Part shown: positions 1 through 64,000 of the stretch, piece by piece
Numbering within the stretch: the first letter of the stretch is position 1
Layout of the letters: the number at the start of each line of letters is the position of its first letter
Assembly (NCBI GenBank): GCA_963836075.1
Contig: CAWIIB010000009.1
Span: forward strand, 128,001 to 192,000
DNA from: an uncultured Acidobacteriota bacterium
GTDB taxonomy: Bacteria; Acidobacteriota; JAQAZP01
DNA: 64,000 nt
Direction of reading: 5' to 3'
Notes under the pieces: generated by a model
Told to the model about the DNA's origin: nothing
The model's database searches: none
What the model saw: the letters and a program-made list of their open reading frames with translations, nothing else
Program-made: the position numbers and the translations under genes

Positions 1-3000
1 CCAGCAGGGCCTGCTCGGTCCGCGCCTCCTCCACGTCGATGGCTGCGCGGAGCCGTCCGCCGGCAAAGATATTCCAGCTGACCGGCAGCCCGAATCCCCA
101 GGTGAGGCTGTCGCCACTGAACAGGTCGCCGCCGTCGGTGGCCTGCAGCCCCAGGAAACCGAACAGCGAAAACCGCGGGTAGAGGTCGGCAGTGCGGATA
201 CCGATCTGCTCGGCCTGCACGGCCAGGTACCGCTCGGCACTCCGGACATCCGGGCGCTGGCGGAGCAGCTCGGCGGGCAGGCCGGCGGCGACCTCCACCG
301 GCGGGACCGGAACGAGGGTGTCGGGTTCGAGTTCGACCGCGAGCTCGGCGTCGAGCGAGCCGGGATATTCGCCGAGGAGCACGGCCAGACGGTTGAGCGT
401 CCGCACCATGCCGGCCCTGAGCGGAGGGACCTGGGCTTCGGTGTTGGCCAAGTTCGACTCGGCCTGGGTGATGTCGAGCTGGGAGACCAGCCCGGCGTCG
501 AAGCGATCCTTCGTGATCTGCAGCGTCTCCTGCTGGATCAGGATGTTGGCTTCGGCGTAGGCCAGACGTTCCTGCAGCGACCTCAGCTCGAAATAGTTCA
601 GCCCCACTTCGGCGAGCAGGGTCACCAGCACGTCCCGGTAGTCCTCCACCGAGGCCTCGATGCCCACATCGGCGGCCCTGACACTGCGTCGGATGCGGCC
701 GAAGACGTCGATCTCCCAACTGGAGTCGGCACCGAGAGCGAAGAAATTGGCCGCCTCGGCCCCAGGCACCACGTTCCGGCTCTGCTCGCTGCGGTTGGCC
801 TCGCCCGTGGCCTGGACGCCGGGGTAGCGCTCCCCCCGGGCCACACCGTAGCTGGCCCGCGCCACCTCGATGCGCCACACTGCCTGCAGCAGGTCGAGGT
901 TGTCCGTCTCGGCGCGCTCGATCAGGCTGGTCAGTTGCGGGTCGTCAAAGACGGTCCACCAAGTCTGGAATGCGGCCTCCCCCGCCTCGACATCGGCGGT
1001 GGCCGTCTGCTGCCAGGCGTCGGGCATTTCCACCACCGGCGGCTGGTAGTTCGGGCCGACCAGGCAGCCGGTAAGGGGAAGGACCAGGAGGAGCAGGACC
1101 AGGCCGGCCGGGATGGCCTTCTTCTTCCCGCCCAGTTTCTCGGCCATCGTCTGCACCACGAAATAGAGCAGCGGGATGACGAACACGCCGGCGCAGGTAC
1201 CCACCAGCATGCCGCCGAACACCGCCGTGCCGAGGGAGACCCGGCTGTTGGCGCCGGCACCCGTGGCGATCACCAGCGGCATGACACCGAGGATGAACGA
1301 AAACGCGGTCATCAGGATGGCCCGGAACCGGAGCCGGGCCGCGGTGAGCGCCGCGTCGAAGATCGAGTTTCCCTCCTCGCGCAACTGCTTGGCAAACTCC
1401 ACGATCAGGATCGCGCTCTTGGAGCAGAGGCCGATGAGCAGGATCATGCCGATCTGGAAGTAGATGTCGTTGTCCAGCGAACGGGCCATGGTGAGCAGCA
1501 CGGCTCCGAGCACGGCCAGGGGCACCGAAAGCAGCACCGACAGCGGGGTGCTCCAGCTCTCGTATTGCGCGGAAAGGAAGAGGAAGACGAGGACGATGGC
1601 CAGGCCGAAAATCACCGGGGCCAGGTTCCCCGCGGCCTTCTGCTGCTGGGTCACCCCGGACCACTCGTAGCCGATGGACGATGGGGTCAGCTCGCGGGTG
1701 ATCCGCTCGATCTCGTCAACCGCCTGGCCCTCGGAGAAGCCGGGTGTCGGCGAACCGGTGATCGTGGCCGAGGGGAACATGTTGAAACGGTTCACGGTCT
1801 CCGGCCCAACGCTGCTCGACACCCGGACCAAAGTGCTCAGCGGCACCATTTTTCCATCAGAGCTGCGCACCTCCAACCGGCTGATATCCTCGGGATCCAT
1901 GCGAAACTGCTGGTCCGCCTGGACCATCACCCGCCAGGTGCGGCCGAAGATGTTGAAGTCGTTGACGTAGGCCGAACCGAGGCTGGCCTGCAGGGTGTCG
2001 AAGACCCACTGCAGGGGGACGTTCATCCGCTTGGTCTTTTCCCGGTCCACGTCGGCGTAAAGCTGGGGCACACCGGCACGGAGGTTCTGGTTGAGCCGGG
2101 TCAGTTGCGGGCTGGCCGTGCCGGTGGCGAGGATGTCGTTGGCCACCTGCTCCAGCAGGACCAGCCCGGCGCCGCCGCGGTCCTGCAGCTCCATCTGAAA
2201 GCCCCCGGCGGCCCCGAGGCCGGAGATTGGCGGCGGGCCGAAGGCGAAGACGATACCCTCCTCGATCTGGGCCAACCGCGGCTGGACCATGGCCATCAGC
2301 TGGGGGACGGTATGCTCACGTTCATCCCAGTGTTCGAGGGTGGCGATGGCGAAGCCGTAGTTCGATCCCTGGATCGCGTCGAGCATCGAGTAACCGCCGA
2401 CGCTCAGGACGTTTTTCACGCCGGGCATGTCCAGCAGGATCTCCTCCATCTCCCCGACTATGTCGTTCGTCCGCTCCAGTGCTGCGCTGGCCGGCAGCTG
2501 GGCATTGACGTAGAAATAGCCCTCGTCCTCGCTGGGCACGAATCCGGCGGGCAGCCGGGTGAGCCCGAAACCGGCAGCGACCAGCAGAATGAGGACCGCC
2601 ACAACGGCCAGCCCGGCCCGCCGGATCAGCCCTCGCACCGCGCCGGTGTACCCATTGGTGCCCCGGTCAAATGCCGAGTTGAACCACTTGAAGAAACCCC
2701 GCCGGATCTTGGGTGACGGCCGGAGCAGCAGGCCGCAAAGGGCCGGGCTGAGGGTCAGCGCGTTGATCGAGGAGAAGATGGTGGCCACCGAAATGGTGAT
2801 GGCGAAGGGGCGATACATCCGGCCGGTGAGGCCGGGCAGGAACAGCGAGGGGACGAAGACCGCCAGCAGTACCAGGGTGGTGGCGACAATGGCGCCCCCC
2901 ACCTCACCCATCGCCTTCGACGTCGCCTCTTTTGCCGACAGGCCCTCGGTATCCATCAACCGCATGGTGTTCTCCACCACCACGATGGCATCGTCCACCA

Positions 3001-4225
3001 CGATGCCGATGGCCAGCACCAGTCCGAAGAGGGTCAGGTTGTTGATCGACTGCCCGGTGGCCAGCATCACGGCGAAGGTGCCGATCAGCGACACCGGAAT
3101 GGTCACCGCCGGCACCAGGGTGGTGCGCCAGTCCTGGAGGAAGATCCAGACGGTGAAGATCACCAGCAGGATGGCCACCAGCAGAGTTTCCACCACCTCG
3201 CTGATCGACTGGCTGATATACTCCGTGGAGTCGTAGGGGATCGACCATTCGAGCCCTTCGGGGAAGTTGTGCGAGAGCTCCTCCATCACCTCCTTGATGC
3301 CGTCGGCCACGGCCAGCGCGTTGGATCCGGGGATCTGGTTGACCCCGAGCATCGCGGTGGGGGAGCCGTCCAGGTGAGCGTACCAGGCATAGGTCTGGGA
3401 ACCGAGCTCGACCCGGGCGACGTCGCGCAGGCGGACCACCTGCCCCTGTTCGCCCCGCTTGACGATGATGTTCTGGAACTGCTCGGGATCCTCCAGCCGC
3501 CCCAGGGTGGTCACCGTGTATTCGAAGCTCTGCCCGCCCGTGGTGGGCGGCTCGCCGATTTTGCCCGCGGCCACCTGGACGTTCTGCTCGCGCAGCGCGG
3601 CGACGATGTCGTTGGTGGTCAGCCCGCGGGCCTTGAGCCGCAATGGGTTGAGCCAGACCCGCATGCCGAAGTCCTTGGCCCCATACACCGTGACCTCGCC
3701 CACGCCATCCACCCGGGCGATGACGTCCTTGATCTGGGTGGTGGCGTAGTTGGAGAGGAACATGTCGTCATAGCGGCCGTCCGGTGAATAGAGGGTGGTC
3801 GCCAGCACCATCTTGGTCGACTTCTTCTTGACCTTGACCCCCTGGCGCTTGACCTCCTCGGGCAGCAGGGGTTCGGCCACCGCCACCCGGTTCTGCACCA
3901 GTACCGTGGCCATGTCCACGTCGGTGCCCACCTCGAAGTAGACGGTGAGGGAGTAGGTACCGCTGGCCGCGCTCTTCGACGACATGTAGAGCATGTCCTC
4001 GACGCCGTTGATCTCCTGCTCGATGGGCTGGGCCACGGTCTGGGCCAGTACTTCGGCGCTGGCCCCGGGGTAACTGGTGCTCACCTCAACGGTGGGCGGG
4101 GTGATTTCCGGCATGCTTTCCACCGGCAGGATGGGGATGGACAGCACCCCGACAAGGACGATGACGATGGCGATAACCAGGGCGAAGACCGGCCGGTAGA
4201 TGAAGAAGTGACTGAACCCGCCCAT
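1..4225 (-). CDS. HAE1-family RND efflux permease fused in frame to a NodT/TolC-type outer-membrane lipoprotein; 3' end runs off the window
   Basis: ATG at 4225 gives MGGFSHFFIYRPVFALVIAIVIVLVG..., a typical RND N-terminus. The RND C-terminal helix GVFVIPLLYFVVQ continues without a stop into TMAEKLGGKKKAIPAGLVLLLLVLPLTG-C-LVGPNYQPP (lipobox Cys at 1064-1066), then OMF motifs such as LLRQRPDVRSAER and ADLYPRFSL. Both ends share a frame. It is absent from the ORF track, consistent with a frame open to the edge. Confidence 0.9.
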   Translation of the reverse strand, partial: MGGFSHFFIYRPVFALVIAIVIVLVGVLSIPILPVESMPEITPPTVEVSTSYPGASAEVLAQTVAQPIEQEINGVEDMLYMSSKSAASGTYSLTVYFEVGTDVDMATVLVQNRVAVAEPLLPEEVKRQGVKVKKKSTKMVLATTLYSPDGRYDDMFLSNYATTQIKDVIARVDGVGEVTVYGAKDFGMRVWLNPLRLKARGLTTNDIVAALREQNVQVAAGKIGEPPTTGGQSFEYTVTTLGRLEDPEQFQNIIVKRGEQGQVVRLRDVARVELGSQTYAWYAHLDGSPTAMLGVNQIPGSNALAVADGIKEVMEELSHNFPEGLEWSIPYDSTEYISQSISEVVETLLVAILLVIFTVWIFLQDWRTTLVPAVTIPVSLIGTFAVMLATGQSINNLTLFGLVLAIGIVVDDAIVVVENTMRLMDTEGLSAKEATSKAMGEVGGAIVATTLVLLAVFVPSLFLPGLTGRMYRPFAITISVATIFSSINALTLSPALCGLLLRPSPKIRRGFFKWFNSAFDRGTNGYTGAVRGLIRRAGLAVVAVLILLVAAGFGLTRLPAGFVPSEDEGYFYVNAQLPASAALERTNDIVGEMEEILLDMPGVKNVLSVGGYSMLDAIQGSNYGFAIATLEHWDEREHTVPQLMAMVQPRLAQIEEGIVFAFGPPPISGLGAAGGFQMELQDRGGAGLVLLEQVANDILATGTASPQLTRLNQNLRAGVPQLYADVDREKTKRMNVPLQWVFDTLQASLGSAYVNDFNIFGRTWRVMVQADQQFRMDPEDISRLEVRSSDGKMVPLSTLVRVSSSVGPETVNRFNMFPSATITGSPTPGFSEGQAVDEIERITRELTPSSIGYEWSGVTQQQKAAGNLAPVIFGLAIVLVFLFLSAQYESWSTPLSVLLSVPLAVLGAVLLTMARSLDNDIYFQIGMILLIGLCSKSAILIVEFAKQLREEGNSIFDAALTAARLRFRAILMTAFSFILGVMPLVIATGAGANSRVSLGTAVFGGMLVGTCAGVFVIPLLYFVVQTMAEKLGGKKKAIPAGLVLLLLVLPLTGCLVGPNYQPPVVEMPDAWQQTATADVEAGEAAFQTWWTVFDDPQLTSLIERAETDNLDLLQAVWRIEVARASYGVARGERYPGVQATGEANRSEQSRNVVPGAEAANFFALGADSSWEIDVFGRIRRSVRAADVGIEASVEDYRDVLVTLLAEVGLNYFELRSLQERLAYAEANILIQQETLQITKDRFDAGLVSQLDITQAESNLANTEAQVPPLRAGMVRTLNRLAVLLGEYPGSLDAELAVELEPDTLVPVPPVEVAAGLPAELLRQRPDVRSAERYLAVQAEQIGIRTADLYPRFSLFGFLGLQATDGGDLFSGDSLTWGFGLPVSWNIFAGGRLRAAIDVEEARTEQALL

Positions 4226-4227
4226 GC

Positions 4228-5373
4228 CTATGCTCCTTCCGGCGTGGTCTTCGGCGTCACCGGCAGCCCGGGCCGGGCCCGCAGCAGGCCGTCCACGATG
4301 TAGCGTTCGCCCGCCTCGATGCCCTCTCGGACCACCACATCTCCCTCAACCGACGGGCCGAGTTCCACGCTGCGCTGTTCGACCACATTGCCCTCGCCGA
4401 CGACATAGAGATACTTTCCCCCGAGATCTGTTCCCAAAGCCCGCTCCTCGACCACCACCGCACCCTTGAGCGTCTCGGCTTCAAGCTGCACGGCGACGAA
4501 GAACCCGGGGAAGATCAGGGCCTCGGGATTGGGAAAGACACCGCGTACGGATATCGTGCCGGTACCGGTGTCGACGGCATTGTCGAACGAGTCGATTTTC
4601 CCCTCGATCTCGTGGCCGGTCTCCTCCAGGACCAGATTGACCACCACCCTCTCCTCAGATGGTCTGGACTCGGCTTTGTGTCCTCCCCGCAAATTCAGGA
4701 TGCGGGCAAAGGTGCGTTCATCCACCTCGAAGTAGGCGTAGATAGGGTCAATGGTCCGCACAGTGGCCAGCACGGTGGTGCCGGTTTGCCCAACCAGGTT
4801 GCCGGCGTCCACCAGGTGCCGGCTGATCAGTCCGTCGATGGGCGAGGTGATAGTGGTGTAGCCCAGTTCGATCTCGGCGTTCTGCAGTTCGGTCCGGGAA
4901 GCCTGCAGGGCCGCTTCGGCCTGGTCGCGCTCGGCCCGGGCCCGGGTGACCTCCTGCTGGCTCACCGCGTTGGTCTTCACTGCCTGTTCGAGCCGATCCA
5001 GGTCCGACTCGGCCCGGCGGAGCGCCGCCTCGGCGGAAGCGATGTTGGCCCGGGCCCGGTCCCGCCGGGCGATGAACGGCGCCTGTTCGATGACGAACAG
5101 GGTCTGGCCCTTCCTGACAAAGGTGCTCGGTTCGAAGCGGATCTGCTCGAGGAAGCCCTGCACCCGGGCGACGATGTCCACCGATTTGACCGCCTCGGTG
5201 GTGCCGCTGAACTCCACCACGTTGGTCACGTCACGCACCTCGGGGAGCGCCACCACCACTTCTGGCGGGGCGGGTGGCGGCGGGGCCGCGGTCTGCCCGC
5301 ACCCGGCAGCGGCAAAGAGCAGCACGATGATGGCCCACCTGTATCGCATCAACCGATCGATGTTCATCTCCAT
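4228..5373 (-). CDS. RND efflux periplasmic adaptor (membrane fusion protein), lipoprotein
   Basis: Lipobox LLFAAAG-C. MFP motifs VDIVARVQGFL, LGYTTITSPIDGLI and GLLRARPG. Start is at 5373 or 5367; the ORF track extension to 5562 is unlikely. Confidence 0.92.
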   Translation of the reverse strand: MEMNIDRLMRYRWAIIVLLFAAAGCGQTAAPPPPAPPEVVVALPEVRDVTNVVEFSGTTEAVKSVDIVARVQGFLEQIRFEPSTFVRKGQTLFVIEQAPFIARRDRARANIASAEAALRRAESDLDRLEQAVKTNAVSQQEVTRARAERDQAEAALQASRTELQNAEIELGYTTITSPIDGLISRHLVDAGNLVGQTGTTVLATVRTIDPIYAYFEVDERTFARILNLRGGHKAESRPSEERVVVNLVLEETGHEIEGKIDSFDNAVDTGTGTISVRGVFPNPEALIFPGFFVAVQLEAETLKGAVVVEERALGTDLGGKYLYVVGEGNVVEQRSVELGPSVEGDVVVREGIEAGERYIVDGLLRARPGLPVTPKTTPEGA

Positions 5374-5582
5374 CCCTTTCTCGAGGCGGCGCTGCCCCCT
5401 GGATGCCCCGGCAGTCGCGTCCGGAAGGAAGGTTGCAGACATTTTCGCGTCCTGATGAAACAGAATCTCACGATGAAAACACGTACTATTCTCACTGAAT
5501 CCTGTTGATGGCAAAGAGAATACAGGATACCAAGACGGGTGCGCAACAGACTGTCTTTGCATTGGGCAAACGTGGCGCCCCG

Positions 5583-6521
5583 CTAATCCCTCACATCGAA
5601 CAGTTGCACGCTGAACATGGAGCGATCGTCGGTCCAGATTTCCGTACGTTCAAAACCAGCGCGGCCGGCCAGCCCGGCAAACTCGTCGGGAGTGTACTTG
5701 TGGGAGTTCTCGGTGTGGATGGTCTCCCCTTCGGCGAAGTGAATCTCGACGCCACCGATGGTGAAGGAGAGGTCCCGGGTGCAGCGCAGGTGCATCTCGA
5801 TCCGGCCCTCGCTCTCGTTATAGAAGGCGAGGTGCTCGAAGGCCCCCAGGTCCAGGTCGGCGCCCAGCTCGTTTTTCATCCGTTGCAGCAGGTTGAGGTT
5901 GAACTCGGCAGTGACCCCGGCACTGTCGTTGTATGCCCGTTCCAGAACCGCCCTGTCCTTCTTCAGGTCCACACCGATGAGCAGCCCGCCGCCGGCACCA
6001 CAGATGGCGGCGATACGGTGCAGCAGATCAACGCTCTCCTGGTGAGTGAAATTTCCGATGGTCGACCCGGGGAAGTAGACCAGTTGCCGCCGGGCCGGCC
6101 GCGGTGGGTCGGGCAGGATGAAGTCGCCAAAAAAATCGGCGTGGACCGGCTGCACCGGTATCTGCGGATAGAGCCGGTGGAGCTCGGCTGCCGTCTGCTG
6201 CAGCATCTCGCCGGAGATGTCCACCGGCACATAGGAGACAGGGAGGTCCAGATACTTGAGCAGCATTCTGGTCTTCAAACCGCTGCCGCTGCCCAGTTCG
6301 ATAACCCGGGCATTGGGCCCGATCAGCCCCGCCATCTCCGGGCAGCGGAGCTGCATGATCCGCAGTTCGGTCCTGGTGGGGTAGTACTCCGGCAGCTCGC
6401 AGATCTCCTCGAAGAGCTCCGCGCCCCGCCGGTCATAGAAGTATTTTGGTGAAATCCTCTTCGGCTGGGAGCGGAGCCCCGCGATGGCGTCTTCGAGAAA
6501 TGTGGCAGGTTCCTGATTCAT
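5583..6521 (-). CDS. egtD: L-histidine N-alpha-methyltransferase
   Basis: PKYFYD..GAELFEEICELPEYYPTRTE, ELGSGSGLKT, FPGSTIGN, AYNDSAGVTAEFNLN, IHTENSHKY; adjacent to egtB. Confidence 0.95.
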   Translation of the reverse strand: MNQEPATFLEDAIAGLRSQPKRISPKYFYDRRGAELFEEICELPEYYPTRTELRIMQLRCPEMAGLIGPNARVIELGSGSGLKTRMLLKYLDLPVSYVPVDISGEMLQQTAAELHRLYPQIPVQPVHADFFGDFILPDPPRPARRQLVYFPGSTIGNFTHQESVDLLHRIAAICGAGGGLLIGVDLKKDRAVLERAYNDSAGVTAEFNLNLLQRMKNELGADLDLGAFEHLAFYNESEGRIEMHLRCTRDLSFTIGGVEIHFAEGETIHTENSHKYTPDEFAGLAGRAGFERTEIWTDDRSMFSVQLFDVRD

Positions 6522-7799
6522 CCCTCATCCCTGGCCAGACGGATCCCGGTGAACTGCCAGCGGGCATCCGGGTGAAAGAAATTGCGGTAGGTGGCCCGGA
6601 TGTGATTCCCGGGCGTGGCGCAGGAGCCGCCGCGCAGCACGAACTGGCTGCACATGAACTTGCCGTTGTACTCCCCCACCGCCCCCTCGGCGGGCCGGAA
6701 CCCGGGATAGGGCCGGTACGGGCTCTGGGTCCACTCCCAGAGATCCCCGAAGGCCTGGCGGATCGGAGCGTCACCGTCAGCCGGGCATATCGTGGGGTGC
6801 AGGCACCCGCTCTCGACAAAATTTCCCTCCCGGGGGAGCGGCTCACAGGCCGTCTCCCACTCGGCCTCGCCCGGGAGCCGCGCACCGGCCCAGCGGGCGA
6901 AAGCCTCGGCTTCGTAAAAACTGACGTGGCACACCGGTTCCCCCCCGGCCACCGGCCGCGGGCCCCGGAGGGTGAACAGCTGCCAGTCCGCACCGTCGGC
7001 ACTCCAGTAGAGCGGCGCCTGCCAGCCGCGGGCCCGGACCGTGGCCCAGCCCTCGTCGAGCCACAGCTCCGGCCGCCGGTACCCGTCGTCGGCCATGAAC
7101 TCCTGGTATTCGGCGCAGGTCACCAGTCGGTCGGTGATGGCGAAGGGGCCGACGAACCGCCGGTGCCGCGGCGATTCGTTGTCAAAGGCGAAATCCTCTC
7201 CCTCGAAACCGACCTCACGCATGCCTTCGCCAAACGACTGCCACCCGGCCGGGCCGGGCATGGGGACGGGTGAATGTTCATCCGCCGCCGATCGGTAGGA
7301 CGGCTGCAGCGGGTTGAGCGACAGCAGGTGCTTGATGTCGGTGAGGATCAGTTCCTGGTGCTGCTGTTCGTGGTTCAGGCCCAGGGTGAAAAGGAACCCT
7401 AACCGGTCATCCTTTTCGACGGCGGGCCCGGAAAGCAGGTCGAGCATCCGTTGGTCCACGTGCCGGCGGTAGCGGTGCACCTCCTCCAGTGTGGGCCGGG
7501 TCATCAGCCCCCGCCGGGGCCGGGCCGTCCGATCACCCACCGCGTTGTAGTAGGAGTTGAACAGATAGGAGTAGAGGGGATGAAAATGGTCGGTACGCGG
7601 GCAGGTGGTGCTGGAGGATGAACTCCTCGAAGAACCAGCTGGTGTGCGCCAGGTGCCACTTGGCCGGGCTGGCCGTGGTCATCGACTGGGGCACGTGGTC
7701 CTCCACGGCCAACGGCCGGCAGAGGTCGATGGTGGCCTGCCGCACCAGACGGTATTCAGCGGCCCGTGCTTCCCTGCTTTCAGAAGCAGTGCTGGACAT
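6518..7799 (-). CDS. egtB: Ergothioneine sulfoxide synthase (DinB-like + FGE-sulfatase domains), split by a +1 frameshift near 7583-7586
   Basis: N-part has ASPAKWHLAHTSWFFE. C-part has GLNHEQQHQELILTD and GEYNGKFMCSQFVLRGGSC. Removing one base from the A4 run at 7583-7586 restores PFHPLYSYLFNSYYNAVG. Confidence 0.9.
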
Positions 7800-7908
7800 C
7801 TTCCCTTCCTTCTCCCGTCACATCACTTGTCCGTGAACTGATAATCTGCATGGAAGAAAGGGTATCAGATAGTGGCTGAATCCGAAAATCCGCGCCGCCT
7901 GGACAGCC

Positions 7909-8610
7909 TCAATTGGCCTTGATATCCCGGTCCGCCGTCTCACCCCAGTGGATGAGGAAAAACTTCTTCTCCTGGCTGAGGAACTCGGGGGATGTGCCCA
8001 CCAGTGGCCTGAGGGTGGTACTCATCTGCACCATGGTCAGCAGGAAGACCAGGCACCAGAGAGCAACGATGTGCGGTTTCGCCGCCCGCAGGGCCCGCAG
8101 CCCCTGGCTCACGTAACGGATGCCGATGGCGAAGCTGACCAGCCAGATCAGCAGGTGGATGACGCCCATGAAGGCAACGGAGTTGGTGGAGCAGGTGAAG
8201 ATGAAGGCCACCGGAACAAAGCCCAGCAACAGCACACCCACCAGGGCCAGTGACCCGGCCAGCAGGGCCATGGCCTGCCCCGGACGGATGTCCGCACCGC
8301 TGAGACAGGAGAAGATGAACAGGCTGGGATAGCAGAGCAGGGCGGCCAGCAGCATCCCCACCGCCACCTTCACCGCCGCGGCCAGCCACTGGGGGTGGCC
8401 GGAGAAGCCGCCCATGATCGCCCCGTAGACCAGAAAACAGGCCATGGCCAACCAGAAGAGCATCAGGGTGGTCCGGCGGTCGCGGCCCTCGCGCACCTGG
8501 TTCACCAGCTCCCCCGGGCGCTTGAGCAGCGCCTCAACCACCGGCATCAGCCCCGGAGAATCCAGCAGGTCCTTCTGTTCCTCAACCCCGTTCGTTTCGT
8601 CGACGTTCAT
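7909..8610 (-). CDS. Uncharacterised multi-pass membrane protein (Yip1-like topology), paralog of the upstream gene
   Basis: About five hydrophobic segments; C-terminal QMSTTLRPLVG; RBS GGAGG before the ATG. Confidence 0.75.
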   Translation of the reverse strand: MNVDETNGVEEQKDLLDSPGLMPVVEALLKRPGELVNQVREGRDRRTTLMLFWLAMACFLVYGAIMGGFSGHPQWLAAAVKVAVGMLLAALLCYPSLFIFSCLSGADIRPGQAMALLAGSLALVGVLLLGFVPVAFIFTCSTNSVAFMGVIHLLIWLVSFAIGIRYVSQGLRALRAAKPHIVALWCLVFLLTMVQMSTTLRPLVGTSPEFLSQEKKFFLIHWGETADRDIKAN

Positions 8611-8642
8611 TGTCTGCCTCCAGTAGGTTGTGCCTCGCCGGC

Positions 8643-9347
8643 TCAGGTGAAACGGCTGAATATCACCGTGATAATGTTTTCATAAAAGCTGCCGTCAAAA
8701 GGGTGCTCCCGGAGAAAGCGCACCGGCAGCCCGGGAGACCCCACAAAGGGCCGCATGTTCCAGGAAACCTGGCAGCCGACGATCATGTTCAGCACCAGCC
8801 AGGCGCCCAGCACCTGGAGGGCCTTCATCCCGCCACCGCAAACCCTCCGCAGCAGGGAGAAAAACCGGATGTTGACCCCCACCCCGGCCGCGGCGATGAG
8901 CGCCACGTGAAAGAGGAGCAGCACGCTGTGGGCGGTCTGTGTGGCGGCCGAGCCCATGGGCGGCAGGTTGAACCACAGGAAAAGGGAGACCGGGGTCAGC
9001 GAGCCGAGGATCAGCGCCAGCAGGGCAAAGCTGATCATCACCGCAATGAAACTCTGGCGGAAGGTGAGCCCGGTGCCCAGGATCTGGGCCAGCATGCCGT
9101 TGATAACTGCGTTTATCAGCGCGGTGATCAGCACGATCAGCGGGAACTTGAGGCCGACGTAGAGCCCCATCAGCGGGTCCCGCCAGAGCCCCACCGAAAA
9201 GCCGTAGACACCGCTGCCCAGGACCAGCAGCAGGAAGCAGAGGGCCAGGCTGCCGCTGCCCGGCTCCAGCCAGCCGGCCAGCTCGTCCGGCTCGGCGCGG
9301 CAAAGCCGGATGGTGCGGGCCCAGGTTTTCTCGAGATATCTCTTCAT
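8643..9347 (-). CDS. Uncharacterised multi-pass membrane protein (Yip1-like topology)
   Basis: RBS GGGAGGAG before the ATG at 9347; hydrophobic segments; QVSWNMRPFVGSP resembles the motif in the neighbouring gene. Confidence 0.75.
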   Translation of the reverse strand: MKRYLEKTWARTIRLCRAEPDELAGWLEPGSGSLALCFLLLVLGSGVYGFSVGLWRDPLMGLYVGLKFPLIVLITALINAVINGMLAQILGTGLTFRQSFIAVMISFALLALILGSLTPVSLFLWFNLPPMGSAATQTAHSVLLLFHVALIAAAGVGVNIRFFSLLRRVCGGGMKALQVLGAWLVLNMIVGCQVSWNMRPFVGSPGLPVRFLREHPFDGSFYENIITVIFSRFT

Positions 9348-9379
9348 CGAATCTCCTCCCACTCACCTTCTGCTCCAGA

Positions 9380-9411
9380 TATACGGAATCGATGTGCAGA
9401 TTGCGTGCAGG
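9380..9411 (-). promoter_or_regulatory. Candidate response-regulator box TGCAC-N6-TGCAC with adjacent -10-like element (copy 1)
   Basis: 29 of 32 nt identical to 10845-10876; GTGCA at 9394 and 9405 (11-bp period). Confidence 0.7.
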
Positions 9412-9438
9412 TGATGAGGCGATTCAATGGAAAGGGTT

Positions 9439-10764
9439 TCACGGTTGGGGAAGGAGGTGGAAGTCCACCTGCTCGACGTCGGTCCAGGGTACGTACTCGG
9501 GGCGCTGACGGCCGTCGACGAAGATCAGCATGCCGGCATTCCCCTCGCCGAGGTCGCCGGCGCGCTCGAGCGGCAACTCCTCGCCGCTATGGAGGATGAC
9601 CCTTGTTCGCTGGTCGCCACGCTCTTCGCTGCCGGAGGGCACAATCGAGGCGATCATGCCGAAGGGGATCGTGTAGTCCACGCCCTGGGATGGAGCGTCC
9701 AGAGTCTCGGTGGTCTCGCTCTCGTCGAGGTCGTAGACCAGCCGGCCGGTAAAGCGGCGACCAGCGCGGGTGGTGACACTGCCGGTGAGCGGATGCCCCG
9801 GCGGGAAGTCACCGTACGATGGTCCACTGCCGCCGGGGCTGAAGTCGGCGCACACGAACGCGTCCCAGGAGATCAGCACCCGGCCGTAGCGCCGGTCATC
9901 GACGTAGACCCCGAGGTTGCCGCGCCCGACGTCGCGGGTGCCGGAGAGCACGATCTCGCGGCCATCGAGCAGCGTCACCAGGGAGCTGTCAGGCGAGCGG
10001 CGCGCGATGGAGCGGATGCTGTGGAAAGGCAGGCTGAGCAGACCATCGGCGGTGCGGCCGTGGAGTTCGTCGAGGCCGACGCACGCTTCGCGGTCCCACT
10101 GGAGAAAGCCGGTGAAGTCGCCGTGCTGTGTGCGCACCGTACCGTGCAGCCGATCAGGGGAGGCAGCGCCCGGCCCGTCGGTAGGCAGGAACTCTATGGT
10201 GCGGATCCGCCTGCTGTCCAGATCGACGATGCCCCTCCTGCCGTCCCACACCCGAACGCCGTCGTCGATGTCACCGGCGGAGAAGCGGTCGAGGGTGAAC
10301 ACGGTCCCGCTCTTGAGAGTCACCCGCACCTGGCGGCCGTGCGCCTCGATACGCGAGATGTCGCCGAAACGCGCCATGAACGGCCGCTCGAGGTCCAGCT
10401 GGCGCTCCCGGTGAGCAATCCGCACCCCGAAGATCTGGATCGGGCGGCGCTGCCCGGGCAACTGCTCTGGCGGCACGTGGACGACCCAGGGGTTCTCGAC
10501 TTTGGAGCCGTTGAGGTAATTGCCCCAGAACGCCTCCTCGTCGATCCCGAAGCGCAGCCGGCCCTCGTAGGTGTCGCCGCCGACCGTGGTGATGCGGCCG
10601 TAGAGGACGCCCGGGTGTGCTGCCGCCGCGGCGGTCGGGGAAGTGATCGCGGGTGAAATACCCGCGGCCTGCTCGGCGTCCGGCTCCAGAACCCAATAGA
10701 CGGCGAAGGCAAAGAGGACGAGCGCGGCGGCGAAGACCCCGCCGGCGATTACAGCTCTGGTCAT
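9439..10764 (-). CDS. Membrane-anchored/exported hypothetical protein with three internal ~130-140 aa beta-rich repeats
   Basis: N-terminal TM segment. Repeats begin LYGRITTVGGDTYEGRLRF, LHGTVRTQHGDFTGFLQW and LTGSVTTRAGRRFTGRLVY. Confidence 0.75.
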   Translation of the reverse strand: MTRAVIAGGVFAAALVLFAFAVYWVLEPDAEQAAGISPAITSPTAAAAAHPGVLYGRITTVGGDTYEGRLRFGIDEEAFWGNYLNGSKVENPWVVHVPPEQLPGQRRPIQIFGVRIAHRERQLDLERPFMARFGDISRIEAHGRQVRVTLKSGTVFTLDRFSAGDIDDGVRVWDGRRGIVDLDSRRIRTIEFLPTDGPGAASPDRLHGTVRTQHGDFTGFLQWDREACVGLDELHGRTADGLLSLPFHSIRSIARRSPDSSLVTLLDGREIVLSGTRDVGRGNLGVYVDDRRYGRVLISWDAFVCADFSPGGSGPSYGDFPPGHPLTGSVTTRAGRRFTGRLVYDLDESETTETLDAPSQGVDYTIPFGMIASIVPSGSEERGDQRTRVILHSGEELPLERAGDLGEGNAGMLIFVDGRQRPEYVPWTDVEQVDFHLLPQP

Positions 10765-10844
10765 GGTCGGCTCCCGCAAGAAACATTGCGGCCTGGCTAC
10801 CGGACAGGCCGATCGATCAGAAACACCATTCACCTGTCCATGGT

Positions 10845-10876
10845 TATACAGACTCGATGTGCAGATTTCGTGCAGG
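10845..10876 (-). promoter_or_regulatory. Candidate response-regulator box TGCAC-N6-TGCAC with adjacent -10-like element (copy 2)
   Basis: GTGCA at 10859 and 10870; lies between the repeat-protein gene and the divergent response regulator. Confidence 0.7.
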
Positions 10877-10946
10877 CGGGAAGGCGATTCCATGGATGTC
10901 GCTGCGGGGTGTGGCCCCGGCCGACAGCATGCGATATATTGAAAGC

Positions 10947-11639
10947 ATGCCGAAGCAGCAGACCATTCTTATCGTGGATGACGAACCGCACATCAGAGAG
11001 GTGGTGGTCTTCGCCCTGGAGAAGGCCGGGTACAACACCCTTGAGGCGGCCGACGGCGAACAGGCGCTGGCCCAGGTGGAACAGCACGCCCCCGACCTGG
11101 TGGTGCTCGACATCGTGCTCCCCGACATCGAGGGTACCGAGGTCTGCCGCCGGATCCGCACCTCGTCACAGGTGCCGATCCTCTTCCTCTCCTCGAAGAA
11201 CGAGGAGATCGACCGCGTCCTCGGGCTGGAGCTGGGCGGCGACGACTACGTGACCAAGCCGTTCAGCCCCCGGGAGCTGGTGGCCCGGGTCAAGGCCATC
11301 CTCCGCCGGGCCGAGGCGGCGGGCGCCGCCCCGGATGCGGAACCCCTGCGGCACAATCTGCTGCAGCTGGATCTGGAGCGCTGCATGGCCGCCTGGGACG
11401 GCCGGGAGGTGACCCTCACCGCCACCGAGTTCAATCTCCTGCGGGCCCTGCTGGGCCGGCCGGGCAAGGTCTACAGCCGCGGCGAGCTGATGGAGCGGGC
11501 CTACGAGGGCGCCAGCGTGGTCAGTGAACGGACCCTGGACAGCCACGTGCGCCGGGTGCGCGAGAAGTTCAGGGAGGTGGGCGGCGACCCCATCGAGACC
11601 GTGCACGGCTTCGGCTACAAACTCGGCCCCTGCCAATGA
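10947..11639 (+). CDS. OmpR/CreB-like DNA-binding response regulator
   Basis: ILIVDDE, LVVLDIVLPD, GGDDYVTKPFSPRELVARV, winged helix ending IETVHGFGYKL. Confidence 0.95.
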   Translation: MPKQQTILIVDDEPHIREVVVFALEKAGYNTLEAADGEQALAQVEQHAPDLVVLDIVLPDIEGTEVCRRIRTSSQVPILFLSSKNEEIDRVLGLELGGDDYVTKPFSPRELVARVKAILRRAEAAGAAPDAEPLRHNLLQLDLERCMAAWDGREVTLTATEFNLLRALLGRPGKVYSRGELMERAYEGASVVSERTLDSHVRRVREKFREVGGDPIETVHGFGYKLGPCQ

Positions 11640-13258
11640 TCGGAAAATACCAGCCCAGCCTGCGCACGCTCTTCCTGGTGGTGAGCCTGATCGTGCTGCT
11701 ATTGCCCCTGGGCGGCATCGCCGTTCTCCGGCTCTACGAGACCTCCCTGGTGCAGCGCACCGAGTCGGCGCTGATCGGCCAGGGGGCACTGGTGGCGGCC
11801 TTCTACCGCGAGGAGCTGGCGCGGCAGCTGGCCGCGGCTCCCGAGGAAGAGGGGATCGACCCCGCGCGCTACGGCAACCCGCTGAGCCCCCTGTGGCAGG
11901 CCGACCCCAGCCTGCCCTTCACCCCCATCCACCCGTCCCTCGACATGGCTTCCTCCTCGATCAGCGGCCCGGCCGCGGAGGCGACCCTGGCGATCCAGCC
12001 GGCGGACCGCTGTGCCGAGGCCGCCGGCCGGGCACTTTCCCCGGTGCTCAGCCAGGCCAAGCTGGTCTCCCTCTCCGGTATTCGCATCGTCGACCACCGG
12101 GGCACGGTGGTGGCCAGCAGCGGCACCGAGCTGGGCCTGTCGCTGCTCGTTCGCGAGGAGGTGCCGCGGGCGCTGGCCGGCGAGCCGGTGAGCCTGCTCC
12201 GCCAACGGATCTCCGACGAGGCGCCGCCGGCCGTCGATTCGCTGAGCCGCCGGACCCGGGTGCGGGCCTACGTGGCCCTGCCGGTGGTCTCCGGAGACCG
12301 GGTCTGGGGTGCGGTGGTGCTCTCCCGCACCCCGCTGGACGTTCAGAAAGCGCTGTACAACCGCCGCCACACCCTGCTGCTGGGGGGCGCCGCGCTGCTG
12401 GCCGCCGTGCTGCTGATCACCCTGTTGACCACCTTTGCCGTCACCCGGCCGATGAAACAGCTGGTGCGCCAGGCCGAGGCCGTGACCCGCGGCCGCCGGG
12501 ACGCGGCCCGGCCGCTGGACTCCCCCGGCACCCGCGAGGTGGCCCGGCTCTCCGAGGCCATTGCCGCCATGGCCGCGGCGCTCCAGGAGCGGGCGGACTA
12601 CATCCGCACCTTTGCCTCCAACGTCTCCCACGAGTTCAAGGCGCCGCTGACCTCGCTCAAGGGCGCGGGGGAGCTGTTCCGCGACCACCTGGAGGAGATG
12701 AGCCGGGAGGAGCTGGAGCGGTTCCTGCGGATCATGGAAGCGGACGTGGAACGGCTGGAGCGGCTGGTCAACCGGCTGCTGGAGCTGGCCCGGGCCGACA
12801 TGGCCGCCCCGGGGGAACAGCGCTGCGACCCGCTGCCGCTGCTCCGGGGGCTGGCCGACCGCTACCGCGACGCCGGCCTGGAGGTGGAACTGCGGCCGGC
12901 AACCGGCGATCTCCAGGCCGCCATCTCCGCCGCCGACCTGGAGTCGGTCTTCTCCATCCTCCTCGACAACACGCTGCAGCATGCCGGGGCCGGCCGCTCG
13001 GTCTCCATCACCCTCTCCCCCGCCGCCGGTGACGCGGCATGGCTGGAGATCGGCTACGCCGACGACGGCCCGGGGATCCCGCAGCAGGCGGCGGGCAGGA
13101 TTTTCGATCCCTTCTACACCACCGCACGCGAACAGGGCGGCAGCGGACTGGGTCTGGCCATCGTCAGGTCACTGCTGGAGGCCCACGGCGGCAGCATCGA
13201 ACTGTTGCCGTCAGCGGCGGGGACCAGGTTTACGATCCGCCTCCCCGGCGGCGAATAG
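11636..13258 (+). CDS. CreC-like sensor histidine kinase (2 TM, HAMP, HisKA, HATPase)
   Basis: NVSHEFKAPL H-box, DDGPGI, FDPFYTT, GSGLGL; overlaps the regulator stop (ATGA). Confidence 0.95.
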   Translation: MIGKYQPSLRTLFLVVSLIVLLLPLGGIAVLRLYETSLVQRTESALIGQGALVAAFYREELARQLAAAPEEEGIDPARYGNPLSPLWQADPSLPFTPIHPSLDMASSSISGPAAEATLAIQPADRCAEAAGRALSPVLSQAKLVSLSGIRIVDHRGTVVASSGTELGLSLLVREEVPRALAGEPVSLLRQRISDEAPPAVDSLSRRTRVRAYVALPVVSGDRVWGAVVLSRTPLDVQKALYNRRHTLLLGGAALLAAVLLITLLTTFAVTRPMKQLVRQAEAVTRGRRDAARPLDSPGTREVARLSEAIAAMAAALQERADYIRTFASNVSHEFKAPLTSLKGAGELFRDHLEEMSREELERFLRIMEADVERLERLVNRLLELARADMAAPGEQRCDPLPLLRGLADRYRDAGLEVELRPATGDLQAAISAADLESVFSILLDNTLQHAGAGRSVSITLSPAAGDAAWLEIGYADDGPGIPQQAAGRIFDPFYTTAREQGGSGLGLAIVRSLLEAHGGSIELLPSAAGTRFTIRLPGGE

Positions 13259-13347
13259 TGTTTCTGAGTATGCCAATGAGGAGGTCCTGACGCGGGAATT
13301 CCTGCGCGCCGGCTTCGGTTCCGGCCGGACGTAACCATGCGGTCTGA

Positions 13348-14883
13348 TCAGGCCCCCTTCAGCTGCTTCGAGAAATACTCCCGTGCCGGGTCGACGTACT
13401 CGGGGAGCATCCACTCGTTCTCCAGGTCATCGTTAATGTGATGGACCGAGACCAGTTTTTTGCGGCTGAAACGCCGGATGACCGGATGGAGATAGAAGGC
13501 TTCATGGGCCTGTTCCGGGGACGGGTCACGCATCACGCTGAACGGGTTGCCGGTGTGCTTGCCGTACTCCAGGCTGACCACGTAGTAGTCCCGCTCCCTG
13601 CCGAGGAAGGAGTTCGGGATGTGGTCCTTGCGCACATCCTCGTAGCAGCGGGCGGTGCCGTTCTTCCCATCCACCGCCACCACATCACAGAGGAATCCGG
13701 GCTGGAGAAAGACGCCCGGGGAGACGTTGATCCGGTGGATGACCTTCTGCAGCACTGACTCCACCGAAGCGGGGATCTCCTCCGCCGGCCAGGGTTTCCC
13801 GGAATAGCGCTCATCGAGGATCCTGCTCAGTGTGCGGATATTGTGGCGAAAGCCGTGAATGAAGCCCGACATGGTCTTCTTGTAGTCACAGGCCTGCATC
13901 AGGGTGCCGGCGAAATACATGTCCGGGACCTTGACCGATTCCCAGGCCGTGGTCTGGGCGGGCAGGCGATCGTCCTGCATCAGCTCGGGACGGCAGTTCT
14001 CGTCGAAAATCGAAGCGTCGAACCGGAATCCCGTGCAGCAGATCACGCGGTCGTAGACCAGTTCGCGGGTCTGGCCCATGGCGTGGCTGTATTTGATGTT
14101 CACGACGAACTTGCCGTCGCGCTTTCTGACCCGCTCCACGTCTGCATCGATGGCAGCGTTCTGGGACTTCAGCTGGTAGGTGTCGAGGAAATTGTTGTTG
14201 ACCGCCCGCAGGTTTCCCACGAAGTGGGTGTCCCAGGCCATGCGTATCGAATTCGGGCTGACCATGTGCAGGACAGCAGTCACCCCGAACAGGTGTTCGG
14301 CGGTTTCGAAGGCGGAGTTGCTCTTGCCGATGAGCAGGACGCGCTTGTTGCGGTAGTTCCGGAGGTTCATCGAGTGATTCCCGTAGGTCTCACAGAGCTC
14401 GATTCCAGGAATATCGGGGATGTACTCTTTCGAAACCCCGGTGGCGACGATCAGCCGGGACGATTTGAAGACCCGGTTCCGGGAATCCTTGACACGGAAG
14501 ATCCCGTCCTTGCGGGAGACCCTGGTCACCCGCGTATCGTGCTCCACCTTGATTTTGTAGCGCTTCTTGAAATCGTTCAGATAGCGGCGGAGGTCGGACG
14601 GTTTTGGAAAGTACGAATCGGTGTAGGTGGTGAATTTGAAATGGTCATCCGAGAGGAGGGAGTTCCAGTCCCAGCGGAGGTTCTGTTCCTGGTCCTTGAT
14701 GCCGGTATGCACCTTGTTGATCGAGATCAGGTATCCGTGCCTCGGCATTTCCTTGAAGAATGAACCGGGCTTTGCCGCCTGGTCGAGGATCAGATAACTG
14801 TAGCCCCGGCGAGCCAGATAGTAGCCCATCTGCAGGCCGGCCGGCCCCGCACCGATCACGAGAAAGTCATACTGATTTTTCAT
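13348..14883 (-). CDS. FAD/NAD(P)-dependent oxidoreductase, FOXRED2-like
   Basis: IGAGPAG FAD motif, LISINKVHTG...NLRWDWNSLL, second Rossmann GKSNSAFE, SGFIHGFR. Confidence 0.85.
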   Translation of the reverse strand: MKNQYDFLVIGAGPAGLQMGYYLARRGYSYLILDQAAKPGSFFKEMPRHGYLISINKVHTGIKDQEQNLRWDWNSLLSDDHFKFTTYTDSYFPKPSDLRRYLNDFKKRYKIKVEHDTRVTRVSRKDGIFRVKDSRNRVFKSSRLIVATGVSKEYIPDIPGIELCETYGNHSMNLRNYRNKRVLLIGKSNSAFETAEHLFGVTAVLHMVSPNSIRMAWDTHFVGNLRAVNNNFLDTYQLKSQNAAIDADVERVRKRDGKFVVNIKYSHAMGQTRELVYDRVICCTGFRFDASIFDENCRPELMQDDRLPAQTTAWESVKVPDMYFAGTLMQACDYKKTMSGFIHGFRHNIRTLSRILDERYSGKPWPAEEIPASVESVLQKVIHRINVSPGVFLQPGFLCDVVAVDGKNGTARCYEDVRKDHIPNSFLGRERDYYVVSLEYGKHTGNPFSVMRDPSPEQAHEAFYLHPVIRRFSRKKLVSVHHINDDLENEWMLPEYVDPAREYFSKQLKGA

Positions 14884-15299
14884 CGCACGTTCTACTCACT
14901 GGATACTCTTCCCCTGCCGCAACAAGCATGACGAGAGTAATCCCGTTTCAAAATTTTGGCGGAGGCTGGATTTGTTCACATTCAGGATGGGCAAGCTGCG
15001 AATTTTTTGCAATCCGCTTGATTCTGCGCATCCCTTACACTGCTATTCTGAAATTTTATATCAATGAACGGCGGATACTGTCGGGCTTTGAGTGACAACC
15101 GTCAAACAATTCGGCTGTTTCGAAAGATAACTATTGCTGTTTGTTTGCGGTACGTCAGGAGAATGCCTATTATCCCTCGGCTCGACTGGGGCGAGGCGGG
15201 ACGTGAGCTTCTCCCTGCGGGATAATATTTTTTTCGAGTATGTGCAAATCATGGTAATCTGATCAGCGTAGGTTATCAGTAAATGGAATTTGAACGGCC

Positions 15300-16628
15300 A
15301 TGGTGCATACTCGATACCAGCAGAATTCATCGAGACCGGATAAGAGCAGTAAGGGATCCAGGTTCCGGAAAGCCTTGCTGCCGCTGGTCATTCTTCTTGC
15401 GACCCTTTCCATTGTCGATACGGCCTGGTGCGTCTACATTGATTCAAGGCTCGGTTTCACCTGGCAGAGGCTCGAGGGGGAAGGCACAAAGGTCGATTTC
15501 GAGATATTCTTCCCGCGGAGCCATACCCTTGCTGGATACGGGGATGACCTGTGGAGCTTCACAGTGCTCCAGCTGGAGGAGCCTGCCACACTGGAGATCA
15601 GCAGTGACGCGGTGGAGAACCGCATCTTGAAATTGCATGGTCTGTTCGACCGGGCGAGGTTCTTCAACGTTCAGGTGGTGGAATCCGAAGAAGACCCATT
15701 CTCCTACACCATTGACGAATCCCGGAAATATCCATTTCCCCAGGCCTATCCCGACGACGTTCTGGAATTTCTCAGGCCGGGCAGGAACATCGAGTCGGAC
15801 CGCCTGGAGATACGGACCCTGGCCCAGGAGCTGGCCGGTGAATTCGCTGATCCCGAATCCGGCTGCATGTACCGGGCGGTGAAGGCGATCATCAACTCGG
15901 GATACTTCCATTACATGCCCTATGACTACGAGAACCTTGAGGAGGTGACCAACGGCTGTGTCACCACTTCCTTTGCCGATGGACGGGTGCGATCCGCCTT
16001 TGAAGTGTACCAGGATTACATCGGTGTCTGTTCATCCAAAGCCAGGCTGGGGGCTGCGCTCTGCCGGTCGATCGGCATCCCCGCGCGGACGGTGAGCAAG
16101 ACCGGTCTGCACGCCTGGACCGAAATGTGGATCAACGGCCTGGGCTGGGTGCCGGCGGAATATACCGGTGCCGAGCGGTTCCCCAAGCCGATCACCGGCA
16201 ACAATCACACCACCTCGAGACTTTCCACCCGTGATGACTCCATCTGGTTCACCTGGGATCCGCCCTGTCTCTCGGAGTTCAACATGCTGAGTTCTGACGA
16301 GTACAACTTCGAGTTCGCCGTGGCCAGCACCATCATCGCCCATCCCGCCGGCGAGATCCTCCATGACAGCCCTGAATGTCGCAGAGCGTTCATTCCCGTG
16401 GCGCTGAGAATCGGTATCTATTGTGTTGCGGACGAAAAGGGGCTCACTCTCTACACGCTGAACGTGCTCACCGGTGAACTGCTGGACACGGATATCCTCC
16501 CCGGGCAGGCAGGGGTGGCGCTGATCTCCATCTCCCCGGATTCCACGAAGAGCATCCAGTATCGCAAGGTCGGTGAATACGTCATCCTGAATATACTCTC
16601 CAGCCCTCGGGTCCCAGCCTCGGAATGA
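15300..16628 (+). CDS. Exported transglutaminase-like domain protein
   Basis: Hydrophobic signal/TM segment; GVCSSKARLGAALCRSIGIPARTV and HAWTEMWINGLGWVPAE. Confidence 0.8.
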   Translation: MVHTRYQQNSSRPDKSSKGSRFRKALLPLVILLATLSIVDTAWCVYIDSRLGFTWQRLEGEGTKVDFEIFFPRSHTLAGYGDDLWSFTVLQLEEPATLEISSDAVENRILKLHGLFDRARFFNVQVVESEEDPFSYTIDESRKYPFPQAYPDDVLEFLRPGRNIESDRLEIRTLAQELAGEFADPESGCMYRAVKAIINSGYFHYMPYDYENLEEVTNGCVTTSFADGRVRSAFEVYQDYIGVCSSKARLGAALCRSIGIPARTVSKTGLHAWTEMWINGLGWVPAEYTGAERFPKPITGNNHTTSRLSTRDDSIWFTWDPPCLSEFNMLSSDEYNFEFAVASTIIAHPAGEILHDSPECRRAFIPVALRIGIYCVADEKGLTLYTLNVLTGELLDTDILPGQAGVALISISPDSTKSIQYRKVGEYVILNILSSPRVPASE

Positions 16629-16770
16629 CAGAAGAATGGGGACTGGCCGATCGCTGCCGGGAATCACTCTTTCTTCGCGATCCCCAGCTGCACGCCGCAG
16701 GCCCGGGCAACGGGTATGGCAACCGATGGCCCGGCACCGGCAGGGGGCGGCCGGATGCGCCGGTGAAATG

Positions 16771-16799
16771 TTGACGACGGAAAGGGAAACCCATATATT
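16771..16799 (+). promoter_or_regulatory. Sigma70-type promoter TTGACG-N17-TATATT for the 16.8-26 kb operon
   Basis: Near-consensus hexamers at 16771-16776 and 16794-16799, about 35 nt before the GTG at 16834. Confidence 0.65.
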
Positions 16800-16833
16800 C
16801 AATTGCAGTCTTGACTGATGATCTCGAAGGGGG

Positions 16834-18069
16834 GTGTTTCCGTTCCGCTCAATCCTCTCCGTTGGACTGATTCTGGCGTTTTCCGCCGGAGGGACAATTG
16901 CGGCAGGAGCTCAAACATTCGCCTTCCGCGGGGAAGCGTCCATCGCAGGAATACTCAGCGACGCTGAAGAGGCCGACCGTCAGGCTACGGCCCGCTACCT
17001 TCCCGAGTTGTCCCTTAATATCCACCTTGCCAAATCCGTGACTCTGGATTTTTCTGCTGCAGCCAACCTGTGGGCCTATCAAGCCTCGGTCTCCGACGGG
17101 GAGAACCTGTCCGAAAGCGGCGCCGATCCCTATCGCGCCTGGGTGCGGCTTTCCGACCCCCGCTTCGAGGTTCGCGCCGGGCTGCAAAAGATCTCCTTCG
17201 GATCGGCAAGTATTTTCCGCGCCCTGATGTGGTTCGACCGTATCGACCCTCGTGACCCGCTGCAACTCACAGAGGGGGTCTGGGGCCTGCTGTGCCGGGC
17301 CTACCTGCCGGGCAATGCCAACGCTTGGGGATGGGTCCTGAGAGGAGAGGACGAGCGGAAGGGGTGGGAGTTCATCCCGACCGAGGACGGGACCGTCGAA
17401 GGGGGGGGAAGACTTCAGGTGCCGCTCGGGCCGGGGGAAGCGGCGGTCACCTATCACCGGCGACGGTTCGATCTCGCCTCCCTCGGTGGCGTTCCCGCCG
17501 GTGTCTACTCCGGGTCGGGACCGGAAGACCGCTTCGCCGTCGACGGAAAGTGGGATCTCGAACTGGGTGTCTGGGTGGAAGGGGCGTTCATCCGGCAGGA
17601 GTCGGAGGCCCTGGAGCGCACCTGGAGCCGCGCGCTGAGTCTCGGCGCGGATTACACCTTCGAGATCGGCAATGGCCTGACGGTTCTTTCCGAATACTTC
17701 TACAAGGATAACCCGTCCCTTGCGGTGATCCCTCCCGCCGGGGGCGCCGGGAGTATCGAGCCGGAGCGCTCGCGCAGTGCTCCCGCGGAGCCGTTCCCGC
17801 CCCAGGTCCAGCTCGCGTCGTTCACGGCCAGCTACCCCTTCGGTGTCCTCGATCGGGTGGCCCTGGCCGCCTACCGGGACCTGGACAGTTCCGACTGGTA
17901 CAGCCTCCTGGAGTGGCGGCGCAGTTACGATCGCTGGCGGTTCCACTTCCTGGCGTTCTGGAATCCCGAGCAAAGCTCCCTGTTCCCTCCCTCTTCCGCG
18001 GGGAACGCCGCCAGTTCCGGGTCGCTGTCGGGCCGGGGCGTACAACTTATCGTGGTGTTCAACCATTGA
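16834..18069 (+). CDS. Exported protein, probable outer-membrane beta-barrel
   Basis: Signal peptide; YRAWVRL..RFEVRAGLQKISFG; amphipathic strands; C-terminus LIVVFNH. Confidence 0.7.
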   Translation: MFPFRSILSVGLILAFSAGGTIAAGAQTFAFRGEASIAGILSDAEEADRQATARYLPELSLNIHLAKSVTLDFSAAANLWAYQASVSDGENLSESGADPYRAWVRLSDPRFEVRAGLQKISFGSASIFRALMWFDRIDPRDPLQLTEGVWGLLCRAYLPGNANAWGWVLRGEDERKGWEFIPTEDGTVEGGGRLQVPLGPGEAAVTYHRRRFDLASLGGVPAGVYSGSGPEDRFAVDGKWDLELGVWVEGAFIRQESEALERTWSRALSLGADYTFEIGNGLTVLSEYFYKDNPSLAVIPPAGGAGSIEPERSRSAPAEPFPPQVQLASFTASYPFGVLDRVALAAYRDLDSSDWYSLLEWRRSYDRWRFHFLAFWNPEQSSLFPPSSAGNAASSGSLSGRGVQLIVVFNH

Positions 18070-18086
18070 CCGGTGAGCGCAAGCAG

Positions 18087-18815
18087 ATGGAAAACGGCAT
18101 TCTGATCCAGACCGACGGGCTGTCCAAGCGCTACCCCATGGGCGCCGGCGAAATCATCGCTCTCGAGGATATCAGCCTCACCTTCGGTGAAGGGGAGTTC
18201 AGCGGCATCGTCGGCCCCAGCGGCTCGGGAAAGACAACCCTGCTCAACATCATCGGGACACTGGACAGCCCGACCAGGGGCACGGCCCGGGTATTGGGAC
18301 AACACGTCGAGCGTCTGACGCACCGGGCGGCCGCCGAACTCCGCAGCCGCCACATCGGTTTCATCTTCCAGACCTTTTGCCTCCTCCAGTTCTACACGGT
18401 TTTCGAAAATGTCGAGTTTCCGCTCCTCCTGCTGGGCATGACCGCGCGAGACCGCCGACGGGCGGTGATGGAGGCGCTGGAACGGGTGGGCCTGGCCGAT
18501 CGGGCGGCCTCCAGGCCCAACCAGCTCTCGGGCGGGCAGAGCCAGCGAGTCGCCATCTCCCGGGCCATCGTCAAGAAGCCCCGGCTGGTCCTGGCCGACG
18601 AGCCGACGGCCAATCTGGACGCGGAAAATTCGCACAATATCCTCCAGACCATGGAGCGGCTGAATAGAGACCTGGGCACGACCTTCCTCTTCGCCACGCA
18701 TGACGAGAAGGTCATCCGCTACCTGCGCCGGACCATCACCCTCGAGGACGGCCGGGTGGCCGGCGACCTCGCGGCACATGCGGGGCGGAGCGAACAGGAG
18801 GATACCGGTCCATGA
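18087..18815 (+). CDS. ABC transporter ATP-binding protein (LolD/MacB-like)
   Basis: GPSGSGKT, LSGGQSQRV, LADEPTANLD, ATHD. Confidence 0.95.
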   Translation: MENGILIQTDGLSKRYPMGAGEIIALEDISLTFGEGEFSGIVGPSGSGKTTLLNIIGTLDSPTRGTARVLGQHVERLTHRAAAELRSRHIGFIFQTFCLLQFYTVFENVEFPLLLLGMTARDRRRAVMEALERVGLADRAASRPNQLSGGQSQRVAISRAIVKKPRLVLADEPTANLDAENSHNILQTMERLNRDLGTTFLFATHDEKVIRYLRRTITLEDGRVAGDLAAHAGRSEQEDTGP

Positions 18816-20023
18816 CCCTGCTGAAACTTGCGATACGCAACCTGATCGGCGCGGGGCTTCGCACGGTCCTCAACATTCTCGTCCTGACCCTGGTCTTCCT
18901 GGCCATCGTGGCTTCGCTGGGCCTGCTCGAGGGGATGAACGAGCAGACCTCCCGGGCGATGGTGGAGGCCGAGTACGGCGGGGGCCAGTTCTGGCATCCC
19001 GGATACGATCCCTATGATCCGCTGACCCTGGAGGACGCCCGCGGGATCCCGCCCCCGGAACTGCTCGATCTCATGGCCCGGGGCGAGGCGGCCGCCATCC
19101 TGGTTGTCCAGGGCACCATGTATCCCGGGGGGCGCCTGCGCCCGGTCCTCCTCAAGGGTATCGATCCCGGACAGGGCATTCTCGAGCTCCCCACCGCAGC
19201 CCTGGGCGCCTCACCGGACGAGCCTGACGGCATACCGGTTCTGCTGGGGTCGCGGATGGCCGAGAATACCGGCCTGGCCCCGGGGGACGTCGTCACCCTT
19301 CAGTGGCGGGACGTGAACGGGACCATCGACGCCCGGGAGGCCCGGGTGGTCCAGATCATGAACACGCCCGTTCAAAGCGTGGACCTGAACCAGGTCTGGC
19401 TGCCCCTGGGCCGGCTGCAGGAGATGATGGGCGCGCCCCGGGAAGCGACCCTGGCCGTGGCGCGCAGGGGCCTGCCGGGCCCTGCCGCGGGTCTGCAGGC
19501 TCCGGCCGCTTCCCTTGCCGGGGCGGACTGGGTGTTTCAGCGGCCCGATGACCTTCTCGCCGACATCCGGAATCTGGTGCGGGCCAAGAAGATCGGGGCC
19601 GGCATCATCTATGCCCTGCTGATCTTCCTGGCGATGATCGCCATCTTCGACACGCAGGTCCTGTCGCTGTTCCACCGCAGGAAGGAGATCGGGACGCTGA
19701 TGGCCCTGGGGATGACCCGGGGAAGGATCATGGCCCTCTTCGTCCTCGAGGGCGGCCTCCACGGGGTCCTGGCCATCGGCGCCGGTGCTGTATTCGGCAC
19801 CCCGCTCCTCTGGCGCTTCAGCCGGGTCGGCTGGAAACTGAGCACCCAGGCGGACAGTTACGGCTACGCCCTGGGAGACACCCTCTACCCGGTGTTCACC
19901 CCCGGAATTCTCATCCAGACCGGGCTGCTGCTCCTCCTGATCACGGCGCTGGTCAGCTGGATCCCGACCCGCAGCATATTGTCACTGACGCCCACCGAAG
20001 CGCTTCGGGGGAGGGCGGCATGA
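18812..20023 (+). CDS. ABC transporter permease (LolC/E, FtsX-like)
   Basis: LAIRNL N-terminus, RRKEIGTLMALGM, C-terminal PTEALRG. Confidence 0.9.
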   Translation: MTLLKLAIRNLIGAGLRTVLNILVLTLVFLAIVASLGLLEGMNEQTSRAMVEAEYGGGQFWHPGYDPYDPLTLEDARGIPPPELLDLMARGEAAAILVVQGTMYPGGRLRPVLLKGIDPGQGILELPTAALGASPDEPDGIPVLLGSRMAENTGLAPGDVVTLQWRDVNGTIDAREARVVQIMNTPVQSVDLNQVWLPLGRLQEMMGAPREATLAVARRGLPGPAAGLQAPAASLAGADWVFQRPDDLLADIRNLVRAKKIGAGIIYALLIFLAMIAIFDTQVLSLFHRRKEIGTLMALGMTRGRIMALFVLEGGLHGVLAIGAGAVFGTPLLWRFSRVGWKLSTQADSYGYALGDTLYPVFTPGILIQTGLLLLLITALVSWIPTRSILSLTPTEALRGRAA

Positions 20024-21294
20024 TCCTCTTCCTGCTCAAGGGGCTCCTCAGAGACAGATCCCGCAGCTTCTTCCCGGTAATCACGGTTCTGGCGGGAGTG
20101 GCTCTCACGGTGGTGGCCTACAGCTGGATCCGAGGCACGGAAGCGGACATCATCCGGGCCAACGCCAGCTTCAGCACCGGCCATCTCAGGCTGACGACCC
20201 GCGGCTACCTCAACGAACCGGCCCAGACGGCCAATGAACTGGCCCTGGGGGATCTGGCCGGGTCCCTGGCCCTGCTCGAGGAAACCTGCCCCGGGCTGGA
20301 CTGGGTTCCCCGGATACGTTTTTCCGGTCTCTTCGACCTGCCGGACGCCCGGGGCGAAACCCGGGCCCAGGCTCCGGTGGCGGGGCTCGCTCTCGATCTG
20401 CTCAACCCGCACGGCGCCGAGCGAGAGATCCTCAACCTGGAGCGGGCCCTCACGTCCGGCCGGCTGCCGGCCGCCCCAAGCGAGATTCTGATCAGCGAAA
20501 CCCTCGCCGAACGATTGGGCCTTCGGCTCGGCGAAAGCGGGACATTCATCGGAACCACCCGCTTCGGGGGCCTGACCACCGCCAACTTCGAGGTGGTGGG
20601 GACCATCCGTTTCGGCATCACGGCCATGGATCGCGGAGCGATCCTCGGTGACATCAGCGGACTGGGGCCGGCCCTGGACATGGAGAACGCCGCCGGGGAA
20701 ATCCTGGGATTCTTCCCCGACCGCATCTACCGGCCGCATATCAGCGCCGAGATGACCGATGCGTTCAACCGGCGTTTCGAAGACCCCGGCGACGAGTTCT
20801 CGCTCCGCCTCACCCACCTGCGGAGCGATCCCGGGCTCGCCACACTGCTGGACCTGGCCGGAATCGTGACCGGAGCGCTGATCGCCCTTTTCGTGGCCGT
20901 GATGTCAATCGTGCTCTGGAACGCCGGGCTGATGGGGTCTCTCCGGCGCTACGGGGAGTTCGGTGTGCGCCTGGCCGTGGGCGAGAAGCACGGCCACATC
21001 TACGGTTCACTGCTGGTGGAGGCCCTGACTATCGGCGTTTTAGGCTCGCTGCTGGGGACGGCCCTGGGGCTGGGCCTCTCCCACTACCTCCAGGTCCGCG
21101 GCCTGAGCATCGCCCCGTTTCTGAAGAACGCCTCCCTGCTCATTTCCGACGTCCTCCGCGCCCGGGTGACGCTGGGGAGCTTCTTCATCGGCTTCGTGCC
21201 GGGTTTGCTGGCCACCCTCGTGGGTACGGCGGTCTCTGGTATTGGGATTTACCGGCGGCGGACCTCGCAGCTGGCCAAGGAGTTTGAAGGATGA
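20020..21294 (+). CDS. ABC transporter permease (LolC/E, FtsX-like)
   Basis: RRYGEFGVRLAVGE, four-TM layout with a large periplasmic loop. Confidence 0.9.
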   Translation: MILFLLKGLLRDRSRSFFPVITVLAGVALTVVAYSWIRGTEADIIRANASFSTGHLRLTTRGYLNEPAQTANELALGDLAGSLALLEETCPGLDWVPRIRFSGLFDLPDARGETRAQAPVAGLALDLLNPHGAEREILNLERALTSGRLPAAPSEILISETLAERLGLRLGESGTFIGTTRFGGLTTANFEVVGTIRFGITAMDRGAILGDISGLGPALDMENAAGEILGFFPDRIYRPHISAEMTDAFNRRFEDPGDEFSLRLTHLRSDPGLATLLDLAGIVTGALIALFVAVMSIVLWNAGLMGSLRRYGEFGVRLAVGEKHGHIYGSLLVEALTIGVLGSLLGTALGLGLSHYLQVRGLSIAPFLKNASLLISDVLRARVTLGSFFIGFVPGLLATLVGTAVSGIGIYRRRTSQLAKEFEG

Positions 21295-22076
21295 GGACGA
21301 TCAGCATTATCGGTTGCGCCCTGGCGCTCTTCTCCCTTGCCGCAACGGTACCGCTCGCGGGTTCCGGCGGTGCGGATGACGCGGCGGGCGCCGGGCCATT
21401 GACCGGGGAGCAGATTCTCGTGCGGGTCGACGAAAACCTGGCCTCGGAAACCAAGATCTCTCTTTCCCGCATGGTCATCCAGGGGCGGGCCGGCTCCCGG
21501 ACCGTGGAGTCGCGGTCCTGGATCAGAGGCACGGAGGAGTCCTTCACCGAGTATCTGGCCCCCCCCAGGGACCGGGGGACCAAGATGCTGAAACTGGGCG
21601 ACCAGCTCTGGACCTACTTCCCCGACACCGACCGTACCATCCTCATCGCCGGCCATATGCTGCGGCAATCCGTGATGGGATCGGACCTCTCCTATGAGGA
21701 CCTGATGGAAGACCCCCATCTCTTCGACATGTACTCGGCGGAGGTCCTCAGGACGGAGCCGTGTGACGGTCGACCGTGCTGGGTCCTGCGGCTTGAGGCG
21801 AAGGACACCTCGCCGGCCTACCACGCCCGGGAGATGTGGGTGGACCAGGAGCGCTTCGTGCCCCTCAGGGAGAGCCGGTTCGCCAAGAGCGGAAAGCTGC
21901 TGAAGACCACCGAGGTGCGGCGAGTGGAACGACAGGGTGACCGCTGGGTGGCGCGGGAAATGGTCTTCAAGGACGTGCTGAAATCGGGGGAGGGAACCGT
22001 TTTTATCATCGAATCGATCGAGTTTGATGCCGAAATCCCGGGCTACTTCTTTACCAAGGCAGCCCTGCGGCGCTGA
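21291..22076 (+). CDS. LolA-like outer membrane lipoprotein-sorting protein
   Basis: Signal peptide; EYLAPPRDRGTKMLK..QLWTYFP; VMGSDLSYEDL. Confidence 0.88.
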   Translation: MRTISIIGCALALFSLAATVPLAGSGGADDAAGAGPLTGEQILVRVDENLASETKISLSRMVIQGRAGSRTVESRSWIRGTEESFTEYLAPPRDRGTKMLKLGDQLWTYFPDTDRTILIAGHMLRQSVMGSDLSYEDLMEDPHLFDMYSAEVLRTEPCDGRPCWVLRLEAKDTSPAYHAREMWVDQERFVPLRESRFAKSGKLLKTTEVRRVERQGDRWVAREMVFKDVLKSGEGTVFIIESIEFDAEIPGYFFTKAALRR

Positions 22077-22095
22077 GCGGAGAAAAGGGCGAGGA

Positions 22096-24546
22096 ATGAA
22101 GCGGAAGATCATCTGGCTGGACAGCCGCAAGGCCCTGGATCGCACGCTGACCGGGGGAAAGGCAGCGAACCTGGCGCGGCTCGTGTCTCTCGGCTTCCCC
22201 GTGCCCAAGGGGTTCGTGATCCCGCCGGAAATTGAGCTGAAGGGCAGCCGGTCCCCGGGAACTCTCCTGGGCTCGGGGCGGCGTCGGCTCGATGGTCCGC
22301 TGGCCGTGCGATCCTCTCTGGTGGGGGAGGATGGAACGAATCATTCCTTTGCCGGACAACTGGAAACAGTCCTCGGCGTCGAGGGAGAGAAGCCGCTGCT
22401 CACCGCCGTCGCTCAGGTGCGATCCTCCGTGTTTCATCCCCGGATCCGGCGATATGCCGAACAGCATGACCTGCTGGAGCTCCGGTCCTCTTCCCGCCCC
22501 TCCCGGTCGCCCGGCGGGGTGGCGGATATATTCAGGATGGCCGTCCTGGTCCAGGAAATGGTCCCGGCATTGGCCGCCGGCGTGGCGTTCAGCGCCGACC
22601 CCCTGACGGGCCGGCGCACCGTGATCATCGAGGCGGTGCCACGTCATGGCGACGCTTTACTCCAGGGCCGGATCGAGCCCGACCGGTTCATCATCGACCC
22701 CCGGGGGGAGCTGGCCCTGGAGGAAAGAAAGACCCTGAGCCGCCAGGATCTCCCATCCGGAATCATCAAGGCCCTCGGGGACACGGTTCTGCAGGTCGCG
22801 GCCCGTTTCGGCACGCCTCAGGATGTCGAGTGGGCCTGGGACGGGAAACGGATGTACCTCCTGCAAGCCCGTCCGATCACCTCTCTGGCGGGGCAGAGCG
22901 TCTATTCGAAAAAGCTGCTGGGGGACATGATTCCCGGACCTATCAAGCCCCTGGTCTGGTCCACGAATGTTCTCGGCATGGTGGAAGGTGTCTTCGGGGA
23001 CGTGTTCACCCGGCTCATCGGAAAGAACGACCACGACTTCAGGCGCATCCTGCGAAGAATCCGGTCCCGGGCTTACGTGGACACGACCTTCGTCGGCCGG
23101 CTCCTGGCCGAGGTCGGGTTGCCCGGGAATCTCTTCGAAGCCGTCGGCAGGGAGGAGAAGGTGCCGGTGCGGGTCGGGCTGAACAGGACGCTTCTCGCCC
23201 GGGCGCCGAGGTTCTTCATCTTCTGCCTGCGCCATGCCCGGCTGGAGAAAAAACTGTCTTCCGGTCTCCGGGAACACGATCGGGCCCTCGACGCTTTCCG
23301 CAAGGCCGAGCTGGCATCGATGCCCGCATCCCGGCTGTTCGACCGCGCGGACGAACTGCTCATGCTCCACCGCAAGCTCCAGGGCTCCATCATGTTCGCC
23401 AGCATGAGCCTCGGCATTCGCACCCGCCTGTTGAAGCGTTACGTGGCCCGGCACGCCGCGGAAGTCGATCCGTCCCACCTCCTGCTCGGCCGGCGGGGTT
23501 TGAAATCCACCGCGCCGAATCGCGAACTGAGCGCCCTGGCGGCGGAAGCGGCCAGCCTGGATCAGGAGCAGGTATCCCTCTTCCTGACCGGAGACACCGA
23601 GGCCATAGGTCAGGGCCTCACCGGGTGCGCGGCGGGAACAGCGATCATCGCCGGGGTGGAACGGTTCCTCGGGCGCTATGGATTCCTCAGCGCCAACGGC
23701 ACCAATTTCGGCGAGCCCAGCTGGGAGGAGGAGCCCGGACCGGTGTGGAAAGCCCTGGGGCGGATGATCCGCAGCGGGCAGCCCAATCAGATCGACAACA
23801 CCGCTGTCCGCGAGGGGGCGAGGAAGGCCGTCCTGGACCGGCTGGGGCCATTCCGGCGGATCCATTTTGCCAGACGCCTGGCATCCGTTGCCCGTTACCT
23901 GGAGCTTCGGGAAGGGATCAGCTCGCTGATGACGGAGGACACCTACGAACTCCGGCGGCTCTTCCTCGGGATCGGCCGCCGACTGGTGGAGCAGGGCCGA
24001 ACGGATGACGCGGAAGACGTGTTTCTCCTTCACGCCGAGGAACTTCGCCGGGCGCTGGGCGGGGACGGTGACACGGGGGAACTGAGGGCGCTGATCGAGG
24101 AGCGCCGGGCTGAACTCGACCGGGACCGGGACGCGGAACTGCCCGAGACGATCGTGGGAGAAGGAATCCCGGAAGCGGCCACCGTGACCGAATCCGGCCC
24201 GCTGTTGACGGGGATGGGCGTCAGCACCGGCGTGGTGCGGGGGACGGCCCGCGTGGTCAGGGAACTGGACGACGCTCCGGCCAGCCTGACCAGGGGTGAC
24301 ATCCTGATCGTTCCCTTTTCCGATGTCGGGTGGACGCCGCTCTTCGCCACGGTGGGTGGCATCGTCGCGGAATGCGGCGGGCAGCTCTCCCACACGGCCA
24401 TCGTGGCCCGGGAGTACGGCCTGCCGGCGGTGGTGGGCGTGCGGGGGGTGATGAGGGAAATCAGGGACGGACAGGTGATAACCGTGGACGGGGGAAAGGG
24501 GCATATCCATCTTGCGCAGGCGGCTCCGCCAGGCGAATCAGCCTGA
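22096..24546 (+). CDS. PEP-synthase/rifampicin-phosphotransferase-like dikinase (ATP-grasp, substrate and His-swivel domains)
   Basis: GGKAANL, AVRSS..GED...SFAGQ, QDVEWA, LLQARPIT; C-terminal GWTPLF...GGQLSHTAIVAREYG; no PEP TIM barrel. Confidence 0.88.
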   Translation: MKRKIIWLDSRKALDRTLTGGKAANLARLVSLGFPVPKGFVIPPEIELKGSRSPGTLLGSGRRRLDGPLAVRSSLVGEDGTNHSFAGQLETVLGVEGEKPLLTAVAQVRSSVFHPRIRRYAEQHDLLELRSSSRPSRSPGGVADIFRMAVLVQEMVPALAAGVAFSADPLTGRRTVIIEAVPRHGDALLQGRIEPDRFIIDPRGELALEERKTLSRQDLPSGIIKALGDTVLQVAARFGTPQDVEWAWDGKRMYLLQARPITSLAGQSVYSKKLLGDMIPGPIKPLVWSTNVLGMVEGVFGDVFTRLIGKNDHDFRRILRRIRSRAYVDTTFVGRLLAEVGLPGNLFEAVGREEKVPVRVGLNRTLLARAPRFFIFCLRHARLEKKLSSGLREHDRALDAFRKAELASMPASRLFDRADELLMLHRKLQGSIMFASMSLGIRTRLLKRYVARHAAEVDPSHLLLGRRGLKSTAPNRELSALAAEAASLDQEQVSLFLTGDTEAIGQGLTGCAAGTAIIAGVERFLGRYGFLSANGTNFGEPSWEEEPGPVWKALGRMIRSGQPNQIDNTAVREGARKAVLDRLGPFRRIHFARRLASVARYLELREGISSLMTEDTYELRRLFLGIGRRLVEQGRTDDAEDVFLLHAEELRRALGGDGDTGELRALIEERRAELDRDRDAELPETIVGEGIPEAATVTESGPLLTGMGVSTGVVRGTARVVRELDDAPASLTRGDILIVPFSDVGWTPLFATVGGIVAECGGQLSHTAIVAREYGLPAVVGVRGVMREIRDGQVITVDGGKGHIHLAQAAPPGESA

Positions 24547-24625
24547 GGACGCGTTGCGGGACATTCGGCGCCACAGCCCCGGGCAGGACGAACCGGCAGC
24601 CGAGAACGTCTTTCTGGAGGCAGGG

Positions 24626-25339
24626 ATGAACATCCAACTCGCGGGATTGAGCCTGCTCACCGGCTACCTGGTCGGCAGCATTTCCATGGCCCGGATCGTC
24701 AGCGCCCTGGCCGCGCCCGGGAAAAAAGTGCCCACGGTCACCGAACTGAGGCTCGAGGGGAGCGACCGGGTCTTTCACCTCGGAACGGTCAGCGCTTCCT
24801 CGGTGTCGGTGCAGCACGGCTCGAAATACGGTTTCCTGGTCTTCCTCCTGGACATGATCAAGGTCATCATTCCGGTGGCGCTGTTCAGGCACTTCTTCCC
24901 GGGCTCATCCTATTTCCTGCTGGTGGCCACCGCGGCCGTGGCCGGGCACATCTGGCCGGTCTATCACCGATTCCGGGGAGGGCGGGGCCTCTCCGCCATC
25001 TACGGCACCCTCCTCGTCGTCGACTGGATCGGGATGTTCATCGCCGGCGCGGGGGGGATGGTCGTGGGGCTGTTCATCCTCCGCTCAGTCCTTCTCGCCT
25101 ACGTGCTCGGGCCGTGGCTGGTGGTACCCTGGATCTGGTGGCGCACCGGTGACCCGGCCCACGTTGCTTTTGCGGTTGCGGCTGCCGTATTTTTTACCAT
25201 CTCCATGGTGCCTGAAATCAGGCAGTGGAGGAAGATTTCGAAAGAGGAACAGTGGGACGACTATCAGGCGGTGATGCAGCTCTCCGGGATGGGCAGGGGA
25301 ATTCTCAAGCTGGCGAAGAAGATCGGGGTGGTGAAGTAG
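24626..25339 (+). CDS. PlsY-family (G3P acyltransferase-like) membrane protein with divergent motifs
   Basis: GYLVGSI, LDMIKV, AVAGHIWPVYHRFRGGRGLS. Motif 1 (GSGNxGxTN) and motif 3 (HxxN) are not recognisable. Confidence 0.78.
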   Translation: MNIQLAGLSLLTGYLVGSISMARIVSALAAPGKKVPTVTELRLEGSDRVFHLGTVSASSVSVQHGSKYGFLVFLLDMIKVIIPVALFRHFFPGSSYFLLVATAAVAGHIWPVYHRFRGGRGLSAIYGTLLVVDWIGMFIAGAGGMVVGLFILRSVLLAYVLGPWLVVPWIWWRTGDPAHVAFAVAAAVFFTISMVPEIRQWRKISKEEQWDDYQAVMQLSGMGRGILKLAKKIGVVK

Positions 25340-26031
25340 CCCCGGGCGCCGCTCCCATCGTCGTGCTGGGTGGTTTGCTCAGCACCCCCTCCCTCTACCG
25401 GGAGATGGGGGACACCCTCCGGCGACTTGCCGGGGCGCCGGTGCTGGTGGTCCCGGTTTCCCGCCTGGAATGGGCGGCGACCGTTTCCGGATGGGGGTGG
25501 GAGCGGATCCTGCTGAAACTGCGGGAGACCGTCGACCGGGCGTTCCGGCTCGGCGAGGACCGGCGGGTCACGCTGGTGGGGCACAGCGCGGGCGGGGTCA
25601 TCGGCAGGCTGTATCTCAGCCCCGAGCCGTTCAGGGGTCACCGCTTCCGGGGACTGGATCAGGTACGCCACCTCATCACCCTGGGCAGCCCCCATCTGAA
25701 CGTTCGGGGCGCCCGCCTGCGCAGTTGGGTGGACCGGACCTTGCCCGGCGCCTATTTCGCTCCGCGGGTCGCCTATTCCACGGTGGCCGGCCGGGCCGTT
25801 CGGGGCGATCGGCGAGGCCCTGTGAAGGCACGGCTGGCCTATCTGCTGTACCGTCAGCTTTGCGGCGAGGGGTCCCAATGGGGAGACGGGGTTGTTCCCC
25901 TCGCTTCGGCACGTCTGGAGGGTGCCGCCAACCTCACTCTGGATGCCGTGGCCCATGCACCCATCGGGGGGAAGCTCTGGTACGGGACGCCCGAGATGGT
26001 AAGGGAGTGGTGGGAACAGTCAAGGCCGTGA
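25225..26031 (+). CDS. Alpha/beta hydrolase (lipase/esterase, PGAP1-like); true start probably near 25330-25365
   Basis: LVGHSAGG nucleophile elbow, LITLGSPH, GDGVVP, VAH. Confidence 0.82.
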   Translation: MEEDFERGTVGRLSGGDAALRDGQGNSQAGEEDRGGEVAPGAAPIVVLGGLLSTPSLYREMGDTLRRLAGAPVLVVPVSRLEWAATVSGWGWERILLKLRETVDRAFRLGEDRRVTLVGHSAGGVIGRLYLSPEPFRGHRFRGLDQVRHLITLGSPHLNVRGARLRSWVDRTLPGAYFAPRVAYSTVAGRAVRGDRRGPVKARLAYLLYRQLCGEGSQWGDGVVPLASARLEGAANLTLDAVAHAPIGGKLWYGTPEMVREWWEQSRP

Positions 26032-26252
26032 AGGGAGGGAGGCGGCTCCTCCCGAAACGGTGGTGCGTCTGTTTTTCGCGCTACTGTTCGTGCCGCCATG
26101 AAGGGATGGGATATGATCTGCCGTGGCCGGAGCCTGAAGCACGGCCGCGCACCGGACCAAGGTCCCGGGGGAGGGACGGTGGTCTTTATCCCCGGACCGT
26201 CCTGACCGGGAGTCAAGCCGGTGCTGATCAGGGCGGCGGAGAGGGAGCGAGC

Positions 26253-27344
26253 ATGGAGGAGCATCTCTTCATTACCGGGGGCACCGGCTTTATCGGGAGC
26301 CGCCTCCTCAGGCTGTGGCTCGAACGGACCAACGCGCTGATCACGCTGCTCATCCGGCCACGCGCCGGTTCCAGCGCCAAAAGTCAACGACGGCGCGCGC
26401 TGGCCGCCCTTCCCAAAGAATGGCGCAATACCTGCTCCGGGCGAATCAGGCTGGTCCGGGGCGATCTCGCGCTTCCGCAACTGGGCATTCAACCCGACGA
26501 CTGGGCGGCGCTTGCCAGGAGCGTCACCCACATCGTCCACGCCGGGGCTGTGCTGCGTTTCAACCTGGCACTCGACCAGGCACGGCGGATCAACACGAAC
26601 GGGACAGCGGCGGTCCTCGACCTGGCCCGATGCTGCCGCCGCCTCGTCCGGTTCGATTACCTCAGCACAGCCTACGTCGCCAGCCGCTGTCAGGGGGTGG
26701 TGCTGGAGGACACATGCCGGGTTTTCGAGGAGCACAACAACAGCTACGAGCGCAGCAAGTATGAGGCCGAGCTTCTGATCAGGGGGGCGATGGCGGAAGT
26801 GCCCGCGGCCATCCTGCGGCCAACGGTCGTGACCTGCGATTTGCAGAGCGGCTATGCGCCGGCCACCAGCGCCTTCTTCCGCTTGCTGCATGCCGTGGCG
26901 AGCGGCATTCTCACCGTACTGCCCGGGCGGCCGGGGACCCTGCTCGACCTGGTGCCCTTGGACTATATTGCCGAAGCGGCTTTTGCCATCGGCCGGCAAT
27001 CCGATACCGCGGGCCGCTGCTTCCACCTCAGCGCCGGCCGGGAGAACCTCATCAGCCTTGGTGATCTGCGCGATCTGGCCTGTGCCGGCTTCGGACGCGA
27101 AACGGTGGAGATCCTGTCCCCGGATCTATTCGCGCACTGGGCGGCAGACCGCTGCAAGGTGATGCCCGAGACGAGCGCCCACCTGGAGGAGATCAGCCTC
27201 TACCTGCCATATCTCAGTCACCATCCTCACTTTGACAATGCGAATGCCATGCGTGCGCTGGACGGGACCGCTGTGCACATGGTGGCCGTCCCGGACTATT
27301 TCGATCGTGTCGCAGCCTACGTCGGCCGCCTGCTTCGGAAGTGA
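26253..27344 (+). CDS. Extended SDR, fatty-acyl/thioester-reductase (male-sterility/NAD_binding_4) type
   Basis: ITGGTGFIG, RGDLALPQLG, HAGA..RF, INTNGT, LSTAYV, NSYERSKYEAE. Confidence 0.85.
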   Translation: MEEHLFITGGTGFIGSRLLRLWLERTNALITLLIRPRAGSSAKSQRRRALAALPKEWRNTCSGRIRLVRGDLALPQLGIQPDDWAALARSVTHIVHAGAVLRFNLALDQARRINTNGTAAVLDLARCCRRLVRFDYLSTAYVASRCQGVVLEDTCRVFEEHNNSYERSKYEAELLIRGAMAEVPAAILRPTVVTCDLQSGYAPATSAFFRLLHAVASGILTVLPGRPGTLLDLVPLDYIAEAAFAIGRQSDTAGRCFHLSAGRENLISLGDLRDLACAGFGRETVEILSPDLFAHWAADRCKVMPETSAHLEEISLYLPYLSHHPHFDNANAMRALDGTAVHMVAVPDYFDRVAAYVGRLLRK

Positions 27345-27472
27345 CGCTCACAGTTTCCCGTCGCTGGCCGCTGGTCGCTGTTCTGCTGTCCCGGGGATTC
27401 CACCCAAGATTCCTCATCCGCATCTCGCGGCCGCCGCCGGGGAGGGCCGGAGGCTGGTGCCGGCCGTACATG

Positions 27473-27502
27473 GAAAAGCCACCCGTTTGCGGGTGGCTTT
27501 TC
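27473..27502. terminator. Bidirectional intrinsic terminator between convergent genes
   Basis: GAAAAGCCACCCG-TTTG-CGGGTGGCTTTTC: perfect 13-bp stem with A and T tracts. Confidence 0.85.
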
Positions 27503-27521
27503 ACATATCGCCTGAAGACAA

Positions 27522-27704
27522 TCAGCCGCCGATGGACGCGCCGCCGCCGGTCTCCGCCTCGGAGATGCAATTCTTCAGCTCTTCCTCGGTGGCCTCGGAT
27601 TTCTTTTTCAGAGCGCTCTGGGGGCAGATGAACTCATCCCCATTGGCGTTCTTGACGATGATGAAGCTCTCTTTTCTGCCGGTGAACGTTTCGACGTCGG
27701 ACAT
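27522..27704 (-). CDS. Small (60 aa) acidic hypothetical protein with two Cys
   Basis: Strong RBS AAGGAGG; GDEFICP and ELKNCI; followed by the terminator. Confidence 0.7.
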   Translation of the reverse strand: MSDVETFTGRKESFIIVKNANGDEFICPQSALKKKSEATEEELKNCISEAETGGGASIGG

Positions 27705-27791
27705 TGTTCTTCCTCCTTGTGGGGGTTTCAGTAGTTCGGCACCTGCTTCTGCGGACGGTCCCCGAACGGCGCAAAAAGAAGTAGCCGCAGG

Positions 27792-28361
27792 TCACTCGGC
27801 TTTCTTAGCGATCCCCAGCTGCTCCAGTCGGGCGGCCAGGTCCTCTCCGGCCGAACCGGTTTTCACCTTGTCGTCGATGAACAGCACCTTGCCGTCGGCA
27901 CCGATGTAGATCGTCTGCCGGGCCGCATAGAGACCCATGCCCCGGAGCACACCGTAGGCCCGGGCCACGTCCTTGCCCGGATCGCTGAGGATCGGGTAAT
28001 CCAGTTCGAGGGACTGGGCAAACTCCTTGTTCTTCTCCGGCTTGTCGATGCTGGCCGCGAAGTATGCCACGTCGTATTTGCGGATCTTTTCGCCGCTCTC
28101 ACGGAGCGACCGGCACTCGGCGGTTCAGCCACCGGTGAACGCCTTGGGGAACCAGGCGATGACCACCGCCCTCTTACCCAGAAAATCATCCAGGCTGTAG
28201 GTGTTCCCGTCGGAACCGGGCAGGCTGAACGGCGGTGCCGTGGCGCCGACTTCCAGTTTTTTGCTCATGTCGGTCTCTTCCTCCGTGGAGAAACTGCAGT
28301 TCGAGACGCCCAGGGCCGTGAAGGCGAGGATGATGATGGTCAGCAATCCGAAGCGCCGCAT
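27792..28361 (-). CDS. bcp: BCP/PrxQ-type peroxiredoxin with in-frame UGA (predicted selenocysteine, codon 79) and an N-terminal signal peptide
   Basis: APPFSLP...VVIAWFPKAFTGG-TGA(28125-28127)-TAECRSLRE. The two ORF-track pieces share a frame. UGA sits at the peroxidatic Cys of PxxxTxxC, and a hairpin follows at 28092-28110. Confidence 0.88.
28092..28110 (-). promoter_or_regulatory. Candidate bacterial SECIS element of the peroxiredoxin
   Basis: mRNA GUCGCUC-CGUGA-GAGCGGC, starting 14 nt after the UGA. Confidence 0.6.
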
Positions 28362-28365
28362 GGTT

Positions 28366-29016
28366 CTACCTCCTTTCGGCAGTGTCCACCCGCTCTTCGG
28401 CGTAGCCCGCGATACGGTCCACGTCGATGCGGAACGGCCCTGCCTGTTTGCCGGCAATCAGAAGTCCGAGCTGGCGGATCCGCCCGGGGTCCAGCGGCGG
28501 GACACCGGGGACCTGCCGGCCGCGCCAGGTGGTTTCAAATCCCGAGAAGGGCAGCCGCACCGTGACCCATTCGTCCGCCCGGGTTTCGAACGTCGATTGC
28601 CAGGCAACACCGTCGAACCGGTCGTCGGTGCGCAGGCGAAAGCTGTAGCGTTTGCCGTCGCCTCGCACCCGCAAGGTTATCCCGTCATACCCTTCGAGGC
28701 CGTATGCCCCGGGAACGGAGCGCACCGAAGCGAAACCGCCGTTGTTCTCCAGGGAGACCGACCCGCGAAAGACACCGAAATCGTCGCCGTCCGCCAGGAA
28801 CTCGCTCCGCGACAGTCCGCCCATCACTCCGTCGTTGACAATCTGCCAGGTTCCCCGATCTCCCCCGGCACTGAAATCGATGAGCGCCCGCTCCTCCATC
28901 TTACTCCCGCCTTCCCCGGAAACCGGCCCGGCCACCGCCAGCGAGAGCAGCGTCATCAGCACGCCCCGCTGGAAAACCTCGAACTGTCTGCTGTTGAGTA
29001 TCCGTTTCATGATCAT
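28366..29016 (-). CDS. CIA30 family protein
   Basis: WQIVNDGVMGGLS, GSVSLENNGGFASVR, VRGDGKRY. Start uncertain. Confidence 0.9.
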   Translation of the reverse strand: MIMKRILNSRQFEVFQRGVLMTLLSLAVAGPVSGEGGSKMEERALIDFSAGGDRGTWQIVNDGVMGGLSRSEFLADGDDFGVFRGSVSLENNGGFASVRSVPGAYGLEGYDGITLRVRGDGKRYSFRLRTDDRFDGVAWQSTFETRADEWVTVRLPFSGFETTWRGRQVPGVPPLDPGRIRQLGLLIAGKQAGPFRIDVDRIAGYAEERVDTAERR

Positions 29017-29042
29017 CCTCTTTTCAACGTTCCACCGCAAGC

Positions 29043-29558
29043 TCACCAGCCCATGGAGCCCGGCTGGCCCTTGAACGGCCCGACCAGGTTGCTGGTTATC
29101 CAACCGCCGTAAAAACCGCCGGGCTGGGGCCGGGCCCGCTCGCCGTCGACCAGGCAGGCGCCCATCAGTTCGGCGTAGAAGGCCACGTGGTCCTGGATGG
29201 CGCTGAATGCCTCCTTGGGCGAGCGGTAGCGCCAGGCCGCGCGGGCCGCAATCCTCTCCCCCACCCGAAGGTCGAGATAGTCTGCCGTCCCCTTCCACTC
29301 GCAGAACGACGAACCGCCGTCCGCGCTGAGCAGAGGCATGCGGATGTCGCCGGGCGGGATGTAGTAGACCGGCGGGTGGCTGGTCTCCAGCACCCGCATC
29401 GCCCTCGTCGTGTCGGCGATCACCTCGTTGTTGAAGATCACCTGGACGTGCCCGTGAAACCGCTCCACCCGCGGCGGCCGCGGATAGTCCCACACCGACT
29501 CGATGAGAGAAGCCCGCCGCGATTTCGCTCTCTTTCCCTTTCCCTTCGCCATGTTCAT
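29043..29558 (-). CDS. DUF427 domain protein
   Basis: ESVWDYPRPP, VLETSHPPVYYIP, SFCEWKG, FYGGWIT. Confidence 0.9.
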   Translation of the reverse strand: MNMAKGKGKRAKSRRASLIESVWDYPRPPRVERFHGHVQVIFNNEVIADTTRAMRVLETSHPPVYYIPPGDIRMPLLSADGGSSFCEWKGTADYLDLRVGERIAARAAWRYRSPKEAFSAIQDHVAFYAELMGACLVDGERARPQPGGFYGGWITSNLVGPFKGQPGSMGW

Positions 29559-29586
29559 CGTGTCACGCCTTTTCGTCATCCGATAG

Positions 29587-30312
29587 TCATTTGAGCAGCC
29601 GCAGCGAGCCGATGCCGCCGTCCACCGCCAGGACCTGCCCGGTGATCCAGCCGTTCTCCTCGTCGAGGAGCCCGCATGCCCAGCGGGCGATATCATCAGG
29701 TTGCCCCACGCGCCCCAGCGGATGCCGGCCGGCCGCCGCGCTCCGCTTCTCGTCACTGGAGAGCAGCCGCCCGGCCAGCGGCGTGTCGGTGAGCGACGGG
29801 GCGACGGCGTTGACCCGGATCCCCGGCGCCAGTTCGGCGGCCAGCGACCTGGTCAGTCCCTCCACCGCACCCTTGGCGCTGGCCACCGAAGCGTGAAAGG
29901 GCATGCCGGTCTGCACCGCGACGGTGCTGAAGAGCACGATGCCGGCCGACGGTTCGGCCCGCTTGAGCAGCGGCAGGGCAGCCTGGATCACCGACACCGC
30001 GCCGAGCAGGTTGACCTTGAAGTCCTCGAGAAAATCGTCGGCCTTCAGCTGACGGAAGGGCCGCAGCCGGATCGTTCCCGGGCAGTAGGCCAGGCCGTGC
30101 AGCACATCCGGGAGCTGGTCCAGGGGAAGGTCCTGTTCCACCGCGTCGCAGCGGATGAAGCTGACGCTGTCGTTCTGCAGCTGCGATTGCTGCTCCCCGC
30201 CGGCCGACCGGCCGGCGACATAGACACTGCGTCCGCGCCAGACCAGCTGGTCCACCATGGCCCGGCCGATGCCGGACCCGCCGCCGACGATGAGATAGTT
30301 TCTTTTATTCAT
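29587..30312 (-). CDS. Short-chain dehydrogenase/reductase
   Basis: GGGSGIG, FSTVA, HASVASAK, IRVNAVAP, ITGQVLAVDGG. Confidence 0.9.
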   Translation of the reverse strand: MNKRNYLIVGGGSGIGRAMVDQLVWRGRSVYVAGRSAGGEQQSQLQNDSVSFIRCDAVEQDLPLDQLPDVLHGLAYCPGTIRLRPFRQLKADDFLEDFKVNLLGAVSVIQAALPLLKRAEPSAGIVLFSTVAVQTGMPFHASVASAKGAVEGLTRSLAAELAPGIRVNAVAPSLTDTPLAGRLLSSDEKRSAAAGRHPLGRVGQPDDIARWACGLLDEENGWITGQVLAVDGGIGSLRLLK

Positions 30313-30362
30313 ATGCCTGCTCCATTCACCATCACGAGGCCCTCCTTATTGAAGACAGCATG

Positions 30363-30392
30363 ATTGTATTATATTTGTCTATGTTTTGTCAA
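30363..30392 (-). promoter_or_regulatory. Sigma70 promoter overlapped by three 11-bp direct repeats (CarH/LitR-type operator)
   Basis: Minus strand TTGACA-aaaca-TAGACA-aatat-AATACA; promoter TTGACA-N18-TACAAT. Confidence 0.7.
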
Positions 30393-30499
30393 GATAAATA
30401 TATACAATTCTCGCAAAGGGATGAAATCAATGGGGATGGCGGATTACCGGACGACCTACCGTAAGGAGGGGTAACAGATGGGACCCGATTCCGTAAATC

Positions 30500-31063
30500 C
30501 TACGGTTTTCCACTGCCGCTTCCACTGCCCTGCGCCGTCATCTCGAACTCGCCGGGATCGTAGCCCTGCTCCCGGAGAATGGTCTGCACCGCCGCCCACT
30601 GTTCGTCGCCGAGCGCTGCCGACCGGGCGAGGACCCAGCCGTAGCGGCGGTCGGGGTGCCCGATCACCGCGTATTCGTAACCCGGACCGAGGCCAATGAT
30701 CCAGTAGTCGCCCCAGAAGAGCTGTAACCCGAACAGCCGCACGAAGCTGACTTCCAGTTTCGCCCCGGTTGCGGCGTCGACCACCCGGGCGACACCCGCG
30801 GCCTCGCTCACGCCGCCGTCGGCCTCGATGCAGCGGTTCACCACCCCGATCATCCCGTCCTCCCGCAGGGTGTACTCGGCGGTGGTCCCGCTCGCGCACT
30901 TCCGCTGAAAACGGTTGGGGATCTTCGCGATCTCGTACCACAGCCCGGCGTAGCGCTGAAGGTCCACCGAGTCCACGGTCTGCGGCGGCCGCTTACCGGC
31001 CGCTCCGGCGGTTGCCGCCGCGAGCCCGAAAATGATCAGGCACCCGATAAGGAGCTTGTCCAC
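30500..31063 (-). CDS. blc: Bacterial lipocalin
   Basis: VDLQRYAGLWYEIAK, AKLEVSF, GDYWII, YGWVLAR. Confidence 0.92.
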   Translation of the reverse strand: MDKLLIGCLIIFGLAAATAGAAGKRPPQTVDSVDLQRYAGLWYEIAKIPNRFQRKCASGTTAEYTLREDGMIGVVNRCIEADGGVSEAAGVARVVDAATGAKLEVSFVRLFGLQLFWGDYWIIGLGPGYEYAVIGHPDRRYGWVLARSAALGDEQWAAVQTILREQGYDPGEFEMTAQGSGSGSGKP

Positions 31064-31127
31064 TCTCGATTCCTCCCCGTCGGTGAAGGCCAGCTATTCC
31101 ACAAGGCTGGCACACTACAGTTGATGT

Positions 31128-31168
31128 GCAACAAATTATTGACAAATATTATAGATTAATTATACAAT
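31128..31168 (+). promoter_or_regulatory. Sigma70 promoter overlapped by four 11-bp direct repeats (CarH/LitR-type operator)
   Basis: GCAACA (31128), TTGACA (31139), TATAGA (31150), TATACA (31161); promoter TTGACA-N18-TACAAT. Confidence 0.72.
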
Positions 31169-31238
31169 CGAACCGACGACAATTGCAAGAGTACTTTTCC
31201 CAATCAGAGAACGAGCGATGAAACGCCAGGAAAACAGA

Positions 31239-32780
31239 ATGGATGCAGCGGCCCGGGAAACGGTGCTGGTCACCGGGGCCACCGGGTATATCGGCGGGCG
31301 GCTGGTGCCCCGCCTGCTCGATGCCGGCTACGCCGTGTGCTGCCTGGTGCGTGACCCGCGCAAACTGGTCCACCGCCCGTGGGCCGAGCGGTCCGATGTG
31401 ACGGTGGTGACCGGTGACGCCGCCGACGCGGCGTCACTGGAGCGGGCAGCCGCCGGGTGCACCGCTGCCTACTACCTGGTCCACTCCATGGTGGCGGCGG
31501 GCGCTTCGTATGCCGAAACCGACCGGCGCCTGGCAGGCACCTTCGCCGCCGCCATGTCGGCCGCCGGCGTGCGGCGGATCGTCTACCTCGCCGGCCTCGG
31601 CGAGAGCGAGGGAGATCTCAGCGAGCACCTCTCGTCGCGCCGGGAAGTTGAGTCGTCGCTGCGCGCCGGCGACGTGCCGGTGACCGTGCTGCGGGCGGCG
31701 ATGATCATCGGTTCCGGCTCGGCCTCGTTCGAGATCCTGCGCTACCTCGTGGAGCGGTTGCCGGTGATGACGACGCCGCGGTGGGTCAGCACTCCGAGCC
31801 AGCCCATTGCGGTGCGCAACGTGCTCCACTACCTGGTGGCCTGTCTCGAAGTGGAAGAGACCGCCGGCGAGATCCTGGACATCGGTGGCCCCGATGTGCT
31901 GACCTACCGCGAACTGATGCAGGAAATGGCCGGCGTGCTCGGTCTGCCCCGCCGGCTGATCATCCCGGTCCCGGTGCTCACCCCGAAACTCAGTGCGCTC
32001 TGGATCCACCTGGTCACCCCGGTGAGCGCCAGTCTGGCCCGGCCGCTGGCCGACGGGCTGCGCAACCCCCTGCTTTGCCGCGATGACCGGGCCGTGCGGC
32101 TGATGCCCCAGCGCCTGCTCTCCGCGCGGGAAGCGATGGAAGCGGCCATCGTCCGGGTCAACAGCCACGAGGTGGAGACCAGCTGGTCCGATGCCGGGGT
32201 GATGCCCGGCGACCCGGACTGGGCCGGGGGCACGGTGCTCGAAGACCGGCGGTCGATCGACGTGCCCGCGCCCGCGCAAGCCGTGTTCCGGGAGGTGAGC
32301 GGGATCGGCGGGGACCACGGCTACCCCGCGGCCAATTTCCTTTGGCGGCTGCGCGGCATCATGGACCGGCTGGCCGGCGGCCCCGGGTTGCGCCGCGGCC
32401 GCCGCCACCCCGACCGCCTGGCCTACGGTGACGCGGTGGATTTCTGGCGGGTCTCGGCCCTCGATCCGGGCCGGCGCCTGGAACTGCGCGCGGAGATGAA
32501 GCTGCCCGGCGTGGCGACACTGACCTTCGAGGTAACACCCGGCGCCGCGCAGGGGAGCGAAACGCGACTGGAACAGATCGCCCGGTTCAAACCGAGAGGG
32601 CTGGCCGGCATCGTTTACTGGTACGCGGTGCTGCCGTTGCACGGGATCGTCTTCCGCCGAATGATCCGCGGGCTGGCCCGTGCGGCCGAGCGGCGCGCCG
32701 CGAGGGAGGCCGCCGACAACGCTGCCGCGGGTACGGAAGATCCGGCCCCTGACCCGTCCAGCGCGGAGGGCGGGCGATGA
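31239..32780 (+). CDS. YbjT-like atypical SDR with C-terminal DUF2867
   Basis: [44 protein letters not shown]. Alternative start at 31218. Confidence 0.92.
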
Positions 32781-33844
32781 TCCGCGGCGACGTCATCATC
32801 GTGGGAGGAGGGATCGCCGGGCTGACCGCTGCCGGTGTCCTGCGACGTGCCGGTCTCCACGCGGTGGTGCTGGACAAGGGACGTGGTCCGGGCGGGCGCC
32901 TGGCCACCCTCAGCGTTGATGTGGCCGGCAACGGCTGCGCCGTGTTTGATTACGGCGCCCAGCAGATCAGTGCGCGGGGGCCCGAGTTCCGGCGGCAGAT
33001 GGCGGCGTGGCTGGAGAGCGGCGTGGCCGTGGAATGGTGCCGCGGCCTGCCCGCGCCCGGGGAGCCCGAACCCGATGACCGGACGCCGCGCTACCGCGGC
33101 GCCGCCGGCGTGCGCGGTATCGCCCTCGACCTGGCTGACGGGATCGACCTGCACCTGCGGACCCGGGTGGCCTCCGTGACCGCGGAGATCGGCGGGTGGA
33201 CGGCCGAAACCGAAGACGGACGGCTCTTTCACGGGTCAGCCCTGCTGGTCACCGCCCCGGTGCCCCAGGCGCTCGACCTGCTCGACGCATCGGCCGTACC
33301 CATTCCGGCATCAGACCGGAATATCCTGCGGGGCATCGTCTACGAGCCTTGCATTGCGGTGCTGGCCAGAACCGGTGAACGGGTCAAGATTCCCGAACCG
33401 GGGGCCATCCGCCTGCCCGGGGAGCCGCTGATCTGGGCCGCCGACAACCGGGTCAAGGGAATCTCGCCCGATGCCGGTGCGGTGACCCTGCACGCCGGGC
33501 CCCGGACCAGCAAGCGGCTCTGGACCGACAGCGACCCCGACGTGGCCCGGGTCCTGCTGGCCGAGGCCGAACCCTGGATCGGCGCCGGCCCGGAGCTGGT
33601 CACCGTTCACCGCTGGCGCTACAGCCGGCCGGTCTCCACCCCCGATATCCCCTTTGCCATGCTCGGGACCGAGCCTCCGCTGGCCCTGGCCGGCGACGGC
33701 TTCGGGGGCTCGCGCGTGGAAGGGGCCTGGACCTCCGGCCGCACCGCCGGCGACTGGCTGGGAACGCAGCTGGGCCGGCCGGCCCTGGACCGGTCGAAAA
33801 CCATGCCGCAGGGGGTGACCGCCCCCGGCCCGGAGGAAAAGTGA
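32777..33844 (+). CDS. Renalase-like FAD-dependent oxidoreductase
   Basis: [34 protein letters not shown]...VEGAWTSG. Confidence 0.88.
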
Positions 33845-34633
33845 TGACACCCGTGACGCTCGCACTGGCCGGCTGGGCCGTGATGGCCCTGGTGATGCTG
33901 GCGCTCTATCTCGTTTCCCGGCGCACCGCCAACGCCGGCATCGTCGACGCGGGCTGGGCGGCCGGTGTGGGCGCCCTGGCCCTGCTCTACGCCGCTGCTG
34001 GGCAGCGGCGACCCGGCCCGCCGGGCGCTGCTGGCCGTGCTCGCCGGCGGCTGGGGCCTCAGGCTGGCCTGGTATCTGCTGACCGACCGCTTCATCGGCC
34101 GTCCCGAGGACGGGCGCTACACCATGCTGCGCCGCCAGTGGGGCGACAAGGCCGAAAGGAACCTGGCCCTCTTTTTCCAGGTCCAGGCCTTCTGGGCGGT
34201 GCTCTTCTCCGTCCCCTTCCTGCCGGTGGTCTTCTCCGGGGCCGACTTCTCCTGGCTCGATATCGCCGGCGCCGCGGTCTGGGCCGTGGCCGTGGGGGGC
34301 GAGTGGACCGCCGACCGCCAGCTGGCCCGCTTCCGCGAGGATCCCCAAAGTGCCGGCCGCACCTGCCGCGCCGGACTCTGGCGCTACAGCCGTCATCCGA
34401 ACTACTTCTTCGAATGGATTCACTGGTTCGCCTACCCGCTGCTGGCCTTCGGCTCATCCTGGTGGTGGGTCAGCCTGGCCGGGCCGGTGGTGATGCTGGT
34501 CTTCCTGCTGCAGATCACCGGCATCCCCTACACCGAGAAACGGGCGCTGGAGTCCCGCGGCGACGATTACCGCGAGTACCAGCGCACCACCAGTGCATTC
34601 ATCCCCTGGTTCCCCAAGGAGGACAAAGCGTGA
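33841..34633 (+). CDS. DUF1295 (steroid 5-alpha-reductase-like) membrane protein with a frameshift near 33992-33994
   Basis: N-part NAGIVDAGWA lies in one frame; C-part WGLRL, EDGRY, GLWRYSRHPNYFFEW and YREYQRTTSAFIPW in another. Removing one base restores YALLGSGD. Confidence 0.88.
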
Positions 34634-35658
34634 GCATCGCCATCGATCTCATGGAGCGGGGCCTGCTGCCCGACAGCCTGGTCCGCTTCGGCATCCGCCG
34701 GCTCTGCCGGCAGCGCCTGCGCGACGAGGACCGGGGTTCGCCCGAAGCCAACACTGCGGCAAAGAAGGCCTTTGTGGAGGCCCTGCGCAGCGAGCCGGTG
34801 GCCGTGCATACCGACGCGGCCAACGAACAGCACTACGAGGTGCCGGCGGAGTTCTTCCGCCTCTCCCTGGGCCCGCGGCTGAAGTACAGCTGCTGCTGGT
34901 GGCCCGAAGGCGTGGACAGTCTGGCCGCGGCCGAGGACGCATCCCTCGAGCAGGTCTGCCGCCGCGCCGAACTGGCCGACGGCATGGAGATCCTCGAACT
35001 GGGCTGCGGCTGGGGGTCGCTCTCGCTCTGGATGGCCGAACGCTACCCCAACAGCCGTATCCTCTCCGTCTCCAACTCCGCCGGCCAGCGGGCGTTCATC
35101 GAGGCCCGCCGCGACGAGCTGGGCCTGGGCAATCTCGAACTGCTCACCGCCGACGCCAACGACCTGCGGCTGGACCGCTCCTTCCACCGTGCGGTATCCA
35201 TCGAGATGTTCGAGCACATGCGCAACTACCGCACCCTGCTGGGACGGGTGGCCGGTTGGCTCAAGCCGGGGGGCAAGCTCTTCGTCCACGTCTTCACCCA
35301 CCGCGAGTTCGCCTATCCCTACGAGACCGAGGGCGAGGACAACTGGATGGGGCGCTATTTCTTCACCGGCGGGCTGATGCCCTCGGACGACCTGCTGCTC
35401 CAGTTCCAGGACCACGTGGCCATCGAGGAGCAGTGGCGGATCGACGGCACTCACTACCAGAGAACCGCCGAAGCCTGGCTGGCGGCCATGGACCGCAACC
35501 GGGCCGCGATCATGCCGGTGTTCGAGGAGACCTACGGGGACGAGGCGGGCCGCTGGTTCCAGCGCTGGCGGGTCTTCTACATGGCCTGCGCCGAGCTGTG
35601 GGGGTTTCGCGGCGGCTCCGAATGGGGCGTGTGCCACTACCGCTTTGTCAAGAGTTGA
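34630..35658 (+). CDS. Cfa/CMAS-family SAM-dependent methyltransferase (second copy)
   Basis: GTG start overlapping the DUF1295 stop; ANEQHYEVP, LKYSCC, LELGCGWG, SIEMFEHMRNY, YFFTGGLMP. Confidence 0.9.
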   Translation: MSIAIDLMERGLLPDSLVRFGIRRLCRQRLRDEDRGSPEANTAAKKAFVEALRSEPVAVHTDAANEQHYEVPAEFFRLSLGPRLKYSCCWWPEGVDSLAAAEDASLEQVCRRAELADGMEILELGCGWGSLSLWMAERYPNSRILSVSNSAGQRAFIEARRDELGLGNLELLTADANDLRLDRSFHRAVSIEMFEHMRNYRTLLGRVAGWLKPGGKLFVHVFTHREFAYPYETEGEDNWMGRYFFTGGLMPSDDLLLQFQDHVAIEEQWRIDGTHYQRTAEAWLAAMDRNRAAIMPVFEETYGDEAGRWFQRWRVFYMACAELWGFRGGSEWGVCHYRFVKS

Positions 35659-36184
35659 CCCGTTCCGCTTCCGCCCGCAACCGCGCAGCGATAACCACCG
35701 TTGCCGGCAGGGCGATGGCCCAGGCAAGTCCCACCATGGCCAGCGACAAGTATCCCGGCTCACCCAGGGTCACCGCACCCAGTCCGCCACCTGCGGCATA
35801 GGCCGACGGCCCGCCCACGGCGCCCAGCAGGGCCGCCACCAGCGGCCGGCCCTCCAGCCAGCGCAGCGAGGTGGAGAGGGTGGTGCCGAAGTTGACCCAC
35901 AACGCCACCATCCAGGGCGTGCTCCAGGGGCCGGGATAGAGATCGCCGCGCACCGGGTCGATGGCCCCGGCCAGATCGAGCAGCGTGTCCGCCGCGAACC
36001 CGATCAGCACCATGATGCCGGCGAGGATGAGCTCCGGCCGCCGCTGCTCGGCCAGCACGAGGTGCAGGGCAAAAAAGGCCAGTACCGCCAGTGGGCCAAG
36101 CCAGTAGTACCCGGCGGCGGCGCCCAGCGCGCAGGCGAACCACCCGGCATTCACCGTCACCACGTTGACCAGGGTCTTGATCAC
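35648..36184 (-). CDS. DUF2878 membrane protein
   Basis: GWFACALG, PWMVALWVNF, GAVGGPSAYAAG. Confidence 0.85.
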   Translation of the reverse strand: MIKTLVNVVTVNAGWFACALGAAAGYYWLGPLAVLAFFALHLVLAEQRRPELILAGIMVLIGFAADTLLDLAGAIDPVRGDLYPGPWSTPWMVALWVNFGTTLSTSLRWLEGRPLVAALLGAVGGPSAYAAGGGLGAVTLGEPGYLSLAMVGLAWAIALPATVVIAARLRAEAERVNS

Positions 36185-37488
36185 AGGTCTTCCTCCGCCG
36201 GGCCGTCCGCCGGCAGGGGCGGCGACACGGTCACGGTGCGGTTGAGCGGCCTGGCGAACACCGCCTGGACGTCACCGATGTAGCGCTCGGCAAAGGCGCC
36301 CTGGCAGTAGGCGAGGTAGAACTCCCACATGCGCAGGAACCGCTCGGGGTAACCGAGGGCGGCGACCCTGTCCCGGTTCTCGAGGAAGCGGACCCGCCAG
36401 CGCCGCAGGGTCTCCGCGTAGTGCGGGGTGATGTCCTCCATGTGCACCAGCCCCAGGTCGGTGGTGCGGGTGGCCGAGGCGCACATCACCGTGGGCGAGA
36501 CCAGGCAGGACCCGGGGAAGATGTAGCGCTTGATGAAGTCGACGCTTTTCGTCTGGGCCTGGTGGAAACGGTCGGCGATGGTGATCGCCTGCAGGGCCAG
36601 CAGGCCGTCCGGCTTCAACAGCTCTCCGCAGCGCTGGAAGAAAAGGTCGAGGTGGTCGTGGCCCACAGCCTCGATCATCTCGATGGAGACCAGCCGGTCG
36701 TACTGGCCGCGCAGGTCGCGGTAGTCCTCCATCAACAGCTCCACCTTGTCTTCGAGGCCGGCCGCACGCACCCGCTCCGCGGCCAGCCGGTGCTGTTCGG
36801 CCGAGATGGTGGTGCTGGTGACCCGGCAGCCGTAAGTGCCGGCGGCGTGCAGGGCGAAGCCGCCCCAGCCGGTGCCGATCTCCAGCACGTGGTGCGTGTC
36901 ATCGAGGCCCAGCTTGCGGCAGAGCCGGTCGTACTTGGCCACCGAGGCCTCGGCCAGGGTCATGCCCGGCCGCTCGAACAGTGCCGAAGAATAGGTCATG
37001 GTCTCGTCGAGGAACAGGGCATAGAAATCGTTGCCCAGGTCGTAGTGCTCGGCGATATTGGCCCGGCTGCCCGAGCGGGTGTTGCGACGCCCGCGGTGGT
37101 AGAGCCGGTCCACCAGCCCGGTGAGCCTGAACCAGCCCGTGTCCAACTCCTCCATCAGCTGGAGGTTGCGCACCAGCACCCGCACCACGCCGGGCAGGTC
37201 GTCGGTCTCCCAGTGGCCGTCCATGAACGACTCGGCCGCGCCCAGGGTGCCCCTGAGCAGCAGGGCGGTATAGAGCTCCGGGTCGCTCACCCGGACCGTG
37301 GGATGAGGCTCGCCGGCCCGGCCCGGGGCACCGAGCACCAGCCGTTCTCCATCCTCCTCGATGGTCATCGCGCCCCAGTCGATACCTGCCAGCCGCTGAA
37401 CCAGTTGCCTGCGAGCCCAGTGCTGGAAGCGGGTTCTGTTTCCCGGCCGGACGGCGGGTCCGGCCAGGGAGAGGTCACTGCTGTTCAT
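36181..37488 (-). CDS. cfa: Cyclopropane-fatty-acyl-phospholipid synthase family methyltransferase (UfaM-like)
   Basis: NIAEHYDLGNDFY, MTYSSA, LEIGTGWGG, SIEMIEAVG, DFIKRYIFPG, RMWEFYLAYC. Confidence 0.93.
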   Translation of the reverse strand: MNSSDLSLAGPAVRPGNRTRFQHWARRQLVQRLAGIDWGAMTIEEDGERLVLGAPGRAGEPHPTVRVSDPELYTALLLRGTLGAAESFMDGHWETDDLPGVVRVLVRNLQLMEELDTGWFRLTGLVDRLYHRGRRNTRSGSRANIAEHYDLGNDFYALFLDETMTYSSALFERPGMTLAEASVAKYDRLCRKLGLDDTHHVLEIGTGWGGFALHAAGTYGCRVTSTTISAEQHRLAAERVRAAGLEDKVELLMEDYRDLRGQYDRLVSIEMIEAVGHDHLDLFFQRCGELLKPDGLLALQAITIADRFHQAQTKSVDFIKRYIFPGSCLVSPTVMCASATRTTDLGLVHMEDITPHYAETLRRWRVRFLENRDRVAALGYPERFLRMWEFYLAYCQGAFAERYIGDVQAVFARPLNRTVTVSPPLPADGPAEEDL

Positions 37489-38270
37489 GATTCCTCCTTT
37501 GCCGCGGCCCGGGGTTTTGCCGGGTGGGGGTAAAAGGGCACACGCCGCAGCCAGAGGCGCAGCGCCTGCCAGTAGATGGCGGCCACCACCTTGACGGTCA
37601 TCAGCGGGTAGCGCACGATCACCCGGCCCATCGACCGCCGGGTGATCTCCCGCCGCTCGAGGCCCAGAGTGACATCGAACATCGCCCGCTCGCCTTCGGT
37701 GGTGTGCATCTGCACCCCCAGCCGCTCGCCGGGGAGCTGGAAGCGCCAGTCGTATTGCTGATCCATGCCCATGAAGGGTGAGACGTGGAAATCCTTGTCG
37801 AAGTTGTGCCGGGTCCAGCCGTCAGCGGCCCGGTTCCCCGGGTGGGCGGTGTCCAGCACGTAGGTGTGCCGCTCACGCCAGGGGGTGTTGTCGATCTCGG
37901 CAGCCACGGCGTCGAGGTTGCCGGTGGTGTCGAAGCAGTAGTAGAAGGTTACCGGGTTGAAACAGATACCGAATGTCCGCGGGTGGGTCAGCATGCGCAC
38001 CGCGCCTTCCGGCCGGCGGCCCAGTCGTGCGGCCACGGTAGCCCGAACCGCCTCGTCCAGCGGCCGGGCCGGGTTGCCGTGGTAGTCGGCACGGCGGAAG
38101 CTGATCACGTTGGCCCGTTCCAGCGACCAGAGCGGGTGGCTGTCGAAGACCGCCTCCAGCTCGGACAGGTCGAAGTAGGCCATGAACAGCGGGTAGCGGA
38201 ACGTGCGCCGCACCGGGTGGTGGCGCTGGTGCTGGACAAAGCCCTGGTAGATGGCGCTTTCCATTGTCAA
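37485..38270 (-). CDS. DUF1365 protein (UfaO-like)
   Basis: H.RH.PV...FRY, FNPVTFYYC, NTPWRERHTY, KDFHVSPFM, AIYWQALRLW. Confidence 0.92.
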   Translation of the reverse strand: MTMESAIYQGFVQHQRHHPVRRTFRYPLFMAYFDLSELEAVFDSHPLWSLERANVISFRRADYHGNPARPLDEAVRATVAARLGRRPEGAVRMLTHPRTFGICFNPVTFYYCFDTTGNLDAVAAEIDNTPWRERHTYVLDTAHPGNRAADGWTRHNFDKDFHVSPFMGMDQQYDWRFQLPGERLGVQMHTTEGERAMFDVTLGLERREITRRSMGRVIVRYPLMTVKVVAAIYWQALRLWLRRVPFYPHPAKPRAAAKEES

Positions 38271-39508
38271 AGCCTCTCGCCGAACTGGCGGCAGACGTCG
38301 AGGGCGCTGTTCACCCCGTCCTCGTGGAAGCCGAAGCCCCAGTAAGCCCCGCAGTAATGGATGCCGGCGGCGCCGCTGATCTCCCGGTGCCTGCGCTGGG
38401 CCGCCGCGCCGGCGGTGGTGAACACCGGGTGGGCATAGGTTGCCCTGTGCAGCACACTGTCCGGGTCAATCTCGTCGTCGCGGTTGAGGGTGACACAGAA
38501 CTCCACCGGCGCGTCCAGGCTCTGCAGGCGGTTCATCGAGTAGGTCACCGAGGACTGCTGCCCCGGCCCGGCCGGCAGGTGGTAGTTCCAGCTGGCCCGC
38601 ACCTTGTGCAGCTTCGGCAGCATGCGCTGGTCGGTGTGCAGCACCACCGAGTTCTCCTGGTACGGGATGGCGCCCAGCAACCGGCGCTCGGCAGCGGTGG
38701 GCTCCTCGAGCATGGCCAGGGCCTGGTCGCTGTGCACCGCCACCACCGCCTGGTCGAACCGTTCCGGCTCACCACCCCGGGGCACCACCTCCACCCCGCC
38801 AGGCGTGCGCCGTATGGCGCGCACCGGCGTGTTCAGGCGGATGCGGTCCTGCCACCCGGCGGTGAGAGCCTCCAGGTATCGGCTGGAGCCGCCCTTGACC
38901 ACCAGCCACTGGGGCTGTCCGTAGACCCGGAGGAACCCGTGGTTGCCGAGGAAGAGGGCAAAGGTGCGCGCCGGGAAAGACTCGAAGCTCAGCGGGTCGG
39001 CGGACCAGAGGGCCGCATAGAGGGGGACGAGAAACTTCTCCCGGAAGTAGGAGGAATAGCCGTTCTGGTCCAGATATTCCCCCAGGGTCAGGTCGGGGGC
39101 CATGTCGGCGAAATCCCCGGCCGACCGCTGGAGGCGGAAGATGTCGACCAGCATCCGCCAGAAGGGCACGCTCCACAGATTGCGCCGCTGGGCAAAGAGC
39201 GTGCCCGGCGTGGACGGCCGGTATTCCAGGCCACTGGCCGCGCACTGCACGCTGAAGCTCATCTCGCTCTTCTGCCACGCCACTCCGATCTTGCGGAGCA
39301 GTGCCACGAAGTTGGGATAGGTGGTCTCGTTGAACACGATGAAGCCGGTGTCCACGGCCCAGCTAAGGCCGCCGGCCTCCACGTCGACGGTGCTGGTGTG
39401 CCCTCCGAGGCGGCCATCGGCCTCGAAGAGGGTCACCTCGTGGGACCGCTGCAGCAGGTAGGCGGCGGTGAGCCCCGAGATGCCCGATCCGATGACGGCG
39501 ATACGCAT
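38267..39508 (-). CDS. FAD-dependent amine-oxidase-family oxidoreductase (UfaD-like)
   Basis: RIAVIGSGISG, RLGGH, VDTGFIVFN..TYPN, ASWNY, GAYWGFGFHEDG. Confidence 0.92.
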   Translation of the reverse strand: MRIAVIGSGISGLTAAYLLQRSHEVTLFEADGRLGGHTSTVDVEAGGLSWAVDTGFIVFNETTYPNFVALLRKIGVAWQKSEMSFSVQCAASGLEYRPSTPGTLFAQRRNLWSVPFWRMLVDIFRLQRSAGDFADMAPDLTLGEYLDQNGYSSYFREKFLVPLYAALWSADPLSFESFPARTFALFLGNHGFLRVYGQPQWLVVKGGSSRYLEALTAGWQDRIRLNTPVRAIRRTPGGVEVVPRGGEPERFDQAVVAVHSDQALAMLEEPTAAERRLLGAIPYQENSVVLHTDQRMLPKLHKVRASWNYHLPAGPGQQSSVTYSMNRLQSLDAPVEFCVTLNRDDEIDPDSVLHRATYAHPVFTTAGAAAQRRHREISGAAGIHYCGAYWGFGFHEDGVNSALDVCRQFGERL

Positions 39509-39519
39509 GGCCCTTCCCC

Positions 39520-40512
39520 TCAGCCCCCTGCCCCGCCGGCGGTGTCCCGGATGAGGTTCGACCGCAGCACCCCGGCCGGCACCGGCCGGAGGTCCTGAAC
39601 GATTCCCAGCCGGGCCATCAGCCACAGGCCGTAGTAGGTGAGATCGATCTCCCACCAGAAAAAGCCCTGACGAGCCGCGGCCGCGTAATGGTGGTGGTTG
39701 TTGTGCCATCCCTCGCCAAAGGTGAGCAGCGCCAGCAGCAGGTTGTTGCGGCTGTTGTCCGCGGTGGCGTAACGCCGCCGGCCCACCAGGTGGTCCAGCG
39801 AGTTGATGGTGCTGGTGGCGTGAAAGAGCACCACGGTGGAGATGAAGAAGCCCCAGACCAGCAGCTGCGGACCACTTGTGCCGGCCCCGGGAGCGAACCG
39901 CTGCAGCAGCTCGCCGGCGCCGAACAGCGCCGCGGCCAGCAGCACCGGCACCAGCACGCTGAAGCGGTTGAGGAAGCGCAGCTCGGGGAATGCCGCAAGG
40001 TCCTTTACCAGGGCGTGCCGCGTGCGAAACGCTCCCGGCGTGGTGAGCCAGGTGACGTGGCTCCAGAGGAAACCCTTTTCCAGGGGCGAGTGGACGTCAT
40101 CCTCCTTGTCGGAGTGCTTGTGGTGGTGCCGGTGGTGCCCCGCCCACCAGAGCGGTCCCCGTTGGACCGCCGACGTGCCGAGCGCGGCAAAGAGGAACTG
40201 CCAGAACCGGGAGGTGCGGAACGTGCGGTGGGAGAAGTAGCGGTGGTAGAAGGCGGTGATGGCAAACATGCGCACCGCGTAAAGACCGGCAGCCACGGCC
40301 ACCGCCGTCCAGCTCCAGCCAACCCAGATCACACTGAGGCAGGCCAGGTGCAGTACCACGAATGGCAGAATCCGAAGCCAGTCAGGGCGATCGGCACTTC
40401 CTGCGGCGTAGGAATCGTCCACGGCCTCATCGTCCACCCAGCGGACCAGGGACTTCACCACCCGGCTCTGACCAATCCGTCCCGGCTTCGGTTTTTCAGA
40501 GGTGTCAGCCAT
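39520..40512 (-). CDS. Acyl-CoA/acyl-lipid delta-9-type fatty acid desaturase
   Basis: Three His boxes: HRYFSH, HRHHH, GEGWHNNHH. Confidence 0.93.
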   Translation of the reverse strand: MADTSEKPKPGRIGQSRVVKSLVRWVDDEAVDDSYAAGSADRPDWLRILPFVVLHLACLSVIWVGWSWTAVAVAAGLYAVRMFAITAFYHRYFSHRTFRTSRFWQFLFAALGTSAVQRGPLWWAGHHRHHHKHSDKEDDVHSPLEKGFLWSHVTWLTTPGAFRTRHALVKDLAAFPELRFLNRFSVLVPVLLAAALFGAGELLQRFAPGAGTSGPQLLVWGFFISTVVLFHATSTINSLDHLVGRRRYATADNSRNNLLLALLTFGEGWHNNHHHYAAAARQGFFWWEIDLTYYGLWLMARLGIVQDLRPVPAGVLRSNLIRDTAGGAGG

Positions 40513-40585
40513 TTTTTCCCGTCTCAGGAAGAAAAACCATCGCGACGTTCTGTTCATGGAGATGTACAGACAAATATTATACTAA

Positions 40586-40626
40586 AGCCCCCTCCCCCAC
40601 TAACTACACTGCGGGGGGAGGGGGCT
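40586..40626. repeat. GC-rich inverted repeat just upstream of the desaturase -10 element
   Basis: AGCCCCCTCCCCC ... GGGGGAGGGGGCT. Confidence 0.6.
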
Positions 40627-41147
40627 CGAGGGACGCCGTTTCCGGCATCCACAGGGGGTGTCTATGAACTATCAGCGCCCGGCGGGAGAACAGCCCGCCG
40701 GACGCTGTTTGAGGAGCGTCCCCGGCGAGAGACCGGGACCGTATCAGCTGCTCCTGTCACTGACTTGACAAAAAGTTCTATTCAGTTTTACCAGTCATCG
40801 TGTGCGATTGGTCGTCCAAAATAATCGTTGGCCTTTTCATCCTCGGGCAACGCTCTGTATCACTTCACTTTGTAAAGATAGCAAAGCAGATTCATGATGT
40901 CAAGCTTTTATTTGATTTATTTTAGATTTAATATAGACAGTCTTGATTTCAAGCCTATGTCCAATCGATTTCTGCTGCCATATGCCGAACCTGGCCTAAA
41001 ATAGTTTCGGCAATATCCTTCCTGGCTCTCGTAAGAGGTACTGCTCAACGTGCAATAATCCTCCGCGGCCCGTCCCGGAACTGTTAATGAATCATGAGGA
41101 GCGGCGTTACAGTGGGTGAGAATAAAAAAAGAGGGAGGGAACAGCGG

Positions 41148-41705
41148 ATGCAGATGCAAGCAGTGAAAGAACCACCCGCCGCCGATCTGCCGCTGGAGCT
41201 CGAAACCGTGTTCAACGAGCACCACCGGCTGGTTTTCCAGGCCGCACACCGGATCACCGGCAATGCCGAGGACGCCGAAGACGTGCTGCAGACCGTCTTC
41301 ACCAGGCTGCTCCGCGGCGGGCCGTGGCCCGGGCTGGCCGAAAACCCCGGCGGGTATCTGCGCCGCTCGGCGGTGAACGCCGCCCTCGACGTGCTCCGCT
41401 CGAGGAAGCGGGCCAGGGTGATCAGCCTGGACAGCGGGAAGGCCGAGCCGCAGGAACAGCGGCCCACCGACCCGCAACGGCAGCTGGAGGGACACGAACT
41501 GCGCCGCCGGCTGCGCCAGGCCGTGGCCGGTCTGAACCAGCGGGCGGCCGAAGTCTTCGCTCTGCGCTTCTTCGAGGGTTACGACAACCGGGAAATCGCT
41601 CGGATGCTCGACACATCCAGCGGCACGGTGGCGGTGACGCTCAACCGGGCCAGGAAACAGTTGATGAGCGAACTGCGTGAATTTGCGGGAGGATATTTCT
41701 CATGA
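41148..41705 (+). CDS. ECF RNA polymerase sigma factor
   Basis: DAEDVLQTVF, YLRRSAVNAALD, region 4 EIARML....GTVAVTLNRAR. Confidence 0.92.
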   Translation: MQMQAVKEPPAADLPLELETVFNEHHRLVFQAAHRITGNAEDAEDVLQTVFTRLLRGGPWPGLAENPGGYLRRSAVNAALDVLRSRKRARVISLDSGKAEPQEQRPTDPQRQLEGHELRRRLRQAVAGLNQRAAEVFALRFFEGYDNREIARMLDTSSGTVAVTLNRARKQLMSELREFAGGYFS

Positions 41706-44326
41706 ACAGCAACGATGAACAGAAACTCGATGGCCTGCTCGACCGGGCCGTGGAGCAGATCCGCGCAGACCAGGGCGAGCCGCAAGCGGCTGACCAGGCC
41801 GGAGCACGGGTCTGGAAACGCCTGACCGCCGAAGCCGGCACCCCGATCCGGGCCTGTGCCGACTTCCAGGAACTGATTCCCGACTTTGCCGGCGGCCGCC
41901 TCGACGAGGGGCGTCGCCTGCTGGTGGAAGACCACACCCGCGAGTGCGCCGCCTGCCGCCGCGAGCTGATGGCTCACCGCGCCGGCGCCACCGCTGCCGC
42001 GCCGGAGCAGAAAAAGCGCCGGGCCGGCAGCATGGCCTGGGCCCTGGCCGCGGCCGCCGTGTTTGTCGGCCTGACCATCACCCTGGCCCTCAACTACAGC
42101 CTCTTCCTCCCCGCCACCGGCGGATCGCTCCAGGTGGCCGAGGTTGACGGATCGCTGCTCCGGGTGGCCGGAGAGAGCACCTCCCCGGTGACCGCGGGAA
42201 GCGTGGTGCCGGATGGCGGGACCGTTCGCACCGCCCAGCATTCGGGCGCACTGCTCACCCTGGCCGACGGCTCGCAGGTGGAGATGAACGAGCGCTCCGA
42301 ACTCTACGTCTCCGAACGCGGCTCGGACAGCACGATCCACCTGCGCCGGGGCAGCATCATCGTCCAGGCCAGTGACCAGGGTTCGGGACACCTCTATGTG
42401 GAGACCAACGAGTGCCAGGTGGCGGTCACCGGCACCGTCTTCTCGGTGACCCACGGCGCCCGCGGTTCGCGGGTCTCGGTGATCGAGGGCGAAGTCAACG
42501 TGGACAGCGACTCGGGCAACGAGGTGCTCCACGCCGGCGACCAGCTGACCACCCGGGCCGGCCTGGCCCCGATCCCGGTGGAGGCGGACATCGCCTGGAG
42601 CCGGGACATGGACCAGCACCTGGCCCTGCTCCGCGAGTTCGCCGACCTGCACCGCGAAATGGCCCAGCGCCTGCCGGTGCCCGGGCTGCGCACCGACACC
42701 CGGCTGCTGGACAGCACCCCGGCCGGTTCGGTGATCTACTTCGCCATGCCCAACATCAGCGAGACGATCAGCAGCGCCCACCAGGTGCTGCTGGAGAAAA
42801 TCCAGACCAGCGACGTGCTCAACCAGTGGTGGAGCGAGAACGTCTCCGCCGCCGGGATGGAACCGCACATCGACACCCTGATGGAGAAAGTGCGGTTGAT
42901 GGGCGAGGAACTGGGGCCGGAGATCGCCATCACCGTCCAGCAGGATGGTGACGGTGAGATGGGGAGCCTCGTGCTGCTGGCCACCCTGAACAACCCGGAC
43001 AGCTTCCGCGGAGTGCTGACCCGTGAACTGGAGGAGATCAGCACCAGGACCGAGGCGGAGTGCGGGCTGTCGATCATCGACGACCCCATGTCGCTCAGCC
43101 TCTCCAGTGACGAACCGGACCGGCTGCTCTTCTGGATCACCGGTGACCTGCTGGTGGTCTCGCCCCAGGCCGAAGCGCTGCAGCGGATGGCCGGCGGATT
43201 CCCGGCCGAGGCCGCCTTTGCCGGGTCCTCGTTCCACAACCGCCTGTCCTCGGTCTACGGCCGCGGCACCCAGATCGTCTTTGGCGCGAACGTGGCCAGC
43301 CTCGTCGGCCGGCACCAGGAGATCCACGACAACCAGGCGATGGAAACCCTCGGCCTGGATGATGCCGACTACCTGGTGATCGAGCGGAGGACCATCGGCG
43401 ACACCAACGTGACCAATGCCGAACTGAGCTTCACCCGCCAGCGGCAGGGCGTGGCGTCCTGGCTGGCCGAACCGGCCCCCATGGGCACCCTCGATTTCAT
43501 CTCCCCCGAGGCCACCGGCGTGGCGGCCTTCCTGGTGCGCAACCCGGCGGAACTGCTGGAGGATCTGTTCACCTCGCTGTCCGCAACCAGCGACGGTTTC
43601 CAGGAGTCGCTGGACCGCTTCCAGAACGAGCTCAACCTCAACCTGATCGATGACCTGGCCGCCACGCTGGGCGGCGAGTTCGCCATGGCCCTGGACGGCC
43701 CGGTGCTGCCGGTGCCGGCCTGGAAGGTGGTGGTGGAGGTCTACGATCCCGACGGACTGCAGCGGACCATCGAGAACATGGTGCTGCAGGCGAACAACCT
43801 CGCCCTGGAGCAGGGACACCCCGGCATCACCCTCGACACCGTGAAGAGTTCCGCCGGCCGCACCTGCTACCACGTCAGTTCCGAAAACTTCGACGCGCCG
43901 TTCTACTACACCTTCCACGAGGGCTACCTGGTGGCCGGGTCCCAGACGGCGCTGATCGAACGGGCCATCGACTACCGGGCCTCAGGGATCACCCTCACCC
44001 GCTCCAGCAAATTCGCCAGGCTGCTCCCGCCGGACGGGCGGGTGGACGTCTCGGCCCTGATCTATCAGGACATCGGGTCGCTGCTGGACCCGCTGATGCG
44101 CAACACGCCTTCCGGCATGACGCAAAAGCTCAGCGCCGGCCAGGAAGAAGATGTCCAGCAGCTGCTGGAGAGCGGCACCATCAACCCCAGCCTGACCTGC
44201 ATCTACGGCGAGGACGACCAGATCTCAATGGTCAACGTGGACCAGGGATCGATCCTCGGCGGCCGGCTGGGCGGCCTGCTCTCCCTGCACTCGCTGATGA
44301 ATATGCGTCACAACCTGCTGAATTGA
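41702..44326 (+). CDS. Zinc-finger anti-sigma / FecR-domain protein with a large C-terminal extracytoplasmic domain (DUF3352-like)
   Basis: ZAS motif HTRECAAC, TM segment, FecR motifs LADGSQVEMNERS and VTGTVFSV...VSVIEGEV; overlaps the sigma stop. Confidence 0.85.
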   Translation: MNSNDEQKLDGLLDRAVEQIRADQGEPQAADQAGARVWKRLTAEAGTPIRACADFQELIPDFAGGRLDEGRRLLVEDHTRECAACRRELMAHRAGATAAAPEQKKRRAGSMAWALAAAAVFVGLTITLALNYSLFLPATGGSLQVAEVDGSLLRVAGESTSPVTAGSVVPDGGTVRTAQHSGALLTLADGSQVEMNERSELYVSERGSDSTIHLRRGSIIVQASDQGSGHLYVETNECQVAVTGTVFSVTHGARGSRVSVIEGEVNVDSDSGNEVLHAGDQLTTRAGLAPIPVEADIAWSRDMDQHLALLREFADLHREMAQRLPVPGLRTDTRLLDSTPAGSVIYFAMPNISETISSAHQVLLEKIQTSDVLNQWWSENVSAAGMEPHIDTLMEKVRLMGEELGPEIAITVQQDGDGEMGSLVLLATLNNPDSFRGVLTRELEEISTRTEAECGLSIIDDPMSLSLSSDEPDRLLFWITGDLLVVSPQAEALQRMAGGFPAEAAFAGSSFHNRLSSVYGRGTQIVFGANVASLVGRHQEIHDNQAMETLGLDDADYLVIERRTIGDTNVTNAELSFTRQRQGVASWLAEPAPMGTLDFISPEATGVAAFLVRNPAELLEDLFTSLSATSDGFQESLDRFQNELNLNLIDDLAATLGGEFAMALDGPVLPVPAWKVVVEVYDPDGLQRTIENMVLQANNLALEQGHPGITLDTVKSSAGRTCYHVSSENFDAPFYYTFHEGYLVAGSQTALIERAIDYRASGITLTRSSKFARLLPPDGRVDVSALIYQDIGSLLDPLMRNTPSGMTQKLSAGQEEDVQQLLESGTINPSLTCIYGEDDQISMVNVDQGSILGGRLGGLLSLHSLMNMRHNLLN

Positions 44327-44367
44327 AATTTGAGGCACCTTTTTGGATCCGGATTGCGTAAGATAGA

Positions 44368-44569
44368 ATGACCGGCAACCAATAGCGGCCTCATCGCCCC
44401 CCACGGCGGTGAGGCCGTTTCATGGGAATTGATGTAAAACCTCGGCTGTGGTTCGAGGGCAAGACGCACGCCGCTGAGAAAGCGGAGCTTACTCTTTTGG
44501 TAAGTGAGCATTTTGAAGCGGCGTGCAACGCCGCCATCGGACCTCAGACGAGGTTTTGGGAGATGGCTG

Positions 44570-44572
<3 letters not shown>
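44368..44572 (+). pseudogene. Possible decayed 5' fragment of sulfate adenylyltransferase
   Basis: Across frames: SGLIAPHGGE...KPRLWFEGKTHAAEKA...GPQTRFWEMAD, resembling the Sat N-terminus (LxxPHGG..LKPLLLEG...AAEK...FxPLxGFM..AD). Judged by eye only. Confidence 0.35.
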
Positions 44573-45488
<916 letters not shown>

Positions 45489-45502
<14 letters not shown>

Positions 45503-46361
45503 GCGATCATTTAAAAGCTACAGCGGCCAGCTGACCCCGGGCTGGCGCCGTTTCCTGGTGCTGCCCTGGTACGCCCTGCCGCAGATCTTCAAATCACGGC
45601 TCTTCCTCTCGCTCTACCTGATCAGCCTGGTGCCCAGCGTGGTCCAGGCCGCACTGATCTACGTGCGCCACAACCTGCGGATCCTCGAGTTCTTCCACAT
45701 GACGCCCGGGGACCTGGGCCCGATCACCGGCGAGTTCTTTCTCCGCTTCATTTCCATCCAGGGCGGGTTCTGCTTTGCCCTGGTGCTGGTGGCCGGGCCG
45801 CCGCTGATCGCCAGCGACCTGGTCAACCGCGGCCTGCCGCTTTACTTCGCCCGGCCGCTGGGCCGGGGCGAGTACGTGCTGGGCAAACTGTCGGTGCTGG
45901 TGATCCTCCTCTCGCCGGTGACCTGGATCCCCCAGCTATTGATCTTCTTCCTCCAGGGCTACCTGGACAGCAACGGCTGGTTCGGCGACAACCTGCGCAT
46001 CGGGGCGGGGATCCTCATCGGCGCCGCGGCCTGGATCCTGACCATCTCCCTGGTGGCCCTGGCCGTCTCGGCCACGGTGAAACGGAAGACCACGGCCCGG
46101 CTGCTCTTCTTCAGCATCTTCTTCATCTTCTCCATCTTCGGCTCGATCATTGCCGAGGGCATGGGCCTGGTCTGGGGACAGACCCTGAACATCATGGGCA
46201 TGGCCTGGCTGGTCAACTCCGGACTGCTGGCCGTGCCGGTGCCGCCCCACGCCCACTTCCCGCCCATCTGGGCCGGCTGGGTCACCCTGATCGTGGTCTG
46301 TACGGTGTCGGTCCGCATGCTGTTCAACAAGGTCAGGGCCTACGAGGTGGTGCGCGGATGA
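45489..46361 (+). CDS. ABC-2 type permease
   Basis: Six TM segments; [25 protein letters not shown]. Confidence 0.85.
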
Positions 46362-47320
46362 ACGAACAGCGGGACAACACCGGGCGCCTGATCATCCTCG
46401 AGGACATCTCCAAGTTCTACGGCGAGGTGCTGGGGGTGAACCAGGTGAACCTCTGTATCCCGCCGGGGATCACCAGCCTGGTGGGCCCCAACGGCTCGGG
46501 CAAGACCACCCTGATGAACCTGATGACCGGGCTGATCCGGCCCACCCGCGGCTCGGTGAGCTACCCCGGCCAGCGGGATGCCGACCCGGAGACGCTGTTC
46601 CGCCGGGTGGGCTACTGCACCCAGTTCGACAGCTTCCCCCGGGGGATGACCGGCGAACGGTTCCTGCTGGCCTACCTCGGTCTGCACGGTTTCCACAGCG
46701 CCGACGCCCGCCGGCTGGCCGGCCAGGCGCTGGAACGGGTGCGGCTCAGCGACGCCGCCGGAAGAAAGATCGCCGGCTACAGCAAGGGCATGCGCCAGCG
46801 GATCAAACTGGCCCAGTCGATCTGCCACCACCCGGAAGTGATGATCCTCGACGAACCGCTGAACGGCCTCGACCCCATGGTCCGCTCCGAGATCATCGAC
46901 CTCTTCCGCGAGCTGGCCGCCGAGGGCCGGCACCTGATCATCTCCAGCCACATCCTGCACGAGGTGGACCAGATCTCGGACCACGTGGTGATCCTCAACC
47001 AGGGCTACGTGGTGGCCGAGGGTGACATCCGCGGCCTGCGCGACGACATCAAGACCCACCCGATGCAGATCCTGATCCGCTGCGACCGTGCCGCCGAACT
47101 GGCGGCCAGGGTGCTGCAGCAGGACCATGTGGTGGAGATCAAGATGCACGACGACCGGGGCGGCCTGCTGGTGAGCACCCGCGACGCCGCCGGCTTCTAC
47201 CTGGCGCTGAACCGCATCGTGATGGAGGACCAGGTGACCATCCAGACGGTGACCCCGGCCGATGAGGACGTCCACGCGGTCTACCAGTACCTGGTGGGCT
47301 ACGAGGAGGGCGGCTCATGA
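46358..47320 (+). CDS. ABC-2 type exporter ATP-binding protein
   Basis: [31 protein letters not shown]. Confidence 0.93.
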
Positions 47321-48183
47321 GCACGAATGGCGGCGATCTCCAGCTGACCCGGCCGCCGGCGCCCCCCGGCTCGCTGGAGCTGCGCATCGACCAGCTGCGG
47401 ACCCTGGTCCCCCTGGAGTTGAAACGGAACTTTCTCCGCTCGCGGGTCTTTGTCCTTTTTCTGCTCTCCGCGCTGCCGGTGGTGCTGATGCTGATCAGGG
47501 CGCTCTTCCCGCACGAGGACATCGCCGCCGACCTGGGCGTGGGCAGCCTGTTCTACGCCGTGGTTTTCCAGACGTTCATCATCCGCTTCGTGGTCTTCTT
47601 CGGCTGCCTGGCCGTCTTCACCGAGCTGTTCCGCAGCGAGGTGGCCGACCAGACCCTGCACTACTACTTCCTCACCCCCATGCGGCGGGAGCTGCTGGTG
47701 CTGGGCAAGTTCATCTCCGGGCTGTTGACCACCATCATCGTTTTCAGCGGCATGGTGCTCCTCTCCTACCTGCTGATGCTGGCGCCCCACGGCCAGCGCG
47801 AGGCCATGGACTTCATGCTCGACGGCCCGGGGATGAACCACCTGATCGGCTACCTCGGAGCCACCTGGCTGGCCTGCGTGGGCTACGGCGCCATCTTCAT
47901 GGCCCTGGCCCTCTTCTTCAAGAACCCGGTGATCCCGGCGGCGCTCTTCTTCGGCTGGGAGTGGATCAACTTCTTCCTCCCCGAGCTGCTGAAGAAGATC
48001 AGCGTGGTCCACTACCTGGAATCGCTGATGCCGATCTCCATCGACAAGGGGCCCTTTGCCCTGATCGTCGACCCGTCCCCCATCTGGGTCGCCATCCCCG
48101 GCCTGCTGGTCCTGGCCGCGGCCTCGCTGGTCTTCTGCGCCCTGGCCATCCGGCGGATGCAAATCAGGTATGAAAGCAGTTGA
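47317..48183 (+). CDS. ABC-2 type permease
   Basis: [24 protein letters not shown]; six TM segments. Confidence 0.85.
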
Positions 48184-48201
48184 TTCCACCCGGAGGAGCC
48201 G

Positions 48202-49707
48202 ATGCCCGCTCATCTCGCTCGCCGACTGATCACAGTCATCGTCGGCATTTTATTTGCGACGCTGCTCGCTCCGTCCTGCCGTTCCACTGATCCGGTACGG
48301 AACCAGGCCCTGATGACGGTGGCCGATCAGCCGGTGTCGATTGCCGTGGCGGAGGCCGCGATCATCGCCGCCATGGAGAAAGCCGACGTGGCCGGCCTCT
48401 CCTGCGCCGTGATCAACGATGCCCGGGTGGTGCACACCGCCCAGTTCGGCGTGCGGGACCGGGAGACCGGGTTGCCGCCGGACAAGGACACGGTGTTCGC
48501 CGCTGCATCGTTCAGCAAGACTGTCTTTGCCTGGCTGTTGCTCCTGCTGTCCGAAGACGGGCTCATCGACCTTGACCGGCCGCTGCACGAGTATCTCGAC
48601 CGGCCATTGCCGGAATTCCCGGCATACGCCGACCTGGCCGGTGACGAGCGGTGGAAGCTGCTCACCGCCCGCACAGTGCTGGGGCACACCACCGGCTTGC
48701 CCAACTGGCGGTTCTTCACCGATGACGGGCGGCTCACCTTCCTCGCCGATCCCGGCGCACGGTTCGGCTACTCGGGAGAGGGCATATCCCTGCTGCAGCT
48801 GGTGGTGGAGGAGATCACCGGCCGCGGCCTGGAGGAATTGGCCCGGGAGCGGATCTTCTCCCCGCTCGGCATGACCCGGACCAGCTACCTCTGGCAGGAG
48901 GCGTGGGAGGAGAACCATGCCCGGCCTCACGACCTCTGGGGCCGCCCGAAAAAACTGAAGCGCCATGAGATGGCTGCTGCGGCCGGGTCGATGTTTACCA
49001 CCGCCGCCGACTACGGCCGGTTTCTTGCAGCCCTGATCGATGAAGATGCACCGCATCGCAGGACGGCACAGATCATGTTCGCCCAGCAGGTGCGGATCCA
49101 CAGCGAGCGGATGTTCGGTCCGCGTACCGAAAGCGAAACGGACGAAAACGATGACATCAACCTCGGGTGGTGTCTCGGCTTCGGCCGCTTCGACACGCCC
49201 TATGGCCGTGCCATTTTCCACACCGGCCACGACACGGGCTGGCAGAACTACACCGTAACCTATCCGGACCGCGGTGTGGGTGTGGTGCTGCTCAGCAATT
49301 CCGACGCCTTTGAAAGTGTGGCCGCAGAAATCGTCCCCGCCCTGATCGGCGACAGCTGGTCGCCCTTCCAATGGCTGGGGTACGAACCTTTCGACCCCGA
49401 GACCCGGCCCGACCCACCGCCCCCCAGGGTTCGGATGGAAGCCGACCCTGCCACATTCGTCCCCTGCCCCGGCGCCTACCGGCTGCCGGACGGCAAGCTG
49501 GTCACGGTGTCGCTCATTGACGGAAGCCTCTGGATCGCCAAACAGGGCGAGGAGCCCGAGGAACTGGTCCCCATGGCCGGCGGGCGCTTCTTCATCGAGG
49601 GCAACGACCCGCTCTTTTCCTTCCCCGTGGACAACAGCGGCGAAGTGAGCACAATGCTGGTCCACATCGAGGGGATGGACCTGCCGCTGCCGAGGGTGGC
49701 GGAATAG
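48202..49707 (+). CDS. Serine hydrolase (beta-lactamase/AmpC-like family) lipoprotein with a C-terminal DUF3471-like domain
   Basis: Lipobox-like LAPS-C, SxxK (SFSK), LGHTTGLPN, YSGEG, HTG. Confidence 0.9.
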   Translation: MPAHLARRLITVIVGILFATLLAPSCRSTDPVRNQALMTVADQPVSIAVAEAAIIAAMEKADVAGLSCAVINDARVVHTAQFGVRDRETGLPPDKDTVFAAASFSKTVFAWLLLLLSEDGLIDLDRPLHEYLDRPLPEFPAYADLAGDERWKLLTARTVLGHTTGLPNWRFFTDDGRLTFLADPGARFGYSGEGISLLQLVVEEITGRGLEELARERIFSPLGMTRTSYLWQEAWEENHARPHDLWGRPKKLKRHEMAAAAGSMFTTAADYGRFLAALIDEDAPHRRTAQIMFAQQVRIHSERMFGPRTESETDENDDINLGWCLGFGRFDTPYGRAIFHTGHDTGWQNYTVTYPDRGVGVVLLSNSDAFESVAAEIVPALIGDSWSPFQWLGYEPFDPETRPDPPPPRVRMEADPATFVPCPGAYRLPDGKLVTVSLIDGSLWIAKQGEEPEELVPMAGGRFFIEGNDPLFSFPVDNSGEVSTMLVHIEGMDLPLPRVAE

Positions 49708-49772
49708 CCCCACCACTGCAATCCATATTCACCCGTGCCGGTGAAAGAGTGGGACTGCGGCTTCGTCTGCGG

Positions 49773-50243
49773 TCAGGACGTGTCGCCGAGGGCTGGCGGG
49801 GTCACCCCCAGCAGGCGGAGATAGGTCACCAGCTGCCCCCGGTGATGGCATTCATGGGGCATGGTGGTCAGGATCACGTTGCTCAGACTCATCTGGGGCG
49901 AGAAGATCGGATTGGGGCCGATGGGCTCCAGCAGACGCTCCTCGGTCAGATCCTCGATCAGTTTCAGCAGCCGCGTGCGGGTAAAGTCAAGGTAGGCCAG
50001 CGCCTCTTCCACCGTCTTTTCCGGCCGGTCGGTGAACACGTCGACGGCCCAGCTGCCGTCCCTGATCCCCAGGTAGAGGAAGTCATCGAACGCACCGATG
50101 TGCGACAGTTGCCCGGCGATGGTGCGCATATCCTCCTGCGGCCGGAAATCGCCCTGGTCCCTGGGGATCGCAGTAAAGAGATGCGAGCTGAAATACCGTT
50201 CCATGATCAGGGTTCGGGAAAGATCTGTCTGGCCGATCGCCAT
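49773..50243 (-). CDS. DinB family protein
   Basis: MRTIAGQLSHI, HECHHRGQLVTYLRLLG. Confidence 0.85.
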   Translation of the reverse strand: MAIGQTDLSRTLIMERYFSSHLFTAIPRDQGDFRPQEDMRTIAGQLSHIGAFDDFLYLGIRDGSWAVDVFTDRPEKTVEEALAYLDFTRTRLLKLIEDLTEERLLEPIGPNPIFSPQMSLSNVILTTMPHECHHRGQLVTYLRLLGVTPPALGDTS

Positions 50244-50375
50244 ATTCCGCCTCTTCCGGCAAGTGGTTCAGGAACCTGGTGGATGAGAGTGCGCTGAGGT
50301 CATAAACGAATGGATATGCCCAGAGTCAGCACCGGGAACCGGCAAAGTCTATCCTCAGCAAAAAATGATGTCAAA

Positions 50376-52253
50376 TCAGGGTTCCGGCGGCCCGGGAGGT
50401 GAACCGCTCCGCTGGTCGTATTCAGCAAAACTGTTCAGGGCCGTGGTTTTGAAATAGTCCGCCTCTTCCGGACTGGAGGCCATCCGGTCCAGCTTCCCCA
50501 GCACCTCCTCGGCCTCGCCCCGGCGCCCGAGCCAGGCCAGGGCCACCATCTGGCGCAGCAGCAGGGTCACGGTGTCGCCGGTGCGCCGGGCCTGTTCCCG
50601 GTAGTCGCGCAGTGCCCGCTCCTCGTCTCCCAGACGTGACCAGGCGTTGCCCCGCCGCAGGTAGAGTTCGTTGGCCGAGGACTCCGGGTGCTCGATCAAC
50701 GGGGTGATGAAGGCCGGCACCTCGTCCCAGCGCTGCTGGATCTCCAGGTTGGCCACGTGGGCCAGCAGGTCGCGCTGCAGCTCGGGGAAACTGGCCCGCG
50801 AAAGATTCTCCAGCAGCCACCTGGACTTGGATTCGCACAGCTCGCGGAACGCGCGCATCTCCAGCTCGACGATTTTCTGCTGGTCCAGGTCGTCGGTGCG
50901 CATGGTGCAGACCCGGCCCATGGTCTGGTATTGCTCCTCGTATTCCTCGAAATAGCCCCGCTCCCGGGCCCAGTCCCCCACCCTGGTCCCGGGGTAGGGG
51001 ACCACGATGAAGCCCTTGAAGAAATGGGGGTTGATGCACTTGATGGTGTGCACCGTCCTGAGGAAACCCTGCTCTGTGTCGCCGGGCAGGCCCACCAGGA
51101 AAAAGAGAAAGACGTTGATCTTCAGGTCCCGGCACTGCGCGACGATCTCGGCGATGCGGGCCGGCTCGGTGAACGGCCGTCCGTTCTTCCGGCTCACCTC
51201 CTCCGAAGCGGTCTCCAGGCCGAGGTTGATCTCCATGCAGCCGCTGCGGGCCATCTCCCGGAGCAGCTCCTGGTCCAGGTGGTCCGGCCGTGTTTCGGCG
51301 ATCCAGTTCAGGGGACGGCCGTGCTTTTTCACCAGCTCGCGGATGGCGGCCAGCAGCTCGCGCACCCTCTCCCGGTCGGCGGTGAACAGCGGGTCCCGGA
51401 AGACCACCTGGGACGCCCCGAACCTGGTCATCAGGTTGTCCAGCTCGCCGGCCACGTTCCCCACGCTGCGAAAGCGCAGCTTCTTCCCGTGACCCAGCGG
51501 GTAGGCGCAGTAGTGGCAGCGGTAGTAGCAGCCGCGGCTGGAGAGCACCGAAAAGATCGGCTCCTCCCGGCCGGTGGTGGTCTGCATTGTGTAGCCGTCG
51601 AGATCGATGAGGCTCCAGTCGGGATAGGGGAGCAGGTCGAGATTGCCGAGGAAGAAGGGCACCGCCCCGGTCTCCGGCCCGGTCCGGCCATCGCGAGGAG
51701 CCGGCACCACACCCGGCAGGGTTTCCGGGTCCCGGCCGCAGACCAGGTCGATCAACGGGACCTCGGCTTCCCCCACGATCAGCCCGCAGAGCGGGACGGC
51801 CCGCTCGCGGTCCCGGTCGCTGACGGTGGCCAGGTACGGGCCGAAGAGGTAGACCGTGGCGCGGGGCGCGGCCTGCCGGATCCGTTTCACGAAATCGAGG
51901 TCGTTGAGGAAATTGGGATAGCTGGTGCGGATGGCCACCAGGTCGAACTGCCCGGGGTTCACCTGCTCCAGGTCCACCGGCCGGCCGCAGGAATCGAGCA
52001 CCTCGACCCTGGCCTCCAGCGTCTTGAGGCAGGTGGCGCTGTACAGGAAATCCATCGGCGGGTAGTTCGGCTGCTCCTGCCTGGGAAAGGCCATCCCGTA
52101 ACCGCCGTTGCAGTCCCGGTTGCAGCTGGTCTCGGGGGGGTCGGGCGGGTTGACCAGCAGGATGGAGTGCCGCGGCGAACGGCCCCGGAACAGATCCTCC
52201 GGGAGGGTGTCCGGCCCGCTGTCCTCCGCTGTCCTGCCGTGGTTCCGGTTCAT
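50376..52253 (-). CDS. B12-binding radical SAM protein with C-terminal TPR-like repeats
   Basis: YPPMDFLY (B12 domain), SRGCYYRCHYC, GLETAS, FFLVGLPGDT, PYPGT; TPR-like LYLRRGNAWSRLGD. Confidence 0.9.
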   Translation of the reverse strand: MNRNHGRTAEDSGPDTLPEDLFRGRSPRHSILLVNPPDPPETSCNRDCNGGYGMAFPRQEQPNYPPMDFLYSATCLKTLEARVEVLDSCGRPVDLEQVNPGQFDLVAIRTSYPNFLNDLDFVKRIRQAAPRATVYLFGPYLATVSDRDRERAVPLCGLIVGEAEVPLIDLVCGRDPETLPGVVPAPRDGRTGPETGAVPFFLGNLDLLPYPDWSLIDLDGYTMQTTTGREEPIFSVLSSRGCYYRCHYCAYPLGHGKKLRFRSVGNVAGELDNLMTRFGASQVVFRDPLFTADRERVRELLAAIRELVKKHGRPLNWIAETRPDHLDQELLREMARSGCMEINLGLETASEEVSRKNGRPFTEPARIAEIVAQCRDLKINVFLFFLVGLPGDTEQGFLRTVHTIKCINPHFFKGFIVVPYPGTRVGDWARERGYFEEYEEQYQTMGRVCTMRTDDLDQQKIVELEMRAFRELCESKSRWLLENLSRASFPELQRDLLAHVANLEIQQRWDEVPAFITPLIEHPESSANELYLRRGNAWSRLGDEERALRDYREQARRTGDTVTLLLRQMVALAWLGRRGEAEEVLGKLDRMASSPEEADYFKTTALNSFAEYDQRSGSPPGPPEP

Positions 52254-52491
52254 CACACATTCCTTTCCCGCTTCTCCGCTGCCTTCACCCGGACATGGCC
52301 CGTCCGGAGCCATAATCTACCATAGAAAATCGTGCACGATACAGGTAACACCACCCTCGCCCACCCGGATGCTCGATTCACCGCAGCGGCCGGATTATAA
52401 TGGCCGGGTGAACCGACGGCCGTGGTACAGCACAACTCCGGGGACCATACCGGTCTCCCGGACTTTCCCAGGCCGATCAGGACCGGGCGCC

Positions 52492-53454
52492 ATGAAAAAC
52501 GAAACAGACGGGACGGATACCGGGATTCAGGCCACCGCCCGGGACCTGCTGGGGGCCGCCAGGTCGGCCCTGGAAAGCGGAGACCAGCACGGGGCCTTCC
52601 AGTTGCTGAATCGGGCCAAGGCCCTCAAGGCACCGCTGGAGGGAGTGGACCAGTTGCGGGGCAGGATCCTCTTCCGGGCCAAACAGCCGCTGGCCGCCCG
52701 GGAGGTTCTCCTGGAGGAGCTCCGCTACTTCCCCGGCAACAGCGAGGCCAAAGCTCTCCTGGCCCGCATCGAGGCCGCCCTGCCGGCCCTTCTCGAGCCC
52801 ACCTTATCCGGCGAGGAGTTCCGTGAGCTGTACCGGGCGATCCGGCCCTACACCATGCTCGGAGAAAAACGGCTCCACAACCTCTACACCATGGCCAGAA
52901 AGATCTGCGAGAGGGACCTCCCGGGCAATTTCGTCGAGTGCGGCGTGGCCGCCGGCGGGGCCTCGGCCCTGCTGGCCGCCGTGATCGCCAGGCACTCCAC
53001 CTCGGAACGACGCCTCTTCGCCTGTGATTCCTTCGAAGGGATGCCGGTTCCTTCGGAGCTGGACAAAAACCGGGGGGTCGATGCCGAGGAGAGCGGCTGG
53101 GGCACCGGGACCTGCGCCGCCCCGGTGGAGAGCCTGCGGGAGATCTGCGCCACCCTGGGTGTGACCCACCTCGTTGAACCGGTTGAAGGATACTTCGAAA
53201 CAACGCTTCCCGCACACGCGGAACGGATCGGCGCCATCGCGCTGCTGCACCTCGACAGTGACTGGTACGAGTCGACCCGGACCGTCCTCGACAGCCTCTA
53301 TGACCGCATCGCCGGCCAGGGGTTCGTCCAGCTGGACGACTACCATTTCTGGGAAGGTGTGGGCCAGGCGTTCCACGAGTTCGAACAGCGGCGGGGCCTG
53401 TCCCACCAGATCAAAGAGATCGACGGCACCGGTGTCTGGTTCGAGAAACCCTGA
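52492..53454 (+). CDS. TylF/MycF/NovP-family O-methyltransferase with an N-terminal TPR-like region
   Basis: PGNFVECGVAAGG, CDSFEG, GYFETTLP, LHLDSDWYEST, LDDY. Confidence 0.9.
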   Translation: MKNETDGTDTGIQATARDLLGAARSALESGDQHGAFQLLNRAKALKAPLEGVDQLRGRILFRAKQPLAAREVLLEELRYFPGNSEAKALLARIEAALPALLEPTLSGEEFRELYRAIRPYTMLGEKRLHNLYTMARKICERDLPGNFVECGVAAGGASALLAAVIARHSTSERRLFACDSFEGMPVPSELDKNRGVDAEESGWGTGTCAAPVESLREICATLGVTHLVEPVEGYFETTLPAHAERIGAIALLHLDSDWYESTRTVLDSLYDRIAGQGFVQLDDYHFWEGVGQAFHEFEQRRGLSHQIKEIDGTGVWFEKP

Positions 53455-53725
53455 GCCACGGCACACAACAGCTCGGTACGGTATACAACCAGCCGTCTTC
53501 ACACCCCAACGCCATTCGTAAGTGAAAAACCCGCCCTCCTATCCCCAGGAAAAGACATGCGATACGGTACATAGAGAATAGTTTTCATACTACTGCGAAT
53601 TGATTACATACGGAAACAATGTGCGCTCCCTCAACCGCACATTGTTTTCCATCAAAAGCCTTTATATATCCAAGCTTTACAAGAATAACATTGTGCGATC
53701 CCCACCCGGGCTCCCCAACGACCCA

Positions 53726-53741
53726 TGGAACAGAAATTGCA
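53726..53741 (+). promoter_or_regulatory. Sigma54 (-24/-12) promoter candidate
   Basis: TGGAACAGAAATTGCA matches GG-N10-GC, within an ~800-bp AT-rich intergenic region. Confidence 0.55.
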
Positions 53742-54274
53742 CGGCATTCGGACAGCATTTATTTTGCAGCCAGCAATACTCGAACTTGGTTGCAAATCAG
53801 GACTCTCAATGTTTCAGTCATGAGCAAGGACCACAGGCCCAGGTGGGTGTTGTCCCGTAAGGGTGGTCCTTCTGGTGATATCTGTGTAAATTATTTAATT
53901 ATAACAGCTTAGTTAAGCTCAAGAATGAACCAAACGATTCGGATCCCCTCAAAAATCAATTCTCCCCGGGTGTCGGCAAGAGGAATGTCGATCTTTATCC
54001 AGCTGCGTTCCCGGATGATTCCTGACATTACCCTAAATTACCTTCACTATCGATATAGCCATGATAGGAAAAATCGCTCTGAACAACTGTTTTGCCTGCG
54101 ATTTATTGACATACCTCACCTGCGTTCGTCGCGGGTGCGGGAAAGGAGGTGAGAGACGGACCAACCCAGTAACGAAATTGGCCATGGACGGCCAAGGCGC
54201 TGGTGAACACCGAAAAGCATCAGCATCGTTCGTCCCGCTTTTTTTACACTGATTGATGAAGGGAGATCCGACTC

Positions 54275-57200
54275 ATGAAATCGAGAATCGCATTGTTGCT
54301 CTTCTTGACCGCAACCCTTTGTGCGGGTGCCGCCTGGGCCGATGCACCGGTTGGCGTATCGCCGTATGACGGAGACGATATTACACCTCGGTGAGCGCAA
54401 AAGCTCGGGCCTGGCGGAGCCACACTCGAGCCTCGGTCCCGGCCTGCAGGCAGCCGCCGATTATGTCGTGGCGAGTCAGTGCGCCGTCGGTGGCTGGTGC
54501 TGGCCCAACGGTATGGCCTGTTGTCCCAATCCACCGGTGAACACGGCTCCGCCCATCGCCCTGGGCCTGCTCAATGCGTATGCTCATACCAGCGACCCGG
54601 ACCACCTGGCTGCTGCTGAACTGGCTGCCGACTGGGTCATGGCCTATCAGTACACCAATGGTGAAGCCCGGTTCGGTTCCTTCACGGCCATGCACCTCTA
54701 CAGACTGTCCGGGGTCACCGGTGATTCAACATACAGCGATTGGGCTGCCACCGAGTTTTATGACGAGTTGACCGCTGCCACTTACGGCCCGGACGATCTC
54801 GACACCTACGGCTGGATCGCTGCTGTCCAAGCCTACGTGCCGGGATCTGGATCAACCTGCTCCCCTGGGAATTCATGCACCACCCCTACGTGGCCAGCTT
54901 CATCGGAAACTCCAGCAGCGCTCCGAGCTGATACTGTTTCCCAGCAGGACGCATTCGTCGGTGCCATTCTCGCCGGGCTCAACACTTTGGACAGCACCAC
55001 CAGCACCTACGTGGACTATCTCGGCGTGGCCGGCGGTGTGTACGGTCTGGCACTTAACGGAACCACAACATTCCCGGCGATCGTCTCCCCGAACTCGGCC
55101 CTGGTCAACGGAATCGACAGCCTCTGCGACCTGGCCGACGTTCTGGCCATGCCGAACAAAACGCCAACGGTTCCTGGTACTGGCACTCCAACATTCCCGG
55201 GGCTCGGGGTCCCACCGACGAAGACACCCAGATGACCGCCTATGCTGTGATGGCCCTTGTGGCGGCTGAAAACGCCGGTTGCGGCCCCTACACTGACGAA
55301 GTTCTCAAGGCCCGTGACTGGCTCCGCTCGATGCAGAATGCCGATGGAAGCTTCCAGACATACCCCGGCGGCGGCGCAAACACCGAGGTGGACGGCGAGG
55401 CGGCCGATGCCCTGATCCCCGACCCCCCCTGCACCGACAACAAGCTGATCTTCGAAGTGCCTGCGGATTCCCTTTGCGTCACCCCGGGCGAAAAGGTCAC
55501 CGTGGAGCTCTGGCAGCGCAACCTGACCCAGGCGGTGCAAGGCTTCCAGGCCTGGGCGCAGTTCGACAGCACCCAGATGACCTTTGTCAGCGGCACCTAC
55601 ACCGCCACCCCCTACGGTCTGCCGGTGATCACTCCCATCACCGCAGTGGGTGACGACATCGACATGGCCGCCGGGATCTTTTTTGGCGGCCGGCCACCAC
55701 GGCCGATGCCCTGCTGGTCACCCTGACCTTCACCGCCGGCACGACGGACGGCCCCACGGTGGTCAGCTTCCGTGACCGCCAGCCGCCGAGCCGCTTCACC
55801 GATGAGACCGGTGGCGAGTTGCTCCCCTGTCTCGTCCCCTCGCCCACCATCCAGATGGACGGCACGGCCCGGTGATCGCCTGCCCGGCCGACGTAACCAT
55901 CGAGTGCGATGATTCCACTGACCCGTTGGACACCGGTGGCTACGCCACAGCAACGGACAACAGCGACCGCCCCGGTGATGACCTACGACGACGACACCAC
56001 TGGCCTTTCCGGCTGCAACGGCACCGGCACGCTCACTCCGCACCTGGACCGCCACAGACTGCGCCGGCAATACGGACACCTGTGTCCAGACGATCACCGT
56101 GGAGGACACCACCCCGCCGGTTATCACACCAATGCCTGATATCACCGTTTACGCTGATCCCGGCGGCTGTGACGCAGTGGTCACCTGGGCCGACCCGGTG
56201 GTCACCGACAACTGCGGCGCGATGCCCTCCTCCTTCTTCGACGGGTTTGAAGACAATCCCTACGTGACCGGTGACCCCAACTGGAACGACTACAACAGCA
56301 CCGTGACCCGGGTGACCTCCGGCACCGGCGGAATCACCTCGAAGAGCGGGGCGGCCCACGGCCTGCTCGACTCGACCTGCGCCGCCCACCATACCGGCGC
56401 CTTCACCAGGCTTGGTGGCTACAGCAGTGAATTCGGCGGACGGATACATCGTCTTCGCTGGACGTCTACATCGATCTCAGCGATCCGGCGGTGACCGCCG
56501 ACACCTACGGTTGGGACCTCACCAGCTGCCGCCAGGACCAATCCGGCGCACACCGGCGGGACTTCATCTTCCACACCGCCTCCGACGCCTCGGGGAACAT
56601 CCTCGTCGGCGGAAGCAACAACACCAGCTTCACCCGGCGGAACGATCTCGCCACTATCAACCACCATGTCATCTACCACCAGCGGCTGGTATACCTTCGA
56701 GTGGGACTTCCACGACGAGGGCGACGACACACTGGCAGTGGACCTGAATCTCTACGACGGCACGGGCACCTGGCTCTGGACGGAAACCCGGAACGCTGCG
56801 ACTGACCTCATCTCCACCGTAGTGGGCGGCAACCGCTACATGTGGTTCACCTTCCTCGAAGTGGACACCCTGGCCATCGACAACACCACGATGAACAGAC
56901 CAATGGTGCATTCACCGTCGTACGTCGATCCCGCCAAGCGGCTCGATACCTTCCCCACTGGCACCACCACGGTGACCATCACCGCCACTGACGACTGCGG
57001 CAATGTGGCCGAGAGTTTCTTTGATGTGACGGTCGAGGCTGAAACCGAGATGGTGGTCGACCTGTCCCTCCTCGGCGCGGTCAACGATCCCACCACCCGC
57101 TGCATCACCTTCGAACTGTGGGACTGCGGCGTGGGCGGACCGCCCACCATCGTCGAGGAAGAGATCGACTTCATCACCGCGGCTCGGCCACCGGGGTCAC

Positions 57201-57730
57201 CGTGCTGGTGCCCTGCGGCGACTACACCTGTGTCACCGCCCGGGACAAGCTGCACACCCTGCGCCGGACGCTCGACGGCGTTGACCGTCGTCGGCACGCA
57301 GTACGTGGCCAGCTTCATCAACCCGCTGATCGGCGGCAACCTCAACGACGACGAGTGGATCGACATCCTCGACTTCGGCGTCTTCAACTGGCAGTGGCGG
57401 CGTCGGTGGCGAGGAGACACCAACTGCTTCACCGCCTACCCGCACGCCGACATCGACGGCGACGGGACAGTGGACAGCGATGACTTCACGTTCATCCAGA
57501 TCAACTTCCTCGACACCCACGATCCCAACTGCTGCGGCGCCCCGGCTCCGCTGGGGGCTCCGGACCGGTGCCTCCATCTCGGTCCAGGACCTGATCGCCC
57601 GCGGTATGGGTGAACTGGCCGCCGGCGACCTGAACAACGACGGCTGGCTCGACCAGGCCGATGTCGTCGCCTTCATCAGGGCGCACGGCCGGACCAGATC
57701 GGTGTCGGCGGAGTGAAGAAGCCGATCTGA
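54275..57730 (+). CDS. Large secreted modular protein (prenyltransferase-like alpha/alpha repeats, cohesin-like, HYR-like repeats, dockerin/EF-hand-like C-terminus), broken by many frameshifts
   Basis: Signal [22 protein letters not shown]; QxxxGxW/F repeats (QCAVGGW, QNANGSW, QNADGSF); cohesin-like [17 protein letters not shown]; DTTPPVI and ATDNC repeats; [39 protein letters not shown]. Probable true end [16 protein letters not shown] at 57730. Confidence 0.7.
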
Positions 57731-57758
57731 TGCAAAACAAGAGATAAGGAGGACCACG

Positions 57759-57791
57759 GACGGGCGGCCGGCGACATGCCGGCCGCCCGTC
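57759..57791. terminator. 14-bp GC-rich hairpin without a U tract (terminator or mRNA-stabilising element)
   Basis: GACGGGCGGCCGGC-GACAT-GCCGGCCGCCCGTC. Confidence 0.6.
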
Positions 57792-57837
57792 ATCACTTCG
57801 ACATAAATTCCATCTTCCGTTTGTGAAGGGAAATGAT

Positions 57838-58770
57838 ATGAGAATGAAACGAATATGGAGGACCACTCCGGCCCTTGTGATGGCCGGACTGCTCCTGCTC
57901 GCCTCCACCCCGGCCCAGGCCTTGATCGACCTGGAGTGGCGACCTGCCTGCCAGTCGGTGGAGCCGGGCCAGATGGTGGAGATCGGACTCTACGTGGTCT
58001 CGGATGACGAAACAGACCAGTCGATCTCGGCCATGGACATCATCCTGCTCTGGGATCCCGATGTCATCGAACTGGTGGGGGTGGTGGACAACGGCCCCTA
58101 CGCCTGGCTCTTCTCCGGCTTCACCGATGACTCGGTCTTTGACGGGCTGAACGAAACCTTTCTCGACGGCAACGCCCTGTACACGGCCTGGGCCCAGTTC
58201 GGCGTCCCGGCCTACGCCACGCCCGAGGGGCTGCTGGTCACCACCGTCCAGTTCGTCGGGTCCATGGACCCCGGGTTCTGCTGGATCACCGAGCCGCGCC
58301 AGGCCGGGATGTATAGCGAAACAAGGATCATCGACGGCGAAGTTCCCGCCCTCCACGTGGAAGGGGTTTTGGGAAAGGCCACGGCCGGCGTGGGCGTCTT
58401 CGACCTGATCTACGGCTACATGAACTGTACGCCCGACTCCGGCACCCTGCCCTTTGTCACCAATTTCATGGTGGTCCTCGGGTCGAACTACGAGAACCAG
58501 ACCCGCCGGGTGAGCGGCCGCATCGACGTCACCTTGGCCAGCGGCAATTATTATCGCTCGTGGCGCGCGGGGTACACCAACCTCTCGCCCAAGGAGTGCT
58601 ACGCCGAGACCTGGAACCAGAATTTGCCGGCCCTCGCCACCGTGGTAGGCGACAATTTATTCGTCCTTCACTCCCAGGACGTGACGCCGTGGCCCTACAA
58701 CCAACCGCCCTGGGCACCATCGGGGATGACCGATACCGACACGTGCGTGATCACCGGAGTGGCCCCCTGA
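57838..58770 (+). CDS. Secreted cohesin-like domain protein with a distinct C-terminal Ig-like domain
   Basis: Signal ...STPAQA; V.PGQMVEIGLYV...ISAMDIILLWDPDVIEL...GLLVTTVQF; C-domain CTPDSGTLPF...YNQPPWAPSGMTDTDTCVITGVAP. Confidence 0.75.
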   Translation: MRMKRIWRTTPALVMAGLLLLASTPAQALIDLEWRPACQSVEPGQMVEIGLYVVSDDETDQSISAMDIILLWDPDVIELVGVVDNGPYAWLFSGFTDDSVFDGLNETFLDGNALYTAWAQFGVPAYATPEGLLVTTVQFVGSMDPGFCWITEPRQAGMYSETRIIDGEVPALHVEGVLGKATAGVGVFDLIYGYMNCTPDSGTLPFVTNFMVVLGSNYENQTRRVSGRIDVTLASGNYYRSWRAGYTNLSPKECYAETWNQNLPALATVVGDNLFVLHSQDVTPWPYNQPPWAPSGMTDTDTCVITGVAP

Positions 58771-58831
58771 GCGCCGGGCAACAGCCCGGCCGCCCGGAGG
58801 CCCGAATAAGGAGGATCAAGGAGGGAAGGGC

Positions 58832-61800
58832 ATGAAACGATTGATGCTCATCGCCGCCGTGCTCGTGCTGGTTTTGAGCCCGATCGACGCAGCGGCAGAC
58901 TTCACAACCTGTTATCCGTTGGCGGCCAGCTACAACACCGGGTCGACGGATGGAAGCAGTAAAACCCGAACCAGTGAGATCGCCGGCTACGATTCCGAGG
59001 ACGGCTGGGCGATGTTCGACACCTCGGCCATCCCGGACACGGACAGCATCGTGTATGTCGAGTTCCACTTTTACGTCAACAGCACCGACTGGCCCTGGTG
59101 GAGTCGTCACACCGCTGACCAGCGACCCGCTCACCGCCTCGGCCGCGGCGACTCTATGCCGACATCAATGCCGAAGCCCTGTCAGCGGCTACTACCACCG
59201 CCAGGAAGAGGACATTACGTTTACCACCGGGTGGAAGACACTGGTACTGGGCGGCACGGCCAACCGACTGACATGGCCGCAGACCTTGGTGACGACTGGT
59301 TCGCTCTGGGCGTGGCCAGCACGGACGACAACACTACCTTCTACATCATCGTCGACGGCTGGGCCGAAACGAACCCGCCCTACCTGGTGGTGGAGCACAT
59401 AGCCGATTCCTGCAGCAACCACCTGATTGACCTGGGGTCCATGGGCTGCGGCGACGTGCTCTCCCACACCGGTGACACCACCGGAGCCACGAACTTCTGT
59501 GGCCAACCTTCAGGCGACAATTTCCTTGAGTTCGAAGTGCTGGAGGACGGACTCTACACCCTTGACATGTGTTTCTACGAAGGGACGCTCTTCGACACCG
59601 TGCTGTGGCTCTATGACGACGAGTGCTGCGGGAACGTGATCGCGGTCAATGATGATTCCGACTACGGCTGCGGCTTGAAGTCCCGGATCGACATCGTCCT
59701 CTCGCCGGGCACCTACTACGCCCAGGTGGAGGGCTATGATGTCGACGAGGGCCTCTACCGGCTGGACATCACCTGCGACCAGCCGGTGGATCTCGGTCCG
59801 GTGCCCTGCTTCGAGGAGATCGTCTACAACCAGGACACCAGCGGGGCCATCAACTACTGCGGTCATCCATCGGGTGACGCGCACTTCAAGTTCACCGTCG
59901 ATTACACCGCCAACTACACGGTCAGCCTCTGCAATCACCTACACGTCCTACAACTCGTTCCTCCGGCTCTTTGACGATTACAGCTGCGGAAACCAGATCG
60001 CGGCCAACAACGACTACCCCGGCTGCGGCCTCAACCCCTTTATCGACGTGACCCTTGACCCCGGGCGACTACTACGCTCTGGTGGAAGGCTACCAGGATA
60101 GTGAAGGGCCGTTCGAGCTGCACATCAGCTGCAACGAGCCGGACGGCGACACCCAGCTGGAGCTGGTGCCGGACATGGAGTGCTACCAGGAGGACGACAC
60201 GGTCTACCTGGCCATCACCCTCTCCAACGGCAACGCCATGATCGTCGGCGGGCAGTTCTTCCTCGGCTACGACAATACGGCCCTCGACTTTACTGGTGTC
60301 ACCGTGGGCGACGCTCCCTTCACCAACGAGGTCTACAACGTGGTGGACGAGGGGGCCGGGACCATCGACTACGCGGTGGGTGTCCCCGAGGGCACCAGCG
60401 GTACCATCAACGACACGGTGATGGCCTACCTGACCTTCACCGCGCTGCGCGACATCTGCGCCGACGCCCGGCCTGGTCTACTTCCGCACCCACTCACCTC
60501 CCACCCGGCTCAGCGACAACTACGGCAACGCGGAATACACCGTGCTGCTGGACATGGACATCGACGACACCACACCGCCGGTGATCAGCTGCCCGGCGCC
60601 GCTGACCCTGGAGTGCGACCAGCCCACCGATCCCCCGGGCACCGGGATGGCCACCGCCACCGACAACTGCGACCCCGCCCCGGTGGTCTCCTGGAGCGAC
60701 AGTTTCGACCTCAGCGGCTGCGGCGGCACAACCGGCACCATCACCCGCACCTGGCAGGCCATGGACCACTGCGGCAACATCTCCACCTGCGACCAGGTCA
60801 TCACCCTGGTGGACACCACCGCCCCGGTGGTCACCGCCGGCGCCATCGACAGCTGTTACGGCTCGCAGATGGCGGCCGAGTCGGCAGCAGTGGCCGCCAC
60901 CACCGCGGCGGACAACTGCACCCCGTCCGGCAGCCTGCTCTACACGCCGGTCACTGCGGGTGACTGCGCAGCGACGATCACCGTCAGCGTGAGCGACCTG
61001 TGCGGCAACTCCGACTCCGTCACCTACAACACCCGCATCGACGGCCTGGCGCCGCTGGTCACCGTCGGGGGCGATATGGACGTCAACGCCGATGCCGGCA
61101 CTTGCGCTGCCGCGGTCACCTGGGCCGCCGCTTCGGCCACCGACAACTGCGACGGCAATCTCTCCGGCGTGGTCGTCTACCACATCGACCTGGGCAACGA
61201 CGGTTCAGTGGACGATGTCCAGGCCGGCCTCACTTACACCTTCCCGGTGGGCACCCACAAGGTCACCGCCACGGCCACCGACAGCTGCCTCAACACCGGC
61301 CAGGACGACTTCCTGGTCACGGTGAACGGCTACAACTCCATGGTCCTCACCCTCTCCCACGACGGTACTCTGGTCAGTCCGCTGACCCGCTGTATCACCT
61401 TCGAGCTGTGGGACTGTGCCGGACCCACCAGCGTGACCTACAAGACCGAGGTCACCTTTACCGGCGGCATCGCATCCGCCACCATCGACGTGCCCTGCGG
61501 TGACTACAGCTGTATCACCGCCCGGGACGAGCTGCACACCCTGCGGCGGACACTGGACGGGCTCTCCGTGGTGGGCACCGAGTATGTGGCGACATTCACC
61601 CTGCCGCTGCTGGGCGGCAACCTCAATGGAGATACCTATGTCGACATCCTCGATTTCGGTGTCTTCAGCTATCAATTCGGGCCGGGAGGCGGCCCCACCA
61701 CCTGCGCCGACACCGGTCCCCATGCCGACATCACCGGTAACGGGGTCGTCGGTTCCGACGACTTCTCCTTCATCCAGATCAACTTCCTCAAGGGCGACGA

Positions 61801-62020
61801 TGCCGACTGCTGCAGCAGCCCGAGCCCCATGGGCCCGGCCGACCGGCCGGTCCTCTCGATCTCGGTCGAAGAGCTGCGACGGCGCGGTCTGGGACACCTG
61901 GCCATCGGCGACCTCAACGGTGACGCCGTGCTCGACCAGGCGGACATGGCCGCCTTCATGAGCGGGGCCCGCCCCAGCCTGAAGCCACAGACAAAGGAGG
62001 GCGCATCACTGCAGGAATGA
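58832..62020 (+). CDS. Second large secreted modular protein (PPC-like beta domains, cohesin-like, HYR-like repeats, dockerin-like C-terminus) with several frameshifts
   Basis: Signal MKRLMLIAAVLVLVLSPIDAAA; repeated FDTVLWLYD..NDD..CGL...LSPGTYY; cohesin-like IVGGQFFLGYDNTALDF; ATDNCD repeats; C-terminus paralogous to the 54275 protein. Confidence 0.75.
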
Positions 62021-62045
62021 GACCCACCTCCGAATAACTGTATTG

Positions 62046-62083
62046 GCCTCGCCCCGCGTCCTGCGGGGCGGGGCATTTTTTTT
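62046..62083 (+). terminator. Rho-independent terminator
   Basis: GCCTCGCCCCGC-GTCCT-GCGGGGCGGGGC followed by A and T8. Confidence 0.85.
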
Positions 62084-62122
62084 GGAAAGTGAGCGGCGAT
62101 AGAGGGTTGGCGGAGCAGGCGC

Positions 62123-63274
62123 TCAGGCGTGCCGGCGGCGAAGCTCCGCGGCGGCGGCGGAAATGCTGCGCAGCTTTTCGGTCGCCGTCTCCTCGTCGTT
62201 GACACAGCGGTTGGCAAAGCAGCCGAAGCCGCAGTCGGGATTGAGGAAGATCTGCTGCGGCGTAAAGAAGCGCAGGGCCTGCTCGACCCGGGCCACGATC
62301 TCGTCCACGCTCTCCGGTTCGGCGGTGCGCGGGTTGACCACGCCGAGGCCGATCTCCTTGTGCGAGAGGGCCCGGCCCACCACGCCGATGTCGCCGGCCC
62401 GCGGGGTGGCGTATTCGAGGACAAACTGGTCCACGTTCATCCGCTCGAAAGCGGGGAGCAGCCTGGTGTAGTCGCCGGTGAGCAGCACGTCCTCCCGGCG
62501 GCTCCAGTTGCCGCGGCAGACGTGCAGGCCGGTGCGCAGGCCGTCAACCCCGTCAACGACACGGTTGATCAACTCGGCGGCGTATTCGAGCTCAGCACCC
62601 GCATCACGGCGGGTGGCCAGAGTCGCTCACATGAAGGTGCGGCGTCCGCACTCCTCCGACATGACGATCTCGGTGAGCACCGGTTCGTCGAACTGGACAA
62701 AGGCTGCTCCCTGGTCGCGAAGTTCCAGCAGCTCCTCGCGGAGGATGCGCACCACGTCATCACCCATTTCGGTCTTGCTGGCATACCCCTCGCCGGAGAA
62801 GGCGCCGACCCACATCGAGCGGGTGAGCAGGTACGGACCGGGCAGGGTAACCTTTACCGGAAGATCGGTCAGCCGGCGGACGAACCGCAGCTCATCCACG
62901 GCCAGCGGCTCCCGCCGGGAGAGGCGTCCCACGCAGGTCGGATTGCTGATGGCCGAGGCCGGCACGTCGAGGGTATCCAGGATCTCCTCGAAACCGGACT
63001 TGTCCTCCACCGTGTCCAGCATCTCGGCCAGGGACATCAGCTTTGTCCCGGCGACCTTGTCGGCGATGAAGGAATAGAAGTTGTCCCGCCGGTGCTCTCC
63101 GTCCACCACCAGCTCCACGCCTGCCTCTTCCTGGAGGCGGATGGTGCGGGTGATTTCAGTGTCGGCGATGCGCTCGAACTCGTCGCGCCCGATCCGACCG
63201 TGCCGCCGGTCGCGCAGGGCGCGGAGCAGGGCTTTCGACCGGGGCCAGCTGCCCACCTGGGTTACCGTGAACAT
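62123..63274 (-). CDS. Cobalamin-independent methionine synthase II (MetE C-terminal core) family protein with in-frame UGA (predicted Sec216)
   Basis: VGSWPR, DGEHRR, KVTLPGP, VQFDEP, LHVCRGN, LEYATP, NPDCGF. ORFs 62627..63274 and 62123..62572 share a frame and are joined by ATG-TGA-GCG-ACT-CTG (TGA at 62627-62629). Confidence 0.85.
62596..62615 (-). promoter_or_regulatory. Candidate bacterial SECIS element of the MetE-like gene
   Basis: mRNA CACCCGC-CGUGAU-GCGGGUG, a perfect 7-bp stem starting 11 nt after the UGA. Confidence 0.65.
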
Positions 63275-63307
63275 GTTGTTCTTGGTCCATACTGCTTTGT
63301 GTCCTGT

Positions 63308-64000
63308 CTAAACAATCGCCAGTTTCAGCTGCAGCTCCACGCGCTTTCGCCAGGGTGGAAGCCAGCGGCGAACGGGTCACCGTCCGCTCCCAGGCCCGGC
63401 GCACTTCAGCCTCGTCGTCGAGGGTGGAGGCAAAGCACTTCAGCTCGATCGAGCTGAACGACGGGTCGCCATCGTCGAGGCCGAGGTGAGCCAGCACGTT
63501 GTTCAGCTTCCCGCGGACCGAAATCTCCACGTCATCCACGTTCAGTGACTCCCTGGCGCATTCATTGGCAAAACCGGTGCAGAGGTCACCGGCCAGCGCG
63601 CCAAGGAGGTATTCCACTGCCGAGGGATGCTCGTCCCGCTCTTCGAAACTGGCCGGCTGGCCCACTTGATACGAGAAGTTCCGGCAGTAGACCGTGCTCT
63701 TCAGCCGCCCGGTGGCCCGGACCCGGGCCCGCCACTCATACTCCCGGGCGCGGGCCTTGTCCCCGGCCAGGGCCTGCTCCTCCTCCTTCACCTTCTCCGC
63801 CCCGCGGCGGATAAAGAAGCGGTCGCACCCCTCTCCGGCCAGCTGACCCAGGTAGTCGTGGCCCACCATACGGCACCAGGGGGGCAGCTCGTCACGCACC
63901 GTCACTTCGCGGCTGCGCATCTCAAGCACGCCGCCCACCGGCACCTGGAGCATGTTTTCACGGATCAGCAGGATCAGCCCGGAGCCGCAGTCGAGGTCGC
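63308..64000 (-). CDS. TusA/SirA-like domain fused to an OsmC-like domain; 5' end outside the window, frameshift near 63342
   Basis: DLDCGSGLILLIRENM...LEMRS..TVRDELPPWCRMVGH (TusA-like); PSAVEYLLGALAGDL...VEISVRG...RSPLASTL (OsmC-like). Removing one base gives ...KAVELQLKLAIV* ending at TAG 63308-63310. Confidence 0.8.

What the first reader, a model, noticed from the sequence alone, without database searches (positions are those of the whole stretch)
16771..27344. Candidate undescribed lipid pathway: RPH-like dikinase, motif-divergent PlsY, lipase and acyl reductase with a dedicated Lol-like exporter and OM barrel
Seen: one promoter and tightly coupled genes. The dikinase has ATP-grasp/substrate/His-swivel order, which is the rifampicin-phosphotransferase architecture rather than PEP synthase. 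The PlsY-like protein keeps a GGRG phosphate-binding motif but lacks GSGNxGxTN and HxxN. Known: PlsY uses acyl-phosphate, and RPH-type enzymes phosphorylate hydrophobic hydroxyl substrates. Inference: the dikinase activates a fatty acid or reductase-derived fatty alcohol to acyl- or alkyl-phosphate. The PlsY-like enzyme then transfers it to a non-canonical acceptor, possibly making an unusual ester or ether lipid that the LolCDE/LolA/barrel set moves.
Basis: partly seen in the sequence, partly recalled or inferred. Interest (0 to 1): 0.7.

Follow-up and report, generated by a model that had tools for sequence, protein, structure and literature searches.

The report
Dikinase–PlsY-paralog lipid module with exporter
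A rare gene module found in many sediment bacteria always pairs a rifampicin-phosphotransferase-like dikinase with a divergent copy of the lipid enzyme PlsY, next to a Lol-like export system, which points to an undescribed route for making and exporting an envelope lipid.

Summary
Window 16834-27344 (+) encodes a predicted 18-strand outer-membrane barrel, a LolD-like ATPase, two MacB/FtsX permeases, a LolA_like protein, an RPH/PigC-architecture dikinase, a divergent PlsY paralog, a Ser-Asp-His esterase and a thioester-reductase-type SDR.

- **PlsY paralog.** It keeps the residues that bind acyl-phosphate in solved PlsY (His92, the GGK/RG loop, Thr41 as Ser). It lacks most of the glycerol-3-phosphate clamp (Arg45, Ser142, His177/Asn180).
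- **Separate clade.** It splits from canonical PlsY with 100/100 support. Canonical PlsY is also present in the window's genome and in 5 of 5 other carrier genomes checked.
- **Linkage.** In 38 of 41 loci, from about nine phylum labels and at least four gene orders, a dikinase homolog lies within 1.5 kb. The other three are cut by contig ends.
- **Accessory genes.** The ABC system usually follows. LolA-like, barrel and esterase occur in the diderm-type loci. The reductase is there in only 2 of 41.
- **Rarity.** The module was found in 4 of 121 genomes of one class and in 0 of 40 relatives.
- **Literature.** Five literature searches found no description.

Best reading (inferred, untested): the dikinase makes acyl-phosphate, the paralog acylates a non-G3P acceptor, and the product is exported. 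The ether-lipid branch is not supported.

The parts
16771..16799 (+). Promoter-like site (TTGACG, 17-nt spacer, TATATT) 35 nt upstream of the first gene
   Evidence: 10 of 12 positions match. The scan found 5 sites in the region against 1.5 +/- 1.6 in shuffles. Consensus match only.
16834..18069 (+). Predicted outer-membrane beta-barrel (411 aa) with an N-terminal signal-like segment
   Evidence: No Pfam or NCBIfam hit. AlphaFold2 model has about 18 strands, pLDDT 76.6, pTM 0.73. Foldseek gives general porins and AlgE, E about 1e-9, TM 0.5-0.56. Single copy in the genome. A homolog is present in 16 of 41 related loci.
18087..18815 (+). ABC ATPase, LolD/MacB/DevA-like
   Evidence: PF00005, 120.8 bits. 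TIGR02211 LolD scores 226 bits against a cut-off of 307.75. Homolog in 25 of 41 loci.
18812..20023 (+). Type VII (MacB/LolC-type) ABC permease 1
   Evidence: MacB_PCD plus FtsX. TIGR02212 lolCE scores 46.9 bits against a cut-off of 362. Its start overlaps the upstream stop by 4 nt.
20020..21294 (+). Type VII ABC permease 2
   Evidence: MacB_PCD plus FtsX. 4-nt overlaps on both sides.
21291..22076 (+). Periplasmic LolA_like carrier protein with an N-terminal signal-like segment
   Evidence: PF17131, 190.9 bits. It is the only match over the cut-off in the genome. Homolog in 20 of 41 loci, and in none of the 16 loci L048-L063, whose records are labelled Chloroflexota, Acidimicrobiia or Hodarchaeota.
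22096..24546 (+). RPH/PigC-architecture dikinase: ATP-grasp, helical central domain, C-terminal His swivel domain
   Evidence: PPDK_N at 67-267 and PEP-utilizers at 732-802. All NCBIfam equivalogs fall far below their cut-offs. RPH is the best match in sequence and in fold. H766 in GGxLSH and the RSSxxxED motif are invariant in 23 of 23 sequences.
24626..25339 (+). Divergent PlsY paralog (237 aa) with a conserved C-terminal extension
   Evidence: PF02660, 70.3 bits. TIGR00023 scores 72.1 bits against a cut-off of 137.2. Motif mapping onto 5xj5. Forms a clade apart from canonical PlsY, 100/100 support. Canonical PlsY lies elsewhere in the genome.
25225..26031 (+). Cytoplasmic Ser-Asp-His esterase/lipase-family protein. 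The start is uncertain: GTG 25225 or 25252, with homology from about 25336.
   Evidence: Weak PGAP1, Palm_thioest and DUF676 hits. The Atlas places it in esterase/lipase clusters. S84, D184 and H207 are invariant in 15 of 15. Start-codon scan. Homolog in 16 of 41 loci.
26253..27344 (+). Thioester-reductase/FAR-type SDR. It is locally attached and is not part of the conserved module.
   Evidence: PF07993, 170 bits. TIGR01746 scores 128.8 bits against a cut-off of 213. A 221-nt gap with a hairpin at 26037-26053 lies upstream. Homolog near only 2 of 41 loci. A contig of a near-identical metagenome population bridges esterase to reductase (record 8).
27478..27497 (.). GC-rich hairpin followed by TTTT, 134 nt after the last stop. 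Possible terminator.
   Evidence: Read in the sequence. The terminator scan did not list it.

Best explanation
This is a horizontally spread accessory module that makes one envelope lipid and moves it outward.

**Proposed mechanism (inferred)**
1. The soluble RPH/PigC-type dikinase uses ATP (giving AMP) and its swivelling phospho-histidine (H766) to phosphorylate a hydrophobic carboxylate. The most likely substrate is a free fatty acid released by the co-encoded Ser-Asp-His esterase. The product is acyl-phosphate.
2. The PlsY paralog binds that acyl-phosphate in its retained 'phosphate hole'. It transfers the acyl chain to an acceptor other than glycerol-3-phosphate, because most of the G3P clamp is gone.
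3. A heterodimeric LolCDE-like type VII ABC transporter extracts the product from the inner membrane. It passes the product to the LolA_like carrier and on to an 18-strand outer-membrane barrel.
4. In the Chloroflexota- and Acidimicrobiia-labelled loci, only the ABC part is kept.

**Shown here**
- The genes and their domains.
- The site-by-site pattern of conservation in the PlsY paralog.
- The linkage across phyla.
- The presence of a canonical PlsY beside the paralog.

**Inferred**
- The substrate of the dikinase.
- The hand-over to the paralog.
- The acceptor.
- The direction of transport.
For: **Linkage**
- 38 of 41 PlsY-like loci have a dikinase homolog within 1.5 kb, mostly under 100 nt away. 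The other three (L047, L051, L058) end at a contig edge on the expected side.
- The pair stays adjacent in at least four gene orders: the window's order, a convergent order, PlsY-like before dikinase in Chloroflexota-labelled loci, and an overlapping pair in Acidimicrobiia-labelled loci.
- Record labels cover about nine phyla.
- The window's genome has about 8 PPDK_N loci in 6.2 Mb, so chance adjacency to any one gene is well under 1% by my estimate. The loci are related by descent and are not independent.

**Donor and acceptor sites**
- In solved PlsY, His92, the backbone of K104-A107 and Thr41 hold acyl-phosphate. Ser35, Arg45, Lys104 and Asn180 clamp the G3P phosphate. Ser142 and His177 hold the 2-OH (PMC5700162, passages and section 10).
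- In the paralog, H108 and G118-G119-R120-G121 are invariant in 18 of 18. In the window's protein Thr41 is Ser58, Asn37 is Thr55 and Arg45 is Val62. Ser142 is Tyr159, invariant in 18 of 18. No conserved His or Asn follows.

**A paralog with its own job**
- The clade splits from 9 canonical PlsY at 100/100 support, branch length 2.65.
- All 18 tested members match TIGR00023 only weakly, with a best E-value of 1e-20. The window's protein scores 72 bits against a cut-off of 137.
- Canonical PlsY co-exists in the window's genome and in 5 of 5 other carrier genomes.

**Phyletic pattern**
- Neither the paralog nor the dikinase central domain has an ortholog in 40 relatives, including 2 of the same genus. 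These tallies include one unpublished genome, G025.
- In one class sample of 121 genomes, the paralog is in G041, G266, G276 and G278. Strong central-domain hits are in G041, G266, G278 and G292, and the dikinase of G276 is cut by a contig end.

**Enzymes look active**
- The dikinase keeps its catalytic His and ATP-grasp motifs in 23 of 23 sequences.
- The esterase triad is invariant in 15 of 15.

**Export reading**
- The LolA_like protein and the barrel are single-copy in the genome and sit in this module.
- A better lolCE match lies elsewhere in the genome (353 bits).

**Chemistry (established knowledge, recalled)**
- Dikinases of this superfamily transfer the beta-phosphate through a phospho-His.
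- RPH phosphorylates a hydroxyl of a hydrophobic substrate, and PigC is held to activate a carbonyl oxygen.
- Acyl-phosphate is the only known donor of PlsY.
Against: - No assay was done. No dikinase is known to make acyl-phosphate. The known routes are PlsX and FakAB.
- Asn37, proposed in PlsY to stabilise the oxyanion, is Thr in the paralog. Lys104 is Arg, and K104R kept only 25% activity in PlsY. The chemistry may therefore differ.
- Whether Ser35 is lost depends on the alignment: Leu53 by HMM, Ser46 by MAFFT with a 6-residue insert.
- The esterase is missing from 25 of 41 loci. This includes all 16 loci L048-L063, whose records are labelled Chloroflexota, Acidimicrobiia or Hodarchaeota. 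It cannot be the universal source of the fatty acid.
- One dikinase of the same type (35% identity over 805 residues, G292) has no PlsY-like gene nearby or in its genome at E <= 1e-25. A weaker one (G216) is similar.
- No fused form was found (weak evidence).
- No acceptor-making gene is conserved in the neighbourhood.
- Loci are related by descent, so the counts overstate independence.
Confidence: 0.4

Rival explanations
1. Scavenging rather than export. The barrel, the LolA_like protein and the ABC system bring in exogenous lipids or fatty acids. The esterase frees the fatty acid. The dikinase acts as an alternative fatty-acid kinase. The PlsY paralog feeds the acyl chain into the cell's own glycerolipids.
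For: The same linkage data apply. The carriers are labelled as sediment and anaerobic-digester lineages, where lipid scavenging is plausible. An esterase fits a catabolic or salvage entry. FakAB-PlsY is a known salvage precedent (abstracts listed).
Against: Known type VII (MacB/LolCDE) ABC systems extract or export. None imports (recalled). The paralog lacks Arg45, Ser142 and His177/Asn180 of the G3P pocket. A canonical PlsY is already present. No FadL-type fold stood out for the barrel.
Confidence: 0.15
2. The first reader's second branch, the alkyl or enol-phosphate route. The reductase makes a fatty aldehyde or alcohol. The dikinase phosphorylates it. The PlsY paralog uses the alkyl or alkenyl phosphate to build an ether or vinyl-ether lipid.
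For: The dikinase matches the NCBIfam models named for RPH, which acts on rifamycin, and for the ligases PigC and RedH, but far below their cut-offs. Its closest solved structure is RPH. A thioester-reductase-type SDR follows in the window, and at 18 nt in the Fibrobacteraceae-labelled locus L045 with 44% identity. The changed Asn37 position could fit different chemistry.
Against: A reductase homolog is near only 2 of 41 loci. In the window it lies behind a 221-nt gap with a hairpin. The residue that binds the acyl carbonyl in PlsY (Thr41) is conservatively kept as Ser. A monoalkyl phosphate is a poor alkyl donor (general chemistry).
Confidence: 0.1
3. A detoxification or resistance island. 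The dikinase inactivates a hydrophobic antibiotic or xenobiotic by phosphorylation, as RPH does. The esterase opens an ester or lactone. The MacB-type pump with its periplasmic carrier and barrel expels the compound. The PlsY paralog has a side role.
For: RPH is the closest solved structure. MacB-family pumps export antibiotics and peptides (recalled). The module is rare, patchy and apparently mobile. One dikinase of this type stands alone.
Against: The integral-membrane PlsY paralog is the most tightly linked partner, 38 of 41 and in every locus not cut at a contig end, and it keeps a lipid-phosphate site. The dikinase scores 241 bits against the 999-bit cut-off of the RPH equivalog. No regulator or other resistance gene is conserved nearby.
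Confidence: 0.1
4. A pathway for a lipidated protein. The Lol-like set sorts a specialised lipoprotein. The dikinase and PlsY paralog supply an unusual acyl modification for it.
For: The set has LolCDE-like architecture plus a LolA_like protein. Aminicenantes-labelled loci carry a small conserved Cys-rich membrane protein in the module.
Against: No candidate substrate protein is conserved across loci. The Chloroflexota- and Acidimicrobiia-labelled loci keep the enzymes without LolA_like or barrel. By homology with PlsY, the active site would face the cytoplasm, whereas lipoprotein maturation is periplasmic (recalled).
Confidence: 0.05

Closest known systems
PlsX/PlsY and FakAB/PlsY acyl-phosphate pathways of phospholipid synthesis (PlsY structure 5xj5; PMC5700162)
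   Same: Same membrane-protein family (PF02660, 70 bits). It keeps the His and the GG(K/R)G loop of the acyl-phosphate 'phosphate hole', and Thr41 as Ser. A soluble partner gene is encoded next to it.
   Different: The G3P pocket residues Arg45, Ser142 and His177/Asn180 are not kept. It scores below the PlsY equivalog cut-off. It has a 6-8 residue insert before motif 1 and a conserved C-terminal extension (PEIxxW..W.D..QLSGMGRGxLKMAKKxG). The partner is a dikinase, not PlsX or FakA/B. Canonical PlsY co-exists.
Rifampin phosphotransferase RPH (Listeria RPH-Lm, 5hv1/5fbs)
   Same: The same three-domain order: ATP-grasp, helical substrate domain, C-terminal His swivel domain. It is the best sequence and fold match, and its chains are the top six fold matches. 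The catalytic His motif is kept.
   Different: About 21-22% identity in the structural alignment. It scores 241 bits against the 999-bit equivalog cut-off. Its central-domain motifs are conserved within its own subfamily (IYS, PGLIKPLVWS, PWRExP). Its fixed neighbour is a membrane acyltransferase paralog.
PigC/RedH prodiginine ligases
   Same: Same architecture. NCBIfam matches reach E about 1e-100 among subfamily members. They are held to activate a carbonyl oxygen of a hydrophobic substrate with ATP (recalled).
   Different: 239-261 bits against cut-offs of 1300-1350. No prodiginine genes lie nearby.
LolCDE-LolA lipoprotein sorting, with MacAB-TolC and DevBCA-type glycolipid export as other type VII ABC systems (the last two recalled)
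   Same: One ATPase plus two permeases, each with MacB_PCD and FtsX domains, then a LolA-superfamily periplasmic protein. The ATPase also matches the DevA family (E 1e-57).
   Different: All scores are below the LolD and LolCE cut-offs. A better lolCE match lies elsewhere in the genome. The partner is a PF17131 protein plus a large barrel, rather than LolB or TolC. There is no membrane-fusion protein.
Aryl-polyene lipid gene clusters, which carry LolA-like genes (titles and abstracts only, seen in the listing)
   Same: They are a precedent for a specialised-lipid gene cluster that brings its own LolA-like envelope transport genes.
   Different: Aryl-polyene clusters are FAS/PKS-like (abstracts). 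This module has only a dikinase, a PlsY paralog and an esterase as enzymes.

Membership tests
PlsY, glycerol-3-phosphate acyltransferase (PF02660 / TIGR00023) | Match to the family model over the domain gathering score | tested here: met
   PF02660 scores 70.3 bits against 24.1.
PlsY, glycerol-3-phosphate acyltransferase (PF02660 / TIGR00023) | Score over the equivalog cut-off (same function) | tested here: not met
   TIGR00023 scores 72.1 bits against 137.2 for the window's protein. All 18 subfamily members match only at a best E-value of 1e-20.
PlsY, glycerol-3-phosphate acyltransferase (PF02660 / TIGR00023) | Acyl-phosphate 'phosphate hole': His92 and the GGKG loop, with Thr41 for the carbonyl | tested here: met
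   H108 and G118-G119-R120-G121 are invariant in 18 of 18. Thr41 aligns to Ser58 in the window's protein. Lys is replaced by Arg.
PlsY, glycerol-3-phosphate acyltransferase (PF02660 / TIGR00023) | G3P pocket: motif 1 GSGNxGATN with Ser35 and Arg45, Ser142, and motif 3 His177-x-x-Asn180 | tested here: not met
   Arg45 is Val62 in the window's protein. Ser142 is Tyr159, invariant in 18 of 18. No conserved His or Asn lies in the C-terminal part. The Ser35 assignment depends on the alignment.
Rifamycin phosphotransferase RPH (NF041857 / NF000283) | ATP-grasp, central domain and C-terminal His domain, in that order, with the catalytic His | tested here: met
   Pfam coordinates. RPH chains are the top six fold matches. 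H766 is invariant.
Rifamycin phosphotransferase RPH (NF041857 / NF000283) | Score over the equivalog cut-off | tested here: not met
   241 bits against 999, and 158 against 1700.
Rifamycin phosphotransferase RPH (NF041857 / NF000283) | Rifamycin-binding pocket and activity | not testable with these tools
   Model coordinates are not returned, and no assay is possible.
PEP synthase / PPDK (TIGR01418, TIGR01828) | C-terminal PEP/pyruvate-binding TIM-barrel domain after the His domain | tested here: not met
   Pfam finds only PPDK_N and PEP-utilizers. The His domain is C-terminal at 732-802 of 816 residues. TIGR01418 scores 184 bits against 740.
PigC/RedH ligases (NF052631, NF052632) | Score over the equivalog cut-off | tested here: not met
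   239 bits against 1300, and 261 against 1350.
LolCDE lipoprotein-releasing ABC system (TIGR02211, TIGR02212) | ATPase plus two MacB_PCD/FtsX permeases | tested here: met
LolCDE lipoprotein-releasing ABC system (TIGR02211, TIGR02212) | Scores over the equivalog cut-offs | tested here: not met
   LolD scores 226 bits against 307.75. lolCE scores 46.9 against 362.45, and the second permease has no hit. The best lolCE match in the genome lies elsewhere, at 353 bits.
LolA_like (PF17131) | Match over the gathering score | tested here: met
   190.9 bits against 30.
Thioester reductase / fatty acyl reductase (PF07993, TIGR01746) | NAD_binding_4 domain, and the subfamily cut-off | tested here: inconclusive
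   PF07993 scores 170 bits against 20.1, which is met. TIGR01746 scores 128.8 against 213.35, which is not met.
Alpha/beta-hydrolase esterase/lipase (PGAP1 / Palm_thioest-like) | Nucleophile elbow GxSxG with Asp and His | tested here: met
   GHS84AGG, D184 and H207 are invariant in 15 of 15. PGAP1 scores 24.4 bits against 24.3, which is borderline.

The most novel reading that the evidence does not exclude
The dikinase is a new kind of fatty-acid-activating enzyme: fatty acid + ATP gives acyl-phosphate + AMP + Pi through a phospho-histidine. It is a third route to acyl-phosphate beside PlsX and FakAB. The PlsY paralog founds a second functional class of the PlsY fold, which acylates a non-G3P acceptor. 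Together they make a so far undescribed envelope lipid, which a Lol-like machine carries to the outer membrane in bacteria of many uncultured phyla.
Probability: 0.3. Interest if true: 0.8.

Novelty: new variant of a known kind. Interest (0 to 1): 0.62.

Why it matters
PlsY is regarded as a single-function enzyme with an invariable G3P pocket (PMC5700162, section 10). This clade keeps the donor site and discards most of the acceptor site. Its fixed partner is an RPH-type dikinase. Together they suggest three things:
- a second reaction for the PlsY fold;
- a new way to make its activated donor;
- a non-lipoprotein cargo for a Lol-like pathway.

The module is small, with two or three enzymes, so it can be tested directly by heterologous expression and lipidomics. 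The lineages that carry it are mostly uncultured sediment bacteria whose lipids are used as environmental markers (recalled). If the rival resistance reading is right instead, this would be a widespread environmental relative of an antibiotic-inactivating enzyme with a dedicated pump.

Tried and rejected
- **Complex prediction.** Dikinase residues 268-816 with the PlsY paralog, both as alignments: no verdict, score 0.00. This counts neither for nor against binding.
- **Fusion search.** Among longer proteins nothing reached E <= 1e-10, which is weak evidence. The representative search found a 622-aa protein, P0153, that reads from the PlsY-like part straight into a barrel-like part. I read it as two adjacent genes merged by gene calling or a sequencing error, so it shows adjacency only. 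P0177 (381 aa) is similar.
- **Other conserved neighbours.** I clustered 500 ORFs of the 42 loci and ran Pfam on 20 flanking ORFs of related loci. No further shared enzyme appeared. Greedy ORF picking in GC-rich DNA also produced antisense artefacts (component 5), which I dropped.
- **Window flanks.** The histidine kinase, flavin monooxygenase-like, transglutaminase-like, SDR and lipocalin genes are unrelated to the module.
- **Barrel fold search.** It gave only generic 16-18-strand barrels, so it yields no functional assignment.
- **Atlas search on the esterase.** It returned only generic esterase/lipase clusters.
- **Cluster look-up of eight PlsY-like relatives.** It gave no informative names.
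- **Earlier findings of this scan.** None, in three look-ups.
- **Literature.** Five full-text searches found no paper linking PlsY paralogs with PEP-utiliser or RPH-type enzymes or with this transporter set. Supplements were not seen, and subscription journals are mostly outside the library.
- **RNA evidence.** One metatranscriptome-library run (X20) holds two short contigs over 25091-25516. The tool warns that DNA can be present in such libraries, so transcription is not shown. Parts without cover mean nothing.
- **Two alignment calls failed on internal stop codons**. L034 carries one inside the dikinase match. At L061 the stop lay four residues from the end of the range that I had given. 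I left L034 out and shortened L061.

Full report
**What is there**

On the + strand of window 16834-27344 lie nine reading frames with high third-position G+C (0.76-0.84). Pfam and NCBIfam give the following.

| Coordinates | Assignment |
|---|---|
| 16834-18069 | 411-aa protein with no family hit |
| 18087-18815 | ABC ATPase; LolD model 226 bits, cut-off 308 |
| 18812-20023 and 20020-21294 | Two permeases, each MacB_PCD plus FtsX |
| 21291-22076 | LolA_like protein, 190.9 bits |
| 22096-24546 | 816-aa protein with PPDK_N at 67-267 and the PEP-utilizers mobile domain at 732-802 |
| 24626-25339 | G3P_acyltransf (PlsY) domain protein, 70.3 bits |
| ORF 25225-26031 | Small alpha/beta hydrolase |
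| 26253-27344 | NAD_binding_4 reductase, 170 bits |

Spacings are 17, -4, -4, -4, 19, 79 and -4 nt, and then 221 nt before the reductase. A promoter-like site sits at 16771-16799 (10 of 12 positions). The region holds 5 such sites against 1.5 +/- 1.6 in shuffles. A GC-rich hairpin with a T run lies at 27478-27497.
- The reductase is not tightly coupled.
- The hydrolase has no canonical start codon where its homology begins.
- 'Lol-like' describes the architecture and does not imply orthology with LolCDE.

**The barrel**

An AlphaFold2 model built from 16 homologs has about 18 strands (pLDDT 76.6, pTM 0.73). Foldseek returns only general porins and AlgE (E about 1e-9, TM 0.5-0.56). It is an outer-membrane barrel of no assignable subtype. 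The barrel and the LolA_like protein are each single-copy in the 6.2-Mb genome. The best lolCE-like gene of the genome lies on another contig (353 bits).

**The dikinase**

- The best solved relatives by sequence are the Listeria rifampin phosphotransferase entries 5fbs and 5hv1-3 (E 4e-46).
- A model from 23 homologs (pLDDT 84.6, pTM 0.80) finds the RPH chains as the top six matches (E 9e-38 to 4e-26), ahead of a few PPDK chains that also align end to end at E 1.5e-08 or worse. The remaining matches cover single domains.
- The His domain is C-terminal, and no PEP/pyruvate-binding domain is present. It is therefore not a PEP synthase or PPDK.
- It scores far below every NCBIfam equivalog. The window's protein gives RPH 241 against 999, PigC 239 against 1300, RedH 261 against 1350 and PEP synthase models 160-320 against 850-1063. 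All 23 homologs match these models at E-values of 1e-67 or weaker down to 1e-109.
- H766 in GGxLSH and the ATP-grasp RSSxxxED motif are invariant in 23 of 23. So are several central-domain motifs peculiar to this subfamily.

**The PlsY paralog**

The structure paper on Aquifex PlsY (PMC5700162; I read the passages found and all of section 10) assigns the residues as follows:
- His92, the backbone of K104-A107 and Thr41 bind acyl-phosphate.
- Asn37 stabilises the intermediate.
- Ser35, Arg45, Lys104 and Asn180 clamp the G3P phosphate.
- Ser142 and His177 hold the G3P 2-OH.

A profile of 18 subfamily members aligns to 5xj5 (E 7e-13).

| PlsY residue | Role in PlsY | In the paralog |
|---|---|---|
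| His92 | Acyl-phosphate | H108, invariant |
| GGKG loop | Acyl-phosphate | GGRG, invariant |
| Thr41 | Acyl carbonyl | Ser58 |
| Asn37 | Intermediate | Thr55 |
| Arg45 | G3P phosphate | Val62 |
| Ser142 | G3P 2-OH | Tyr159 |
| Ser35 | G3P phosphate | Leu53 by HMM, or Ser46 by MAFFT with a 6-residue insert |

No His or Asn is conserved in the C-terminal part. A subfamily-specific extension is conserved there instead.

Further points on the paralog:
- The window's genome also has a canonical PlsY (183 bits against 68 bits for the paralog).
- So do 5 of 5 other carrier genomes that I searched.
- In a maximum-likelihood tree, 26 paralogs and 9 canonical PlsY separate at 100/100 support on a branch of 2.65 changes per site. 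Several canonical rows have long branches.
- All 18 paralogs match the PlsY equivalog only weakly, with a best E-value of 1e-20. The window's protein scores 72 bits against a cut-off of 137.

**How common and how linked**

- The word-indexed protein search found 266 relatives at E <= 1e-5. The 120 listed are all at 48-100% identity and almost all come from metagenomes.
- The exhaustive profile search of 1.84 billion representatives found 138 at E <= 1e-30, against 6461 at E <= 0.001. The family is small.
- A scan of one genome per species returned 42 loci. Their labels are Acidobacteriota (Aminicenantes, Sulfomarinibacteraceae, Thermoanaerobaculia), Calditrichia, Krumholzibacteriota, Zixiibacteriota, WOR-3, Fibrobacteraceae, Chloroflexota, Acidimicrobiia, one Hodarchaeota-labelled MAG, and some doubtful labels.
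- I laid the nine window proteins on these loci with tblastn. Of the 42 loci, 41 hold a PlsY-like gene.

| Window protein | Homolog present, of 41 loci |
|---|---|
| Dikinase (within 1.5 kb) | 38 |
| ABC ATPase | 25 |
| LolA_like | 20 |
| Permease 2 | 19 |
| Permease 1 | 17 |
| Barrel | 16 |
| Esterase | 16 |
| Reductase | 2 |

- The three loci without a dikinase (L047, L051, L058) end 3, 93 and 491 bases from the gene, on the side where the dikinase lies in their relatives.
- All these counts are lower bounds, because many contigs are short.
- The pair is adjacent in at least four arrangements. In the Chloroflexota-labelled loci the order is reversed, and a fused double permease follows the ATPase.
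- LolA_like, barrel and esterase are absent from the 16 loci L048-L063, labelled Chloroflexota, Acidimicrobiia or Hodarchaeota.
- The loci share descent and are not independent. Adjacency kept through rearrangements is nevertheless hard to explain without a functional tie.

**Phyletic pattern**

- Neither the paralog nor the dikinase central domain has an ortholog in 40 relatives, including two genomes of the same genus. Only canonical PlsY at about 30% identity and three weak dikinase hits appear. One of these 40 genomes (G025) is unpublished.
- In 150 genomes drawn from the phylum of the Aminicenantes-labelled carrier G041, only G041 itself has the paralog. This is an inference.
- In 121 genomes of the class of G041, the paralog is in 4. 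The dikinase central domain is in 4 strongly and 1 weakly. Three genomes overlap.
- G276 has the last 76 residues of the dikinase at its contig start.
- G292 has a dikinase (35% identity over 805 residues) with unrelated neighbours and no paralog.
- So the paralog always comes with the dikinase, but the dikinase type is not always with the paralog.
- The module is rare, patchy and probably moves horizontally.

**Other genes**

- The esterase keeps GHS84xGG, D184 and H207 in 15 of 15 homologs and has no signal peptide. The Atlas places it in generic esterase/lipase clusters.
- No other enzyme is conserved next to the module.
- The window's flanks are unrelated.

**Near-identical DNA elsewhere**

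Near-identical DNA occurs in salt-marsh, sediment and soil metagenome runs. Laid contigs of X1 cover most of the module in pieces. One bridges esterase to reductase, so the reductase attachment exists in close relatives of this population only.

**Mechanism**

The linkage is shown, the donor site is kept, most of the acceptor site is lost, and a canonical PlsY is already present. The most economical reading is a two-enzyme relay:
1. The dikinase makes a phosphorylated hydrophobic donor. Acyl-phosphate fits best, because the residues that hold the acyl carbonyl and the phosphate in PlsY are the ones retained.
2. The paralog passes the acyl group to an acceptor other than G3P.
3. The esterase may supply free fatty acid in the lineages that have it.
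4. A type VII ABC transporter of LolCDE architecture, a LolA-superfamily carrier and a barrel then suggest outward transport to the outer membrane.

Every chemical step is inferred. I give this 0.4. The rivals are lipid scavenging (0.15), alkyl or enol-phosphate chemistry (0.1), a drug-inactivation island (0.1) and a lipoprotein-specific pathway (0.05). The rest is left for something not thought of.

**Novelty**

Five full-text searches and three look-ups of this scan's earlier notes found no description of this pairing. Supplements and most subscription journals were not searchable. All parts belong to known superfamilies, so I rate it a new variant of a known kind, with a bolder reading kept open in the section on the most novel reading.

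Noticed in passing
window 25225-25362: The esterase's homology to its relatives begins near 25336, but the in-frame codons there are not start codons. The only canonical in-frame starts are GTG 25225 and 25252, which overlap the PlsY-like gene by 115 or 88 nt, and GTG 25363, which would remove an invariant Pro. The protein may have an N-terminal extension, or translation may start at an unusual codon.
   Followed up: partly
L026:9309-9755 (-), also L034, L035, L037, L040, L041: A small Cys-rich membrane protein (about 150-190 aa) with several hydrophobic segments and CxxC-like motifs sits between the esterase and the LolA_like gene in six loci, four of them labelled Aminicenantes. The one copy tested (L026) has no Pfam hit. 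The window has no counterpart.
   Followed up: partly
protein P0153 (622 aa) and P0177 (381 aa): Two database proteins read from a PlsY-like part straight into a barrel-like part. P0153 ends like the window's barrel. This is probably two adjacent genes merged, which would be a fifth gene order.
   Followed up: partly
L063 (Hodarchaeota-labelled MAG contig), 5701-12523: The contig holds ABC, FtsX, dikinase and PlsY-like genes, plus a second PlsY-like copy on the opposite strand. The two copies are sisters in the tree. I did not check whether the contig is truly archaeal or misbinned.
   Followed up: no
L084 = G292:C3:3000-13820, dikinase at 6453-8972 (-): A dikinase of the same subfamily (35% identity) stands alone. 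Its neighbours are an O-methyltransferase, a VKOR-DsbA fusion, poly(A) polymerase and an oxidoreductase.
   Followed up: yes
L064:4631-5388 (Gemmatimonadetes-labelled): An esterase homolog (63% identity) is preceded only by a 23-residue match to the C-terminal end of the PlsY paralog. No full paralog was detected. This may be a remnant.
   Followed up: no
window 13348-16628: G+C drops to 0.544 in 14001-16000, against about 0.65 elsewhere. The stretch holds a flavin-monooxygenase-like gene (13348-14883, -) and a transglutaminase-like gene (15300-16628, +) just upstream of the module. It could mark an insertion boundary.
   Followed up: no
window 29587-31063 (-): An SDR (adh_short_C2) and a bacterial lipocalin (Lipocalin_2, 156.8 bits) lie downstream on the opposite strand. 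They have lipid-related names but are not conserved with the module.
   Followed up: no
G000, contigs C1 and C9: The genome holds about eight separate PPDK_N-containing loci, with open frames up to 1265 aa. None of them matches the central domain of the module's dikinase at E <= 0.001.
   Followed up: partly
window 22096-22400, alignment A3 columns 49-87: The window's dikinase lacks about 38 residues in the N-terminal ATP-grasp region that its closest (Acidobacteriota- and Calditrichia-type) relatives have. In this it resembles the shorter Chloroflexota- and Acidimicrobiia-type proteins.
   Followed up: no

What the first reader, a model, noticed from the sequence alone, without database searches (positions are those of the whole stretch)
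62123..63274. Candidate new selenoprotein: MetE-core (cobalamin-independent methionine synthase II) enzyme with in-frame UGA and SECIS
Seen: the two ORF-track fragments share a frame and join as ...EECGRRTFM-UGA-ATLATRRDAGAELEYAAELINRVV...LHVCRGN, giving a full 383-aa protein. A perfect 7-bp hairpin with loop CGUGAU starts 11 nt after the UGA. The canonical Zn ligands (HxC, E, C in NPDCGF) are all intact, so residue 216 is an additional site in a loop after QFDEP. Known: bacterial SECIS elements lie just 3' of the UGA with a G(U) early in a small apical loop. From memory, homologs read RTFMC here, but I have not verified this. I am not aware of MetE-family enzymes as characterised selenoproteins. 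Inference: Sec acts as an extra nucleophile, methyl carrier or metal ligand in a reaction other than classical methionine synthesis.
Basis: partly seen in the sequence, partly recalled or inferred. Interest (0 to 1): 0.9.

Follow-up and report, generated by a model that had tools for sequence, protein, structure and literature searches.

The report
Selenocysteine in a MetE-like zinc enzyme
A gene for a short relative of cobalamin-independent methionine synthase holds a stop codon that is almost certainly read as selenocysteine, in this genome and in dozens of others, and this enzyme family does not appear in current lists of selenoproteins.

Summary
On the minus strand, 63274..62123 is one 383-codon frame with a single in-frame TGA (62629-62627, codon 216). 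A hairpin starts 11 nt downstream.

The product is a single-domain "core" MetE-like protein (Pfam Meth_synt_2). H251, C253, E287 and C348 are intact.

Comparative evidence is strong:
- Cys sits at this column in 119 of 120 full-length homologs (motif RTFMC).
- All 120 closest database proteins are fragments ending exactly at ...TFM/L.
- 57 of 71 related genome loci, under about ten phylum labels, carry TGA at this codon.
- In the Sec forms the synonymous sites of the stem are frozen (CGC 58/58, GCG 58/58). In the 12 Cys forms they vary.
- The genome has SelA, SelB, tRNA-Sec and two TGA-bearing SelD genes.

A May 2026 review table of 119 prokaryotic selenoprotein families lists no MetE-like family.

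Function is inferred only. Sec lies in a low-confidence loop specific to this subfamily. Sec-form genes mostly follow DsrE-like and TusA+OsmC-like genes, which suggests sulfur-relay-linked thiol chemistry rather than classical methionine synthesis.

Verdict: a real, widespread selenoprotein family that I did not find described.

The parts
62123..63274 (-). Gene for a 383-residue core MetE-like (Meth_synt_2) selenoprotein. The stop TGA is at 62125-62123.
   Evidence: frame. (PF01717, 106.8 bits against a cut-off of 21). (AF2 mean pLDDT 89.1). (Foldseek best match T. maritima MetE 1t7l, TM 0.75). The start MFTVTQVG is shared by 65 of the 120 closest fragments.
62627..62629 (-). In-frame TGA, codon 216, read as selenocysteine.
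   Evidence: Cys in 119 of 120 full-length homologs. TGA in 57 of 71 related loci. The 120 closest database proteins all end at ...TFM/L.
62596..62615 (-). SECIS-type hairpin: stem CACCCGC/GCGGGUG, loop CGUGAU, starting 11 nt after the UGA.
   Evidence: In 58 Sec forms the stem codons are frozen: ACC 55/58, CGC 58/58, GCG 58/58, GGT 52/58. These, with the loop codon +7, are the 5 lowest synonymous entropies among 26 codon columns of four- to six-fold degeneracy. 92.1% of cells are paired, against at most 49% with the partner slid.
62516..62524 (-). Codons H251-V252-C253 (HxC zinc-ligand motif).
   Evidence: H251 and C253 are invariant in 76 sequences. Their role as Zn ligands comes from recalled knowledge of MetE.
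62414..62416 (-). Codon E287 (LEYATP), the expected third Zn ligand.
62231..62233 (-). Codon C348 (NPDCGF), the expected fourth Zn ligand.
63156..64000 (-). Upstream gene of the same operon: a TusA-like + OsmC-like fusion. It runs beyond the window end, to genome C9:192064. A DsrE-like gene (C9:192440-192078) and a small TusA-like gene (C9:192669-192472) lie further upstream, outside the window.
   Evidence: OsmC and TusA Pfam matches. (tblastn in the window's genome). The fusion is adjacent in 45 of 50 Sec-form loci that have at least 1500 nt upstream.

Best explanation
SHOWN. The gene encodes a genuine bacterial selenoprotein: a single-domain ('core') member of the cobalamin-independent methionine synthase catalytic-domain superfamily (Meth_synt_2). 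UGA-216 is decoded as selenocysteine with the help of a coding-region SECIS hairpin 11 nt downstream. Sec replaces a Cys that is invariant in the subfamily motif (R/K)TFM-C.

That motif lies in a roughly 15-residue loop between the FDEP strand and the HxC strand. The loop is specific to this subfamily: it is present in homologs down to about 50% identity and absent at 32% and 27%. AF2 models it with low confidence.

The Sec form is one clade that has spread across many phyla. A few members in Verrucomicrobiota carry Cys, most simply read as reversions.

INFERRED (my odds about 0.35). The enzyme is a Zn-dependent thiol alkyl or sulfur transferase, not the cell's housekeeping methionine synthase. 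The mobile-loop Sec/Cys would be a second reactive chalcogen that swings over the Zn-bound substrate thiol. It would exchange sulfane sulfur, or form a transient selenenyl-sulfide, with the sulfur-carrier proteins encoded just upstream (DsrE-like, and a TusA-like domain fused to a Cys-less OsmC-like domain).

The confidence figure is for the shown part.
For: Sec/Cys pair:
- Cys in 119 of 120 full-length homologs of 58-70% identity.
- The 120 best hits to the N-terminal 215 aa are 75-93% identical and 215-221 aa long. All end in TFM (119) or TFL (1). They are the same gene cut at the same UGA by gene callers.

Other genomes:
- Of 71 species-representative loci, 57 have TGA, 12 have TGC/TGT, 1 is broken at the codon and 1 is a distant homolog without the loop.

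SECIS:
- Stem codons are frozen in 58 Sec forms (Arg+6 CGC 58/58, Ala+9 GCG 58/58). The Cys forms use 4 Arg codons at +6 and read Pro at +9 in 8 of 12.
- Seven-position pairing is 5-7 of 7 in Sec forms and 2-5 of 7 in Cys forms.
- Mean hairpin MFE is -12.5 against -7.5 kcal/mol.

Sec machinery:
- SelA, SelB, tRNA-Sec with anticodon tca, and two SelD genes each with one in-frame TGA followed by a hairpin.
- SelA was found in 8 of 8 other Sec-form genomes tested.

Coding continues past the UGA:
- ATLATRRDAG and all four Zn-ligand positions are conserved.

Not a sequencing error:
- Contigs from three studies bridge the codon with no listed difference there.

Fold:
- AF2 mean pLDDT 89.1. Residues 211-220 average 55.
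- The model resembles the MetE barrel, TM 0.75.

Not housekeeping:
- The genome has a MetH-like 1161-aa frame.
- The two genomes of the same genus have no match at E<=1e-60.

Context:
- A TusA+OsmC fusion is adjacent in 45 of 50 Sec loci, and a DsrE-like gene in 44 of 50. The window's genome has the same arrangement.

Tree:
- A clade with 99% support holds 56 Sec and 9 Cys rows. All 13 outgroup rows are Cys.
Against: No direct evidence of selenium in the protein.

The hairpin in this one sequence is not better than shuffles (z = -0.78). No Rfam SECIS model matches. Four of the 7 stem pairs never vary, so true covariation is weak. Only the outermost pair shows four pair types, and it is unpaired in 25 of 56 distinct sequences.

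Against the inferred role:
- No coordinates were available, so closeness of residue 216 to Zn is not shown.
- There is no conserved resolving Cys near Sec. Cys at position -7 occurs in only 22 of 58 Sec forms.
- The OsmC-like partners have no conserved Cys.
- Cys-form loci are instead next to an ACAD-like flavoprotein and an SBP-like protein: 9 of 11 each, with 0 of 11 having TusA or DsrE. The sulfur-relay link may therefore belong to the Sec clade only, or simply reflect shared ancestry.
- 5 of 6 Cys-form genomes also have SelA, so Cys is not merely a result of losing the Sec trait.
Confidence: 0.92

Rival explanations
1. It is a true selenoprotein, but Sec/Cys216 is not a catalytic relay residue. 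It would be a reversible fifth ligand or lid on the Zn site, or a redox switch that shuts the enzyme off under oxidising conditions. The enzyme itself would be a folate-independent methionine synthase using an as yet unknown methyl donor.
For: Motifs typical of MetE substrate binding are kept: GSWPR, DGE, FDEP and W155 (their roles are recalled, not tested). The loop is flexible in the model. There is no conserved partner Cys next to Sec. Core MetE families are known to depend on separate partner proteins: Price et al. 2021, PMC7857596, seen as the search listing's abstract and passages.
Against: The genome already has a MetH-like gene, and the gene is sporadic even within the genus. Neighbours are sulfur-carrier-type proteins, not corrinoid or methyl-donor proteins. 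MesX was not found in the genome, which is 94.7% complete, but the control genomes did not ring either.
Confidence: 0.3
2. The UGA terminates translation. The locus would then make a 215-aa N-terminal protein and a separately started C-terminal piece (a split gene), or it is a pseudogene.
For: Gene callers predict exactly this. A TTG start exists at 62572.
Against: The 18 codons between the UGA and that TTG are conserved in frame at the protein level (ATLATRRDAG...) in all 58 Sec forms. First in-frame start codons downstream differ between loci. Half a TIM barrel is not a folding unit. The same 'break' recurs in 57 genomes with Cys in the relatives.
Confidence: 0.02
3. The UGA is read through, but as a standard amino acid (Trp, Cys or Gly by near-cognate or reassigned decoding), without selenium.
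For: Read-through alone would explain the conserved downstream frame.
Against: The gene's own stop is TGA. The full Sec machinery is present. SelA was found in all 9 Sec-form genomes examined, the window's own included. The conserved hairpin sits at SECIS spacing. The homologous residue is Cys, the usual counterpart of Sec.
Confidence: 0.03
4. Assembly or sequencing error turned TGC/TGT into TGA in this genome.
For: It would need only a single base change.
Against: TGA is at the same codon in 57 other genomes. Contigs from three independent studies bridge the codon with 1, 2 and 6 differences overall and none listed at 62627-62629. That output showed 40 of 203 differences.
Confidence: 0.005

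Closest known systems
Core (folate-independent) methionine synthases MesA-MesD. Price, Deutschbauer and Arkin 2021, PMC7857596; abstract in the search listing and passages seen.
   Same: A single Meth_synt_2 barrel of under 400 aa with no N-terminal folate-binding domain. The Zn-ligand motifs are kept. These enzymes depend on separately encoded partner proteins.
   Different: This protein carries an extra (R/K)TFM-C/U loop. Its neighbours are DsrE/TusA/OsmC-like, or ACAD-like plus SBP-like, rather than corrinoid proteins or MesX. MesX was not found in the genome. All NCBIfam methionine-synthase equivalogs score below their cut-offs; the best is 179.9 bits against 406. Direct comparison with MesA-D sequences was not made. 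That paper's text does not contain the word selenocysteine.
Classical two-domain MetE (T. maritima 1t7l/1xdj, S. mutans 3l7r).
   Same: Same barrel fold (TM 0.75, 22% identity). The GSxPR, GE, DEP, HxC, E and C motifs align.
   Different: Half the length. The sequence alignment breaks in or just before the Sec loop and resumes only near residue 270. There is no Cys at that place in S. mutans MetE, the one MetE whose alignment reaches it.
Established bacterial selenoproteins with Cys homologs and a coding-region SECIS, such as SelD in this same genome. Alkyl-transfer examples in the 2026 review table are arsenite methyltransferase and methylated-DNA-protein-cysteine methyltransferase.
   Same: An in-frame UGA aligned with Cys, a hairpin starting 11-14 nt after the UGA, and dependence on SelA, SelB, SelD and tRNA-Sec.
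   Different: The host enzyme family (Meth_synt_2, Zn-dependent thiol alkyltransferases) is not among the 119 families and subfamilies in Table 1 of PMC13188914. There is no UxxC or CxxU redox motif.
TusA/DsrE sulfur-relay proteins.
   Same: The operon encodes a DsrE-family protein and TusA-family domains, and the TusA-type Cys is kept.
   Different: The TusA domain is fused to an OsmC-like domain that, by recalled comparison with OsmC, lacks both peroxidase cysteines. The operon ends in a MetE-like enzyme. I found no description of this combination.

Membership tests
Bacterial selenoprotein (Sec-decoding UGA) | In-frame UGA aligned with Cys in homologs | tested here: met
   Cys in 119 of 120 full-length homologs; 1 has a gap.
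Bacterial selenoprotein (Sec-decoding UGA) | UGA-containing orthologs in other Sec-using organisms | tested here: met
   TGA in 57 of 71 loci under about 10 phylum labels. SelA found in 8 of 8 of those genomes tested.
Bacterial selenoprotein (Sec-decoding UGA) | SECIS stem-loop just 3' of the UGA, with G early in a small apical loop | tested here: met
   The hairpin starts 11 nt after the UGA. The loop is C-G-K-G-A-Y in 58 of 58 Sec forms. Synonymous sites of the stem are frozen in Sec forms only. The consensus rule itself is recalled (Zhang and Gladyshev bSECIS model; E. coli minimal SECIS). No Rfam model matched.
Bacterial selenoprotein (Sec-decoding UGA) | selA, selB, selD and tRNA-Sec in the genome | tested here: met
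Bacterial selenoprotein (Sec-decoding UGA) | Selenium found in the protein (75Se labelling or MS) | not testable with these tools
   Needs an experiment.
Meth_synt_2 (MetE catalytic domain) superfamily | Pfam PF01717 above the gathering score | tested here: met
   106.8 bits against a cut-off of 21, residues 3-351.
Meth_synt_2 (MetE catalytic domain) superfamily | Zn-ligand set HxC, E, C | tested here: met
   H251, C253, E287 and C348 are present and invariant in 76 sequences. Metal binding itself was not tested.
Meth_synt_2 (MetE catalytic domain) superfamily | MetE-type barrel fold | tested here: met
   Foldseek E = 2.7e-22 and TM 0.75 to 1t7l. Model mean pLDDT 89.1.
Classical MetE (EC 2.1.1.14) | N-terminal Meth_synt_1 folate-binding domain; about 750 aa | tested here: not met
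   383 aa. PF08267 scores 16.9 bits, below its cut-off of 27. TIGR01371 scores 91.4 bits against 929.95.
NCBIfam methionine synthase equivalogs (PRK04326, PRK06233, PRK00957, PRK09121, PRK01207) | Score above the curated cut-off | tested here: not met
   All 10 families that matched score below their cut-offs.
MesD-type core methionine synthase | MesX (DUF1852) partner present | tested here: inconclusive
   PF08908 was not found in the genome (94.7% complete), but none of the 14 control genomes rang either. MesD sequences were not compared.
Methionine synthase (by function) | Methylation of homocysteine to methionine | not testable with these tools
   Needs an enzyme assay.

The most novel reading that the evidence does not exclude
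The loop Sec/Cys would be a covalent catalytic carrier, loaded by the TusA/DsrE relay with sulfane sulfur, or acting as a selenolate nucleophile on carbon. The operon would then be a previously unknown route of C-S bond formation or exchange that needs neither cobalamin nor folate. Candidates are making homocysteine, methionine or methanethiol from relay sulfur at a MetE-type Zn site. This would be the first selenoenzyme in the Zn-dependent thiol alkyltransferase superfamily, and the first direct coupling of a sulfur relay to it.
Probability: 0.15. Interest if true: 0.85.

Novelty: new member of a known kind. Interest (0 to 1): 0.62.

Why it matters
1. Annotation. In every one of the 120 closest database entries the gene is cut into a 215-221-aa fragment. 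No full-length form above 70% identity appeared among the top 120 full-length hits. A widespread enzyme is therefore systematically mis-annotated in genomes and metagenomes from at least ten phylum labels.

2. Selenoprotein catalogues. This adds an enzyme superfamily (MetE-type Zn alkyltransferases) that is not in the May 2026 table of 119 selenoprotein families.

3. Function. Sec residues almost always mark a reactive site. This one therefore points to a so far unnoticed functional residue and loop in an uncharacterised subfamily of core MetE-like enzymes. Together with the conserved DsrE/TusA/OsmC or ACAD/SBP neighbours, that gives a concrete, testable handle on the chemistry.

Tried and rejected
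Rfam scan of 62450-62750 at E<=10: two chance-level hits and no SECIS family. I give this no weight against a SECIS, on my recollection that Rfam covers few bacterial SECIS types.

Distance from residue 216 to Zn: not measurable. Structure prediction returns no coordinates, and none were laid in /data.

Complex prediction on a Cys-form MetE-like protein with its OsmC-like neighbour, both from L061 (alignments A2 and A3): the verdict was 'no answer' (score 0.28, mark 0.32). This is no evidence either way.

RNA evidence: one metatranscriptome run (X20) gave two contigs over 62925-63400 only. They do not reach the UGA, and DNA carry-over is not excluded. Expression is not shown.

Habitat: near-identical pieces lie in soil, salt-marsh and marine-sediment metagenome runs X1, X2 and X5.

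Phylum sampling:
- 2 of 41 relatives have a match, counting the window's own genome.
- 4 of 150 in the phylum sample around G041. That sample appears to be the window's own phylum, judging by shared genome sizes and one identical locus. One of the four is the Sec-form centre genome, two are Cys forms at 51-54% identity, and one is a homolog at 36%.
- 1 of 201 in the phylum sample around G042, and that one is the centre genome itself.
The gene is rare and patchy. These samples gave too few loci to widen the context analysis.

Literature. No MetE-like selenoprotein was found in:
- PMC13188914: Table 1 read in full, plus term searches.
- PMC9312934, PMC13326102, PMC12013277, PMC2398784 and PMC5029168, each by term search of the main text only.
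- Full-text searches.
Haft and Tolstoy 2025 (PMC12013261) is not held; I saw its families only as listed in the review table. Supplementary tables are closed (for example BSepDB Table S2 and the deep-Sep Table S2) and could list this family.
Searches for Rv1679/Rv1680/fadE16 and for TusA+DsrE+OsmC+methionine synthase gave nothing useful on function.

Rejected readings: pseudogene, split gene, sequencing error, other read-through (see the rival explanations).

Not included in the tree: L077 (only 242 aa) was dropped; L063, L078 and L081 were never in the table built by my motif search.
Full report
OBSERVATION. On the minus strand, 63274..62123 is a single reading frame of 383 codons with one internal TGA at 62629-62627, codon 216. 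Ordinary ORF calling splits it into a 215-aa and a 149-aa piece in the same frame. Eleven nucleotides after the TGA comes a perfect 7-bp hairpin: CACCCGC at 62615-62609, loop CGUGAU, GCGGGUG at 62602-62596. It appears in both the MFE and the centroid structure. By itself this hairpin is unremarkable for so GC-rich a sequence: z = -0.78, and 43 of 200 shuffles fold at least as well.

WHAT THE PROTEIN IS. Pfam places residues 3-351 in Meth_synt_2, the catalytic domain of cobalamin-independent methionine synthase (106.8 bits, cut-off 21). The N-terminal MetE domain is not present; PF08267 scores below its cut-off. None of the 10 NCBIfam methionine-synthase models that matched reaches its cut-off; the best is 179.9 bits against 406. 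An AF2 model built from 76 sequences is confident (mean pLDDT 89.1, pTM 0.90) except around the Sec, where residues 211-220 average 55. Its best structural match is the C-terminal barrel of T. maritima MetE (TM 0.75, 22% identity). Sequence alignments to solved MetE structures break in or just before the Sec loop and resume only near residue 270. The (R/K)TFM-C loop is present in homologs at about 50% identity. It is absent from homologs at 32% and 27% identity. It therefore defines a subfamily of 'core' MetE-like proteins.

IS THE UGA A SELENOCYSTEINE CODON? Five independent lines say yes.

(1) Sec/Cys pair. In the 120 best full-length homologs (58-70% identity, 356-414 aa) the aligned residue is Cys in 119 and a gap in 1.

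(2) Truncated database entries. A search with the N-terminal 215 aa returned 120 best hits at 75-93% identity. Of these, 100 are exactly 215 aa and the rest 216-221 aa. All 120 end in ...TFM (119) or ...TFL (1). The closest relatives are thus all cut at the same codon by gene callers. No full-length entry closer than 70% identity appeared among the top 120 full-length hits.

(3) Other genomes. Of 71 related loci from species-representative genomes, 57 carry TGA at this codon and 12 carry TGC/TGT. One (L078) loses the frame exactly there, and one (L081, 25% identity) lacks the loop. The Sec forms carry labels of Planctomycetota, Verrucomicrobiota, Chloroflexota, Acidobacteriota, Armatimonadota, Gemmatimonadota, Thermodesulfobacteriota, Eisenbacteria, Krumholzibacteriota and Latescibacterota.

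(4) The hairpin is under selection in Sec forms only.
- Across 58 Sec forms the stem codons are nearly fixed at synonymous sites: Thr+5 ACC 55/58, Arg+6 CGC 58/58, Ala+9 GCG 58/58, Gly+10 GGT 52/58.
- Together with loop codon +7, these are the five lowest synonymous entropies among 26 codon columns of four- to six-fold degeneracy in a 50-codon window.
- The loop is always C-G-K-G-A-Y.
- In the 12 Cys forms Arg+6 uses four codons, position +9 is Pro in 8 of 12, and only 2-5 of the 7 positions can pair. In Sec forms 5-7 of 7 pair.
- On the alignment, 92.1% of cells pair, against at most 49% when the 3' arm is slid.
- True covariation is weak. Four pairs never vary. Only the outermost pair shows four pair types, and it is unpaired in 25 of 56 distinct sequences. 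The conserved core is therefore 6 bp.
- The 11-nt spacing and a G early in a small loop match what I recall of the E. coli minimal SECIS and the bSECIS model. This is recalled, not tested. No Rfam model matched.

(5) Sec machinery.
- The genome has SelA, a SelB with its C-terminal wing domain and a tRNA-Sec with anticodon tca.
- It also has two SelD genes, each with one in-frame TGA followed 14 nt later by a hairpin.
- SelA was found in all 8 other Sec-form genomes tested.
- SelA was also found in 5 of 6 Cys-form genomes. Cys forms are therefore not simply the result of losing the trait.

Downstream of the UGA the frame stays conserved at the protein level, Zn-ligand motifs included. Contigs from three independent metagenome studies bridge the codon with 1, 2 and 6 differences overall and none listed at 62627-62629; that output showed 40 of 203 differences. 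Pseudogene, split gene and sequencing error are thereby excluded for practical purposes.

EVOLUTION AND DISTRIBUTION. I built a quick maximum-likelihood tree of 78 rows. L077 was dropped as too short; L063, L078 and L081 were not in the input table. A clade with 99% SH-aLRT support holds 56 Sec and 9 Cys rows. All 13 outgroup rows are Cys. The 9 Cys rows lie in a subclade dominated by Verrucomicrobiota. Parsimony needs 4 changes, and well-supported branches force at least 2. The simplest reading is one Cys-to-Sec change followed by a few reversions. The tree mixes phyla, which suggests horizontal transfer. The gene is rare and patchy:
- no match at E<=1e-60 in the two genomes of the same genus;
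- 2 of 41 relatives, the window's own genome included;
- 4 of 150 and 1 of 201 in two phylum samples, the centre genomes included.

CONTEXT AND LIKELY FUNCTION (INFERRED). The gene is the only Meth_synt_2 member in the genome. The genome also has a MetH-like 1161-aa frame. Together with the gene's absence from congeners, this argues against a housekeeping methionine synthase.

In the window's genome the operon reads, on the minus strand:
- a small TusA-like gene (C9:192669-192472);
- a DsrE-like gene (192440-192078);
- a TusA+OsmC-like fusion (192064-191156; window 63156 to beyond 64000);
- the MetE-like selenoprotein gene.

Among 50 Sec-form loci with at least 1500 nt upstream, the TusA+OsmC fusion is adjacent in 45 and the DsrE-like gene is present in 44. 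An ACAD-like gene and an SBP-like gene are each present in 5.

Among 11 Cys-form loci the counts are 0, 0, 9 and 9. These loci are related, so the counts are not independent. The Cys-type operon is OsmC-like (153 aa, no conserved Cys), then an ACAD-like flavoprotein, then a cytoplasmic SBP-like protein, then the MetE-like gene. The ACAD-like protein is nearest to NF049984 'Rv1679 family', and the SBP-like protein to NF049985 'Rv1680 family'; both score below the cut-offs. Four Sec loci (L059, L060, L066, L070) carry both sets of neighbours.

An OsmC-like domain is thus the constant partner. By recalled comparison with OsmC, it lacks the peroxidase cysteines. The Sec clade adds sulfur-carrier proteins.

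No Cys apart from the two Zn ligands and residue 216 is invariant. A Cys at position -7 occurs in only 22 of 58 Sec forms. Any redox or relay partner of residue 216 is therefore more likely to lie on another protein.

My best mechanistic guess, with odds of about 0.35, has two parts. The Zn site binds a homocysteine-like thiol; the GSWPR, DGE and FDEP motifs are kept, and their roles are recalled from MetE. The mobile-loop Sec/Cys then exchanges sulfane sulfur, or forms a transient Se-S bond, with the TusA and DsrE carriers.

The main rival (about 0.3) is a folate-independent methionine synthase in which the loop residue is a Zn lid or redox switch.

A Se-methyl selenoether is a poor methyl donor, on chemical grounds that I did not test, and no methyl-donor protein is encoded nearby.

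COMPARISON WITH WHAT IS KNOWN, AND NOVELTY. As a selenoprotein it is entirely conventional: a Cys homolog, a coding-region SECIS and the SelABCD machinery. The host family is what is new. Table 1 of the May 2026 review of the prokaryotic selenoproteome lists 119 families and subfamilies. I read it in full and it has no MetE-like or Meth_synt_2 entry. The main texts of the 2022 review, BSepDB 2026, deep-Sep 2025, the GOS survey and the 2016 comparative survey do not mention one either. Full-text searches found none. The paper that defines core methionine synthases does not mention selenocysteine.

I therefore rate it as a new member of a known kind, namely a selenoprotein family that I did not find described. 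Interest is moderate to high. It is widespread and systematically mis-annotated, and the Sec flags an unrecognised reactive residue in an uncharacterised enzyme subfamily. Its function remains open.

Noticed in passing
window 63156-63274 (minus strand): The TusA+OsmC-like ORF runs 119 nt into the start of the MetE-like gene. It carries roughly 50 extra C-terminal residues compared with homologs, which stop just before the MetE-like start (for example L013, where the fusion ends at 5990 and the MetE-like gene starts at 6001). This could be a real overlap, a lost stop codon or a frame error.
   Followed up: partly
own genome C4:17381-18301 and C9:892330-893256 (outside the window): There are two SelD genes, each with one in-frame TGA and near-identical flanking peptides and hairpins. 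One sits on a 50-kb contig. With contamination estimated at 4.6%, it could be a paralog or come from a second organism.
   Followed up: partly
L078:6001-7171 (Eisenbacteria MAG): The frame breaks exactly at the Sec codon: the translation reads ...RTFM then SDLGYPPG. This looks like a small deletion at the TGA. It may be an assembly or polishing artefact at a 'stop' codon, or a real pseudogene.
   Followed up: no
L052, L061, L072, L079 and other Cys-form loci, upstream of the MetE-like gene: A conserved trio precedes the Cys forms: an OsmC-like protein (153 aa, no conserved Cys), an ACAD-like flavoprotein nearest to NF049984 'Rv1679 family', and a cytoplasmic SBP-like protein nearest to NF049985 'Rv1680 family'. 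I found no literature on the Rv1679/Rv1680 pair.
   Followed up: partly
L020, L024, L026, L029, L031, L035, L047: directly downstream of the MetE-like gene: These loci, six labelled Planctomycetota and one unclassified, carry an extra protein of about 200 aa directly downstream. In the representative examined (L035) it has an N-terminal Cys-rich part and a C-terminal TusA domain (PF01206).
   Followed up: partly
window 62040-62085: A GC-rich hairpin (CCCCGC...GCGGGG) flanked by an A-run on the minus strand, which is a T-run on the plus strand. It lies between the convergent plus-strand ORF 60542-62020 and the MetE-like gene. It looks like a terminator for the plus-strand gene and could work in both directions.
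   Followed up: no
window 60055-62020 (plus strand): Long ORFs encode Cys-rich, repeat-rich proteins that look secreted. The C-terminal stretch GDLNGDAVLDQADMAAF resembles a dockerin or EF-hand motif, from recall. No family search was run.
   Followed up: no

Follow-up and report, generated by a model that had tools for sequence, protein, structure and literature searches.

What does a methionine-synthase-like enzyme with an in-frame stop codon do at the end of an operon of small carrier-like proteins? The question is raised by the last part of the window (the whole 64,000-nt stretch of Acidobacteriota DNA analysed here), in which the original prediction saw a selenocysteine-containing MetE-like gene in an operon with a TusA-OsmC fusion gene, an observation that proved to be essentially right. 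The MetE-like (Meth_synt_2) gene codes for 383 residues; it lies on the minus strand at 62123..63274 and ends with a TGA of its own (62123-62125). It is the last of four genes of the same strand, the order being small TusA-like, YchN/DsrE-like (with a CxPC motif), TusA-like::OsmC-like fusion and MetE-like, with intergenic gaps of 16, 19 and 33 nt. The window end holds only the last part of this operon. As was anticipated, it extends past position 64000: the fusion starts at window-equivalent position 64055 and the DsrE-like and small TusA-like genes are found upstream of it.

With translation table 11 the MetE-like gene yields two open reading frames of 215 and 149 residues, and the frame of the fusion gene is shifted in the assembly (see below). 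Taken at face value, this would mean that the internal TGA is a real stop and that the locus, with a broken or split enzyme gene and a frameshifted fusion, is decaying; we consider this extremely improbable. The TGA (62627..62629, minus strand) specifies residue 216, in the motif RTFM-U-ATLA, and is aligned with a Cys codon in relatives: 19 of 20 aligned full-length relatives have Cys opposite residue 216. Codon 216 is TGA in 67 of 81 genome loci, TGC or TGT in 14, and TGA in 53 out of 53 metagenome loci covering it (the loci, taken as the 80 most similar, are mutually related, so that these and the following counts are not independent). The same TGA is kept in many phyla, within genes that are full-length and conserved on both sides of it, and near relatives do not have the extra base in the fusion. 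The possibility that TGA is read as Trp or Gly was considered and rejected, since relatives have Cys there and the stop codon of the gene is itself TGA. In a quick tree, close Verrucomicrobiales relatives interchange Sec and Cys forms.

Eleven nt past the UGA begins a SECIS-like hairpin (62596..62615, minus strand) made of a 7-bp stem and a 6-nt loop, CGUGAU, which fits the rule for the spacing and loop of bacterial SECIS elements. It is near-invariant in the 68 Sec forms, where it is kept at synonymous sites, and it is absent from the 14 Cys forms. Pairing is found in 89.9% of the cells of the 68-sequence Sec-form alignment, versus 32.6-52.1% when the partner strand is slid; covariation is modest (three pairs changed on both sides) and the support comes mostly from conservation. 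No Rfam family was found for the hairpin: permissive thresholds over 61900-64000 gave five matches, all far under the gathering scores. The genome possesses the Sec machinery, i.e. tRNA-Sec, selA, selB and two selD genes. Given the alignment of the TGA with Cys, the conserved hairpin and the genomic machinery, the proposed Sec216 appears to be real and the TGA is, on these comparative grounds, a genuine selenocysteine codon.

TGA, hairpin and gene order are found again in 67 of the 81 genome loci, and also in those from metagenomes, so that the arrangement is more than chance. The original prediction named a lack of synteny elsewhere between the TusA-OsmC and MetE-like genes as one thing that would refute it, and this refutation fails: the linkage is near-obligatory in both directions. 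Starting from the enzyme, the fusion gene is found upstream in 60 of the 67 Sec genome loci, together with the DsrE-like gene in 59. Among the seven without a fusion, three are on contigs whose first base already falls within the OsmC part and one is preceded by no more than 52 nt of DNA; the other three (L058, L088 and L094) have 6 kb upstream but no cassette. Starting from the fusion in 80 metagenome loci, the MetE-like gene follows in 68 of the 69 with enough downstream DNA and the DsrE-like gene precedes in 61 of 61; one fusion locus (L177) is without enzyme. Beyond the four genes, no neighbour recurs in more than six cassette loci. Record titles place the cassette in 11 phyla or more, and copies that are nearly identical occur in sediment runs of salt-marsh, marine and freshwater origin.

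The fusion gene occupies 63308..64000 (minus strand) within the window. It was predicted to end ~34 nt before the MetE-like start. This does not apply to the sequence as assembled, where, with table 11, the frame stays open as far as 63156 and covers the start of the enzyme gene, and it does apply once an extra base is removed from the stretch 63338..63343 (minus strand; ACGCGC on the plus strand). Dropping one base there gives a fusion C-terminus of KAVELQLKLAIV-stop, with a TAG at 63308-63310, and leaves a spacer of 33 nt (63275..63307, minus strand) before the ATG; small indels are seen in the spacer of relatives. The correction relies on 60 homologues and on contigs of three runs: the C-terminus ...KAxxLxxKLxxV-stop is found in all 60 homologous fusions, and the contigs of runs X2, X5 and X20 (RNA) lack one base at 63340/63342. 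In run X1, which holds the stretch best, positions 63139-63473 are not covered by any contig. The fusion being frameshifted in the assembly, it may be inactive in the source organism.

The N-terminal part of the fusion, a TusA-like domain of about residues 1-90, lies at 63786..64000 (minus strand; residues 1-18 are beyond the window). It has the DLDCGSG (Cys23) and LPPWC (Cys61) that had been pointed out, and both Cys are present in 60 of 60 homologues. CPxP is the motif of TusA; all 60 fusions have CGSG in its place. At E <= 0.01 the Pfam TusA model recognises 28 of the 32 fusions, a set from which the window's own fusion is absent, and the NCBIfam TusA model gives an E value of 0.00099 for the latter. 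In Foldseek searches the domain matched 3lvj_C (TusA, TMt 0.73) and also 1dcj, which points to a TusA fold with Cys23 where TusA has its active Cys, at the beginning of the first helix. The C-terminal part, about residues 105-248 (63311..63743, minus strand), is an OsmC-like domain: Pfam OsmC matches it with an E value of 1.4e-8 and matches 32 of 32 fusions. Its best relative by profile alignment and Foldseek is GSU2788 (2opl), and it shares fold and Pfam family with the OsmC/Ohr thiol peroxidases, from which it differs by the fused TusA-like domain and by its catalytic positions. As predicted, profile alignment to 2opl and 3cje places Asp (AGDL) and Ser (RSPL) at both canonical Cys positions, and among the 60 fusions there is no invariant Cys in this Cys-less subtype. 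Since both peroxidatic Cys are missing, the domain is probably not a classical peroxidase, in keeping with the earlier view of it.

The two genes upstream code for further candidate carriers. The DsrE-like protein scores 53 bits against Pfam PF02635 (gathering score 22.7); among solved structures the closest to it are 3mc3 and YchN (1jx7), the latter also having the CxPC pair, and its C82 and C85 are present in 59 of 59 homologues. The small TusA-like protein falls just under the Pfam TusA cut-off (26.1 versus 28.6 bits); it has CG in place of CPxP, and C21 and C58 are found in 56 of 56. TusA / DsrE(FH) relays serve tRNA thiolation and sulfur oxidation. Common to such relays and to the present operon are a TusA fold with a Cys at the usual position, a DsrE/YchN-like protein and the encoding of several Cys carriers together; the operon departs from them by its CGSG or CG motifs and by its endpoint, which is a MetE-like selenoenzyme and not MnmA or DsrC.

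The enzyme itself is recognised by Pfam PF01717 (Meth_synt_2) with 106.8 bits (E 1.8e-30; gathering score 21), and it was also recovered by the genome search. The folate-binding N-terminal domain is absent, Meth_synt_1 reaching only 16.9 bits in Pfam, under its cut-off. With TIGR01371, the NCBIfam equivalog for canonical MetE, the score is 91.4 for a cut-off of 929.95, and all the NCBIfam methionine-synthase cut-offs are far above the scores of the enzyme. The zinc ligands of MetE (H-x-C, E and C) align with H251, C253, E287 and C348, which are invariant in the 81 loci. In a profile alignment S9, E60 and D196 fall opposite the homocysteine-binding Ser, Glu and Asp of MetE and MesD (S433, E484 and D599 in E. 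coli, according to PMC7857596), and they are likewise invariant in the 81 loci, S9 being covered in 80. Judged from its sequence, the protein amounts to the 'core' catalytic barrel of MetE, the folate-binding domain being missing. Because its zinc-ligand and homocysteine-binding residues are invariant, it still looks built for an alpha-amino-acid thiol. The original prediction had a carrier-bound thiol, persulfide or selenide as methyl acceptor; the conservation of residues that would bind free homocysteine speaks against this.

Other features are specific to the family. Cys114 is present in 80 of 81 loci and Cys352 in all 66 Sec loci covering that position. The Sec-bearing loop (RTFM-U-ATLA, residues about 210-224) follows the FDEP strand and is an insertion relative to MetE. 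In the predicted model (pLDDT 87.9) it appears as a coil of low confidence (pLDDT 57 for the block) straight after strand 192-196. A model of the translated enzyme (P0001) ends in an artificial residue, its terminal stop having been taken for one. Canonical MetE catalytic domains (1t7l/1xdj from T. maritima and 4ztx from N. crassa) were the best Foldseek matches of this model (E 2.7e-21, TMq 0.75), and their zinc site and S/E/D homocysteine site align with those of the enzyme; the differences are the ~21% identity, the missing N-terminal domain and the Sec, RTFM-U-ATLA being opposite a gap in 4ztx. MesD (3rpd; TMt 0.81 to the model) and 1ypx are also among the closest folds, and the profile alignment with MesD breaks across the Sec loop.

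The likeness to MesD bears on the simplest reading of the operon, i.e. that the enzyme is a plain folate-independent 'core' methionine synthase of the MesA-MesD kind. The Cys-containing neighbours would then provide the methyl donor or regenerate it, or else protect Sec216 and the zinc-thiolate site, which is prone to oxidation, by keeping them reduced, with no delivery of sulfur. MesD/MesX as described by Price et al. 2021 (PMC7857596) is the closest parallel: a single Meth_synt_2 barrel without folate domain, with the zinc and homocysteine residues and a neighbouring partner gene, MesD also needing its partner protein. The partner there is the adjacent DUF1852 protein, whereas the neighbours here are TusA-like, DsrE-like and OsmC-like, and the enzyme adds the loop with Sec/Cys216 as well as Cys114; neither 'selenocysteine' nor 'TusA' occurs in the paper. 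The conservation of all the zinc- and homocysteine-binding residues, the lack of the folate domain and the closest folds (MetE, MesD and 1ypx) thus agree with this reading. On the other hand, the best NCBIfam methionine-synthase score is 179.9 where 406 is required, and a full MetH is encoded in the same genome and exceeds the cut-off in 19 of 32 cassette genomes, though a second synthase could still exist alongside it. Furthermore, TusA-type and DsrE-type proteins are known as carriers of sulfur and not of methyl groups. All in all we hold an ordinary core synthase to be possible but rather doubtful.

The reading that we prefer, and to which we give about an even chance, is that the enzyme is a core-methionine-synthase-like thiol alkyltransferase fed through Sec216 by a relay of Cys carriers, the chemistry being deduced from the parts. 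The carriers would hand sulfane sulfur (as persulfide), or alternatively selenium or another thiol-bound group, from Cys to Cys, with Sec216 as the last acceptor. The flexible loop could then bring the Sec216-bound group into the zinc site, where a zinc-activated thiolate would make or break a bond from carbon to sulfur (or selenium) on an amino acid resembling homocysteine, and the Se-S intermediate may be resolved by Cys114 or Cys352. Without its Cys, the OsmC-like domain might serve as a docking or substrate-holding module and not as a peroxidase. Other settings that suggest sulfur transfer support this reading: a rhodanese gene adjoins a Cys form in one locus (L019), and an OsmC-like partner goes with 10 of the 14 Cys forms. 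As a counterpoint, the conserved homocysteine site suits an ordinary free amino acid, so that contact between the carriers and the active site is not required.

Selenium itself, and not sulfur, could be what is carried. The carriers would hold selenide as Cys-S-Se and the enzyme would alkylate selenide or a seleno-amino acid, for detoxification, for selenomethionine-type metabolism or for supply to selenophosphate synthesis. Such a module would account for the cassette-linked enzymes being nearly all Sec forms, and sel genes were indeed found in the fetched flanks of 3 of the 81 genome loci (L069, L076 and L054) and 5 of the 80 metagenome loci (L113, L121, L157, L158 and L170). However, selenoprotein genes often adjoin sel genes regardless of their function, no match to the YedE/YedF families was found at E <= 0.01 in NCBIfam, and the Cys-type relatives, which have rhodanese, acyl-CoA-dehydrogenase-like and SBP-like genes for neighbours, display no evident link to selenium. 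We therefore regard a module dedicated to selenium as unlikely.

The surroundings of these Cys forms give rise to another alternative. An SBP-like gene (11 loci) and an acyl-CoA-dehydrogenase-like gene (9 loci) are associated with them. The order in Cys-type operons is OsmC-like, Rv1679-family acyl-CoA dehydrogenase, Rv1680-family SBP-like and MetE-like; the Rv1679- and Rv1680-family neighbours score 383.1 and 215.1 bits, both under the NCBIfam cut-offs. The Rv1679 / Rv1680 / Rv1681 set (NCBIfam) is not part of the window's operon, and the literature listings consulted contained no paper on its function. These Cys-type operons, and a weak match (E 0.0022) of the small TusA-like protein to the N-terminal end of the radical SAM model for the Rv1681 family, would suit the making or repair of a small sulfur metabolite or cofactor, the enzyme alkylating a thiol that is not an amino acid and the link to methionine being only ancestral. 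We think this improbable.

Sec insertion is costly and Sec usually marks a catalytic residue; its near fixation in a MetE-type enzyme therefore suggests a chemistry beyond that of the known methionine synthases, and the cassette suggests that a selenium-dependent step in the chemistry of sulfur or selenium amino acids has so far gone undescribed. In its most specific version, which we put forward tentatively, this would be an undescribed selenoprotein family in which a Sec, borne by a mobile loop of the MetE-type barrel, takes sulfur or selenium from a dedicated TusA/DsrE/OsmC-like relay and brings it to the zinc site for a C-S or C-Se bond on an amino-acid skeleton. If true, anaerobic sediment bacteria of many phyla would have a route to homocysteine, methionine or their seleno-analogues that depends on carriers and not on PLP. 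The module is compact (four genes) and widespread. It makes a link between sulfur relays on proteins and the C-S chemistry of amino acids open to direct test, and it would enlarge the prokaryotic selenoproteome by one family. Gene-calling programs overlook it, since they cut the enzyme at the TGA. Within the literature listings and term look-ups covered (Haft 2022, PMC13188914 and PMC9312934) no published description of the module was found, and PF01717, methionine synthase and homocysteine do not occur in the table of the 2026 review PMC13188914.

As to expression, a promoter scan gave a single site, on the plus strand, and none for the operon. No riboswitch was detected upstream: Rfam at gathering scores, applied to L002 and 10 cassette loci, gave only a tRNA, in L066. 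Contigs of the RNA run X20 span the gene junction (62925-63414); since DNA may occur in such a library, they hint at transcription weakly at best. At the other end of the operon, a G+C-rich terminator-like hairpin (62046..62074, plus strand) lies between the MetE-like stop and a convergent gene of the plus strand, with a T-run on the plus strand only.

All the relevant genes called in the window (table 11) lie on the minus strand. An ORF of 215 residues (62627-63274) and a second one (62123-62572) are separated by a single in-frame TGA at 62627-62629, and reading through it yields one 383-residue MetE-like protein. The genes past position 64000 were taken from the 17 kb around the window end (L002). 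As the original prediction had it, the operon runs on there: the TusA-like::OsmC-like fusion starts outside the window, at window-equivalent position 64055, and upstream of it, on the same strand, come a DsrE-like gene of 121 residues (Pfam DsrE, 53 bits) and a small TusA-like gene of 82 residues (L002:3460-3705, i.e. window-equivalent 64460-64705; Pfam TusA 26.1 bits, slightly below cut-off), with intergenic gaps of 19 and 16 nt among the three. A divergent plus-strand gene for a membrane protein without family match lies upstream of the small TusA-like gene, so the operon is limited to four genes. The small TusA-like protein also matches weakly (E 0.0022) the NCBIfam radical SAM model of the Rv1681 family, over model positions 1-51; an N-terminal TusA-like domain of this kind may be shared by proteins of that family. 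A convergent plus-strand gene (60542-62020) codes for the C-terminal portion of a large repeat protein rich in Cys, whose tail we take, by impression, to be dockerin-like; a strong terminator lies 3' of it (62046-62074).

The TGA at 62627-62629, codon 216 of the MetE-like gene, is predicted to specify selenocysteine. In 19 of 20 full-length relatives (58-71% identity) the TGA column holds a Cys, within RTFMCATLA, and the other one has a gap. Among 81 genome loci (the 80 best-scoring relatives from a similarity search plus one from a genome of the same phylum), codon 216 is TGA in 67, TGC in 12 and TGT in 2. A hairpin with a 7-bp stem and a CGUGAU loop begins 11 nt after the UGA, in a 65-nt fold of -25.9 kcal/mol (z -2.39). 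Over 68 Sec forms its stem is almost invariant, third codon positions included: 89.9% of the cells are paired, versus 32.6-52.1% when the partner is slid, and the changes consist of five G-U and one C-G to A-U at the closing pair. The same hairpin was not found in the 14 Cys forms, which have RKDP.EE-type residues there, not RRDAG. The genome itself encodes tRNA-SeC, SelB (365.7 bits), SelA (562.8 bits) and two SelD. Each selD (G000:C4:17381-18301 and G000:C9:892330-893256) has one in-frame TGA, and both selenophosphate synthetases are probably selenoproteins themselves. On a tree from a quick maximum-likelihood run, the 67 Sec forms share a clade with 6 Cys forms, and the other eight Cys forms branch outside it. 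The six are embedded in Sec forms of Verrucomicrobiales and Pirellulaceae, and the starred branches require a minimum of two Sec/Cys switches. A full-text literature search, with supplements and subscription journals outside its scope, returned no account of such a selenoprotein or operon. Supplements aside, the text of a 2026 review of prokaryotic selenoproteomes (PMC13188914) is without methionine synthase, homocysteine or PF01717, that of a 2022 review (PMC9312934) without methionine synthase or homocysteine, and that of the Haft 2022 preprint without methionine synthase, MetE or OsmC.

The fusion gene was predicted to end ~34 nt before the MetE-like start. As assembled it does not, its frame extending to 63156, into the MetE-like gene; the claim stands once one base of ACGCGC (63338-63343) is removed, which lets the product reach VELQLKLAIV and a stop at 63308-63310. 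The ending RSP.A.TL.KA....KL..V-stop is present in all 60 homologous fusions extracted, and one base is missing at 63340/63342 in contigs from three runs of different studies (X2, X5 and the RNA run X20; 90-99% identity to the window), which leaves two sources for the extra base, an error of assembly or a lesion peculiar to this strain. X1, the run that best represents the stretch, has no contig at 63340/63342. Elsewhere in the gene, a near relative in X2 has +1 and -1 indels 5 nt apart (window 63663-63668) that alter two codons and leave the frame intact, and one homologue (L079:832-1536) has an in-frame stop at the residue-179 position; either this copy is broken or its sequence contains an error.

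The N-terminal part of the fusion bears DLDCGSG and LPPWC and the C-terminal part matches Pfam OsmC (E 1.4e-8). Among 32 fusions, Pfam OsmC was detected in all and Pfam TusA in 28 (E <= 0.01), the window's own copy being outside those 28. The AlphaFold model of residues 1-238 (pLDDT 88.3) resembles OsmC-like structures, such as 2opl at E 4.1e-8, as well as TusA of E. coli (3lvj_C), at TMt 0.73 over 76 columns. A profile alignment with 2opl and 3cje confirmed that the OsmC-like domain is without its usual Cys pair, the two columns being Asp (AGDL) and Ser (RSPL), and no Cys is invariant in this part of the 60 fusions. Invariant cysteines are found in the fusion at C23 and C61 (60/60), in the small TusA-like protein at C21 and C58 (56/56) and in the DsrE-like protein at C82 and C85 (59/59); the nearest structures to the latter are 3mc3 and YchN, and it shares the CxxC pair with YchN.

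Synteny of fusion and MetE-like gene was upheld in both directions, in loci that are best-scoring relatives and not independent samples. The fusion lies upstream, on the same strand, in 60 of 67 Sec loci (directly adjoining in 59, 3 kb off in L053), and a DsrE-like gene is present in 59. As to the other seven, three contigs (L040, L043, L048) begin inside the OsmC part, L063 has only 52 nt upstream, and the cassette was not found in the 6 kb upstream of L058, L088 and L094. Conversely, of 80 metagenome loci retrieved via the fusion, 69 extend 200 nt or more downstream, and in 68 of these a MetE-like gene follows; codon 216 is TGA in all 53 covering it, and a DsrE-like gene precedes in every one of the 61 that reach 450 nt or more upstream. 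The flanks of related loci held no further conserved neighbour. In some loci, of Bacteroidota and from metagenomes, selA, selB or selD is directly upstream of the cassette (L069:3-4446, L076:2-4368, L121:60-968, L157:86-1000). The distribution is patchy: within the phylum, one of 40 other genomes has a relative, a Cys form, and the two genomes of the same genus yielded no match at a completeness of 91% and 100%.

The fusion is found in none of the 14 Cys loci. A free OsmC-like gene, its canonical Cys missing as well, is near the enzyme in 10 of them; across the Sec and Cys contexts, then, the Cys-less OsmC-like module is the partner that stays constant. Several Cys loci have the order OsmC-like, acyl-CoA-dehydrogenase-like, SBP-like, MetE-like (a tight operon at L056:3443-7143; also L052, L067, L093 and L095). 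The dehydrogenase-like and the cytoplasmic SBP-like proteins match the NCBIfam Rv1679 (383.1 bits) and Rv1680 (215.1 bits) families, both below cut-off, and their genes also accompany the Sec forms L061 and L094. At L019:681-3239 (same phylum), a two-domain rhodanese precedes a Cys-type MetE-like gene (51% identity) and an OsmC-like gene. This rhodanese is 3-mercaptopyruvate-sulfurtransferase-like, and the L052 operon additionally has a thioredoxin-like gene.

The enzyme matches Pfam Meth_synt_2 over residues 3-351 (E 1.8e-30) and is far below every cut-off of the NCBIfam methionine-synthase models (at best 179.9 versus 406 bits). Its model (pLDDT 87.9, pTM 0.89) superposes on catalytic domains of MetE, with E 2.7e-21 and TMq 0.75 for 1t7l_A, on MesD (3rpd, TMt 0.81) and on 1ypx. 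Profile alignment pairs GSW/GSF, DGE/HGE, FDEP/VDEP, H.C/H.C, LEY/IEN and NPDCG/NPDCG between the enzyme and N. crassa MetE; by the residues that Price et al. (PMC7857596) list, these motifs supply the Ser, Glu and Asp that bind homocysteine as well as all four zinc ligands. All seven residues are invariant where covered in the 81 loci (S9 in 80). MetE has a gap opposite the RTFM-U-ATLA stretch; residues 210-224 are modelled as coil (block pLDDT 57) immediately after the FDEP-bearing strand (192-196), and barrel geometry would put the Sec216 stretch on the catalytic face. Cys114 (80/81 loci) and Cys352 (66/66 Sec loci covering it, 6/14 Cys forms) are also specific to the family.

On the favoured reading, the enzyme would be a zinc thiol alkyltransferase resembling core methionine synthases, whose Sec216 loop would pass sulfane sulfur, or alternatively selenium, to and from the Cys carriers. 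This relay as a whole has an even chance of being right, and any named reaction within it is much less probable. Rival readings are a plain, partner-dependent methionine synthase, a metabolite-tailoring enzyme and a selenium-handling module, the last favoured by the sel genes that flank 3 of 81 genome loci and 5 of 80 metagenome loci. A complete MetH (1202.7 bits) is encoded in the genome, which contains no second Meth_synt_2 gene, and 19 of 32 genomes with the cassette have a MetH above cut-off; the cassette is therefore not the sole route to methionine, although MesD likewise co-occurs with MetH (PMC7857596). In a Pirellulaceae MAG (G057:C8:62806-66409), the MetH region is matched in stop-filled pieces only, possibly a broken gene or poor assembly.
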